From Euglena gracilis (taxonomy: Eukaryota): a stretch of DNA of 64,000 nucleotides. The position numbers and the translations under genes were made by a program. Positions 1 to 64,000 of the stretch are shown here, piece after piece. Numbering within the stretch: the first letter of the stretch is position 1; every line of letters begins with the position of its first letter. The notes under the pieces were generated by a model that worked only from the letters and a program-made list of their open reading frames with translations, was not told the origin of the DNA and searched no databases. The stretch is from contig CP154954.1 of assembly GCA_039621445.1 (NCBI GenBank), forward strand, positions 6,831,425-6,895,424. Reading direction: 5' to 3'.

Positions 1-418
1 CATGGGGTTTGGGTTTGGTTTCAAAATGCTGCTGAAATAATGAAGCCGAACATTACCACATTGCACAGACCCCACACTACACACTGTATACAACGACAGC
101 GAGCCACGACAAGGTTCAAAATATGCGGGGGTTGAGTGGGGTACCCAGCAGGTGGGGTATCCATTGCGAAGCTTGGAGACCTTCATCTACGGGTGGGCAG
201 TTGCCACCCTTTGTGCTGTCCTCCTTGCCATACGCCAGGGTTGGTCCCAAGAGAACAGTCTGTTTTGCAACTCAGTGTTCCAGTATCGACTCTCTGCGTG
301 ATGGGCAAACTGGTGTCCGACCCAAGCCTGTACCAGGTTCAATGGTGGAATTTTGGATTGAACTCGGGCTTTCTGTGGGAGAGAAGAAAGAGGCCAAGAA
401 GCACACTCCCTGACTCCC

Positions 419-3400
419 GGTACCCGCTCCTCTTCGCGGCCGCCAGCAACCAGGTGGACATCGTGCGGTGCATCCTTGCCACCCGGCGCACGACGCGCCG
501 CCGCAAACAACACCACGTCAAGAATGAAACCAGGGTGACGGATCAACCACAGCAGAAACTCCTCTGTGCTGTGCTGTGTCAGAAAGCACCCACCTTTTCA
601 TTGAATTCTCTTCTGGGCCAGTGCTCCAGATTTTTAAGGCATTTCTTTCCAAGGGCGGTCCAAGTGCCATCCCTACATCGGACTAGGCTCAAACCCAAAA
701 AAATAGAAAATTAGATATTTTTTTCCGAAATTGGATGCATTGACATTGTTCCAGCGATTCCATTCCAAATTATTTTTTTCCTGCAGTTTTCCAGATTTGG
801 CCGAGATTCAGCGACTTCATTTTTGCTAGGTTTTCAAACAATTTGCTGGAGTGTTTTTTAAAAGGTCATTACCATTTTTTTTATTGCATGAAAAAAAAAA
901 ACAACAACGGCATGGAACCAACCTCGGCGGGATGCAAGATTCAACAAGGGGCAGCAGGTTGTTGGTGTTGGTGAATTTTTGGTGGCGGGCCCATCTTCCC
1001 TCTGACGATCGATCACCACTGTGGACCGCTTTGGCAACACCGCCCTCCACCTCGCAGTTATCCACGGCCAGGGACTCTCTTTGTTTGTCTGGTGTGCGCC
1101 ACAAACATACAGTCACTCAATCACGAACCGAAAACTCTTTCGGGGGGTTTGTTTTTTACCGAACCCCCCCCCCCCGGTTTTGGCACCGGAAACTATTTCA
1201 GGCAAAAAATTGTTATGCAGGCCCATTGTGAACCCGTGGACCACGTGTGACCACGTGTGACCATGTGTGACCCACCAAACCCACTGCAAAATTAACTGCT
1301 GGGATCGAGACCTCCCGATTCACACGCTGCCCCACCCACCCACGCAAACACTGACTTTTCTCATTTGCTGCTTGGGTGCTGTCCCTGCGGCTGAGCTGCC
1401 GGACATCTACACCCAGCCGCCTCCCCTGCCCCTGTCTTCATGCATTGTTCTTCTTTGGATGTCTAGAGGCCAGAGTTTTGTGGTGAAGCGTTGCACAGCC
1501 CTAACCAAGGAACTACTCAAGCGTCGTTTTCAATGCACCTGAAAGAAGACTCCATTTGGCCCTGGACCTTTCATATTTTTCACCGAATATGTCGATCCGT
1601 CAGCTGTTGGAGGGACTGATGCTGTCGCTCCCCCGAGATGTGGGGGGGATGCTCTGCTTCTCAGCATCCATTGGGAGTCAGGTGGGGCGGTTGCCCCCGA
1701 CTTCGTACTGGAGGAAATGTACCGTTCAGGTTGTCTTTGCCAACAGCATTATTACCCAGCTGAGAAGGGTTGAAAGGTGTTCTATGGTTTTTGTTTTCTT
1801 CGTCGTCTTCGTCATTTTTCTTCGTCGTTTTTGGGTCTTCAGGTCCCAAGCTTTATCACTTCCCTGCTGCTTTGTTTTCCGTTTTGGGACCCCAACACGC
1901 GCGGTAGTATGTTGAATGCTTTACCTCCATGGCAAGGCACACGTTGAACCATCCGGGCATATGTTTAGGGCGTTGTTTGATGAGTTATGATTAACTTCCA
2001 CCTTCAGTCGTTCTCTGGGCCCCTTGTGGTCCCAATCGCTGTGCGTCTGATGCAATCACACCCATCTCGTCTCGTGTTGCTCCGTCTCAACCCACAACAA
2101 GAAATATGTACGAATCATCTTGAGTTGTTCTCGCCAACTTGGTTGCACGCGTCACTCAACTGCAAAGTTGTGCACGTCACATGTGTGGGCACACGCAGCG
2201 GCACGCATTTTGGCTGTGCAATATTTACCCCAGTTTTTTGTTCAGGGGCTTTCGGCCCTCAGGGGGCCGCCTTCTGGAACGGAGGCGAAGCAGCACCAGC
2301 CTGGGTCCGCCAGGGGCTCTCCGCAGTGGACGTCCGGCGGCTCTTCAACGCGGAGGGGCTGACCCCCCTCGCCCTCGCCGCCGCCATGGGGCAGGACCGC
2401 ATGTTCCGCCCAGCCGGCGGAGGTCGTATGCCCCCCCCCCCCGACGACAACCACCGCCGCATCGGTTCAGCCAACCCCTCATACCTACCCCCCCCCCCCG
2501 GGAAACTGTCATGCCCGAGAACCTGTCACGGTCAGGCACCTACGGCCGACCAGGGCCGACTTGCGTGTGGTTTGCCGACCGAAGGGGAATGGATGAAGGA
2601 ATTCGGCAGCTTTCCCTCTGTCTGTCTCCGTCCCCCTCCGGGAGGTGTGTGACTCCCCTGGAGCCGAAGGTATCGTGCCCCTGCTGCATACCTGCGTACA
2701 GCCTCCCCATTGGTGCTGTGTTCCTCCCTGGCTCGTCTGGCCTTTCCTGAGTGACTCCCTGGAGTGGATGCTCCAGTGGGAGAGGGAGGTTATGGGGGGA
2801 ATCTTAAGTTGTGGGATAAACGGGCGACTGTGGTCGCGGTTGTACGCATGTGCATGATCATGTGCATCCGTGGATGCTTGTGGGGCATGTGAATCCGAGG
2901 ATGCTTGTAGGGGTGTGCATACTGTGCACCCCTGATTGTTGGATGCCATGATTGGCATCCAACGAGCCGCGAATTTAATACACAAAGTCGCGAGTTGGAT
3001 GTCGAGGAAGGTTGGCTGGAGGCCAAGAAGCGGGACCCCCGGGAAGTGTGACCCCCCAAAGGCCTTTGCTGACCAGCGTCCTCTCCTTCAGTGGAGGAAG
3101 CTGCGCAGTACCCTTCCAGTGCCCCTACTGTATTTGTGTGCCTGATTCCTGCACGAGTCGCATGCCGCCTTGTGTACAGCAAATAGCTGCAGCCGATGGA
3201 TGCCCTGCCTCCCACCCGCGTGGCAGTGTGCCAGGGGTGTTTTTTGGACAAGCTCGAGAGGGCAGAAGCCCAGTGACGCTGTCATTGACAGTGCTGTCAC
3301 CTTGACCCTGACACTAACCTTCACCTCACCGTGACTGACTCTGTGGCATGCTCTTTTGTAGTGTGGCCGATGCAAAGTGTGAGCAACGAGGATTTTGTGT

Positions 3401-6400
3401 GGATGTGCCTGATGGTTGCCTGGGGGACTAAACCCATTTTTGGATAATTTTCTCACAAATCTCCAGTTTTTCACCCATTTTGGCCATTATGGACCAGTTT
3501 TTGCTAATTTGCGGGCTATTTGTCACTGATTTGGCAAATATTGGGCTAATTTGGGTCAATCTGAGCATTTTTTATGGCATTGTGGCCATTTTGCGCCCTT
3601 TTGGTAATTTTGGGTCATTTTTCACAATCTTTTGTGGATTTTGTTGGCGTTTGTGGGTAATTTTTGGTTATTTCAAGCCATTTTAGGTCATTTTGGTTGC
3701 TTTTGGGGAGCCAGTGGAGGCCTTATGGGGCACTTCCTCTTGATCTTGGCAAGACAATTCAGAAAATCATTGCATCCCTTCACATTTTTTTTCTGTGAAG
3801 GATACCCCCACCTATGGCCGACTATTTGCCGACCAGGGCCGACCAGGGCCGACCAGGGCCGACCAGGGCCGACCAGGGCCGACCAGAGCACCAAAATAGG
3901 AAGTGACCATAGGTGCCTGGTCACGGTCCCGCCCGGGAAACTGTCAGGGTCCCCGGTACCGGCCAACCTGTCAGGGTCATTTTTCATTGACTTTCCCTTG
4001 AAATGCCCTACCCGGGAAACTCTCAGGGTCCCGCCCGGGAAACTGTCAGGGTCCCTGGTACTGGCCAACCTGTCAGTATAGGAAGTTGTCAGGGTCCTCG
4101 GTACTGGCCAACCTGTCAGGTGACAGTTTCCCGGGGGGGGGGGGGTATGACTGCCCCACTTGGTTCAACAGCCAACCAGACGTTTGTGGTGCCGAGAGGA
4201 ACAGCACCAAAATCACAGGAACAGCCTTGCAAGAAATACAGAGACAGCTGCTGAGGACGGCCAACCTGTCATGATTGGAAGTTGTCAGCGTCCCCTGTGC
4301 CTGCCGACCCTGTGAGGTGACAGTCGACCTAGGGGGGAGGGGGGTAGGTAGCTTGGCGAACAGCGTTGAAAAGCATGGGGTTCATCAGCATCTGCCTTCC
4401 GGTGGCTGACCGGAGCACATCCTGGCGAAGTCCTCCGTCGTTGCATGGGATTATGGCCCTGTACAGCTTTGGACGTCTAAACACCCGCCTGAGGAGGTAT
4501 CCACTCAAATCGATCCTCTGGTCTGTGAAAGACAAAAGCCAATGAGAATTTTCGACGTTCTGTGAAAAATTGGCTTTCACAACCCCCCACGCAGTGCACC
4601 TACTGCCTGGATGATTGACGCTGCTCTTGTCCACCCCCGTGTGCTTTTCATTTGTCAAGCAGCAAAAGTCGACCGATGGGGGGAACATGGGGAGTTTTTA
4701 TGTTGTTTGTGTCAGGAGATCTGCCCGAGTTTCTTGCTGGAACCATCCCAAAAGGCGATTTCTCTCCATTGCAAAATAGTATCTCTCTTACAATGCCAAT
4801 TTCAACACATGAAAAAGCTGTATTTTTTGTAAAAAATATTTAAAGACATGATTTTTCAGGAGGTACCCCCCCACTATGTCCAACGACCCCCCTATGTCCA
4901 ATGACCACCCCCCCCCCCCGGTCAGAGGACACCTTTTCGGAGGTTTGACCCAATTTTTGGTCCCGGTGTGAAGCGCCGGGACGAAAAATTTTGCCCAAAC
5001 ATTGGCCAAAAATTTGGCTAAAATGCCATTTTTGACACTTTTTGGACAAAAATTTGTCAAAATTGCCCAAAATTTTCGGCGCAAAGCGCCGGAAGGGAAA
5101 ATTTGGGCATTTTTGGGTGGGTAGGGACCCGGGTACCCAGCAACTTTCTTTTGACCCCATGTCCAACGACCACCCCCCCCGGTCAGAGGACACCTTTTTT
5201 GGTCACTACCCTATGTCCAACGACCACCCCCCCGGTCAGAGGACAGAGGTCATTGGACATAGGGGGGGGGGACGTTTAAGTCGAAGGGTTAACCTACATG
5301 TTTTGGGAGGTATTCATTGTGGAGAGGTTTATTTGCCCCACCCTTCGAGGTATTCCTTCCCGAGCAATTAAAAAAAATGTACCTGACTTCCTGTCACTCC
5401 AAAAGCTACCACAGCACCCAGGTGGCTTAAAATGGACCCCCCAGACATGGACCATGAACCAAGTAGACCTCCGCCACGAAAGGAAGACCTCCTGGGCTGA
5501 CCAAATAAAAGTCCAGAATCAACCCCCCATTTAAGACATCAACTAAATGATCGAAGCACCAGGATGATGTGGGAGAAATCGCTGATTATTGTCCCAAAAG
5601 CCCATTTGGAAACACAGTGAAAATGTTTGATGTTCTAGCAACAGATGCAAAAACAACATTCTTGGGTTACAAAAACTCTTTGCTAATTTCCCGCCAGGTA
5701 AGGATTTTACGCCTAACCTTGGACCCCCTCCCATAATTGCCCCTCCCTCAAATGGACCTTTGGAAGCACTGGGTCCTGGAAAGAAGGTGCTGGACCTAAA
5801 CCACGACATCCCAGGCTGACCCCATCACCTGCAAGCTGTTTCCCCTTGGAGGCCTTGAGCAGCCGTTCATTGACACGAAGACTGGAGTAGCCGTGAAGAC
5901 TGCCATTGCTTGCCTATGTTCAGGGGCCCAAAATCCCACTCAGGCTTGGGGAACAATTTTTTTTTAGATTTCTTTCATTGACTTTGGTCCTGACCATGAA
6001 CACACCACAAAGGTAACCAAAAACCACAATAATGTTTGTTATGTGGTGATGATTTACACAACAGCTGGTAAGGCTTGAAAAAACAAACACAGAATGCGAT
6101 ATTTTAAATATAAGGTTCAATTTTTCAAATGAATGACAACAAAGGAATGGCAAACAATTAATATTTAGATGTGAATGGTGGAATTGCGAAAAAAGTATTC
6201 AAATATTGACAACAGTAATGCCTGATTTTAACTTTTAAGGGGAGTAGGTGGGTCCCCCCCAGGAGGGTAATTGAAACCCCAAAGTGGGCCCCTGACCGCC
6301 TCCCCCCCCCCAGGGGTGGGGGTACCCCAGGCTCAGGTATGAGGAGGGCGTACGGGGTTTATGTCAGGATTGTCCTCCACCCCCCCCCTCCTGGGCCTGA

Positions 6401-9400
6401 GTGGGCGCGTGCCAGGGTGGGTCCAGACCAACCCCAGGGGGGTTACCCCCTCCTGAAAGGCCAAAATTTTCCTTTCGGTGCTTACCGTCGAAAATCTTTT
6501 GCATTTTTGAAAAATTGTTGTCCAAAGAGTGTGCCAAAAGTGGCACTTTTTTGGCCATTTTGAGTGTGAAAATCGGAGTCGAAAATCGGTCGCCCGGACC
6601 GTGCCATTGTTCAGGTGGGGTCCCAGACCATAGGGAGGGGAGTCCTTGTGGACCCCCCATCTGCCTTTATATCGAAACCTGGGGCACCCCCCCCCGTTCT
6701 TAAAAGGAAGCCTAACACATGCCCACGCACAAACCCACACTGTGCTCCCACCCACCCACACAAACACATACACACACATACCCGCATGTATGTGTTTATT
6801 CAATACATTTCTATACATATTTGATTTTTGGTTGTTTTTTTTCGACATCCTGATTTGGGTGTTGCCGGCCGGATTGTATTTTACCCACAGATGGATGCCC
6901 ATCCCCCCCCCTGCCTGGCCCTGTCACACAGTGCCTCAAACTCGCAGACAGCCGCATCCCCCGTCACGTGGAGCAAGTAAAGTGGTTCCGGTTGGCACGC
7001 GTAAGTCTTTTTTTTGCTCACATTTTTAGCATTTTTTTGACACAAAAAATGTCGGCATAATGCAAAAAAATAATATAGGTAAACCCCAGTTTATTATTTA
7101 AACACTCGAAGTCGTGGTCCAGGGGGAGGTTTATTATTTGGGGGGTTATTATTTGGGCAAAGTTTTCGAAGTAAAAAATCGACCCGAAAACCAGGTTTTG
7201 AATAGAGCTGAGATCTTGATGGACACGTAATGGAAAGCCGAAAAGATTGCAAATTTCGTGTAATTTATGATTTATAAATTGCACACCTGCAGTTTACGGT
7301 AACTTTCAGTGATTTTACAGTTATTTCTGAAATGTTACCCCCCCCCCATGTTCCCCATACCCATTTTCTTGGATTTTCTGACTGTTTTGAACCAGTAATG
7401 ACCCAAACTCCATGGGTTTCGGGCCAGAAACAGGGGGCGGGGGGGGTCGAAAAACGCTCATTTTTGGCTCGAAAACAGGTTTTCCGGGTCTGGGAGGCAA
7501 GAAAATCATCGCTTCGGGCAAAAACATTTTCGATTTTTTTTCGACTTTTTTTTTAACCCAAAAATGGCCTAAAATCTCATCAAAATAGGCCAAAATTGTA
7601 CAAAATGGTCAAATCAGCCACAATGTTGTGGGGAAATCGAGGTACTGTTGGGTAGGGCACTTTTAGGGCTTCTATTTGGGTCTCCCGACATTTCCTTTGT
7701 CTTTGCTTCATTTCCAAGATGCCTTGGAAGCATCGGTTTTTTTGACCCCGAACACGCCCAAAATGGCTTCTGAAATGGGCCAAAATTGGCCGAAAAATGG
7801 CTGTAACTCGGGCTACACGAAGAGTTGGGGGAAAGGTAACCATGGGTGGATAGGGCATTCCAAGGGCTTCATTTTTGCTCTCTGGACATTTTCTTTAATT
7901 TTGTTTCATTGTCGAGATATTTTGGAAAAATCATTGTTTTTTTTTGAGCAAAAAAACGGCCCCCAAATCACCCCAAATTGGCTGTTTTGGGCACAAAAGT
8001 GCGCCGGAACAAAACAGCAACCGGGGGGCGATAGAGGGTCTCCAGCGGCACATTTCGTCAGACCGACTCTAACAGAGATAATGCATGTTTCCTCGAGATA
8101 TTTTTGAAAATTTGTTTTTTTGACCGATTTTGACCGGCGAAATGGCAGAGTCGGAAGAAGGGGGCGGGCCAATCCTACCCAGTTTGGACCCCTTCGCGGC
8201 TGAATAACTCGGGCCTGGTGGGGAGTTGGGTCAAACGGAGGAGATTCGGAAATTAGAAATCCAGTCGCTCGCGAAAAAAAAAATTCCGGGAACCAGGCGA
8301 GATCATGGTAATCCGCCGGTTCCCGAGGTTGCCCGAACCCCGCGGGGTTCGGGGAGGGCGGGGGGGGGTCTGCCCCCCCTTTTCCCCAGGGGTACCCATA
8401 AAGGGATAAGAGCTCAGTCTAAAATCAATTTTGGCCATTTTGTACTGTTTTGGCCTGTTTTGGCGTGGCAATTTTGGGGCGTCTTTGGTCAAAAAAAAGT
8501 TTAAAAAATCTGATGTTTTTTTGGCCTCCCGGACCTGGAAGACCTGTTTTTGATCCGAAAATGAGCGTTTTCTGACACGCCAGCGCCCCGTTTTTGGCCC
8601 GAAACCCATGGACTTTCGGTCAAAAACAGGTCAAAAAAGTCGAACTGAAATCTCTGAAAGTCACTGTAAATTTGCAAGTGTGTCATTTGTAAATTATAAA
8701 TTGTGCGAAATTTGCAATGCTAGTCTGTTCGGCCTTCCATTACGTTCAAATCTCATTAAGAGCTCAGCATTATTCAAAACCTGGTTATCATTTGGGGGGT
8801 TTACTGGAGTTTGACTGTTTTTTTTTTTTGGCACATGGTGGTTTACAAAATTTTTTTAAACCTTACATCGGAGTTTGTTTGTTTACCTTCGGTCTGTGTC
8901 ACCTGCAGACAAAGCTTTGCACCAGTCACCGCCGGAAGGAGCATCCCAAAGTTGACCTGTGTCCACGTCCGAGCCGGCAACTTTAGCCAGCCCTAAACAA
9001 ACTCCGGGGCCACGCGCCACGCCTGGACCTCGTGGTCAGCGCGGAGGTGCGGCAGGTGCTGGACAAGAAGTGGGACGCGTTCGGGCAGCGGATGTTCTAC
9101 CGGAAGCTGGCGGTGGCCCTCGGCACCGTGCTGGCCTGGACCGCCGCCAGCATCGTGCCCGTCCAGGGGACCTCCGACGCTGTTTGTCAATGAAAGTACA
9201 TTGAGCAAACCCACTCCGAAATTTCTTGGGTGTCTTGTTTACAAACAAAAAAACTGCCAATGTTGATCTCGCTCGCGTAGCAACCTCTTTGGTTTGCTGT
9301 CTCGGCTAGAGAAGGCTTCCTTTGGAAGGCCCTGTGTGCATAAACGTAATGTTTTTTTGTTAAAGTTGCGATCTGGAATGGCTGGCAGAGCGATCCTGAA

Positions 9401-12400
9401 TCACGTCAGATTTTGGATTACTCCTCAGCCCGAATCACTTCTTCATATGACTGCTGGTGGACTCAGTCACACAAGTAGCTGTTTGTCACGGATTACTCTG
9501 CGCGCCAACCATTATCGCTGCGCCGGTCACAGCCCAGAGGACCATTCAGGCTGGAGCGGTAGCCGCAGAGAGATGAGTTGAAAACCTTTGAAAAAAAATT
9601 GGTGTATTTTTCTGTTTTTGCTGGTTTTCCTTTTGATGATGCACAGTGTTTTTATTCCTCTTCAGTTGAGAGTCCCACCCCCCCCTCGCAGCTCTGGTCT
9701 AGGCCCACCCGCTTGCCAACCTCGTCATCCGCATGCTGGAGCTGCTTGCCCTGCTGCCTGTCATGTGGCGGGCAGGCTGGTTCGCCTGGAGCTGTCGCCC
9801 ATCCAGCCGACTGCGTGTCGCCGAGGGAGACTTCTGGCCTCTCCCCATCCCGTTGTTGATGGGTCGCTTTCCGGAGCACCTATGACTTTTGTTTTTACCC
9901 TTTGTGGAATTTGGTTATTATTAATTAATTAATTATTAATTATTATTAATTGTTCAGCTGGAATTATCATTTCTACAAGCACATAAGCCCGTGCTGACGT
10001 AGGCGCGGAAATAGCCAATCCGGGCCAGGAGTCATCGTTCAATTCCCCTTTCCTCTCCAAGCACCTCTGATGATGCTGGGCGATGCTGGGCGATGCAGGG
10101 CGATGCTGGGCGATGCTGGGCGATGCTGGAATTTTGGAGACCAGAGGTGGGGTTCCGATGCTGGGCGATGCTGGGCGATGCAGGGCGATGCTGGGCGATG
10201 CTGGCATTTTTTTTGTACATTTTGAAGAATTAAACCCATTTCTGGGATAATTTCCCTACAATTCTCCAGTCTTACACCCATTTTGGCCATTATGGATCAA
10301 TTTTTGCTAATTTGGGAGTTATTTGTCACTGAGTTGGCAAATATTAGGCTAACTTGGGTCAATATGAGCATTTTATGGCATTGTGGGCCATTTGGTGCCT
10401 TTGTGGTGATTTTGGGTCATTTTTCACAATCTTTTGGCGTTTTTGGGCATTTTTTTGTTATTTGAAGCATTTTGGGTCGTTTTGGTTGCTTTTTGGGGGC
10501 TTTTTGTGGTCAATTTTGGGTTTTTGTGGTCATTTTTGGGCTTTTGTGGTTATTTTGGCTAGGTTGGGTGCCATTGGATGAATACTGGACAGATTCTGGA
10601 CAAGATGCAGATGCTGGACAAGGTGCAAGCGTTGGACAAGATGTACATACCAGACAAGATGCCGATGCTGGACAAGATGAAGTGGATGTAGATACTGGAC
10701 AACAGCAGATGGTGGACAAGATGTAGATACTGATAAGATGCCGATGCTGGACAAGGTGCCGATGCTGTACAAGGTGCAGATGCTGGACAAGATGCAAATG
10801 CTGGACAACATGCAGATGCTGGACAAGATGCAGATGCTGGACAAGAAGCAGATACTGGACAAGATGAAGTGGATGCAGACACCGGACAACGTTGCAAATA
10901 CTGATAAGGTGCCGATGCTGGACAAGGTGCCGATGCTGGACAAGATGCAGATGGTGGACAACATGCCGATGCTGGACAAGGTGAAGATGCTGGACAAGAT
11001 GCAGATGGTGGACAAGGTGCAGATGCAGACGCCATTTTGCTGTGTCCTTCCTTGGTTGTTGTTGGTATAACCTCTGAACATTTACACTCACCGCAGATCC
11101 AGCCTTGTCTAGGCGGGGTGTTTGGTCGACACCCCGTTGCAATTGCAGGGGTGCCACCCTCCACCCTCTAGCACAACAAGTGTTTTGGTATCTGTTTGTC
11201 TGACCGGCAAGAGGCTTGCAACTTGCACTCGATGTTGCCATCTCATAGGCCTGCACACCACATCTTGTGCTGCCAAAAAGCAGCAAAAGTGGTCAAAAAG
11301 TGGTCAAAAAGCAGGCAAAAGTGGGACAAAAGTGGTCAGAAAGCAGCAAAAGTGGTCAAAAAGCAGGCAAAAGTGGGCAAAGGTGGTCAAATAGCAACAA
11401 AGTGGTCAAAAAGCAGCAAAGGTGATCAAAAAGCAGCAACAATGGCCAAAAGTGGGCAAAAAAGTAGCAAACGTGGGCAAAAGTGGTCAAAAAGCAGCAA
11501 AAGTTGTCAAAAGTGGTCAAAAAGCAGGCAAAAGTGGTCAAAAGTGGTCAAAAAGCAGCAAAAGTTGTCAAAAGTGGTCAAAAAGCAGGCAAAAGTGGTC
11601 AAAAGTGGTCAAAAAGCAGCAAAAGTGATCGAAAAAGCTGCAAAGGTGGTTGGAAATGGGCAAAAGTGGGCAAAAAGCAGTAAAAGTGGTCAAGAAGCAG
11701 TCAAAATTGGTCAAAAGGCAGCAAATGTGGCCAAAAGCGTTCAAAAAGCAGTCACAGTGGTCAAAAAGCAACCAAAGATGGCCAAAAGTAGCCAAAAGTG
11801 GGCGAGAGCGGCAAAAGCAGGCATAAAAGGTACACCTTCAAGGGCTCCAAAGGCGATGCTGGGCGATGCTGGGCGATGCTGGGCGATGCTGAGCGATGCT
11901 GGGCGATGCTGGGCGATTCTGGGCGATGCTGGGCCTAGGGGCATGGATGACCAGAGGTGCTTGTTCCTCTCCACCCTGCAGCCTCCCAGCGGCTATCCAA
12001 CGATCCCTTGTCAAAAAAAAAACGGCCCCAACGGCCCGATGCACCTCAGCGAATCGTGCGGGTGCAGATTCCGAGTATTGCATCCAGGGATTTTTTTAAG
12101 TTTGGACCCCCCGGGGGGGGGTAGGGTGGGTGGGTCCGCCGGACCCCCTCCCCCCGGGGGGGGGGGCCCCCCCGGGGGGGGGGGGGGGGGGGGATATACT
12201 TTTCGGCGCCGCAGGCACCGAAAAAATTCTATTTTTAGCACTTTTCGCGATTTTTCGGCCATTTTTTTTGTGGGTCCCCCGGGACCCCCTCCCCCCCCAG
12301 GGGGGGTGGGTGGGTGGAGGGACCCCCCCTCCCCCCCCCCGGCCTTAAAAAAACCCCTGATTGCATCGCAACCTTTAAAACCAGGGCAGAGTTGGCCATT

Positions 12401-13848
12401 TGTCACAGCTGGAGAACGAGAAGTGCATCGTGGGCATTCAGAGAACCTCCCCCCCCCCTGCCTAATTGTTCAGCCCTCAGGCAGAGGGTGTCCCGTGGGT
12501 GCCCAGCAACCCTCCCCCCCCTGACTGACGCCTCCCTGCTCGGGAGACCCACGGCGCTGCGTCGGTGGAGGCGGCGCTGGGCAATGTGTTCCGCAGCCTG
12601 TACCTGGCCTCCCTGGCGTTCCGCCCAGCGCGACCATCGGGTTCTGTAGTAACAGGGAGGAGGAAGAAGTTCGCATTGAGGGAGAAGCTCTTGCAATTGA
12701 AGAAATGACTGTTTTTTCGTCCCTCTGAAGGCACTGGGTGTCGATTTGGTAATTTCCCATTTCCCCTCTCATTCTTTCTCAATGGTTTCCCCCCCCTTTA
12801 CTTTCTTTTCTGTTAAAATTTTCAGTTTTATTTTTCTATTTTTTTATTTATATTTTCTTCAATCCAATGGTCATGGCAAAAAAAATTTTTATTCTTCTCC
12901 TGCAGACAAAATAGCACTGTCCAAAACGGAGGTGTAAGGGCAAGCAGGGACTATCACCTGCACAGGTCTTGCTGCACGCGGTTCGCGGAAGAGCCAATGC
13001 TGGTTGATGTCACTGCCGCCTTTGCCGCTCTGACTGGCTGGCTGCATGTGTTCTTCTTCCTGTGCAGAGCGCTTCGGCATTGTTTGATCGATTTTTAGGT
13101 GACGATGTACGAGGCTGTGCTGCGATGGGTTGATGTCGGTGTTTGTTTGTGTCGGTCTGAGTTTACGCAGGGGTATGGATCTGTGGTGAGCAGGTGGTGG
13201 TCCGCCCTTCCAGGCCGTGCAGTTGTGGAATGGCGGTGCTCGCCTTCGTATTTCTTTTCAAAGCCGCAGTTTCCCTGTCACTGCTCGGCTTCCGGTCCAC
13301 GGGACCCTTCGTCATCATGATCAAGGAGATGGTGCAGTACGGGCTGGCCTGGGTGTGGAAGGACATCCACAGTGATCAGCTTGGAAGCGATCCCCCGTAT
13401 AACGACCGATTAGGGAGGATACCAGGGACCCTGACAACTTCCCCGTGACAAGGTGGCCGTTGCCAATGCCCCTGTGACAGTTTCGTGATTGGGCCTCGAC
13501 ATTCCAACGGTTTTGACTCAAACAGGTCGGCCAGTACACCGGCAGGGCAGGGCCGTGGGGGTGGGCACCCAGGTGCAGGCGGCGACCTCCGGCGCTTCCT
13601 CTCTGTCAACCTCGCCGTGCTGTTCGGCTTCACCATGTCGCTCCACATGCTGACCTCCAGCGCGGAGCACTGCGGCTTCGACGCTTTTGCGGAGCGCTTG
13701 TGTCCAGGGTGTGGGACGGGGCAACCACTTTTTTTTCCAAAGCACACCAACCATTCACCCCCCCCCCCCCAGTCGCCTAGGCTGCACTATCAGGGCAAGC
13801 GAGGACGAATTAATTTATGAATGAACATATATATAGTAGTTTACCATT

Positions 13849-13881
<33 letters not shown>

Positions 13882-15843
13882 ACAGAAATATATAATTATA
13901 TTATTATATTATTGTATTATATCCCTCTTTTATTCGACTGGCCGGTGTTTGGTTGACCCAAGGGTTTTATGCTCCAGCGAGATGTCAAGTATTCTGCTCC
14001 ACTCTTCCAGGCTTACCCACGGGCCCCCAAAGGGTGCACGGTCCACTCTGATTCCATTTTTTTCCGGTAGGCTCTCTCCACCCTCTGCTGACGGCAGTTG
14101 GTGCTGCTGGGGCTGGTGGGCGATTTCCCGTTCAAGGAGTACAACGAGCGTTTCACGGGGGGTCGCATGCTGCTCATCGAGCTGCTGTTCACGCTGCCCA
14201 GGTCACATGGGTGTGCAAGTTGCAGGCTGGCTGTGGTTTTTTGTCCATTGCTACCATCTGATTTCTCATGATGTCATCACCATGCCTTGTCGTGAGTTTT
14301 TTTTTTAAGCTGTGACTGTGAGAGTCTGGCAAACACTGGAGCAGAAGCGACCCGTGGGCAATATACACCATGGACCTGCTCCCGTATATAATTCTGGTGG
14401 TAATCCTGCTGCTGAACCAGGCGGACTGCTCGTTCTTCAGTTTCTTTCCTTTTTTATTACGTGCATTTTTGTATTTTTCATTTTTTACACTCATATTTCA
14501 AGTGACGTTGAACCAAACCCCTCCTCCCAGATAAACACTCAAGAAGGCACTGGATGCAACCAAAAACTGAGAAACTCTGGGAAGCTGTTCGGGCATTCCC
14601 ATGAACTCTGAGCAGGCTTCTTTTTTGGGGGGTGGGGGTTTGGGCAGGCTCGGGGGGGGGGATCGAGTTTTGGGGTGGGTTGCATTTTTGCCCCCCAGCT
14701 CGAAAATGCCATTTCGAGGGCATTTTGTCTGGGTCCACAGGCACCGGGGCCAACCCCCACCCTGGGGGGACTGCTATGGGCAGGCACCCGGTCGTACAAG
14801 GCACCCCCCTACCCCCGTGGTTAAAAAGAAGCCTGACTCCGAACCCCCCCCTTCCAGGGAACAGTTACAGCCGCCTGCTCACAACCTGCTCATCGCAATG
14901 ATGGGCAACACGTACGCTGCAGTGCAGGACCAAGCGGAGAAGCGGTGGTACCTCGGGCCAGGGGATTTCTCAGCCGGTACCGACCTGGGGCCAGCCATTT
15001 AGCACCTTTTCCCCAAGCCAACAGCTCCCAAGGGCTGCAGGGGGTTGAAATGAGGTTGTGTCCCCATTTTCTTGCAAAGCGATGAATGAATTTATGAAAG
15101 AAACTTATGGAAAATGGCTTTGTGTGTTTTGCCAAAATGTGGCCAATTACCGGTCCAGTTTGACCTCACAGGCAGTTGGCCACTCTTTTGTCGTCCACTG
15201 GCAAATATGACCTCTCCCCGCTAAAACCTCACAGGTTTTTTTTTGTTGTGAATTCCTTTAATTTTCACTTTCAAACGCTGGCTTTTATGTCTTCAGGGCC
15301 AAAATAATCAAACAAGCTAGTTTTAAGGAAAGGTCTTCGGCTAGCTGTTGACCCGACACCCAATCAACCAACCTCAATTTGGGATGCAATGCCTCACCCT
15401 TTGGGCCACGGCAGATTCCTAAATTTCCGACCCAATTTTCTGGGGGATTATGTTTGTTCCACGAGCCTGGCAGTCTTTCCTGGAGCCTCTGGAGGGGTCC
15501 AGCCAGCAGTTTTTAGCTCTCAATGTACCGGCTGACCCTGCAAAGTCTTTAAGGATTCCCCTGCTTGCAGCGCGCGAACCTCATGGTCAGGGGGTGGCAG
15601 ACAGGCGCAACGCACTGCAATGAAATGAGTTTTGTCGGCATTTGGAGCAGGGGCATGGTTGCATATGTGAAAATTTTGCATTGCTGCAGCTTCCGATTCA
15701 TGGAAGCTTTTGTGGCAAGAAATGCTTGAAGGTCCATCGGTTTGTATTCACAATTTTCTTGGCAAATGGACCCATATCAAGTTCATTTTTTCCAGGTTTT
15801 GTGGGGAATTATTCTGACCTTGAATTGATATGCATTGTATCAG

Positions 15844-15875
<32 letters not shown>

Positions 15876-16029
15876 CGGTGGAGTGCTGCTGGGGCAAGGG
15901 GACCACCTGGGCCGCCCTCTGCCACGGGCGGCGTACGAGGCGGAGCACACGGTGGATGAGATGCAGCAGCTGCGCAAGCAGTTCGCCACGCCCTTCGGCC
16001 AGTCCGACGCCGCCGTGACCCGGGACACC
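419..16029 (+). CDS. TRPV-like (TRPV5/6, Nanchung/Inactive-like) ankyrin-repeat cation channel, paralog 1; 5'-partial, multi-exon, C-terminal exons unresolved
   Basis: Exons ~419-548 (YPLLFAAASNQVDIVRCIL), 1011-1065 (DRFGNTALHLAVIH), 1393-1410 (ELPDIY), 1699-1723 (DFVLEEMY), 2309-2407 (NAEGLTPLALAAAMG), 4414-4460 (HILAKSSVVAWDYGP), 5824-~5925 (ITCKLFPLGGLE), ~9012-9160 (VLDKKWDAFG + S1), ~9507-9562, 9702-~9769 (S2), 12544-12622 (S3), 12980-13061 and 13283-13331 (S4, LGFRSTGPFVIMIKEM), ~13579-13701 (GDLRRF, S5), 14093-14195 (pore, LLGLVGDF), 14384-14414 and 14883-14955 (LLLNLLIAMMGNTY, S6), 15569-15584 (ERANLM, TRP box), 15927-16029. Phases join correctly at most junctions and the motif order matches the TRPV family. 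Confidence 0.92.
3829..3886. repeat. (GACCAGGGCC)n decamer array
   Basis: Five exact tandem copies plus a partial copy. Confidence 0.9.
3920..4346. repeat. Dispersed repeat family with GGCCAACCTGTCA / CCCGGGAAACTGTCA motifs
   Basis: Motif clusters recur at ~2490-2560, ~13410-13540 and ~44630-44820. Confidence 0.65.
4866..5271. mobile_element. MITE family A (CCCCCTATGTCCAA TIR, TA flank)
   Basis: TIR cccccactatgtccaacgacc / ggtcattggacataggggg; near-identical copy at 63519-63938 and a related copy at 20915-21357. Confidence 0.88.
7076..8817. mobile_element. Non-autonomous foldback element with long (~350-490 bp) imperfect inverted arms
   Basis: 7190-7320 is inverted relative to 8640-8785 and 7405-7505 relative to 8520-8618; ends gtaaaccccagt / actggagtttgac. 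Confidence 0.8.
10070..11935. repeat. Composite minisatellite block in a TRPV intron
   Basis: (GGCGATGCTG)n at 10070-10205 and 11850-11935; 18-bp GATGCAGATGCTGGACAA units at 10590-11030; AAAAGTGGTC/AAAAGCAGC units at 11275-11820; 10230-10500 resembles 3430-3710. Confidence 0.9.
12085..12359. mobile_element. MITE with CAGG...CCTG termini and perfect 8-bp TSD (hAT-like)
   Basis: TIR cagggatttttttaag / cttaaaaaaacccctg; ATTGCATC at 12077-12084 and 12360-12367. Confidence 0.9.
14613..14835. mobile_element. MITE of the same CAGG...CCTG family, degenerate 8-bp TSD
   Basis: TIR caggcttcttttt / aaaaagaagcctg; flanks ACTCTGAG / ACTCCGAA (6/8). Confidence 0.8.
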
Positions 16030-16305
16030 GGGCAGGGCGTTACTTGCCATTGTCGCGCACCTGCCAGTTTGTCATGCTTGCACGCTACCCCTTGGGGCTG
16101 TATTGTGGAACTATTATGCCAGAGTATTCGGCCTTTTCGGATCGTATTTCAGTATCCTTTTATGCTTGTGTTTCGCTCTTTGTGTTTCGCAAAATTCGGC
16201 TCACAGGAAAACACAAAAAATGACGACCACCCAAACCTTGTGAGAAAATTTTTTCTGTCGCTGTAGCGACTTCGTCTGCATTCCGCAGTCCCCGAAGCGA
16301 ACCTA

Positions 16306-16529
16306 TTAACCCCCCCCCCCCCAAATAACCCCCCGGGGTGTTATTTGGGCACCCGAACTGGGGCCCCGGGGGGGGGGGTGTGTTATTTGGGGGGGTGTTA
16401 TTTTTACATGGAAAACCAAAGGAAAACAGGGGGGGGGGGTGTTATTTGGGCGCTCGAAATCGGCCCCCGAGGGGGGGGGGTGTTATTTGGGGGGGGTTAT
16501 TTGGGGGGGGGGTTATTTGGGGGGTTTAA
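16306..16529. mobile_element. Small MITE with GTTATTTGG subterminal repeats
   Basis: ttaacccc...ccaaataacc / ggttatttggggggtttaa. Confidence 0.7.
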
Positions 16530-18509
16530 CAATGCATAGTTAATAGGTGTGTTTCCATTGTTGGCGTTTGTACTCTGCATTTTTAGTTTACAATTTGTGA
16601 AAATTTTGTAAAAATTGTAAAATTGTATAAAAAACCCAAAATGGTAAGCAAAGGTGGGGACTCAGAGGCTGTTGTTGGCGGCCGTAGCTGCTTGTGCCCT
16701 GAGACACCTCGCCTCCACTCCCCAGTCAGAGAGTGCAGGGTAAGGGCCGTTGCAGGTGGCTTTGAAACTTAGGTTGTTTTTGGCACCCAGTCGTGCGACC
16801 ACCACCTGGTTGGGGGTCGCATATGACCCCTTCTGTCGGGGGTTTTCGGTTGTTGCTGATGAATGATGTTTTTTGTACCCTGCCCCTGGCCAGCCCAGAT
16901 GTCAGCTATGTCAACTCGACAGGACCAAAACTCCTGTCGAGTTGGGTCTCAGCTCAACAGCCAACTCTTCAGTGGTGGTTTTTCGTCGCCCGCCCCCCGC
17001 CCCCCGCCCCTCAGCTCCCCTAGTCACAGCCGAGGGGCAGGCTGGATGAACGCCATGGCGTGGAGTTCTGCCTCACCACCACCGTGCGATCCGAGGAGTG
17101 GAAGCTTTCGTCAGCAAGGCGGGCCGGCTCACCCACTGGGCCGCTGGCCGCCGACCGCTGAGGGACGGTGGACGTGGAAGGCACAAGATGCCACCTTTTC
17201 TTCCATTGGATGATGGGTGTGATTCATAAGCTGGATGTCATCTGATTGTGGCCAAGACAGCACAGGAAACTTTTTTTTTAGTGTTTGGCCGGGAGCAAAT
17301 TACATATTTTTTGGGGGTTTATAATGATGGTTGGGTGGGTATGGGACTTGCCAAAGCTATGAATTGTGTATGCTATTCACCCTTTGACCGCGTCAACCGA
17401 AATCCCGCTTCATGTTTTATTGTCCCCAGCGTGGGAGGGGGTTCGTGCCTGGGCAGTCATTTGCGAGAGTGGTCAAGCGTTGAAGAACTCCATTTCTGGC
17501 TGCATGGCACTGGCCTTGTTCCCATGGATATTGACAACCGGCCGGCGGCCGAGTGGCACTGACCGATGACCCACCGCCCGCCTCTCCCCCGTGACCGTCG
17601 CCGTCCCTGAACCCAACCCTCCCCCTCCCGCTGTAGTTATTCCGCCCATTTGTCCCGGGGCTCCTCCGGGCCCCGGCCCCGCACTGCGCGGCTCAGTGCG
17701 TCGTCGAAAGCGTTGCGAGGCCCCCTTTCGCTCGCCGACAGGGCGTCAGCCCTGCGGGCTGGCGGCGGAGGGGGGCTGGCCACCTGAGCGAAACCAACCA
17801 TCTCCGCGAGCTCATCTGGCCCCCTCGATGCTGTCCACCCAAAATCGTCCTGCGTGCAATCAAGGTTCTCTAACACCCACTTACCCTCCTCGGTCGCAGG
17901 ACATTTTTCAGAGTTTGGCCAGATTTTCAGTGTGTTGCAAATCCCGTCTTGAAAAAGTTTTCTGCCAAAAATCACTTTATGCTTAAAATACCATTTGGGG
18001 CACCATATTTTGGCGATTTGTGGTGTTTGAAAAAAGGGGGGGGATAATTCCCATATTGTGGTTTGCAAATTGGGAAATTGCCTGGGGTGTACTTGTGTCA
18101 TAAAGTTGAGCCTCCATTTCGGTTTGGGGAATGTGTGCATGGGTATGGGAGATGGGTGACTGGGGGGGTTGAAAAGCTGGTTATGTGCGTTTTTCTGGGT
18201 GCCAGTAGGTGGTGGTGTGCATGCCATGGTTATGTTTTGTGCATAGTTGGAAGGAAGAGTGAGTACATGCAAGAGTTGCTTACAAAGGTATTCATAACCC
18301 ACTCCACTCACCCGGCAGGTTTGGTTGCAGGTTTTTTTGATTGAAAGCCAGGGGAATCCCTTCAACAGTGGCTAACAAAAGAACATTGCTGCGCATTATC
18401 TAATGAGGGTTTGTGTGTGAATGGATGCTCAATCCCCCGATAATTTCTTCTCCTGATGACGATTTGGCGCGGCCCTGGCAGGGACATGTTTCCAGTGCCC
18501 CTGCGCCGC

Positions 18510-18554
18510 GTGTCCCATTTCCCACCCTGCGCCCCCCCCCCCCAACTTTCGCAG
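18510..18554 (+). promoter_or_regulatory. Putative spliced-leader trans-splice acceptor (pyrimidine tract + CGCAG) shortly before the b561 ATG
   Basis: C-rich tract ending ttcgcAG 12 nt before the ATG. The same arrangement is at 30120-30145, and a similar one at 40070-40097 before the coiled-coil gene. SL trans-splicing is established for euglenozoans. Confidence 0.5.
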
Positions 18555-18566
18555 GGGCTGTTGAGA

Positions 18567-21500
18567 ATGCAGTTTGCCGCACAGGCTCCGGAGGTTGGGC
18601 AGGCGGAGTACTTCACGCCGACGCCCGAGGTGTACGTGTACCCGGAAGAGCCACAACCTGAGATGGGGAAGTGGCCCGAAGGTGTGCTCCACTCCCGTCT
18701 TTTTGTGCTTCACCCTTGTTCATATCCGTGTCTCAGTGAATTGACTTTTTCTTAATTTCAATTTTGATTTGTTCATAGGGTATAATGCAGCAACACGATG
18801 GTGCAGGAGTGTTCCTGTTTTGAAAGTAATGCAATAATTTTCAGAATTGTAGAATACTTTATTCCACACGCTTTTTCATTTGGACAGGCTAATGCTCTTC
18901 TTGTTGCATTTCTGCAGAATCCCTTTTATGACTCCACAGAGGGCCAGCCAGAAGTATCCCCAACCTCCCGCCCGTGGCATTGGTGGCGGTGGGTATTGTG
19001 GAGCAGACCAACATTTGGTGGCAGTCACCAAAGATACCGCAGGCAAATTATTCCATGTTATATTTCAATTAATGCATTCATTTTTTCTTGTCTTGGGAAT
19101 TAATACATTCGTGCTATTTTTATTATTTATTTGAAACAAATAGCATGTTTCAGCTTATGTATATTTGATGATTTTTTTTTTAACACGCAGTAATACTCAA
19201 TGAAATTTCCTCCTTCCCCATCTCCAAGGGCCACCCCGTCCTGACCCATGGTTTTTAAATTCTTTAAAAGAGCATTTTTTTGTGTCCTTTTGTGAGATAT
19301 TGCTTTACATTTTTCGCCATTATCATCAGAATGTTTTAACGAGATTTTTTTTGATTTCTCCCCCACTTATTGTTCCCGCCGTCCAATGTCCAGCACCTCC
19401 CTCCCTTCCCTGGTTATGGCGGGATTTATTAAAGGATGGACCATGGGGGACAGGGAGGGTCGGTGGGTCCGCCCACCCCCCGGGGGGTTGCTTCCAAGTG
19501 CGTTGTGGGTCCCCCACAAGGTTCTGGCTTTTTTGCCTTTTTTTTTCGGTGCAAGGGCTCCAAAATTTTTTGACCCCGTATTTGACCTCAAAAATGTCCC
19601 CCCAGGGTGGAGGGGCGCTCTCTTGGATGGGCGGGGTTCCCCGTGGTGTCTGTCTTATGACCACATTTCCGGTGTACCCAACCAATGGGCCGGGGGTGGG
19701 TATTTGTTGGCCCTGGACGCCCGATCCGATCCCCCGATCCCCCCCAACGTCGCCTCTGCAACGCTGGCCTGAGGCGGGCGCTGCCCCGCCTGCTGCTCGT
19801 GCCCTTCCTCGCCCTGTTCTTCCTGTGGGTGTTCAACGCCGAGGGGGGCGTCGGGCTCGACGCCTCCAGCCTCTTCGGCCTGCACGCCGTGCTGATGGTC
19901 GTCTTTGTGCTGCCCAGACCCTCGGCCCCCACCGATGGCTCATGGTGCAACGCGAATGTGCGGTGAATGGGTCTCAAGCGCGACTGCGTTTTTTGGAAAA
20001 TCGTATTGGACAGCATGTTGAGGGGAAAGGGCGCGCGTCACGCAAACTATTTCTTATAGTCTTTTATGTTTCTTATAACACATTTTTTCTAGCAAAAATT
20101 ATTACTTGAATTTCCAAAAAAGGTTGCCATTCTTTCAGTTTCCTCAAAACAAAGCAGGGGGGAAAGTGCTTGGGAAAAAACCTAAAAAAAAACTGGTTGA
20201 ACACAATGAGAAATCTTTTGCGGCAATATAACTCTATACTAAATATAATATATATTTAGCTCTATAATCATATCAAAGGTTATTTTTATATAAATTTAAT
20301 TAATAATTTTAATAATATATATGCATAATTGATAATTGGAATATTAATAATATAATCATATAATTAATGATTAATTTCAATTTAATTAATTTTTAATATT
20401 TTCTAGGCTTTATGTGATTTTTTGGGGGGGGCTGCATAAACCATTTTCTAGCTGAACCTTCACAGAGAGAAGCCAAACACCGGTCGATAACTATGGGAAA
20501 ATATGTGGGCATTTCAGTGATTTTAACATTTTTGTCTATGGTAATTTTTTGTATGTCATGCACTTTAGAGTTCAAGCCTAATTCTTCGAAGTGGTTGCCA
20601 CCGACATAAGAATTTTCGCCAGCATCCTTTTATTGTTGTATCGTTCCTGAACTTTTTTTTGGATGTTTGGTGGATGACTGCCTGGGGCCTTGTTCCGATC
20701 TGCATGCAGGAGGCCCTCCTTGTCTATTCCGTTCCGCTTTTCGGGCCTCTGCCGGTTCCTCGAGCTGCCTCCAAGTATGCCGCCCCCAACTCGACGTGGC
20801 TGTGATGTGGCAACGCTGCATTGGAGGCTGGCCAGTGTTGAGGCCGGGGGTTGCTTAACACGGGTGTTGCGTACCGCGCAGAACCCCAACGTTTCCGCAA
20901 TCAAAGCTGCAGTACCCCCCCCCTATGTCCAACGACCACCCCCCCCCGGTCAGAGGACACCTTTTCGGAGGTTTGATTTTTTTTGCAGGTGTGTGAAAAC
21001 CGGAGGTTTGCCAGCCCTGAAAGGCTTTTCTTCCGCCCTTCGTTTGCATTTCCTTTGCATGTTCTCTTGTCCTGATCTCCGCAACAAAATCGTCCAAGGA
21101 TGTCAGTTGTGGGTGCTATTTTAAGTAAATATTTGTTGACAGGGCTGGAAATGGGGGCGCGAAGCGCCGGAAGGAAAATTTTGACCTGTTTTGGGGGGTT
21201 TCCGCAAAAAAAATTTTCCCGACCCTGTGTCCAACGACCATCCCCTCCCCCCGGTCAGAAGACACCTTTTTGGTCACTACCCTATGTTCAAGGACCCCCC
21301 CCCCCGGTCAGAGGACAGAGGTTACCGGTCGTTGGACATAGGGGGGGGGGGAGGGGGTAAGGTGGGTTGAAGTGGGACCAGGATCAGTGTCTAGTAATTG
21401 GCTGGCCAGTGGACCCCAGGGTCCTCAAACAAAAAGCTGAGTGGGACAGACATTTACTGTTGAAATATACCAAATGCTAGGCGACTCATCTCGCTATTAA

Positions 21501-24500
21501 GTTTTTTTTCTGGTCCATCTCCGCATCCTGGGGCCCCACATCACATCCTGCTTGCATTTTTGGAATTTTGGGGTCATATCTTGTCATTTTCATATAAAAA
21601 AAATGTCGATGTGTGCATTTGCGCACATCGGCAAAGAAAAAAAAGTGCGAGATGCGCTGCCGACAGCATTCCCCTCAGCCTCTTTTCATTTCCCTGTTCG
21701 TCAGAATCCTTCACTCCACCCTGGGGGCATGAAAGGAGAGCATCAGTTTCTCTGCAAAAAAAAGAAACACTGAATGTTTGGCAAATTGATTGGAACAGCA
21801 ATATCATCCCAAAAATGAAGTGTCAGCAATCCACACAGTTTTGAAAAAAAATGAATGCCTGTGTTGATGTTAATTTAGTTTTGTTTAGATTTTGTTTAGT
21901 TTAGTTTGAAAATACGTGCCCCAATTATTATTCCCCAAACAATATGTTGTATATATAAATTATACAATTATACAATTATACAAACATATGTATGTATAAT
22001 ATAATATCAAGGAAAATGCTTCAAGAGGTTCCATACGGTGCTCCCGCGCAGGGCCGTCCACGCCTTCTTCCACCTGGCCGGCCTGGGGTGCGCCATCGGG
22101 GGGCTGGTGGCCATCGTGTCCTACAAGCGCCAGAACGGCGACAACGTCTACCCGAACTACCCGGTGTACACCCCCCACTCCTGGGTGGCCATCGCCTTCC
22201 TCGCGTTGTGGACCACGGATTCATTCAACACCCGTGTGACCCCACCCCCTGGGGTTTGGGTGGTTTTTCGAGAGTGGGTGGGTGAGTTGGGGCCTCTGAA
22301 CCATGCTGGGGCGGGGTGCTCTATGGGGCAGATTTTGGCCCAGCCAACGGCCATGCCGGAAATATTTTAAGTGTTTTCGGCCGATTTTGGAAGGTGGATT
22401 TTGGAAGGGTGGGTGGGTTTTTGTCCCCCCCCCCCCACCTTCAGGGGAGGGGTGGTGGGTGGATGGGTTTTGCTGGGTGGTTTGGACCCGAGGTAAAGGT
22501 CCCCCCGAGTGTCACGCAGTGAATCTGTGTTGTAGACCCTCCAGCTGCTGGGAGCAAGACACTGCCACGCATGGTGATGCCAAAACAAGGGAGGTTCTGT
22601 TCAGTCGAATTTTCAGTCACATTTTCTTCAAGATGTTCACTTTTTTTCTCTTCAATTTACAGTTGCATTTTTAAGCTTTTGACACCAACGTTGCATGTTT
22701 TTCCACCAGTGAGGTTATTAGTTCTGCAGTGAGTATTGGGGGAATTCAAAACCACTATTTGTGTAGGTTTTGGCTTCGGTCCAGAGAGAAACTGCATAAC
22801 TTGACTCACAAACCTACCTATTACGAAGCAATTTCCACGCCATTCTGGCCGAAATACCATCACCAGTTATTATTGCAGTGTTTTGTCGTTGAGGTGCTGT
22901 TGTGTTTGCTCTCGTCAAGGATGAGCAGATCAAGCAACGATGCAGGGCCACCATCAATCTCATGACGATTCGTTTGCTTGTCTGTCGTCTATGTCGCTGA
23001 ACTCAGAAATGCAAAAATATGAGAATATTTGGTTTTACAATATTTGTCTGACGTTTTGTGAATAAGACACAATTTATTCACGTCTATTAATTATTTGATT
23101 TTTTTTTCGGGGGGGTAGACGTTTAATTAACCTGACTCTTCAACGTCCGTGTATATGGGCACATTTGGTGTCCCAATTTGAATGTCCGGGAAGGATTTGT
23201 CATGTAGGTTCACGTGTGATACCAGATTCAACCCAAGGAGCCTATTTTTGCATTTCTAAAATGCGCCACATTGCACGTATTATTTTTTTTCGTTTCAACA
23301 ATTTGGCTGCAACTCACTGACTGGTGGTGTTGATGTTCGGTATGGGTGTACCCTATTGGCCCCTCGCCGGTTTGCTATCCTCAGGCTGTTGATAAACCCA
23401 TTAATGACCAACGTGCAAAAAAGTTGAGAATTGAAGTCTGCCAGCCCATCCGATCCTCAATCAGCCAACATTTTTTTTCCAGCCAACTCCTGTCACCCAG
23501 CTGTCGGAATTCCGCTGGGCGATTCCCGTTTCCTGTGTGGGAAAGCGTTCAGCAGAGAAATCACCCGGAATTTTTCAAATTTTGATCGGGATCGGCGGTG
23601 CGGGCGACGTTCCACCGCTTCTTCGGGAACGTGACCTACGGGGTCGGCCTCGCCACGTGTGCCTTAGGCTTCCAGGACATGCAGTCCAGCGACCTCGCGT
23701 GGCTGGCAACCAGAGATTGCTTTAATGATATTTGAGCCCCACGGACGCTTCTTCGAATAATTGGTTTTCTAAGAAAGTGCTCAATGTCCCAACCCCCTGC
23801 CGGATCCCCTGCGCTCTTGAATGGAAGTCTCTGCGTCCGATGCCCAACATGACGGACGCAATGGCGTCCATGGCAGGCATGGACATGGACATGCCCGACA
23901 TGCCCACGGGCTACCAGTACAACTCCATCCTGGCCTGCTACTCCAGCGCCTGCAGACCATGGTGGCTGTAATCATATATCATATGTTTGCACCCATTCTA
24001 AGGGAAATTGTGCCCGCGAAATTATCGTTTCACCAACATTTTGGATTACCCCGACGTTTTTTGCAGCACCCGGAGACAGATTCCTGGGAGGGGCGTATGG
24101 GACATCAATCGAAAATGTAATTTTGGGCTCTACAGGTGGGTGTCCCAAAATCTATCTGAAATTGGCCGAAAATGAAAGAAATTTGTTACAGTTTTGCCAT
24201 TTTTTTCGAGGCTTTCATTTTGCTCAAAAGTTTCTTTGTGGTTGTCGTTCAAAATGGAAGGCCACAAGTTTCTTTCGAGGATTCCGGTTGGAGTTGATCT
24301 AATTTCAGACAAAAGAAGCTCATTCCCAAAACCTTGCCATATTGCAACAAAAAACTCTTCGACCTTTTTAATCCCTGAGCATTCGTTCCAAACGGATTTT
24401 TTTGGATGTGTTTGCTTGATTTGTTGCTCACACCTGCATACATGATCAAATGCACTGATGGTATGAAAGGAGTATAAGATAATCCCCCCACCCCCATCCC

Positions 24501-25618
24501 CCCACCCCCATCCCCCCACCTTTCGGAAAAATTGGCCGAAAATGGCTGAAAATGGCTGAAAATGGCCGAAAATCTGGGTGTCAATTATAGGAGCTTGGTT
24601 ATCAAAAAGAGAAGAACAAAGCTTTGGAATTTCGCTACATAACGCTTTCCCCCGATTTTTAAATCCATCCAGAGGCCCACTGGGTGCAAGTATCTACCAC
24701 ACTCATGAAACTGACACATTTGCGAAGAAAAAGAAGTAGTATGCTTTCTCCCTGCCTAATTACTCGTATTAAATATTTCCCCAGGCATACTTTTTGTGCC
24801 GAGCTAGATGTTGTACTGGAAGGACTTTGGAAACCAAAAGTTTGTCTGGCCCGTTGCAACTGGTTTTTTCTCCGGGGGTGGAGGGGGTCCGGACAAGGAA
24901 GCTCCGCAGCTCACCCATGCCCCCGGGGTCCCCCCCCCTAGTTTTGGAAGGGGATCCCCTCCCTCCCCCCTCCTCTGCGTGGGCAAAAATTTTTCCGGGT
25001 GTGTATTTTAGGACTCTTTTGAGGCTCAACGTGAAATTTTGGCAAAATGGCAAAAAATGAACGTACCTGCAACCTCCACCGTTATGAAATTGCACCTTTT
25101 TTGGCTTTTCGTTTTGTTTTCGCCCCTAGTGGTACGACCCCCCCCCCGTTCGGGCCGTTCGGGGGTTGCAGGAACCTGGTCGTTGGACGGGGGGGGCAGG
25201 CGGGGAATTGTGTTAATGCGGGAATGCTGTTAGACAGGGTATTTTAAGGGCTTCAATTAAAACAAAATGCTGTTAAACAGGGCATTTTCAGGGTTTCAAT
25301 TTGGTTCTTTGCATTTCCTCTGATTCCCCGCCATTTTTGAGAAATTCCAGAAAAATTGACCCAAAAAACCGGCCTAAATTTTCGGCGACCGAAAACTGGA
25401 GCCCCCTAGTTTTGGAAGGGGGTCCCCCCACTCCCCCCCTCGGAGATTCCCATACAACCCTACCCCTCCCCCCCCCTTTAATACCCTGCTCGCAAGTCAT
25501 GAGGGGCAGAGCAAATTCCGGTCTCTCCGCATCCGCATCCACGTCCCAGCCACTGTGTGCCTGTCTGTTGCTGGTGTTCATCGGGATCGCCACGTTCTTT
25601 GTCCAGCTTTTCAAGTGA
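18567..25618 (+). CDS. Cytochrome b561 (transmembrane ascorbate-dependent / ferric reductase family), copy 1
   Basis: Exons 18567-18650 (MQFAAQAPEV), 18912-18941, ~19665-19686 (FPVYPTN), ~19764-19911 (TM1, LFGLHAVLM), ~20697-20749 (CMQEALLVY), ~22040-22212 (VHAFFH, YTPHSWV), 22536-22551 (TLQLLG), ~22894-22939, ~23591-23707 (FHRFFG), 23839-23949 (Met-rich loop), ~25555-25618 (TM6, stop). All four heme-ligand His motifs of b561 occur in order. Confidence 0.88.
20915..21357. mobile_element. MITE family A, present only in duplication copy 1
   Basis: Same TIRs, TA on both sides; empty site visible near 32140 in copy 2. Confidence 0.85.
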
Positions 25619-25839
25619 GTCGTGCGAGTTGATGATTTGTTTGCCTCCCATTCTGTGCTTAAGTGACCCGCCTCCCCCCTCTCTTGCTGGAGGCTGATGC
25701 TTGCCTCGCTTGCCACCCCTATTGTCTTTTCCCTGCCGAAAGTTTGGGCCGACTAACACACTGCCTTGCTGACACCCATAGTGTTATTATGTGTGGATCG
25801 CACGGATGGTGTTGGAAGGAAGATCGCAAGGTTATTTTG

Positions 25840-27180
25840 ATGGGCCACTGATCAGGCCAAAAGGCCAGATTCCTAAGATCGTTCTTATGTTTCCCGCTAT
25901 TTTCAGGGATGGTTTTTCCACCAGAAGCCCAACCGCTCATTTTTTTGCTCATTGTTTCCAAGCTCTCTGATTCCTCATTCTGGGAGGATCTGAGGATTTA
26001 ACGAACGTTCGATGGGTTTATGCAGTGAACAGCATTCTTGAAATAGAGTTTTCGATCGTTTCGGCTCCATCACAAATTGGGGGACAAGATAATCCCAAAT
26101 AATCCTCGACAGTTTGCTTATTTGGGGGGAAAATACTAAAAGAAAGGGCCCAGGAAAGCGACCGACACAAGACAGTTGTTTTCTCATTTTTTGGATAATA
26201 TGTTATGTTTTTTTTTTTGTGGAATTAGAAATTAAGGGTTTCCACTGGCCAAAATTGCGAGAGGCGATCACGTAATCAGCGGACGCCCCACAGGGGGGTT
26301 GAGGGGGGTCCAGCTGCTCCATTTTTTCCAGTGTCTAGCAAAATGGCTGGTCACTGGAACCCCCCCCCCCGGGCGTCCTTAAGCAACAGCCTGCCAGTTT
26401 CTGGTGTAAGTCAGGGTCCTTGAAAACCACATCATCTGCTTTTTTTTTCCATTCAGTACTCCTGGACAAGAAAGCCACCCATAGCCCAAGCTTTTGCACC
26501 ACTCAACAGCCCAGTTGTGGGTCGGTGAGTCTTTTGTTCCGAATCTTCAGGTCTTTAGATTCTTGGACCATGGCACATGCTCAACCGTTCTGGGATTTGA
26601 AAAGGTCTTGTTTCTGTTGTTACCTTGAAAGAACTTCCTATTCCACAGCACCTTCTTCGAGGATTTTTTAAAACCATCCTTTCTTATAATTTTGCAATGT
26701 CCCAATTTTTTTTTAATTAATGTGCTCAACTGAACGTTGTTGCACTTTTTTTTTTTTAAAGGAAATTCTTCGAAAACAATTTCCTCAACTTTCTTCCAAC
26801 GTGCACTGAACAACAAGGTTTTGAGGTTGTGACTGGGAACGCCCTGTGAGCTCTTTTTTTATTTTTATTTTTGGCACTCTTCTTTGGGGTGTTCTTATTA
26901 TTATTATTGTGTGGAATTTATGTGTCTGATCATTTTTTTTTGCATTTCGGCATTCCTGGATTGCGAAAGAAATTTCTTTTGATGATGTGGTTTTGGAGGG
27001 CTGGAATCAAGCCTGCGAGGTAGTGTAAAAAATTATCGTCTCCAGCCGCTGTTTCCCATGTGCCTGGCAACGAACGCCTGCAGGCGCCTCGAGTCACCGT
27101 CCGGCACAGCTGGTTGTGTGCTAGCTGTGTCCTCCTACGGCGGGGTCATTCAGATTGTACACCAACCAGACTTCCAGTGC
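25840..27180 (-). pseudogene. Decayed coding-like relic on the minus strand, duplicated at ~36740-38085
   Basis: Protein-like frames (DNFLHYLAGLIPALQNHIIK; KIRNKRLTDPQLGC*VVQKLGLWVAFLSR; KLSRIIWDYLVPQFVMEP) with in-frame stops shared by both copies; family not recognised. Confidence 0.35.
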
Positions 27181-27649
27181 GGGGGGGGGGGTACAAAAAA
27201 TCCGTTTTATTTTCTATAGAATGATAGAATGGTCCCTCGGCTTATGATTCAATTCGCTCAAGGAAATTAAAACTCGAACAAAAAACAAAACCCACTTGTG
27301 TTTTGGATAATGTTTTAAGGTGATCAGTTTCCACGCACATCTGACTGTCTGGGTTCAAAGTTGATAGGTTTTATTAACTCTCGTTAAAATGAAAGTTATC
27401 CCCATTTGAACGCAGCGAATGCCGATAGAGGTCATCCCTGAAAAATATGGCCCCCACCAATGTTTCCACCAAGAATTTCGCCGGAGCGTCTTGAAATCCC
27501 TTCGAAGTTCAAAGCCAGGGGGTGAAAATTTGGTTTTTCTTGGCATCTCTTGTCTTCGTGGGCAATCAGCCCCGAAGAATGTGGCGTTCGCAGAAAGCAC
27601 ATCAAGTGGTGAAGGATTACGACTTTTTTAAACAGCCAACTATCTATCC

Positions 27650-28128
27650 CACCTGCCCCCCCCCCCCCCCCCCGGGCAATTGATGCCCCCGGGCGATTGT
27701 CACCCCTGGGTGTGCCGGCCAATTTGTCACCCCTGGGAAATTGTCACCCCCCTATGTGCTGCCCAATTCGTCCCCCCCCCCACACAGAAGTTGTCTGTGA
27801 ATGTTCTCTTCGCCGACACGACTCGATTGGTCTGCTATTTTGCTACAGCGTGCTGTGAACTTTTGCATACCAAATGCTCTGCACAATATCACAACCATAG
27901 CTGCATTTTTGCTTGTTCAATTGCGTTTTTGATGGTGTTTTTGGTCATTTGTTTTTAATGTGGCTTACATGGGTGGGCAATTGACGCCCCCGGGCAGTTG
28001 ACGCCCCCGGGCAGTTGACGCTCCTGGGCAACTGTCTCCCCCCCTCTGTTCCGGCCAAATTGTCACCCTGGGAAATTGTCACCCCTCCCGTGCTGCCCGA
28101 TTTGTCGCGCGACAATTGCCCGGGGGGG
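27650..28128. mobile_element. MITE (CCCGGGCAATTG TIR), present only in duplication copy 1
   Basis: ccccccgggcaattg / caattgcccggggggg; absent at the matching site near 38390. Confidence 0.75.
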
Positions 28129-29999
28129 AAAAAAGTGAGCAAAATAGGATACATTAACCCACCCGTCATCACAGTTAAACCCACCTGTGTCTTTATGTCT
28201 TTAAAAACAAATAATTTTTAACAATTTATAACAAAAACAAATCAACAAAATGATTTGGCGAGAGATCTGCTTGTATTGTCTTTTTGTGCTGGCCGAGTGT
28301 CACATCCCCCCCATTTAGTCCCCCTTAAAGTGAAATTGCCTCTCTCTCGTCAGAGGCTAAGAACTTTGGATGAAGAATTGGAGAGGAAGTGTTTCTCTGA
28401 GCAGTTAAATTTCCGCAGCGGATGGTCCAGTGCGGTCTCGTGTGCTATGACGTCGCATGCAGTTTTTTTTTAAATGGCACGGTGTTTGTGGAAGAGCCCC
28501 GCCATCCCAGTTCGCACCACTGCCGAGTTCCAGTACTGGCTTCGGCCACGTACTATGATGGAGGCCAGCGCCCCTGTGTAGCCCTGGGCTGCACTCGCGC
28601 GAGCCGTCCTATATCGCCGGCTCTGGCGGTGGTGTGGCTGGCGGTGGGGTCGGGAGCAGCCTCCCCAAGCCCAGACCCACAGTACAGTGTCTGTTGGTTT
28701 GTGCTGGCATCGCCCTGCGCGTCATAAACAAGCTCAGGTGGACCCAGACCTGAATTTCTTCAAATGTCAATGGACCATCCCAAACCTAGCCGGGCTTAGG
28801 CCAGCCCTCGCCACGCTGCCAGGGAAAAGCCCGAGGCCAGCACACCCTGACTTGGCTGGGACTGCGGTGGTCGCAAGAGGACCAGGGAGGGTGAAGAAGG
28901 TCAAACGATGGTTGGGAAGATATGCCGCTCGGGTGAGTTGCTGAGCATGGACGGAAAGCTGGTGAGGCGGCAGGATAGAGACGCCCGGGAGTGCGCCAGC
29001 CTTGGCGAGCTGCCGCAACCTCAAGGATGTTTTGACATGGATCCCGGGCCTCTTGGTGCCTCGTGCTAGAGGTTAAACACACAGACGGACTGAAGGTGCA
29101 ATGGTTTAATGTGGCACCATCCCCAAACCGAGGAAGCCGGATGTGAGGCACCTGGGCCCACACAGTCGGGATACCTCCCAACCTGACTGGCACTTGATGC
29201 TTGCGCTGGCATCAAATCAGAGTGATGGCGGCTGCTTAAACAATTTTGTCAGGGTAGCGAGCGGCCTGTTTGGAAGGTGAGTCCAAAGTGAAAATAATCG
29301 GGGGTTTGTTTTTGCAAGATGCAGAAAACTGTAAAACTGAATGGATAATGCAGAGTGGAGGACGAAAAATCCTGGATTTAAAACGGAAGAGACCACTCAA
29401 ATGCCACCTCCATATTCTTGGTTTAGGGAGGTTTTATAGTTAGATTGCATGCCTTTGTAATAAAGTCGTACTGATTCGTGGGCAGCTGGTCAGTACCCAG
29501 GCAATATATGAGAAGTAGAATTTCTCGGGGATGCCAACATTTTGGCCTCCTGCATTCCAATGTGTTTGTGGTTGGGAAGGGTTCATCGGATTATACACTA
29601 CTCCTTGAAGTGAGGGCTGGTGTTCAAAAAAAGATCAGTCATTGAGACACACACAAAAAATCATAGGAAGCAGAAGGGGGTGTCGTATTCCTGGCCACTG
29701 TTCAAGGAAACGCTTTCCCCTCCCAGCCGGTGAAGCGGTACGACGTCGGGGTGGAACAATGTACACACAAAGGCCCCCCCCAACTCCCTCAAACTTCCAC
29801 ATAAGACCACTAACCACATGCACAGACACACAAACTCTCACCGCATGATACGCAGCGATATGCTATTACCGGAGGAAACTCTTCCCGTGGGAAACTGCTG
29901 AATTCCGGGTCAAACCTGGGGAACTGAAAAAAATGACAGGGTACCGATTTGCCAGGGTCACAATCCCTTGGTTTTCTCCTTGCCGTGCCATGCGCTGGC

Positions 30000-32900
30000 A
30001 GTCTGAATGGTGGCCGATTCCCCAATAGTTTCCAGTCATGACGCGATTTGATTTTCCCTGGCACCCATTTCCCACCCCGCGTGCGCGTACCCATTTCTGC
30101 TGGGGAAGTGCGGCCCCTCTTTTCCCCACCCCCAACGCTTCGCAGGGGTTGCCAAGAATGCAGTTTGCCGCACCAGCTCCGGAGGTTGGGCAGGCGGAGT
30201 ACTTCACGCCGACGCCCGAGGTGTACGTGTACCCGGAAGAGCCACAACCTGAGATGGGGAAGTGGCCCGAAGGTGTGCTCCACTCCCGTCCTTCTGTGTT
30301 TCACTCTTGTTCATATCAGTGTCCGGTGTATTGACTTTTTTTTTCTAATTTCACAATCGGTTTATTTATGGGGTATAATACAGCGACACGATGGTGCAGG
30401 AGTGTTCCTGTTTTGAAAGGAATGCAATAACTTTCAGAATTGCAGAATACCTTGTTCCACACACCTTTGCATTTGGTTAGGCTAATTCTCTTCTTGTTGC
30501 ATTTTTGCAGAAACCCTTTTACGACTCCACAGAGGGCCAGCCAGAAGTACTCCCAACCTCCCGCCCGTGGCATTGGTGGCGGTGGGTACTGTGGACCAGA
30601 CCAACGTTCGGTGCCAGTCACCAAAAAAACACCACAAGTAAATTGTTGCATGTGCTATTCTCAAAAGGAAATTGACATATTTGTGTTTCTCTATATTATT
30701 GATAAGAAAACTCATAATCTATTTTCCCGAATACGAATATTTGGTGATTTCAAATGCAGTAATACTCAATGTAATTTTCTCCTTCCCCATCTCCCAGGGC
30801 CACCCCGTCCTGACCTGTTTTTAAATTCTTTCAAAGAACATTATTTTGTGTTGTTTGTGAAATATTGTTTCAAAATTTTTGCCATTGGTATCCGCTTGAT
30901 TTAGCGAGATATTATTGATTTCTCCCCCATTGCTGTTCCCATTTCCCTAATGTCCATTCACCAACCTCCCTAGTTATGCAGGGATTTTTTTTTTAAAGGT
31001 TGGACCCTGGGGGACGGGGCAGGGTGGGTGGGTCCGCCAGACAGCCCCGCCCCCCCCCCCCCCCCCCCCCCCCTCCGAGGGGTTACCTCCAAGTGCCATG
31101 TGTCCCCCGCAAGGTAATGGCCCTTTTGACTTTTTTCGGTGCCAAAGCGCCAAATATTTGTCTCCATATTTGACCCAATTTGACAAAAATGTTCCTCCCC
31201 GAGGGGGGGCTCCCTGAGTTATTTCCAGTGTATCCCAACAATGGGCGGGGGGTTGCTTTGTCCTGCCCTGGGGTAGTTTTTGGTCCTGGACGCCCAACCA
31301 ACGCTGGCCTGAGGCGGGCGCTGCCCCGCCTGCTGCTCGTGCCCTTCCTCGCCCTGTTCTTCCTGTGGGTGTTCAACGCCGAGGGGGGCGTCGGGCTCGA
31401 CGCCTCCAGCCTCTTCGGCCTGCACGCCGTGCTGATGGTCGTCTTTGTGCTGCCCAGGCCCCCTACCGATGGCTCATGTTGCAACGCGAATGTGCGGCGA
31501 ATGGGTCTCAAGCGCGACTGCGTTTTTTGGAAAATCGTATTGGACAGCATGGTGAAGGGAAGGGGCGCGTCGCAGAACATCGAAAATTGTATCAACGGTC
31601 AAATACTTTCCAAGTTTTATGTGGTTTTTTTGGGTTACGTTAATCAGTTTCTAGCTGAGCCTCACAGATGAAGGATTCGAGAAGCCAAACCGGTCGATTA
31701 TTATTATTATTATTATTATTATGGAAAATATCGGGGAATTTCAATAATTTTACCATTTTTGTCTATGGCAATTTTTTTGTATGTCCTGCATTTGAGAGTT
31801 TACACATAATTCTCTGAAGAGGTTGACACTGATTTAAGGATCTTCTCAGGCACATTTTCATTGTCGTATCGCTCTCCAATTTCTCTTTGTTCCCCAAAAT
31901 ATGTTTGGATGTTTGGTGGATGATTGGTTGAGGCCTTGTTCCGATCTGCATGCAGGAGGCACTCCTCGTTTATTCCGTTCCGCTTTTCGGGCCTCTGCCG
32001 GTTCCCCGAGCTGCCTCCAAGTGTGCCGCCCCCAACTCGACGTGGCTGTGATGTGGCAACGCTGAATGGGAGGCTGGCCAGTATTCAGGTCGGGGTTCAG
32101 ACAGGTACTCGGAACGTCTTCCGCATTCAAGCTGCAGCAGGTCGGTTGGAGTGGGACCAAGCTTCTGCGGTTCACTTCGCTGCGGTCAAATGCCTGTTTT
32201 TTGACTTTTTATGGGTTTTTTATTTGGATCTGTCTTGACATTCATTACAAGTCCCATTCTCCGCTCAGGACGGAGGAAATTTTTTTCGAGTGTGGGGACC
32301 CCCCAAGGGGGTCTAGCCAGTGGCTTCGTTGCAGTGATTCGTAAAATGGCTGGTCAGTGGCCCCTGGGGACCTGAAGCAGGAGGCTGAGCGGGACAGGCG
32401 TTTCTTCTACTGTGGAAATCTACCAAATCTCCAACAGCATTTCCCTCAGCCTCTTTTCATTTCCTTTTTCGTCAGATAACCCCCCGACTTGGGGCAAGAG
32501 GCAGAGAGGGGGAATTGTGAGTTTCTTTGCAAAAAGAAAAACACTGAATTTTGGCAAATTGATTGGAATGCAAACGTACGGCAATAGCATCCTAAAATAT
32601 TAAAATGAAGTGTCAACAATTCACGACTTGGAAATAATGCGAATTCCTGTTTTGATGTTATTATAATTTATTTTTTGTTTAGATTTTGCTTATTTTTGTT
32701 TGAAAAATATATGCCCCAAATATTATTTACCCCTGGCCATAATTTCGCATTCCTAAATGTGAACCCCCAGAAAAAGTAGTTTGGGGGGAGTTGAGGAAAA
32801 TGTTTCAAATTGTTTCAACGAGGAAAATGTTTCAACAAATAAAATGTTGGAGAATCAAAGGATTTGGCTGCATGCATCATGGATGGCTGGATGGCTGACT

Positions 32901-35900
32901 GGGTGGATCGATGGTTGGGAGAAAGAGTGTAAGGTTGGCAGGCGGTCAGGCTAGCAGGAACAAACACAAACAGGAAGGTTGGGCAGTGGGCTATTGGCCT
33001 CTGGCATTCGTTTTCCTCCGGGGCTGCCCGGTTCCACACGCACACGGTGCTCCCGCGCAGGGCCGTCCACGCCGTCTTCCACCTGGCCGGCCTGGGGTGC
33101 GCCATCGGGGGGCTGGTGGCCATCGTGTCCTACAAGCGCCAGAACGGCGACAGCGTCTACCCGAACTACCCGGTGTACACCCCCCACTCCTGGGTGGCCA
33201 TCGCCTTCCTCGCGTTGTGGACCATGGATTCATTCAACACCCGTGTGACTCCACCCCCCAGGGGGCAGGGCACACAGGATACCCTCCCCAAAACCCCCAA
33301 AACCCCCATTTTTTTCACACCTTCCAAAGTTTCAACAGTTTCTCAAAATTTTGATTCTGAGAGGTTTTTGAATAAAAAGAAAAACGCCATTGAAAATACA
33401 AAGAATTCCAAGAGAATAAATGTCAGTAAAGTTTGATTGTGCCATAGTTTGGTTTCAATTTTTTGACCTGCATTTTTTTCACCACCTCCTAAGAACTACA
33501 AAGGTTTAAACCTAATTTTTTTGTGAAAAATATGTGGTTTTCCATCAAAAAATTTTATTTTGGGTTCATGTTTTAAAAAAAAAATTCCAAAAATTTCCCT
33601 GTTGGTGGGTGGGTGGGGTCGACCCCCCAACCAGGCCTTTCTGTTCTGCCATGTCCAGGGGGGTGGTTGGATTTTCGAGAGTGGTTGGGTCAGTGGGTGG
33701 GGGCATATTTTGGACCAGCCAAACGCCATGCCTGAAAAATGTAAGTGGTTTCGGCCGATTCTGACTAGGGTGGGTTGACCCTCACCTTCGGGGGAGGGGT
33801 CGTGGGAGGATAGGCTTTGGTGGGTGGTTTGGGGTCCGAGGAAAAGGCCCCCCCCCCCAATTGTCACGAAGTGAATCTGTGTTGTAGATCCTCCAGCTGC
33901 TGGGAGCAATCCACTGCCATATATGGTGGTGTCAAACGAGGGAGGTTCTGTTCAGTCGAATGCGCGTTTCCTTCAAGATGTTTGCCTTTTTTTTTAAATT
34001 CACAGTTGTATTTTTAATGCTTTTGAGCTTCAACATTTGTCACCAAGGTTTCATGCATTTCCACCAGTGAGATCAATAGTTCTGCAGTAATTTTAGGTGG
34101 CATGCAAAACCACTTTTTGTGTAGTTTTTGCATCCGGTCCAGAGAGAAACTGCATGACTTGATTCACAAACCTACCTATCCGAAGTGATTTCACTCGGTT
34201 CTGGCCAAAAACCCATTATCAGGAAGTTCATCACCGCTAATCATGGTGCTGTTAGTGAAATTGCTGTGTAGCTTCCCATAGCAGCTGCAGTGGCTTGTCG
34301 TTGAGGTGCTGTTGTTTTTGTTCTCGTCAAGGATGAGCAGGTCAAGCAACGATGCAGGGCCACCACCCATCTCGTGACGATTCGTTTGTTTGTCTGCGCA
34401 CGTGCACCTATGCCGCCGAACTCTGAATTACATAAGCAATGAAATTGTTTGGTTTAATTGTTTTCTGTTTGATGTATTGTGAGTAAGGCACAAATTATTG
34501 AAGCCTCTTAATTGTTTGCGTCAGTTTAATAAGTCAGTTTGGGGCAAAGGGGTCCTGGGGGGGGCAAATGGGAATCTGTGGCGGTGGGGTCTTCCGTCTA
34601 TCTTTCGTGTGACCTTCTGACCCGCCCCAGATCCCAGGTTTCGCTGGGTTTTGTGACACGACGTCGGATTCCAGCTCAGCCAGCTGGCCGGAGGTTTTAG
34701 GGAATGCTGCCAAAATACTGATAAGTGAGATACATGTAAAATAGACCTCATCTCTCGAACAATTTTCCAATTCACATGGATCTCTCACCTGAGCCAGATC
34801 CATCAAACCCCCCTGGCTGAAGTGCCAAAATTTTTTACAGGTGGCAGTCTGCCAGATTGGATCTCCAATCCGACCACCACACTTTTTTTCCAGCCAACTC
34901 CTGTCACCCAGCTGCTGGAATTTCGCTGGGGGATTCCGCCATCTCCATTTCCTGTGTGGGAAAGCATTCAGCAGCGAAATCACCCGGAATTTTTCAAATT
35001 TTGATCGGGATCGGCGGTGCGGGCGACGTTCCACCGCTTCTTCGGGAACGTGACCTATGGGGTCGGCCTCGCCACGTGTGCCTTGGGCTTCCAAGACATG
35101 CAGTCCAGCGACCTCTCGTGGCTGGCAACCAGAGATTGCTTTAATAATATTTGAGCCCCACGGACGCTTGTTCTAATAGTTGGTTTCCTAAGAAAGTGCT
35201 CAATGTCCCAACCCCCTGCCGGATCCCCTGCGCTCTTGAATGGAAGTCTCTGCGTCCGATGCCCAACATGACGGACGCAATGGCGTCCATGGCAGGCATG
35301 GACATGGCCATGCCCGACATGCCCACGGGCTACCAGTACAACTCCATCCTGGCCTGCTACTCCAGCGCCTGCAGACCACGGTGGCTGTAATCATATATCA
35401 TATGTGTGCACCCATTCTAAGGGAAAGTGTGCCCGCGAAATTATCGTTTCACCAACATTTTGGATTACCCCGACGTTTTTTGCAGCACCTGGAGACAGAT
35501 TCCTGGGAGGGGCGTATGTGACATCAACAGGCACTGCGTGAATGATCAAATGCATTGATGGTATGACAGGATTATACGAAAATTTTACCCTCCCACCTTT
35601 CGAAAAAATTTTCCGAAAATGGCTGAAAATGGCCGAAAATGACAAAAATCTGGGTGTGAATTATAGAAGCTTGGCCATCAAAAAGAGAAGAACAAAGCTT
35701 TGGAATTTCGCTACATAACGCTTTCCCCCGATTGTTGGCCCACTGGGTGCAAGTATCTACCACACTCATGAAACTGACACATTTGCGAAAAAAAGAAGTA
35801 GTTTGCTTCTCCCTGCCTAATTACTCGTATTAAATATTTCCCCAGGCATATTTTTTTGTGCCGAGCTAGATGTTGTACTGGAAGGACTTTGGAAACCAAA

Positions 35901-38900
35901 AGTTTGTCTGGCCCGTTGCAACTGGTTTTTTCTCCGGGGGTGGAGGGGGTCCGGACAAGGAAGCTCCGCAGCTCACCCGTACCCCCGGGGGGTCCCCACC
36001 CCCCCCCCTAGTTTTGGAAGGGGGGATCCCTCCCCCTCCTCTGCGTGGGCAAAAAAATTTCCGGGTGTGTATTTTAGGACTCTTTCGTTCAACGTGAAAT
36101 TTTGACAAAAAGACGAAAAATGACTGTAATTTGGGGCAGGTGGGGAATTGCGTGAAAATCAAATGTGTCAAAATGCTGTTAAATAGGGCATTTTAAGGAC
36201 TTCAATTTGGTTCTTTGTTTCCTCTGATTCCCCGCAATTTTTGAGAAATTTCAGAAAGTTTGATTTTTTTTGACCCAAATAACCGGCCGAAATTTTTGGC
36301 GACCGAAAACTGGAGGAGGTACGACCGGGGGTCCCCCCCCCCCCTAGTTTTGGAAGGGGGTCCCCCCCACTCCCCCCCCCCCCTCAGAGATTCCCTCACA
36401 ACCCTGCCCCCCCCCATTTAATACCCTGCTCGCAAGTCATGAGGGGCAGAGCAAATTCCGGCCTCTCCGCATCCGCATCCACGTCCCAGCCACTGTGTGC
36501 CTGTCTGTTGCTGGTGTTCATCGGGATCGCCACGTTCTTTGTCCAGCTTTTCAAGTGAGTCGTGCGAGTTAATGATTTGTTTGCCTCCCACTCTGTGCTT
36601 AAGTGATCCGCGTCCCCTCTCTCTTGCTGGAGGCTGATGCCTGCCTCGCTTGCCACCCCTATTGTCTTTTCCCTGCCGAAAGTTTGGGCCGACCAACACA
36701 CTGCCTTGCTGACACCCACAGTGCGGATGGTGTTGGAAGGAAGATCGGAAGGTTATTTTCATGGGCCACCGATCAGGTCAAAAGGCCAGATTCCTAAGAT
36801 CGTTCTTATGTTTCCGCCTGTTTTCAGAGATGGTGTTTCCACCAGAAGCCCAACCACATTTTTAGCCTGGTTTTGCTCATTGTTTCCAAGCTCTCTGAAT
36901 CCTCATTCTGGGAGGATCTGAGAATTTAATGAACGTTCGATGGGTTTATGCAGTGTACAGCATTCTTGCAATAGAGTTTTCGATCGTTTCGGCTCCATCA
37001 CAAACTGGGGAACAGGATAATCCCAAATAATCCTCGACAGTTTGCTTATTTGGGGGGAAAATACTAAAAAGAAAAGGCCCAGGAAGCGTCCGACGCAAGA
37101 CAGTTGTTTTCTCATTTTTTGGATAATATTTTTATGTTTTTTTTTGTGGAATTAGAAATTAAGGATTTCCACTGGCCAAAATTGCGGGAGACGATCACGT
37201 AATCAGCGGACCCCCCCCCAGTGGGGGTGAGGGGGGTCCAGCTGCTCCATTTTTTCCAGTGTCTAGCAAAATGGCTGGTCACTGGAACCCCCCCGGCGTC
37301 CTTAAGCAACAGCCTGCCAGTTTCTGGTGTAAGTCAGGGTCCTTGAAAACCACATCATCTGCTTTTTTTTTCCATTCAGTACTCCTGGACAAGAAAGCCA
37401 CCAATAGCCCAAGCTTTTGCACCACTCAACAGCCCAGTTGTGGGTCAGTGAGTCTTTTGTTCCGAATCTTCAGGTCTTTAGATTCTTGGACCATGGCACA
37501 TGCTCAACCGTTCTGGGATTTGAAAAAAAAATCTTTTTTTTGTTTCTGTTGTTACCTTGAAAGAACTTCCTATTCTACAGCACCTTCTTCGAGTTTTTTT
37601 TTAAAAACCATCCTTTTTGATAATTGTGCAGTGTCCCAGTTTTTTTTTTAAATAATAACATTAATTTAGCACACTGAACGCTCAACTGAACGTTCGTTGC
37701 ACCATTTTGTAGTTATTTTTGAACAACAAGGTTTTGAGGTTGTGACTGGGAACGCCCTGTGAGCTCTTTTTTTATTTTTATTTTTGTCAGGTCTTATTTG
37801 GGGTGCTATTGTTATTATTATTTTGTGGGCAACTTTGTGTCTGATCTTTTTTTTGCATTTCGACATTCCTGGATTTCTTTTGATGATGTGATTTTGGAGG
37901 GCTGGAATCAACCCTGCGAGGTAATGTAAAAAATTATCGTTTCCAGCCGCTGTTTCCCATGTGCCTGGCAACGAACGCCTGCAGGCGCCTCGAGTCACCG
38001 TCCGGCACAGCTGGTTGTGTGCTAGCTGTGTCCTCCTACGGCGGGGTCATTCAGATTGTACACCAACCAGACTTCCAGTGCGGGGGGGGGGGTACAAAAA
38101 ATCCGCTCAAGGAAAGTAAAACTCGAACAAAAAACAAAACCCACTTGTGTTTTGGATGATGTTTTAAGGTGCTCAGTCTCCACGCACATCTGACTGTCTG
38201 GGGTCAAAGTTGCGAAATGTGGCCCCCACCAATGTTAGAATTTCGCCGGAGCGTCTTGAAATCCTTCCGAAGTCCAAAGCCAGGGAGTTAAAATTTTGTG
38301 TTTTTTTTGGCATCTCTTGTCTTTGTGGGCAATCAGTGCATCAAATGGTGAAATATTATTACTGTATGACTGGTTTCTAAACAGCCAAATACCTTTCCTA
38401 AGAAGTGAGCAAGATACATTAACCCACCCGTCATCACAGTTAAACCCACCTGTGTCTTTATGTCTTTAAAAAATAAAAAATAAAATTATATACATATATA
38501 TGTGTGTATATATTGTAATATTTATTAATGTGAGATATCTGCTTGTATTGTCTTTTTGTGCTGGCCGAGTGTCACCCCCCCCCCCTTTTGTCCCCCATAA
38601 AGTGAAATTGCCTCTCTCTCGTCAGAGGCTAAGAACCTCGGTCTTTGGATGAAGAATTGGTCAGGAAATGTTTCTCTGAGCAGTTAAATTTCCGCAGCGG
38701 ATGGTCCAGTGTGGTCTCGTGTGCTATGACGTCGCATGCAGTTTTTTTTTTTTAAATGGCACGGTGGTTGTGGAAGAGCCCCGCCATCCCAGTTCGCACC
38801 ACTGCCGAGTTCCAGTACTGGCTTCGGCCACGTACTATGATGGAGGCCAGTGCCCCTGTGTAGCCCTGGGCTGCACTCGCGCGAGCCGTCCTATATCGCC

Positions 38901-39095
38901 GGCTCTGGCGGTGGTGTGGCTGGCGGTGGGGTCGGGAGCAGCCTCCCCAATCCAGACCCACAGTACAGTGTCTGTTGGTTTGTGCTGGCATCGCCCTGCA
39001 CGTCATAAAAGGCTCAGGTGGATCCAAGCCGAAATTGGGCCACATCTCGATGGACCGTCCCAAACCTGGCCGGGCTTAGGCTACCCCTCGCTATG
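30000..39095 (+). repeat. Tandem segmental duplication, copy 2
   Basis: Colinear with 18400-28815; lacks the insertions found at 20915-21357 and ~27650-28128 in copy 1. Confidence 0.93.
30158..36558 (+). CDS. Cytochrome b561, copy 2
   Basis: Same exon series as copy 1 (ATG 30158; LFGLHAVLM ~31410; VHAVFH/PHSW 33065-33195; FHRFFG ~35030; Met loop from 35259; stop 36556-36558). Exon differences are mostly synonymous (e.g. gcc/gca, ctt/ctc, gtc/gtt, tat/tac), which supports the frames and intact function. Confidence 0.87.
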
Positions 39096-40135
39096 TTGTC
39101 AGAGAACAGTGGAAACGATCGCCCATCTCGGTTTATTTGGCAAGAGGGGCTCCTTCTGGTGCACCGTTGCTGCATCCGAGGTGCCAGTGGTTTGTGGGCT
39201 GCTGAAGCTCTTTCCTGTATTTGTACCTATTAAATAATTAACTTATCTATTAATTATTTGCTGGGCATTTGCTCAAAAAATTTGGTGGGCATTCATGGGT
39301 TTGCATTGATGGAGTACTGGAAATGTGAAAAAATCTGTTGTTTATTTCTGTTGTGGAAGAACTCACCCGTTCGAATTACCTAGGATGGTGCTGTGGGGAA
39401 TTGACCTCCCCCAATTTGCAATTTGCCAAGATGGCTGAATTCCGTTTCCTGGGGGGAATAGGCCGAATGGATGCCGAAATTCCAACGGTGATCCCCTCCC
39501 TTCCCAACATTCCAACATTCCCAACCCTGACCCTCTAGTGGGCTTTCCATCCTGAACATACACCAAGACCATGAACCCTGGGGGTGTGGGGTAGTAAATT
39601 GAGGTTGTCGGTTTTTGTTGAATTAGATTGGAGTAATTGAGACTGAAGTCAATTCAATTATTTCGCCAGTGCAATTTGAATTGTGCAAAGCCCCGAAGGT
39701 TTTCTGATCTTGCTGGAAGAAGTTGAAAGAGGATTTTCATCCCTTCAGTTTCACTTCATTTTTGTTGAAATTCATTTTAAGATCATCCGACACCTCCGTG
39801 AGAATTAATTTTCGAAGCCACAACCTACCCTCATTGACAAGACACTGTATTCACGGCTGTCTAACTGAAAAACTCTCGAAGAAGAACCTGGAGTTGTTTT
39901 AGTCTCCAGTCTCTGCATTTGCAACCGACTGGCTTTTGGAAGAGTGTAATTGAATCCCCTGGTTTCGTCAATAATGCATAGTATTTGTAGTGCGCGCGCG
40001 TGTGTGTGTGGTTGTGTTTTTTTGTGTGTTATTTTGGAGCACCCGTCAGCGATGGGCCCGACCTCCGTGTGCTTCCCCTCTAGTCCTTCGCCTGCAGGTC
40101 CTCCCCCTGCCAGTGCTCATCCCGGGGGCCGTGGG

Positions 40136-43100
40136 ATGGGCCGCCGCTCGCACGCCTCATCCCCAGCTGAGGAGACGGAGCCCGACCCCGTCCCGTGGCG
40201 TGGCCAGACCTGCCACCCCGTGGAGTGCTGCAGTTTCAGGACCTGTTTTGCACCGCTCCGTGCGTCTTTTTTGGTTCCTGTGGCCAGGAACAAAGAAAGA
40301 CGGATGGAATATTTGTCCGCGGTGGCCACGACCAGCCAGCCCTCCTGCACTGGATTCCCAAGGAGCGCCACTCACCTGCAACAACATGACCGCAAATAAA
40401 TGAGACCGCCCAGGGGAAATTATGTTTCAGCTGACCCCTAGTGTGTGGGGGGGTCCGCAGCCCAGTTGGGAGCTGCTGGCTGGAAATACCCCCCCCTCCG
40501 GGTCATTAAGTGACCGGATGATGTACCAGCCGACCTGCCACCACCAATAATTATGTGTGTCCTCTGAATTGTGCAGCCGGCCCGTGACAGTTCTCGTTTG
40601 GCCTTGCGGCCTGCAGAGCTATTCAAGCCACGCTCAGACCGCGGCATGGAGGCACCCCTGTACGCCGCAGCTTGGCACTTGTGAGCTTCCTTCATATTGT
40701 GGGTGGTCATTTCATTTATCCACACACACATACACACTCAGCAACTCAAACGCGAACTCCGGCATACATCCACACATTGAAACACACACAGATAAATGCA
40801 CATACACACACAAAACTTGTTTTACACATGCCCAGGCACAAACCCATATTGCAGGAATGTTCTTTTTCCAAGGCTTTCGCTGCCGCGTTTCCACGTGGGC
40901 GTGCCGCACACCGGCTCCCCTCCCCTGCCTCTCGCGATGCCTAATTTGGGTCGGCAGCCTGCACCCCCCCCATCCACTTCCCAGTGCCAGGGTGCTGGCC
41001 CCTGGTGGGACGCCCCCCTGTCCACCACGGGCGACGCGGAGCTGTCCCTTCGGCCGCTGCCCACGGTGGACCTCCTGGACTGGTCCCCATCGACCAGCCC
41101 CAGCCTCTGCATCCGGGGCACCACCCAGGCCCCCCCCCTGTGCGTCCATGTATCTGTGTGTGTGTGATGTGATGTTAGGTATTTTTCCGACAACAATTGT
41201 AGACAACACCCAAAATGTTTGCTGAAATTTCTTGGGAGCCGGTGACAGGGTTCCGCATAAGTTGCATATCCAGGGAGCAGGGCAGGGGGTCCGTAGCTGT
41301 TTGGCCACCTGGGTGCCTGGCCTCTCCTTCAAGCTGGGAGAGCCGCTGACCCGCTTGCAGCTGCTGGAGCTCCAGGCCTACACTCGGGACCTAGAGCAGA
41401 AGCTGCTGCTGTATTACCAGGCGTCGACGGTCGGCGACCCACCCCGCGCTCATCCGATCGTTTTTTTTTTTCTGAGTGTCTGCGTGTGTGAGCAACTGTG
41501 GGCCAAAGCCGAAAAGATCAAAGGGTTCAAAGGGTAACAAGAGGCCGCCTCCTCTTTATGTGTCAGGGGGGAGGATGGTCAGGGGTGGATGTTATGTGCG
41601 TGATGCGGTATGCGCATACATACACCTCAGCAGAGAGTGCCCGGGTGATGTTGGCAGCAGGTGTGTTGTGCGGTGGGGGGTCTGGGTGTTCATGCCTTGT
41701 CGCAAAGGGGGGCCACCCATTTTGTTCCGCCCGCTGCGCGGCGTCCGCCCCGACTCGCAGCTCCGCGCCAAGGCGGTGCAGTTGCGGCGCCAGGCGGTGG
41801 ACCAGCTCGGGCGGCTGGAGCGGGCGGAGGTCGAGGCGGAGGAGCTGCGCGCCGCGGTGGAGGGGCGGGACCGGGCGCTGGCGGCGCTGCGGCACCGGTG
41901 GGAGCAGGCTGGGGGGCCGCCTCCGCCACCTGCGGCCACACCTCCCGAAACGACAGCCGACAGGTATTCGACGCCCCACCTCCCCCGAGGTGACGAGGTG
42001 GGACGTCGTCACCTTTCGCTTTGGGTCCCAAACGGGCCCAATTGTCATGTTGGCATTGGCCACCCCACGAAAGCCTGTGGCCTGGGCATATGCTGGCTCA
42101 GTCAGGTGGCGACCTCTTTGGGGTGGGGTGTGTTGCGTCGCGGTTGGTGTATGCGACCAGGCTGACAGGGCAATCTTCCCTGTGTGCTTTTGGGGAAGGA
42201 CTGTTAACTGTGATTTGCCAACTTGGGGGTCCTCCTCCCCGCACCAGTCGACCCCCTTACAGCCCCAGCCCTGGCTGTGTGGCCAACGGACAAGTCGATT
42301 CCTGTCATCCAAACAACAACCTGCTGACTCGGGACGTCTGTATCGGCAGAAAGGCTCAGGGTGAGAGAACCCGTCAGAGCATTGATCTTTGGCCAATGCA
42401 TGTCCTTCTGCTAGTGTCCTGTGCCAGCCAGCTCCAGGCAGTCGGCGCCCCACCGCCGGCCGCCCAGCAGCTGCAGCGCCAGCAGGACGCCGCTGCACGG
42501 CACGCGGCCTGCCTGGCGGAACTGAACGCCGGCCTCCTCCGCTGCCTGATTCGCAACGACGTGAAAGCTGACCGCCTGGATTTCCGAGCCGGGTCCCGCC
42601 GCTTTCTGAAACAGTGGTATCTGTCACCCGTGAAATGCGTCTTTTTGCAAAGTAATTTGTTTATTCCATACACTCGTTGAAAAACACTGCATGCGCATTG
42701 AGGTATGAGGATTTGCTGTAATTTGCCTTCTGGAAAATAGTTCAGAAGAGAGAGCAGAACATACAGTGTTATATTTTTGATTAAATATTTGTAAATATTC
42801 CTTTCTGTGTAGCATGTGGAATTGAAACACACAAAATGGAAAATATTGCATCAAGTTGTTCATTTGAAGGACAGCGTTTTGTTTTGACAACAACAGTCGA
42901 ATGGACAATCAAAGCTTGCAGTAACAATATTTCAAAATCAACCTTTGAGATACCAACACTACAATATCAGAATTTTCGAGCCTGAAATCAGAAATCTCCA
43001 AATTAGACCATCTCATAATGTCAGGGAAAAATTGTACAATTTTCGAAAGATTTAGGAGAATAATTTGTGGCCTCATTCAAAAAAGTTGGCAGGATTTCGT

Positions 43101-45404
43101 TGTGCAAACTTTTTCGAACGTGTTGATCTTGATAACCCTTCCATAATTTCATGCAGTGTTCTCTGAATTATTATTAAACAACGTGGAGTGCATCAGATCA
43201 GAGCGTCGTTTTCTGATTGGTCACTGAATCAAATCGGGGCGATGGTGTCGGGTGGGCAGTCCGTCACTTGCACGTACATCCGCACGCACAGCCCAGCCAG
43301 CAGTAGCCCGCCACTGTCCAGCCCCGACCTTGCTGACCAGCTGCAGTGGCTGGCCAGGCTGCATGTTTGTGGATTCGCTTCAGTGTGTATGACCCTCGGG
43401 GGAGTTTTCGAGGGCGGGGGGACGGTTGCAGCCCCATGGGGCTGGCACCCAAGGTCATTCCGGGTGGTCAGCCGGCTTTGGTGGGATTTGGACGGGCGGG
43501 TCCGATGGAGGGAGTTGTCAGTGGTTGGGTTTGGGACAGTGCCCCGGATTAGGCGGGGGGCAGCTCGGGAATCCACGGGTGCGACATTGCAGCGGCGCAG
43601 CTCCGGCGGCCGCCGCGGCTGCGGGCGCTGCTGGAGCGGGCGCAGATGGAGGCGGAGGACCTCCGGGCACAGCTGGCAGCCGCCCGTCGGCAGACCGCTT
43701 GCCAGGGCCCACCCAAACCCTCGACCAGCCCCGACGGCTTGGCACCAGGCACCTGTTAGGCTATACTTGGTTGTGGGGTGTTTACCCATCTTGTTCACAC
43801 ATCGTACCAATTTCATCAGCATACCATTGCTTAACACCTGTCCTACCCCAGGGGGGTGACTGACTGGTTTTTTTCAGAGTGACTGATTGGTTTTTTGGCC
43901 CAGAGCCCCCCCCCCCCGGGGGTAGGGTAGGCCCGAAAATGAAAAAGTGACTGGCCTGGTGCCGAAGGCGCCGGAATTTTTTTGGATTTTTTGAGACTTT
44001 TTGGCAAATTTTCATTGCCTCCTGAGGAGTGGCCGATCCCCCCCCCGGGGGGGGGTAAAGTGACTGACTGGTTTTTCGGAAGAAGTGACTGACTGGTTTT
44101 TTTCAGAGTGGAAAGTGACCCCCTCCCCCCCCCCTGGGGGTCGCTAAGCAATGGTATGTTCATCAGCCCACATGCGTGTCTGACGTTCTGGATAACCTCC
44201 CTGATTTCAGACAAAATTCTATGGTTTTATAGTTTTTCTTTATCATTTGCCCACCTGCCCGCCCCTAAAAATTGTGCTCATGAGAACATACCTATCTCCT
44301 ACCCTTGTAACGTCTGAGCTGGCTCCTAACGATTTTTTCAGGTTTTTTTTTGTTGTAAAACACATAATATTTGTTGGTTTGCAAAAAAAATATGGCGAAA
44401 TATTTTTTTCAGGCTTCTGGTTACATATATGTGGGGAAAAAATCGGTTTTCTTATGGTTCAGTCCTCCGAGTGCAAAATGTCAAGAACATTTTGGAATCA
44501 GTCAGGAACTTGTCTTCTACCTCGCCGAATGGATCCAAAGGGGCAGGTGAATTATTTTGGTTTTCAATTTTTGGGTAAGTATCATCTGTCCCTGACCCCC
44601 CAAATGACTTACTGATTTTTCCTGGCAGGTGTTTGACCCCCTCACGTTTCGTTCACCTGTCGGTGTCCCCGGTACTGTTTAATCTCTCATATGTGACAGG
44701 AAGTTGCCAGGAGACCCAGCACCGGCCAACCTGTCAAGTCAAAATGCTCTGTCCTGGACTTTCACCCCACCCGAGAACCTGTCAAGGTCCCAAGTACTGG
44801 CCAGCCTGTCTGGGGGAGGGAGGTAGGCAAAAGCAGTTAAGTGGGGTCTCAAAGGGGTGAACCAGAAAAAGATATGTGATTATTTCAGGTTTCTCATTGC
44901 GATTGCACATTTTTGGGAAAAAAGGAAAGCTGTATTTTTTTTTGTTGGGATTGTCCTTCGCAGCGGCACCTTTTCGGGCATTGGTTGGAGTGCTAATTGC
45001 GCATTTGTGTGCATCATTTCTCAGCCGGTTCTAGCCATGGCGGCCTCGATGCTGTCGCTGCACAGTCAACCCCGTCCCCATCTGATGACTGCACCGTCCC
45101 CGCACCATGGATCAGGGTTGAACGCAATCGACCGCCCTCGTTTGGCTGTTGGTTTGCCTGGAACATTTTTGTTGCCCCCTTGGACACGGGACATTCAGGA
45201 ACCTCTGCAGCGAACCTCTTCATGGCCCCAGACTTTTTGTATTTTATCCTTTTTGGAAATGTTTTTCTCTCCAAGAAAAGCGCTTTCTTTTCTGCAATTT
45301 GTGTTTCGGCATTTTTTTTAGCAGCACAGAGGAGAAGGTCTCTGTCCTTCCAGGAATCCAACGTCCTGCTCCTCCCCATCAAACACCTTGAGTTTGACTG
45401 GTAG
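40136..45404 (+). CDS. Hypothetical coiled-coil protein, multi-exon
   Basis: GC-rich exon-like blocks: from 40136 (MGRRSHASS), ~41028-41083 (GDAELSLRPLPTVDLLDW), ~41325-41420 (LTRLQLLELQAYTRDLEQKLLLY), ~41742-41901 (QLGRLERAEVEAEELRAAVE), ~42427-42530, ~43610-43690 (LRALLERAQMEAEDLRAQL), last ~45320-45404 (LLPIKHLEFDW*). Heptad-rich E/L/R/A composition; no family recognised. Confidence 0.6.
43849..44140. mobile_element. GC-rich MITE-like element with GTGACTGACTGG repeats
   Basis: Repeated gtgactgactggtttttt units between cagggggg and ccccctgg ends. Confidence 0.55.
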
Positions 45405-45827
45405 TGTACGTTGGAGAGTCTGTTACACATGCCACGGGCCCTGCAGCCAGCATGTGGCGCTGCCTGGTGTCCATCTGCCTGTGACTCGGCGTCGGCCTGT
45501 CGCGGAAAGCAGGTTTGGGTCGACTGTTGCGAATTCCTGGGTTTGTGTCCGACAAGACAGCGTTTTATTTGATAGTGATTGAGCGGTCATGGGTTGGCCA
45601 ATGAGAAGTTACGCAAGTTTTTATTGTCTTTCTTTCATCCTTGTTTTATTCCTGCAGATATCTCCACTGTCCAATTTTTCCACCCATCCAAAATATTTTT
45701 CCAGAATGGGTTTCACAATATACAACAATGTGGCATGTGTCACTGATGTTTTTTGGGGTCATTTGCTTTTTCTCCGCTTGTTTCTCATTTTGACAGAAAA
45801 GTTGTCTATCCGGACCCCACCCACTTA

Positions 45828-48393
45828 GGCGGCCGGATTCGCACTTAAGCTTTTTTTCTTTTTATTTGCGCATTTGCGCGCATTTACGATTTTTTTGATT
45901 CTGCTTTGTTTCAGCTGTGAAGGTCAGAGGGGTTTGAAAACACGTTGACAAGAGAGTGAAAAAAAAGAACGAACGAATTTCTGATTTTGGCTGGGAGACC
46001 CCTGGGACTTTGGCGAAAAATGGTGTTTTTGAGGGGTACCAAAATGGACTTGTACGTCGAAACCCCTGGGACCTTGCCGGCCCAAAGGGAAAAAAACGCA
46101 AAAAGCACCTTAGGAACGGGACCTTTACCGCCCCTGTTGCTTCTTTCGGCTGTGTCCCCGTGTGTGTCCGAGCTGCCGGCGGTGTGAGTCCTGGGTATTT
46201 GCCGGACTGCTTTGCTTGCGGCGCCTTGCTGTGGTGTTTTTGGGGCTGTTTGTTAAAGCGTGGGGAGGAAGTGCCGGGGGGTGTGGGTGTGGTGTGACCA
46301 AGCCGGCGGGAAGGACACAGGGAGAGGAGGGTAAGTACGGGGTGTTTGGCAAGAGGGATGTCCAGAGGGGATGAAATGGGGTCCGCAGGGAATGAAGGGA
46401 ATAAAGGGGAACGGGTGTCTCCCACCTGGCTTGTACCCGGGATGCGCAGAACCAGTTGTGTGGCAAAGGACCCTGCAGGAGAAGCCCAGCACTGGAAGGA
46501 CAAAATTGTGTTTATGTGCGCAAATGCGCGCACCAACATGTTTATGTTGATGCGCGCAATTGCGCGCATAAACACAATTTTGTCCTTCTGGGATTGGGCT
46601 TTGGCACCCATGAACTGACGCCGTTGAAAAACTGCGTGACATAGAGGCCCTGACGGTACGGACTGACGGGCCATCCAGTTGGTGAGTTTGTCACACTGTT
46701 TGTCAACGGCGCAAGCTTATGGGCGCAAATGCGCGCACAAACAAAAATTATGCTTTATGTGCGCATTTGCGCAAATGCGCGCATAAAACATAATTTTTGT
46801 TGGTGCGCGCATTTGCGCCCATAAACACAAATAAGAACGGTGTGACAGTACGTAATGAATTGATCACATGCAAACGACCTGTGACTGTTGGACACCTTTT
46901 CTGCAACGGGACTGCGTTACAAGAAGACAAAATTTGGCACCTGAAATACCCGGGACGTGTCGGGCCGGAGTCCGTTTTACGGGTTTTTTTTTTGCCATTT
47001 TTCCCTTGAAAAACGTAATAAACACCGGTTTTTGTGCATAATTTGGGGGGAGTGGGTCCCACCGCTTTTATGCACCCAATGCAGGGGTAAAGGTTCAACA
47101 CTTCCTTGCATCCAAAGTAACGGGTGCTTGAGGGCTACCTCTCTTCGGCTGCTGGTTGCCATGCACTGGCACCACGTCGGCCCCCCAGTCTTACACCCCG
47201 GTTGCGGGGTATAACGTGGCCGCTGTGGTGGGTGTCGTTGCACCGGGGAAGTGGATGCTGACCTGTTGGGTGCTGAAGCATCAGCAGCTGATGGGGCTTT
47301 AACAGTGGAGCCCAGGCCGCAGGTCAGCGGCAGGGCCCTTGGGACCCAAAAATTGGTGCCGGTGGAGGTGTACCGTTACTGGGTGGCTATGCACGCACCT
47401 TCTGGAGATCCTATGTCTCCATCTTTTGTGGGACCTGTCAATGGTCCAAAAACGGCACCATAACACCATGTGCCGGAGGGGGCGGTGTGGCCATTTGCTT
47501 TCAACCCATTCAGAAGCCACTAAGGGTAGTTATAGGAGAGGCAAATGCAATCGTTTTCTATTCCTCCGTTAGTTGTTTATTTGCGCATTTGCGCGCATCA
47601 CGTTGTTTGTGGGCGCAAATGCGCAAATAAACATAGTAAAGTAAAGTAAAGTACACAACACACAAAGTAAATTGTGCAGTTTCTTCGTACAGTTTATTTG
47701 CACATTTGAGCCCACAAACAACGTGATGCGCGCAGATGCGCAAATAAACCACATCTGGAGCTGGTGTTTGACGGTTGTGTTTCGTTTAACTGCCAAACAG
47801 ATGACGCCAAAACAACAGGTCGTGTGGGCCGGGTAACAGCAGTACAAATGTACACACGTGAGACAGGCAAATTTTGGCCAGTCACATGCCGTGTTCCAGT
47901 GAACACTCCACACCACATCTCACCACAAATTTCATCGCCATGTAATCGTGGCGCAAACCATTGGTTGGCGTGGGGAATTGCGTTCGTCAGCTGTCACGGA
48001 GGAGGAGATGGTATCGCACAACTGATGTGTGTTGGTGCGCGCATTTGCGCAAATAAACACAACTTTGTTTGTGTGCGTTAAGGCTCTCTGAAGCACATCA
48101 TTTTGAAGCGGTGTATAAAATGTTTGTGCCCGCATTTGCGCAAATGCGCGCACAAACGTAATTGTGTTTATTTGCGCAACTGCGCGCACCAACACGTCCA
48201 TCACAGGCTTCTTTTTAAGTCAGCAGACCCCCCCCCCCCGGGGGGAGGGGGGGTGGGTGGGTGGGTCCGGGCCGGCCCCCCCCGGGGGGGGGGGGGTCCC
48301 GCGCCGGAGGCGCTGGGTATACCTTTTCGGCGCGAAGCGCCGAAAATTTTTGGAAATTTCCTTTAACGGGCCCGATTTTGGGGGGGGTCCCAG

Positions 48394-48429
<36 letters not shown>

Positions 48430-49374
48430 CGCCACCCTGGGTGGGTGGGGGGGACCCCTCCCTCCCCCCCCACTATGTTGGTGCGCGCATTTGCGCAAAT
48501 GCGCACACCAAAATATTTGTTGGTGCGCGCATTTGCGCCCACCAACACATCATTTTATCATCATCGGTTTTACGTTGGGTGGGTCTGGGCCGGACCCCCC
48601 CCCCCCCGGGGGGGGGCCGGACCCCCCCCCCCCCGGGGGGGGGGTCCCGCGCCGGAGGCGCTGGGTTTACCTTTTCGGCGCGAAGCGCCGAAAATTTTTG
48701 GAAATTGCCTTTAACGGGCCCGGTTTGGGGGGGGGCCCCGCCCCCCCCCCCCCCGGGGGGGTCCCGCGCCACCCTGGGTGGGTGGGGGGACCCCCCCCCT
48801 CCCCCCCCACTATGTTGGTGCGCGCATTTGCGCAAATGCGCACACCAAATTATTTGTTGGTGCGCGCATTTGCGCCCACCAACACATCATTTTATCATCA
48901 TCGGTTTTACGTTTTATTTGCGCAAATGCGCCCACAAACACAATTGCTTTTATTTGCGCAATTGTGCGCATAAACACACATCAATTGCGTGATGGCTGCC
49001 TCACGTAGTCTGTGTGTCTGTGGTGTTGTGATCTACTGAGGCCCCGTGTGTTCTCATCGGTCGCGGCAGTGTCCAAGCCAGTTCAGCCAGCATGTCAGCA
49101 CCGTTTCCAAGTGTCGTCACAAGGGGTGTGTGCCTCTCTCCTGTTTGATGTACACCAGCACAAGTCACACCCTCAGCCCTATTAACGTGACCTGGTGAGC
49201 AGCATGCACACCAGACCACTGGGAGTCAATCCCCTCCAACAGATGGGTGTAACGGTTCTTAAATCGTGTTCTGGGTGTCAGGGTACAGGGTCCCAGGGGT
49301 TACAAAAAAAAATGGCACATTTGCGCAATTGCGCGCATCCAAAGGAAAAAAGCTTAAGTGCGAATCCGGCCGCC
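45828..49374. mobile_element. 3.5 kb DNA element with ~29 bp perfect TIRs, TA flanks and many internal palindromes
   Basis: ggcggccggattcgcacttaagctttttt at 45828 and its reverse complement ending at 49374; TA on each side; about 20 copies of GCGCAWWTGCGC inside; internal ~340 bp direct duplication (~48280-48575 / ~48620-48912). Confidence 0.88.
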
Positions 49375-49544
49375 TAAGACCCAACTACCGGGGGGTTCCA
49401 GCCAGCCAGCACTTTTTTCCGGTGATCAGTTCCAAGCTGAGCTGCGGACCCCCCGCACAGAGGCCAGTGGAAATGAAGTTTTAGCAGCCGGCTGGACAGG
49501 AACAATTTACGGTGCAAAGTGCTGATATATTTTGAATATTTTGA

Positions 49545-50200
49545 ATATATATAGATATATATATATATATATATATATCTATATATATATATATATATAT
49601 ATATATCTATATATATATATATAGATATATATATATATATCTATATATATCTCTATATATCTCTATATATATATCTATCTATATCTCTATATATCTCTCT
49701 ATATATATTATATATATATATATATATATAGAAAGATATATAGAAAGATATACATATACATATTTATACATGTATACATATATATACATATATATGTATA
49801 TATACATATACATATACATATATATGTATATACGGCAGCTCCCCACTTAATGGCCCCCCCCCAGGGGGGGGGGCCATTAAGTGGGGAGTGGGGGTCAAGA
49901 TAATTTTTTTGCGTTAATGATGGAATAGGGTTAGGTGCGCGAGTTAGGCTTAGGGTTAGGCCTAACTTATGGACGGGTGTTAGGTGTACAAGTTAGGCCT
50001 AACCCTAAGCCTAAGTCGCGCACCTAACCCTACTCCATCATTAACGCAACAAACCCCACCCCCCCCCCCCACTCCCCACTTAAAGGCCCCCCTCTGGGGG
50101 GGGCCATTAAGTGGGGAGCTGCCGTATATACATATATACATATATATACATACATATATATGTATATATATACATTGATATATTGATATATTGATATATT
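49545..50200. repeat. (TA)n-rich microsatellite, interrupted by a MITE
   Basis: Visible TA/TC/TACA runs on both sides of 49833-50124. Confidence 0.95.
49833..50124. mobile_element. MITE inserted in a (TA)n tract, carrying TTAGGG-like repeats
   Basis: TIR cggcagctccccacttaatggccccc; internal ttagggttagg and cctaaccctaa. Confidence 0.88.
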
Positions 50201-53200
50201 TTGAATATTTTTGGGGTCAAAAAATGGGCAAAGTGATGTGTTTTGAGGGCGTTTTCAAGCGTTTTTCGCCAAAATTTTAAGATTATGCTGTAAATCCAAC
50301 CCAACTGGATTTTGCTGTTTTCGGGTGCCACCCAAGCTCAGCCTGGCAGCCGGCAGGACCCACCACCCCTAGACCCCCTCCCCTCAGACCCCCTTGCTTG
50401 GACCCCTTAGAGGGGGGGGGGGCAACCAATTCTTCCTCCAAGAGGGCACCCAAGAAATTTCAATTCCTGACCCCAAATGATCAGCTTTGTGGGACGGGGA
50501 CCAAGGCCTGTAGCCCACGCTCCTCCTCCCGCCATCCCACTCCTCCCCTTCGGCTCGATCAGCCAACGACAGAGACTGCCTCATTTGCCGCAGTGGGAGC
50601 CCAGGCTGGTGAAGCCTCTCACGCAATGCAGCCGTCATGCTTCCACTTTTTTTTTCACTTACCCACCCCCCCTACACTGAGGTTAGAAGCATCTGTTTGG
50701 GGTTGTCGGGGGTTGGCAGGTGGGGTGTTTTGTAGGTCAATTAATCCTTTGTCAATCCGACCCCCAGTGTGATCCAAAATATTGCGCTCAGCATGAATTT
50801 TGGAAGTGTTTGCCAAGAATGATATTTTCCCCAATAATAATTACCCTTGGTGAACTAAAAAAAGGCTTAAATATTATGTTTTCTGGCTCTACAACTGCCA
50901 CAACCAGACGCCGTCAATTCTTTTTGCCAGCAAGAGGGGTTTGTGCTTTAGTTTGTTGGCCCAAGGAGCAGGGGTTTATTGGGAGGGGGCTTCAGTCGAT
51001 GAGGGGCTTATTAGTTGGTGGTGAGGTTTGCAGTGCTTCTGTTGAAGGATACTCTTGTGCTCATTATCTTTTCTAAGCATCACAAAGCAAACAAAAGTGA
51101 GCTTGTGTGCTGCTGGACCCTCACCACCAGGGTAGGGAGCTCCAAGGGTCAGCCCTGAGGTCCACGGTTGGGCAGGTGAAAGAAATGTTTTTGTTAGCAT
51201 GCAGTTTTTTTGTGAGGACTAATTTTGTGGCGGGAAATAAATGTTTCCCTGAATCGTCCAATTGTGCAGAGCACCTTGATCAAGGCCACTTTACCCCACC
51301 GAGGTCGTCGTCTTACACCTCAGCGTGGGACAAAGTCCCCCAAAAAGTGTGGGCGACCTTTTGGCCATCTCCAAAGCAGCATCTTTCTCTGTTCTTGCAT
51401 TCATAGTACGTGTAATATGGGACGCAATGAAGCAAAGAAGTGATGTCTATCCTGCCATTGCTTCCAGGTAAAAAAGGGAGTCGAGAAATGCTGGGTCGAG
51501 CCCCGGGGGCAAACCACACAGCAGGCCTTGAATCATGGTTCATATAATGACCCATCCATATTTTTTTTTAATGAAAACCCACCATCACACGACCCCCCCC
51601 CCCCGCTGAAGTGGTCGACCTGCCCACCATGCACCTTCCCAACCTCTCCCGCGGTGTTGTTGGCTGCGGATCCAAGTAGAGCCCGATCTTGCATCGGAGC
51701 CTTCACCCCCAGGTGAACGAGATGAGCCCTGTGACATGCCTGACGTTGTAGCGACATCCCCCGACTGGGGCAGTGCGGTCTAATATCAGATGGGAAAATA
51801 TGGGAATATTTGATGTGCAATATGCAATATTTGATAAGCATTGCAGAGTATTGTTCGTGTCACCCATTTTGCCAAAATATAAAATGCATTTATTGCCATT
51901 GCTGAATCCTTTGAACGTGGTAGAATGGAAGTTGTCGTTTGCAAATGTCATGTGTGTGAAACTTCCTTACAGAGGCATCAGAAAAGGTCATCTTTTTTTT
52001 TGAAAAGGTGCAGTGTTTTCCAATAAGTTTAACTTCTTGCAGCCTATAAAATGGTGGCCAACACAAAGATTCACCGCTGACTCCCGTTTGGCACCCGCCT
52101 CCTCCCTGGCGCCCGCATCGCTCCCCGCCCATTCCCAATTCCCCCTGCCGCCCCCCGCCCCCGGGACCCGCCCGGCACCGCCGCACTCGAGGCCGGCGCC
52201 GTCCCCGCCGCCCCGCCGCCCGACGGCGCCGCGGAACGCACCGCCTCGACGGGGGCACTCGCCCCACCGCCGCCGCCCATGGCCGCTGCTCCCGGGGAGG
52301 AAGGGCGTGACCGAGAAGCCGGTTGGTTCTGGGGCTGGGCTGTCCTGGGCCCCTGGGTTCGACACAAGGAGGGTGTCCAGGGCACTGGTGGGGACTACCT
52401 TTTCTGGGAGAGGGTGGTGCCATGGTGGGTGCTGCCATGCTTGCGCCTTTCACTCCCTCCGCCTTGCCAGAAGCCGGTGGCGGTCTTGAACCTGCCCCGA
52501 GGCACCAGAGGGTCCCAAATATTGCAAGGTGCAACGGACAAATGGTGCTCTTTTTGAAATATTGCTGCAAAATCTGCAAATTGCCTCAAACCCCCTTTCT
52601 TGTTGCCAGTCACCTTTCACAAAAAATCAGGGGCTGTGGATCTATAACACATACTGCTCCGTTGCATTTTTGAAGCCTTTTCGATTTTTGTTTAAACCCT
52701 AACCCCAAAACTGACTCATAATGTGATGCAGTGAAAATGTTGTGAAAATGTTTATTAATTTGTTGTAAAATATATTTATTATTTTGTGATGAATAACATT
52801 ATAGATACCATTATTTTCCAAAGCTAATTTTATGCTTATGGGTTGGTGTTTGGGTTACGATGCGGCTGTATGCAGCTTGTATGGAAACATTGGGATCTGA
52901 AGAGCATTAATTGGGCAAAGAATGAAAACAAAAGGCTCAGTTTCTTCGTGGGGGCAAAATGCCAATCGCAGCATTTCCAGTGTGTGTCGAAGATATGTTC
53001 CTAAAAAGTGCCCATCCAAGGGAGGCGGCAGCAGGACAAGGACGTTTTCTGAATAAAGTTTTCAGCAGATATGCTTCCTGTTGCTGGGGGGTGGGGATGA
53101 TTCGGGTCGGTTCATCGCGAGGTTCTTGTGCCCTCTGCCGCTGAGCCATCCGGCCATCCCAGCACTGACATGGATCCTGCACCAGCAGACCTGCACTTGA

Positions 53201-53608
53201 CAGAGTCAAAGGGGAACTGGCAGGCCGCGGCCAGCTCCATTTTTCAGGATTATCATTTATTTATTATCATTTTCCTTGTGAATTCCCACCAAGACCAGTT
53301 TTTGGTGACTTTCCGTCACCTCCATTCCAATAACGCTGCTTTTCAAGTACCACCCCCCTTTGTTTACTCTGTTTCGGCGTTCTGGATATGGCTCAACCCA
53401 ACTTGCTACCCAACAACCCAAGGAGCTCTTTAGGAAGCGTTCTTTCCTCTTAAAGAAGGACATGGGTTATCGGACGTCTGTTACACATTTGGGTACGATA
53501 AATAGTCGCACCTTTTGCGTCAATTGCAGTCAACACAAACAGCTTTCAAAAGTATATGTACGTCGCGGTCTTGAAGGGCACCCATTTACGTTTATTGGTA
53601 TTTTATTC

Positions 53609-53948
53609 GGCAGCCATACTCTAAATGGACCCCCCCCCCCCGAGGGGGGGTCCATTTAGAGTGTCCTCTAAATGGACCCCCCCCCCGAGGGGGGTCCATT
53701 TAGAGTGTCCAGGGGGTCAAAATGGTTGTTTTTTTTTGCGTTAATGATGGAATAGGGTTAGGTGCGTGACTTAGGGTTAGGGTTAGGCCTAATTTATAGA
53801 CGGGTGTTAGGTGTACAAGTTAGGCATAAAGTTTAGGCCGAAATTGTAACCCTAACCCTAGTCCATCATTAACGCAAAAAAAATTTCCTACCCCCTGGAC
53901 ACTCTAAATGGACCCCCCCTGGGGGAGTCCATTTAGAGTACGGCTGCC
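53609..53948. mobile_element. MITE sharing the TTAGGG-containing core of 49833-50124 but with different subterminal repeats
   Basis: TIR ggcagccatactctaaatggac / gtccatttagagtacggctgcc; core 53730-53825 closely matches 49905-49998. Confidence 0.85.
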
Positions 53949-54289
53949 TTTTATTCTTATTTTTTATTCTTATTGTGCTTATTATAGAGGTAAATATTTT
54001 TATTCCAATAATGGTGGGTATTCCGTTCCGGTTTCAGGTGATCTTTTGTGTTGTGGGTCAGGGTAATATATTCAAACGCCGAACCTTCGAAGTCAATTGA
54101 CCGGGATGGGGTCCCACCGAAATCCCTCCCAGGGCCGGGGCCTGCCACTGCGGTGGCGTTGCAGCCGCAGCCAGGGGACCTGCCGTCCACCGTCGTCGCG
54201 CCGAACAGGCGTGGGGCTCAGACGGCCGAGAAGGATCGCCCAGCCGGGGGGTAGCGCCGGAAAGGGGATACACGTACCGGGTATCGAAA

Positions 54290-56000
54290 GGATGTTTGCC
54301 CTGGTGCACCGCCGCAACGAACCGCCACACACCGCCGCACACCGCCGGGACGAGCACACATGCCCACCGGGGGTGTGGCGCCCGTGCACATGAGATCTGG
54401 ACACCCCTGAGGCGCACACAGGTTCCCATTGAGTCCACCCACGCAAACACATGCGCGGGGGCCCAGGCGGGCGAATCCACCCCGCTCCCGGGGTTCACCG
54501 GGCGCCTGCTGTTCCGGGCCGCCGCGTCCCTGCTCCGCGGCCCAAGGTTCTCCAGCTTGCCCTTCCTCGAAGTTTCCTTGTAGCTTTCACTCATCTAGTG
54601 CCCATTTAAAGGATGGATTTTTGGGGAATTTTCATCTGCTGTGTGGTTTATTAGTAGGCCAAACCCTGTTCAATGGGCGGTGCGTATGCAATTGAGGGAT
54701 GTTATGCATATTGAGGTGCATATTGATTGCATATTGTTATTGCATATCAAATTGTATGTTGTCATTGCATCACATTGATTATTTTTCTCTGGATTTTTTC
54801 CAGGGAGAATTCTCATTTTTAGGCCGCATGAAATGGAAGTTGGAAAGTATCTGCCTTGAAGGGTGTGTCTGCTGGTATTTTTTTAAGAAAAAATCAGATA
54901 CATTGAGCAGCCGGGTACACAGATGACATAAACATACTCCAGGTAAACATCTTGCCCATACGTGGCGACTGGATGAGAACTGGATATGTGCTGTTTGTGT
55001 GTGTGTGTGTGTGTGTGTGCATGTTGTGTATGTGTGTGTGTTGTGTATGTGTGTGTGTGTGTGTGTGTGCATGTGCATGCGCGCGTGTGTGCGTGTGTGT
55101 GTGTGTGTGGGTAGAGCCTTGCAACTGCCCTTCTGCCCAATCGGAGGGCCCCGCAACCCTGGCAGACCTGCTCTGCCCAAGATGGATGCCTGGGTGGGGG
55201 CCTTGGGCAGCAAGGCCCAGAAGGGGGAAAGGCAGAAGCATTTTGACCACGGATGCATTTAACACCGCGTGACCTCCCCGGTGCGTGGGTATTTGAGTGT
55301 GGGTGGGTGGGTTGGGGGTGGTTGGGTCGGCTTCTTCTTTTTTTTAAGGAGGTTCGCTCTCTGAGGGGTTGGTGCTGTGGGCAGGCAGGTGGTTGGGCAT
55401 TTTCGACCCCCCCCCCCTGGCGGGCGGGGTTTGGCTGGGCAGTGCCAAAGGACACCCCAGCGCAACCAGTGTCACCCCCCCCACCGCCGAAGGAGCTTGG
55501 GACCGAAGGGAATGGGAATGGGAATGGTCAAGGGAATGATCACTGGGCCCCCTGGGAGGGTGCCTGCTGTGGGAGGCTGTCCCACAGCACAAGGTGTTTG
55601 CCCTGTTCCACTGTGTTCCTTCATTTTGAATGAACACAAAACTTTATTTGAACTGATTGACCAATGGAACACCTCATCCACTGGGATCCAGCGGTAGTTA
55701 GCGCCGGCCATAAACATACAAGAAGCCTTAGTCCAACTAGGGGGGGGGGTCTGCCCTGGACCCACCCACCCACCCCATCAAGATTCGGGGTTTGGGATTG
55801 GGTGGAGGCCCGCCTCGGGTGTTTTATCAAAATTTTGTTGGTAATTGTTGTCCACCTTTGCACGGCTGAAACGACCCCACCTCGGCGCACCGCTGCCCTC
55901 ACCTCCGCGGGCCCCACCCGCGGCCACGCACCCTCCGCCGGCAGTCCCAGCCGCACAACGACAGCCGCTCTCGCAGCGACCAGCAGCGGATGCACAAGGC
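54290..56000 (+). CDS. Probable upstream N-terminal exons of TRPV-like paralog 2 (low-complexity, start codon not fixed)
   Basis: GC-rich coding-like blocks at ~54400-54539 (GFTGRLLFRAAASLLR) and ~55127-55174 (PSAQSEGPATLADLL) with paired CAAGG/CCTTG intron ends; a further GC-rich block at ~55866-55995. Confidence 0.4.
54995..55110. repeat. (TG)n microsatellite; another at 15845-15874
   Basis: Direct observation. Confidence 0.95.
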
Positions 56001-56974
56001 CCAGGCTGGATGGGGGCCAGGGACGTTTTTTCCAGGCATCAATTTTTATCACCAGAAATACCAGATCCAAGAAGTTTTCTACCAGAGACCAGAAACCAAG
56101 TTCAAATGAATTATTACGTGCCTGTGGATTGGGGGATGTTTGCTTCCGCCTCCTTGCAAATAGCAAGGCCTTCATCACTTGGATTCAAAGTGCCACGCCT
56201 GTTGTCTACCGTTCTGTAAACCCTGCCTCCCAATTTTGCAATACCCTCAAACTTTGTGTGCCCGAATAACATGCCGGGGGGAAGGCTGAAAAATATTGCG
56301 GCTCAAAAGAAAGGCCCCATAATAATAATAATCCCCCTCCCCTTCAGACAGAAGGAAAAGCATGTGGAATGATGCATCTTTTTTTGGAAACTCAGGAGGT
56401 GGTGAGCACAAAAATCCATTCAAAATGTCTGCAAAGTTAGTAGACCGATCTTTTGGCCCTATTGCCTGCAAAATTATTTGGGCGTACCCAAAATCATTGA
56501 TCATTTTTCCAAAAAGCAAATTGTTAAATGCAGTTTTTAAAAATAATTCTGACCTAATTTAATGGTCCTGTTCATCCGACAATTGAAAATTACCCACCCC
56601 TAAGTTGGCAAAGGTGGTTTGGCAGCCCAACGTTGCTGGAACTCAGCTGGGGGGCACTTTGCTGGGCAATCCGACGCCTGTGGCCTCCCGGAGGCGAGTG
56701 GCGCAGAGGTGCCTGTGCCACTCGCCACTGTGCCTGTGCCACTCTTGACGTTTGGATTGATTTTCCACCCCACCAGGAAACCATCACGTGACAATTAAGT
56801 CGGTACTAGGTACTAGGGACCCAAATAAACTCCTCACACGACAATATGCCAAAGGGGAATAAAAATGTCAGCTGGAACCTGTGCTTACGGTGTGCTGGCT
56901 GCTTTTGATTGTAATTGTTCCAATTCATACCCCCCAATAACTCACTGGATGCCCCCCCCCCCCAGCCTGCCGGC

Positions 56975-59900
56975 GCGGGGATCTTCCGGGCTATCAAGGA
57001 GGGCCGGCAGGAGGCGGTGCGGCAGCTGGCGGCCCAGGACCCCTCCGTCCTGCGCCACACCGCCCAGGGGCCCAGGACCGGAGAAGGGGACGGCGGGGAA
57101 GGGGCGGTCCAGGCCCTCCAGGACCAAAATGGATTCAAATGGACCGCCACCTGATCCAACCTTCCTTGTTTTAAAGTGTGCATTTCCTAATACCCCGAAA
57201 CCCATAGTTTTCAAATCCGGGAAAGTTTGTTCGAGTCTTCCCTCCCCCACTCTGACCACTTTGGCCCTTGATTGATTCTTCGTCTTTCAACTGGTTTCCT
57301 GTCCCTGTGCCCCAGAACGCTGGAACGCTGGAAGTCAAGTCGTGCTGGGGTATTTGTGCATCGGAAATGGTATTTTTTTATTATTCCGAAGTCTCTCACA
57401 GTTGGGTTTTGGGTCTGTTTGGATAAAAACGATGGACCCCTGCTGTCTGATGCGGTCGGAGCCAATCCAATCCACATCGCTTTTCTGTACCGGCAGACTG
57501 ACATCGGCAAGATGCTTGTGGAGTGCTACCCTAAGCTGGCAATCAGGATGGTATGGAAAAGTATGACATATAACTGAGTGCCAATGCCGAGAGAAATATA
57601 TTCCCCGAATGTGGCTGTGGGCGGGCGGGTTGGGGGTGGGCTGCTGTGGGCGTGTTTATGGGCCTTGGTCGAACCATGTGCAAGTTTGTTGTGTGGTGGG
57701 GTCTGTTTTTGTTTTGTGTAGGCCCTTGGAAGATTGATGAGAACGAAAGCAGCGTTTTGTCACACCAAGTCATTCTGCCCCAGACATCTGTGTATGGAGA
57801 AGGGGAATACACGGGGGAGAACATCTTGCACATCGCCATCATCCACCAGGATCAGGCCTTTCCCGGAGAAGGGGGAGCAGTGTTCCATTCGAGGAGGGTG
57901 ACTCGGGGTTTGGGGCGCACCTCAGACCAGGGATGTTGGACCCTCCCCCACATTTTAAGGGAGTCCAGACAAAAATTTTGATTTTGGGGGTTCTTGCTCA
58001 AAATGTGCTTAAAACCGCATTTTGGTCCATTTTGGGCAACCCCCCCCCCTCCCTGGCGGTCAGCCAAAAACCAGTTGACCCCCCCCCGAGCCGCCTGTTG
58101 GGAGTTATCAGGTGGTTCAGCTGGTGGCTGCAGAATTGCTGGTTATCGAGGGTATTGCGCCCAGGGGTTCTCTTAAGCCTGAGGGGACCCAAACCTCCGG
58201 GGGGGGGGGGGGCCCAGCCAGCACCTTTTTACCAGCCACACCTCCCTGGCGGGAATCGGACCCCCCCCCGAGGGGGGTCCACTGAAATAAAGTTCGGGCC
58301 AACCTGGCGAAGCCAGGCTGGACCATAAAATTTTGAAAAGGGGTCAAAAATGGCTAAAACTGACTTTTTGGGGTGGTTTTTTGGGGGGGTTTTCATCTCA
58401 AGATTTTGGCTGAGAAATGCCAACGCAGCTGGCTGGGTTTGGGCTTTTTTGGCATTTTTTTTATATATTTTTGGGGGGGTGTACCCGCCGGGTCCAGCTG
58501 TTGTTCCCAGCCAGCTGGACCCCCCACACTCTTTAGGGGGGGGGGTCCAGCCAGCACCTTTTTCCAGCCGGCCCACGGGGTGGACCCCCCAAGGGTCCTC
58601 AAGAAAACTCCTGATTGCGCCGCAGGTGGGGGTTGGCCCCCGCATGGGCCACAATATCCCCCCCTCCAACTGAGGATTGAACAAACCCCTCTCCAACCCA
58701 TGCAGCAAAGCCCTGACCAGGACGTAGAGCTGGTGCGATGGCTGCTGGACCGTCACCCGGAGCTGCTCAACGCGGAGACAACATGCCAGTTGTGAGGCCA
58801 AAGCCCTCCATTTCAAAGGTCCCCAATGGGGTTATCCCCCGCCCTCTCCGATGGGAAGTGCTTACTTCACAACGACAAATGCCTGACAAAATGTTCTCAG
58901 TGACCTTTAGCTGAGATTCGACCCCGGGGTTGAAGGGTTGTGGTTGGGCCTTGGAAACAGAACCTCACCTCATCCCCCTGGGGGGCAATATGGCTGAGGG
59001 TGTTATTCCTTTCAAAACAGTGGGCTCCAAACGTGTGCTGTAAAGTCACTGATTATGAACAGGGTTGCTATGCTAATGTGCGTTGGGATGATGACCGATC
59101 ACAACAGACGAGGAATAAGCTATTAAGCCAGGAAGATGGGCGCAGGAGTGTTGAAAACCAATCCCTGATGTTTTCACATCATTTTGGGGGGTGCAAATCC
59201 CTTAGGACCTTTGGGTTCCAAATCCTTTTGTGAGGCGATGTGACAACTGCGTGAATGACAACTACGTGACATTCTGTCAGTCTGTTGTTCCAAAGTTTTC
59301 ATCATTGACGTGTTCAAAAATTTTCCACTTTGTTTATTGAAACAAGACATGGGAATGACGGTGGCCAGTCCAGAACGTTGCATCTATCTGATCTATCTGA
59401 TCATATTTTTTTGCCATATTTATCTCACACCTCCCAACACTCCTTGATTCACCCGCACCACCTCACCCCTGCCACTGGTTCATTCTTCTCCCCCGGGGGA
59501 GAGGCCTACTTTGGGGGGCCAGGGACCTGCTTGCATTCTTACACCCCCCACTGGTGGCACAGTTCCACTTTCCCCACCCCAAAAACGGTCAGGCTCTTAC
59601 GCAGGTTTAGTTACCCGGGGGGGGGGGACGGGGTGCGCAAAGGCCGAGCCCCCCCCTCCAGGGGGGGGGGGGGGCGGGCCGGGTGGACACCCCGCTGGAG
59701 GCAGGGTTTTCTTCTAGTTTTGGTCCGAAAAAAAATTGGACCAAAGTTGACCCCTCAAAGTGGGTCCCCCTCAAGCCCCCCCCCCCCAGCAGGCCCCCCA
59801 AGGGGTGGGTGGGTTGGTGGGTCCGCCCCCCCCCCTCCCCTCAGGCCCTAAAAAAACCTCTGGGAAAGGACCAAGAAGCACCGGTGTGGGAGGGGGCTGT

Positions 59901-62900
59901 ATGGGAATGCCTGAAACCCCCCTCCCCCACAGGGGTGTTGTTGTGGTGGGTGTGGGAGGGGGTCGAACCCCCACCTCCCTGCGGGCGGGAGGCATCCCGG
60001 CCCAGCGGCCCCTGCAACCGGTGCCCGCTGCTCTTCGCAGTGTCCAGCAACCAGCTGGACCTCCTGCAGTGCATCACCGCCACCCGGAGTGCCGACCGCT
60101 GCTGGCTGCGCCGCCTCCTGAAGAATCGGCGCAGGGCGACGCACACCCACGGGCACAGGAATCTGCCATTTATGAAGCGTTGGAAAGAAAAATGATGAGC
60201 AACTTCTCCAGCCCCTGCGAGGATGAAAGGAAATGCGCTGGTTGTGGAGATATATCTGGAAGCGGCACAAAACACACATTTTTTTTTGAATTTCCCATTT
60301 TTGAGCTGTCATTAAAGCTTTTCTGTGAATTCCACAACCAAATCACAAATAAATTGGCATCTGCCCACCGGAGCATTATTCTCTGGTCTTGCCATACCGC
60401 CTCAATTGCTCTTTGCGTTCCTCTGCACCTAATCACCACCACGGATTGTTTTGGCAACTCTGCCCTTCATATGGCAGTAATCCACGCACAGGGCTCCTCC
60501 TACAATGTCACATTGGAGTGCACCGGGAACATGGATGGCTTACGAGGTTTCGCTCCTTGTTTTTTTTTTGTTTTCACAATCCAGCGAATTAATTTCTCAT
60601 TCTCTTCTCTGCCAATGGATGCTCATCTTGAGTGTGGTTGATGATGACATGCCGGTTTAGCCCTGGGTTTGATTTGCCCGAAATGTACGGCCAACCATCC
60701 CCTCATATCCCGTCCTGGCGTGCTCTGAACTTTTTTCAAAGAGAGGCAGACATGTTATGAATTTCGTCGGAGCAATATCTGAACGCATATGAATAACCCT
60801 TTGTATGGAAATCAGTTGGACGCGTCTACAAGCGTAATTTGTGATGCCAGGGTGTGCTTTCTTCTATTAAGTAATTAGACACCATGTGGGAGAAGTAAAA
60901 GAGACACGCATTTTTCCGATGTGGAAACACAACTCTTGTGTCCTGAGAAACAGAACACGTAGGCATGCGATTGATGCAGATTTTATCCGCTGTCAATGTG
61001 TTTTGTGTTTGGAGCATAATGGCGAGCTGATGCACGCCAAATACACATTGAGCTGTTTGCCAGGAAGGGGTGGGGTGTTCAAGGCATTGTATGAATGGAA
61101 GAGGAGCCCGAGCCAGCTGGATCCAGGTTCGACGAACGATAAGCCTAAAAACGAATTAATTTCAACACTCAACACCTCCCCAGCAGCCTTTTCGCGTGCC
61201 AAACAACACGAGCCCTAACGCCCCGGCTGTTCCGGGGCAGGCGGGAGCCGGGCGGCGGTGGGGAAGGGTTGCGGGCGACCACGTCGTGGAGGAGATGCGG
61301 CGGGAGGGGCTGGAGGACAGCGACGTGCGCCACTGGCTCAACGCGGAGCGGCTCACCCCGCTGGCCCTCGCCGCCGCCCTGGGCCAGGAGCGCATGTTCC
61401 GCCCGGCCTGCACCAAAGCACCGTTTGTGGGGTGGCCCCTGCAGGCAACTCGCCAACCCGAAGGGCTGCCCAGCTGGGTTGAATACTCGTGGGCTGACGC
61501 TCGCTTCGGCACGTCACTCAGGAGCACGACGTTCAGCCATATTCTACATTTACGTGTACGTATTGTACAAAGAGATGATTATTATCTATTTACGGTTATT
61601 TATTAAATGGACGCTGTCATCCACAGGGTGAAAGCCCCACAGAAACACACGGGGACGGCGTGTCATGCGTCGACAACAGAGCAGGACGTTGGAAGCTGCA
61701 GAAGTGAAGGTGGCAGCTGCCGGGGGCCAGCTGTCTCGGTTAAAGAGGACACCATCTGACAAATCAGCAGGTGCACACCCAAATGATGATTCCTGACAAG
61801 GGTGGAGCTTGGACAAGGCGGGGGGGGGGGTAATGTTCCCCTCCCTCTTGAAGCCTGGGTGACAACTTCTCCAGCAAATCAGAGGGTGTGGCATGGGAGT
61901 TTAGACTTGGTTTGGTTGGCCGCGGCAGGCTGCAGCCACAACCAACCCATTTCGCTGTTTTGGTTGGAATATCCGCATGCTCCCCCAGCCCCCAGATCGT
62001 ACCCCTTTCACCTGGGGAAGCATCCCCCCCCCCCGGTTCTTAACCACTTTTTTAAAGGTCATCTTATTAGGGAAGCTTATTTTGTGTGCACTTTCAAGAC
62101 AAATGCCTCGATAATTTCGGGATTTCTGCAGCCTGATTTGGTGAAATATTATTGGTTTTTGCATCCAAATACCTGTATGTTCAACAGTGGACCTCCAAAC
62201 CAAGAATGTTTTTTTTTCCTTTTCAGCATGATGCACCGGATTCTTTGCAGTCATAGTTTTCTTCCTTGTTTCATACCACCACCCGGTTCTTACCCATATT
62301 TTGGCAAATTAAGCCACCCCCCTGGTTCTTATCTATCTTTTCTGGTCCTTAGACAAGGGGGGGGAGCTAAAGGATTTGTTTGCCAGTGATTGCTAACGAT
62401 AGCACCCCCTCCAATTTAAAGGTGCAGTTTTGGATTCTGTTCATTTATAACAACTGCTTCAAAGTCCCTAGCCATCCACGCCGCCTTTTTCCCTGCAAAT
62501 TGAGCATTTTTTCCTCCAACGCTTCACTGTGCATGGAAGAGTCAAGATTTTACGCCTTCGGCTGATTGCTGGGGTATTTCGTGTTGGCTGCTTCACAACA
62601 CATCCTGGCGAAGTACTCGGTGATCGCCTGGGATTATGGCCCCACTCAGGCAGTTTACACCCCTAATTGTGATGCAATTTGAATTTGAAAGAATACATTA
62701 TTTTAACCCATATTTTGGCGCATTACTAATGTATTGCGTTTTTGCAATGCGTAACTTTGTTCTACAACATCTAGCTGGTTTGTATGGCGTTACTCAATGG
62801 GTTAGCTACAGGGTTTTTTTCAGGACATTTCTACAGGGTTCGCCTCCCCTGAACCTCCGACCCACCCCCTTTGAAGCAGGTAATGCGTAAAGCCGTGAAA

Positions 62901-63225
62901 ACACGTTATAAATATTAATCGAAAGGCGGACACTAAAACCTACGTTGTCGAGAAAAAAATATATAGAACCAGATTTCTGCTCCACTTATCGGATTTTTTT
63001 CATGTTCTGTTTATCCCCTTTCGTTGTTTTTCTTTTTAAAAAAATCGAAATCCATTTTTGGGATGGTCTTTCAAGTCGAAGAAGCAAGCTCCTGTAGAAC
63101 GTTGGCCCCCACGCCTGCTCCCATCACGTGCAAGCTGTTCCCCCTGTGCGGCCTTGAGCAGCCATCCATCGACCCCAACTCTGGAGAGGCTGTCAAAACT
63201 GCCATCGATTGTATGTGCGCCGGGG
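56975..63225 (+). CDS. TRPV-like ankyrin-repeat channel, paralog 2; N-terminal ankyrin region, continues past window end
   Basis: Exons 56975-57061 (IFRAIKEGRQEAVRQL), ~57449-57540 (DAVGANPIHIAFLY), 57783-57849 (YTGENILHIAIIHQ), 58721-58783 (DVELVRWLL), 59477-59516 (GSFFSPGGEAYFG), 60020-60152 (CPLLFAVSSNQ), 60431-60485 (DCFGNSALHMAVIH), 60671-60688 (DLPEMY), 61277-61400 (NAERLTPLALAAALG), ~62597-62643 (HILAKYSVIAWDYGP), 63123-~63225 (ITCKLFPLCGLE). From 60020 onward it is colinear with paralog 1. Confidence 0.9.
58162..58613. mobile_element. MITE with CAGG...CCTG termini and perfect 8-bp TSD (hAT-like)
   Basis: TIR caggggttctcttaag / ctcaagaaaactcctg; ATTGCGCC on both sides. Confidence 0.9.
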
Positions 63226-63518
63226 CTCGGATCCCTGCCCAGGCCTGCAAAGCCATCCGGCTCTCCGTCTGTTCCTGACTGCCTGAGCCTGAGCCCATAC
63301 CTCAAAATTGATGATTTAAAATGCACACTTGGACTGGGGGGCATTGCATGACTGTACCAAATATGTATGTATTCTGTGTGGCAGCCGTAAAGTGCCAAAC
63401 AAAACGAAAAATAATCCGATACCCAGAGTACGGTGCATCTGGGAAAGTCAACCCCCCCCCTTCCCACTGGAAAACTACCTGGCCCCCATGGGGGGCCCAA
63501 TTGTTCACACTTTTTTTA

Positions 63519-63938
63519 CCCCCCCCCCAATGTCCAACGACCCCCTATGTCCAATGACCACCCCCCCCCCCGGTCAGAGGACACCTTTTCGGAGGTTTGA
63601 CCAAATTTTTGGTCCCGGCGTGAAGCGCCGGGACGAAAAACTTTGCCCAAAAATTGGCCAAACATTTGGCCAAAATGCCATTTTTGACACTTTTTGGACA
63701 AAAATTTGTCAAAATTGCCCAAAATTTTCGGCGCAAAGCGCCGGAAGGTAAAATTTGGGCATTTGGGCATTTTTGGGTGGGTTGGGACCCGGGTACCCAC
63801 CAACTTTCTTTTGACCCCATGTCCAATGACCACCCCCCCCCCCGGTCAGAGGACACCTTTTTGGTCACTACCCTATGTCCAACGACCCCCCCCCCGGTCA
63901 GAGGACAGAGGTTACCGGTCATTGGACATAGGGGGGGG
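63519..63938. mobile_element. MITE family A
   Basis: TA-ccccc ... ggggg-TA; nearly identical to 4866-5271. Confidence 0.9.
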
Positions 63939-64000
63939 TATCTTTTAACCCTTGAGAATCGTACACAACTTCTGAACTTTGGAAGAACTTTGGAAGTCCC

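What the first reader, a model, noticed from the sequence alone, without database searches (positions are those of the whole stretch)
12077..12367. hAT-like MITEs have the geometry of the nonconventional introns: a candidate intron-generating system
Seen: MITEs at 12085-12359 and 58162-58613 begin CAG, end CTG and carry perfect 8-bp TSDs (ATTGCATC, ATTGCGCC); a third at 14613-14835 has a 6/8 TSD. Seen: most introns here have 3 nt before a CAG and 5 nt after a CTG. Established: hAT transposons make 8-bp TSDs and often begin CAG/TAG; euglenid nonconventional introns have this paired CAG/CTG consensus. Inference: 3+5=8, so splicing an exonic insertion would remove the element plus exactly one TSD equivalent and restore the mRNA. 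A transposon origin for such introns has been suggested in general terms; I cannot say whether this 8-bp link has been published.
Basis: partly seen in the sequence, partly recalled or inferred. Interest (0 to 1): 0.9.

Follow-up and report, generated by a model that had tools for sequence, protein, structure and literature searches.

The report
Euglena transposons shaped like nonconventional introns
Small mobile DNA elements in this Euglena gracilis region, together with the 8-base duplication they make on insertion, have the end structure that Euglena's unusual non-spliceosomal introns need for removal, which points to a testable origin for those introns.

Summary
Three elements with CAGG...CCTG inverted ends carry perfect 8-bp target-site duplications: 12085-12359, 58162-58613, and a new one at 2533-3919. 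A fourth, 14613-14835, has 6/8. Among 167 CAG..CTG pairs with inverted-repeat ends, offset controls gave no perfect 8-mer.

The window is Euglena gracilis nuclear DNA. Three of four RNA-supported nonconventional (NC) introns here read N3-CAG...CTG-N5.

Element plus duplication fits, in both orientations, the NC splicing code defined experimentally in 2025 (N3-CDG, 12-nt pairing, CH'G-N5-6, purine exon start). An exonic insertion should therefore be cut out together with exactly one duplication copy.

One predicted NC intron (57850-58720) keeps 7/8 identity in the predicted register. A 2016 paper reports eight-nucleotide junction repeats in a newly gained Euglena agilis NC intron.

Not shown:
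- No element is seen spliced as a whole intron.
- The other seven intron positions sit near chance for 8-mer identity.
- No transposase was found, so "hAT" rests on structure alone.

The MITE origin of these introns is already published. In seven literature searches I did not find the 8-bp (3+5) link or free genomic copies described.

The parts
12077..12084 (.). Left target-site duplication ATTGCATC of MITE M12085
   Evidence: identical to 12360-12367
12085..12359 (.). MITE M12085 (275 bp). Ends are CAGGGATTTTTTTAAG / CTTAAAAAAACCCCTG, with G/C-run subterminal palindromes.
   Evidence: The RNA fold closes the two ends into one stem (MFE -191.2, z -3.5). Post-CAG/pre-CTG pairing is 11/12, and 12/12 in reverse orientation.
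12360..12367 (.). Right target-site duplication ATTGCATC
58154..58161 (.). Left TSD ATTGCGCC of MITE M58162
58162..58613 (.). MITE M58162 (452 bp), same family as M12085 (TIR CAGGGGTTCTCTTAAG). It is nested inside predicted NC intron 57850-58720.
58614..58621 (.). Right TSD ATTGCGCC
14613..14835 (.). MITE M14613 (223 bp). Its TIR is CAGGCTTCTTTTT and its TSD is 6/8 (ACTCTGAG at 14605-12, ACTCCGAA at 14836-43).
   Evidence: It is present in DNA run X17, where a contig spans 14592-14932 with no differences.
2533..3919 (.). Non-autonomous element M2533 (1387 bp). Its TIR is CAGGCACCTACGG and it has a perfect TSD GTCACGGT (2525-32 and 3920-27). It is nested in RNA-verified NC intron 2408-4413 and belongs to a high-copy family.
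   Evidence: The X17 DNA depth of its bins is roughly a thousand times or more that of single-copy bins, and joints lead to other copies.
2408..4413 (+). NC intron of TRP-like gene g1: GCC CAG...CTG ACCGG|A
   Evidence: RNA joint 2407>4414 in X1 and X2 contigs and 17 X21 reads, absent from DNA run X17
4461..5823 (+). NC intron of g1: GTA CAG...CTG ACCCC|A
   Evidence: RNA joint 4460>5824
19001..19776 (+). NC intron I2 of cytochrome b561 copy A: GAG CAG...CTG AGGCG|G. Its paralogue is 30594-31316.
   Evidence: RNA joint with 94 X21 reads and slide 2; protein P0001 mapping
19912..20696 (+). NC intron I3 of b561 copy A: GCC CAG at the 5' end, degenerate CTTG at the 3' end. Its paralogue is 31452-31942.
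   Evidence: Loose end at 19912, matched at 20698 through P0001
57850..58720 (+). Predicted NC intron of TRP-like gene g2: GAT CAG...CTG ACCAG|GAC. The 8-mer before CAG (ACCAGGAT) and the 8-mer after CTG (ACCAGGAC) agree 7/8 in the TSD register.
   Evidence: Removal joins ...GENILHIAIIHQ to DVELVRWLLDRHPELLNAETT with no gap in the ankyrin-repeat register. There is no RNA evidence, because reads were laid on 1-20000 only.
30979..31216 (.). Older partial copy of the M12085 family inside b561-B intron I2, with its counterpart near 19420 in copy A. It predates the gene duplication. The 3' end is uncertain.
   Evidence: first ~60 nt align closely to M12085

Best explanation
The window is Euglena gracilis nuclear DNA. 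It holds at least four non-autonomous cut-and-paste DNA transposons with CAGG...CCTG terminal inverted repeats that duplicate 8 bp of target on insertion. That is the structural signature of hAT elements. One lies inside an RNA-verified intron of an expressed + strand gene, one inside a predicted intron, and the other two probably lie in introns of the same + strand TRP-like gene.

Inferred mechanism. When such an element lands in an exon, the transcript reads T1-5|T6-8-CAG-stem...stem-CTG-T1-5|T6-8. This is exactly the sequence code that Euglena's non-spliceosomal machinery needs:
- 3-nt spacer, then CAG;
- about 12 nt of pairing;
- CTG, then a 5-nt spacer;
- a purine at the start of the next exon.
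Cutting 3 nt before the element and 5 nt after it removes the element plus one duplication copy and restores the original mRNA in either orientation. Insertions are therefore born as nonconventional introns. With time the duplication and the inverted repeats decay to the weak published consensus.

Shown here: the elements, their TSDs, their in-silico fit to the code, the geometry of RNA-verified introns, and one predicted intron with a 7/8 repeat.
Inferred: that exonic insertions are actually spliced, that many NC introns arose this way, and the hAT assignment.
For: 1. Elements and 8-bp TSDs are beyond chance. Flank identity of 7/8 or more occurs in 7 of 2799 TIR-like pairs, against a mean of 2.1 in 26 offset controls and 2.11 (maximum 6) in 200 re-pairings.

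2. The organism and the introns are real. A transcript protein is 100% identical over the 45-aa exon query, and RNA-only joints are seen.

3. Three of 4 RNA-supported NC introns read N3-CAG...CTG-N5, and all 4 are followed by a purine.

4. Published code, from passages of PMC12501133: 5'-N3CDG-/-CH'GN5-6|R, pairing is needed, and artificial 50-bp introns built to these rules are spliced.

5. All 4 elements satisfy it in both orientations. Pairing is 10-12 of 12 counting G-U pairs. The base after N5 is a purine in 8 of 8 cases: TSD position 6 is R in 4/4 and position 3 is Y in 4/4. Position 5 is Y in 4/4.

6. Published NC rules, from passages of PMC4770533:
- a pyrimidine ends both the upstream exon and the intron;
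- a purine starts both the intron and the downstream exon.
Under the TSD model these are simply the same TSD positions 5 and 6 seen twice.

7. The same paper describes a strain-specific new NC intron in E. agilis gapC with eight-nucleotide direct repeats at its junctions.

8. Predicted intron 57850-58720 has 7/8 identity in the right register.

9. M12085 folds as RNA with its two ends closed into one stem.
Against: - No element in the window is seen excised from RNA as a whole intron. One search printed only 15 of 635 joints and covered 1-20000 only.
- Across 8 independent NC intron positions the mean flank identity is 3.4/8, against 2.4/8 for re-paired flanks. Without 57850-58720 it is 2.9, which is not distinguishable.
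- That intron was found by scanning for flank identity, so its weight is modest. I estimate about a 0.015 chance that one of roughly 20 real introns reaches 7/8.
- It also lacks RNA support.
- All four elements appear to sit in introns, not exons, so none is itself an intron gain.
- No transposase domain was found in 20 of the 24 ORFs of 200 aa or more that I scanned.
- Two paralogous introns use a 6-nt 3' spacer, and one has CTTG. The 8-nt sum is therefore not maintained in old introns.
- The fold of M14613 is not better than shuffles (z -1.5).
- The two same-family elements have oddly similar target sites (12 of 15 nt). A plain hAT model does not predict this.
Confidence: 0.58

Rival explanations
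1. Coincidence. The elements are ordinary transposons unrelated to intron origin. NC introns arise by other routes, such as double-strand-break repair (as the authors of PMC4770533 proposed) or conversion of conventional introns. CAG/CTG ends and the sum 3+5=8 merely happen to agree.
For: - Seven of 8 intron positions show no clear 8-mer repeat.
- The four elements appear to lie in introns.
- The 2016 authors read their 8-nt repeat as a repair footprint.
- CAG is a common transposon terminus (recalled, not from a call).
Against: - Several independent features coincide: terminal trinucleotides, terminal pairing, spacer sum, and purine/pyrimidine at TSD positions 5/6.
- Break repair does not explain inverted-repeat ends.
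- One predicted intron has a 7/8 repeat in register.
Confidence: 0.17
2. The reverse direction. NC introns are the source, and the free copies are excised intron circles (N3+intron+N5) that were copied to DNA and re-integrated at sites resembling the circle junction. The 8-bp 'duplication' would then be a recombination product rather than a staggered transposase cut.
For: - NC introns are excised as circles. I saw this only as passages of PMC11282704 and PMC12501133 that cite a paper I did not read.
- The two same-family elements share ATTGC as the first 5 nt of the repeat, and their target sites match at 12 of 15 nt. That would be expected if the junction travels with the element.
Against: - The two copies differ at repeat positions 6-7 in both flanks at once (ATTGCATC twice against ATTGCGCC twice). 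This fits a fresh duplication at each site.
- An older family copy sits at an unrelated site, TAGTTATG.
- The similarity outside the 8-mer (GT before, GCA after) is not explained by a circle junction either.
Confidence: 0.07
3. The mechanism is the same but the superfamily is different. The elements would be mobilised by a non-hAT transposase that also makes 8-bp duplications, such as Merlin, which is reported in E. gracilis.
For: Passages of PMC8101967 describe two Merlin families in E. gracilis, both with 8-bp TSDs. No hAT report for Euglena was found. No transposase is present in the window.
Against: According to the same paper, Merlin inverted repeats end in 5'-GG. Here the first bases next to the duplication are CAG on both sides. 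I could not see the E. gracilis Merlin TIR sequences, which are in a figure and in closed supplements.
Confidence: 0.2

Closest known systems
Euglenid nonconventional introns (Milanowski 2014, 2016; splicing code of PMC12501133, 2025)
   Same: The terminal CAG/CTG, the pairing of the ends, the 3-nt and 5-nt spacers and the purine after the 3' spacer are all reproduced by element plus TSD.
   Different: The four elements are not seen to be spliced and appear to lie inside other introns. They have perfect 8-bp flanking repeats and better terminal pairing (10-12/12) than the verified introns (7-10/12).
Introner elements: MITE-derived spliceosomal introns in algae, dinoflagellates and tunicates (reviewed in PMC11282704; passages read)
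   Same: A non-autonomous DNA transposon whose insertion creates an intron. Splicing removes the element plus the duplicated target, so the mRNA is restored.
   Different: Removal here would be by the non-spliceosomal, circle-forming NC pathway. Both 'splice signals' come from the inverted repeats, measured at fixed distances (3 and 5 nt), not from GT/AG created by the insertion.
hAT superfamily and its MITEs (Ac/Ds type)
   Same: 8-bp TSD, and short TIRs beginning CAGGG or CAGGC. Ds acting as an intron is cited in PMC3935182; I saw the reference list only.
   Different: No hAT transposase was found. The hAT target consensus, recalled as nTnnnnAn, fits only 4 of 8 half-sites.
Merlin transposons of E. 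gracilis (PMC8101967)
   Same: Same host, 8-bp TSD.
   Different: Merlin ends are GG. These elements end CAG/CTG.

Membership tests
hAT superfamily (non-autonomous member) | 8-bp target-site duplication | tested here: met
   Three perfect 8-bp TSDs and one 6/8. Offset controls give none.
hAT superfamily (non-autonomous member) | Short TIRs with a YARNG-type terminus (consensus recalled, not from a call) | tested here: inconclusive
   CAGGG (M12085, M58162) fits. CAGGC (M14613, M2533) fits at 4 of 5 positions.
hAT superfamily (non-autonomous member) | Matching autonomous element encoding a hAT transposase | tested here: not met
   No Pfam family at E<=0.01 in 20 of the 24 window ORFs of 200 aa or more. 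No genome is held, so absence from the organism is not shown.
MITE | Short, non-coding, TIR + TSD, multiple copies | tested here: met
   Sizes are 223-452 bp for three elements (M2533 is 1387 bp). There are three M12085-family copies in the window. The M2533 region shows high DNA depth. M14613 looks low-copy at 95% identity.
Euglenid nonconventional intron | Sequence code N3-CDG / ~12-nt pairing / CH'G-N5-6 | purine | tested here: met
   All 4 elements with their TSDs meet it in both orientations, measured against the code in PMC12501133.
Euglenid nonconventional intron | Actually removed from a transcript | not tested
   Only 15 of 635 joints were printed and only 1-20000 was laid. No joint at 12081/12365, 2529/3925 or 14609/14841 was listed. 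This is no evidence either way.
Introner-type intron family | Many introns that are end-to-end copies of one element family | not testable with these tools
   This needs the whole genome plus junctions, and none is held.
Merlin superfamily | TIRs ending 5'-GG with 8-9 bp TSD | tested here: not met
   The TSD length fits, but the termini are CAG/CTG. The criterion comes from PMC8101967.

The most novel reading that the evidence does not exclude
Most of Euglena's nonconventional introns (about 70% of all introns in E. agilis according to PMC12501133) descend from hAT-like elements with 8-bp duplications. The '3-nt and 5-nt spacer' rule of the splicing code would then be a fossil of that duplication, and the shared pyrimidine|purine rule at both junctions would be the same target-site positions 5|6 seen twice. 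The transposon and the RNA-level excision machinery would form one matched system, in which every new insertion is pre-equipped for exact removal in either orientation.
Probability: 0.4. Interest if true: 0.85.

Novelty: new variant of a known kind. Interest (0 to 1): 0.72.

Why it matters
The origin of euglenid nonconventional introns is described as unclear as late as 2025 (PMC12501133), and the machinery that removes them is unknown.

This finding turns a general 'MITE-like' idea into a specific, countable prediction. The predicted signature is an 8-bp duplication split 5|3 across each junction, CAGG/CCTG ends, and hAT-type elements.

It also points out that the genome-wide study removed the very class of introns ('slidable') that should carry the signal. 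The published knock-in system allows a direct test with a natural element.

If right, it extends transposon-driven intron gain to a non-spliceosomal pathway.

Tried and rejected
- Whole genome: none is held. I could not search for an autonomous element or count family copies.
- RNA runs: no listed holder is on record as RNA. I laid two probable RNA contig sets, one raw RNA run and one DNA run on 1-20000. Only 15 of 635 joints were shown, so nested splicing of the elements could not be judged. Reads piling up at 12156-12323 are poly-G loose ends.
- Protein searches for the TRP-like exon and b561 exon 5 found nothing, so several introns could only be inferred.
- Pfam on 20 long ORFs and on 10 ORFs at 12.8-18 kb gave nothing. 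Short exon pieces gave only sub-threshold ankyrin hits. The best PDB match of the exon before 57850 is the TRPV channel Nanchung at E 0.13, and the next exon gave no related hit.
- Comparing the two b561 paralogues for filled and empty sites found insertions of other element types, but no clean CAG...CTG insertion.
- A trinucleotide control for inverted repeats was swamped by simple repeats and dropped.
- Flank homology between M12085 and M58162 beyond about 15 nt is not significant.
- Other 7/8 candidates, 4117-5831 and 6328-6681, conflict with RNA-defined exons or lack any exon support. The remaining one, 44339-44932, lies in a T-run. All three are treated as chance.
- The metagenome scan with a 24-nt element end gave one chance hit in an unrelated AT-rich contig.
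- Rfam found nothing. Earlier-findings look-ups returned nothing.
- The published 84.4% 'slidable' introns is not used as evidence. Independence would give about 44%, but the purine/purine and pyrimidine/pyrimidine rules alone raise the expectation to about 75% (my arithmetic).
- Supplements are closed. The junction tables of PMC4770533 and PMC3935182 and the Merlin TIRs of PMC8101967 could bear on the claims.
Full report
**What is in the sequence**

I scanned all 69,430 CAG..CTG pairs lying 40-3000 bp apart.
- Six pairs have identical flanking 8-mers, against about 1.06 expected for uniform composition.
- 167 pairs have ends that are at least 11/14 inverted-complementary. Of these, 3 have 8/8 flanks and 1 has 6/8.
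- The same 167 pairs give no 8/8 at offsets 8, 16 and 24.
- With looser ends (at least 9/14; 2799 pairs), 7 pairs reach 7/8 or more. The mean is 2.1 over 26 offsets and 2.11 (maximum 6) over 200 re-pairings.

The third perfect case is new: 2533-3919 (1387 bp, CAGGCACCTACGG ends, TSD GTCACGGT).

M12085 and M58162 share their ends and subterminal G/C palindromes. A further, older partial copy of the family lies at 30979, with a counterpart near 19420.

M12085 folds as RNA with its two ends closed into one stem (z -3.5). M14613 does not fold better than shuffles (z -1.5).

**Organism and genes**

An exon at 19778-19912 is 100% identical to a protein named EG_transcript_54240 by EukProt. The window is therefore Euglena gracilis nuclear DNA. 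It carries:
- two tandem cytochrome b561 genes, 18567-25615 and 30158-36555;
- two paralogous ankyrin/TRP-like genes on the + strand, g1 (about 385 to at least 17.8 kb) and g2 (about 57.5 kb to the window end). Ankyrin hits are weak and the best PDB hit is the TRPV channel Nanchung at E 0.13.

**Introns**

Reads and contigs of three RNA-type runs and one DNA run were laid on 1-20000.
- RNA-only joints, absent from the DNA run, give introns 2408-4413, 4461-5823 and 19001-19776.
- Loose ends plus the transcript protein give 18682-18939 (GT-AG) and 19912-20696.
- Three of the four NC introns read N3-CAG...CTG-N5. The fourth has N3-CAG and CTTG.
- Paralogy and reading-frame continuity add nine more NC introns, for 13 in all at 8 independent positions.
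- Nine of the 13 fit exactly. Two have a 6-nt 3' spacer, one of which also uses CGG. The two paralogous copies of I3 have CTTG. All 13 are followed by a purine.

The added introns were picked partly with the code, so they do not test the geometry independently.

**Link to the splicing code**

Passages of PMC12501133 state the consensus: CAG after 3 nt, and CTG at -8. They also give an experimentally derived code, 5'-N3CDG-/-CH'GN5-6|R. Pairing of the 12 nt after CAG with the 12 nt before CTG is required, and wholly artificial 50-bp introns built to these rules are spliced.

Each of the four elements with its TSD meets every item in both orientations.
- Pairing is 10-12 of 12, counting G-U pairs.
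- The base after N5 is a purine in 8 of 8 cases.
- TSD position 5 is a pyrimidine in 4 of 4.

Passages of PMC4770533 give the older rules. A pyrimidine ends both the upstream exon and the intron, and a purine begins both the intron and the downstream exon. If the junctions cut one duplicated 8-mer between positions 5 and 6, these paired rules are the same two target positions seen twice. That is my inference.

**Direct tests of the duplication idea**

- In the window, identity between the 8-mer before CAG and the 8-mer after CTG averages 3.4 over 8 positions, against 2.4 for 146 re-paired combinations.
- The excess rests on one intron, 57850-58720 (ACCAGGAT against ACCAGGAC, 7/8). Without it the mean is 2.9.
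- Removing that intron joins GENILHIAIIHQ to DVELVRWLLDRHPELLNAETT without disturbing the ankyrin repeat register.
- It was found by scanning for flank identity and has no RNA evidence. I estimate about 0.015 as the chance that one of roughly 20 real introns reaches 7/8.
- In print, PMC4770533 describes a gapC intron present in one E. agilis strain only. It has all NC features and 'eight nucleotide direct repeats' at its junctions. The authors read this as break repair. This is the young-intron case the hypothesis predicts.

**Where the elements sit**

- M2533 lies inside the RNA-verified intron 2408-4413.
- M58162 lies inside predicted intron 57850-58720.
- M14613 and M12085 lie between RNA-covered parts of g1 and are probably intronic.
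- None is itself an exon insertion, and no excision of an element from RNA was seen.

**Superfamily**

An 8-bp TSD with CAGG ends points to hAT. The terminal consensus is recalled, not taken from a call.
- No transposase domain was found in 20 of the 24 ORFs of 200 aa or more.
- Merlin elements with 8-bp TSDs exist in E. gracilis, but their ends are GG.
- I found no paper linking Euglena with hAT.

**What is already published**

| Source | What it says | What I read |
|---|---|---|
| PMC3935182 (2013) | MITE origin of NC introns proposed | passages, |
| PMC11282704 (2024) | CAG/CTG labelled as TIR, junction repeats as TSD | passages, |
| PMC12501133 (2025) | MITE-like origin restated | passages, |

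Seven searches found no statement of an 8-bp or hAT link, of 3+5=8, or of free genomic copies. Subscription journals and supplements were not searchable.

**Unexplained**

The target sites of M12085 and M58162 agree at 12 of 15 nt (GNGT-ATTGCNNC-GCA), although their wider flanks are unrelated. An older copy of the family sits at a different site.

**Verdict**

It is not demonstrated: whole-element splicing, a genome-wide excess and the transposase are still missing.

Noticed in passing
18567-25615 and 30158-36555: Two tandem paralogous cytochrome b561 genes (72-98% DNA identity in blocks) that share intron positions. Intron 1 is GT-AG; introns 2 and 3 are nonconventional.
   Followed up: partly
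385-17800 and 57500-64000: Two paralogous ankyrin-repeat, TRPV-like channel genes on the + strand. A pore/TRP-box-like exon (NLLIAMMGNTY) lies at 14856-14948. No E. gracilis protein for it was found in the database.
   Followed up: partly
4866-5269, 63520-63938, 21156-21350: A very high-copy MITE-like family with poly-C/poly-G plus TATGTCCAACGACC inverted ends. It is not of the CAG type and possibly has a TA duplication. DNA depth is the highest in the laid region.
   Followed up: partly
12200-12240, 48320-48345, 48670-48700, 5075-5095, 21160-21175: A short palindromic module (TTTTCGGCGC-GAAG-CGCCGAAAA) recurs inside several element families that have different ends.
   Followed up: no
27651-28129 and 21476-21657: Insertions present in b561 copy A only. 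One is a 479-bp element with perfect 16-bp ends CCCCCCCGGGCAATTG. The other is a 182-bp element with GCG..CATCTCGC ends. Neither is CAG-type.
   Followed up: partly
12073-12084/12368-12370 and 58150-58161/58622-58624: The insertion sites of the two same-family MITEs match at 12 of 15 nt, although wider flanks are not homologous.
   Followed up: partly
48204-48218: An isolated 5' end identical to that of M14613 (CAGGCTTCTTTTTAA) with no matching 3' end, next to a tandemly duplicated G/C-run region (48120-48913).
   Followed up: partly
61401-62596 and 528-1010: Old NC introns with a 6-nt 3' spacer, one of them with CGG instead of CAG. These match the variants listed in the 2025 code.
   Followed up: partly
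10006-12006: A high-copy repeat block with internal tandem repeats. DNA contigs of other genomic copies join 2620 directly to 10058, so it is related to the M2533 family.
   Followed up: no
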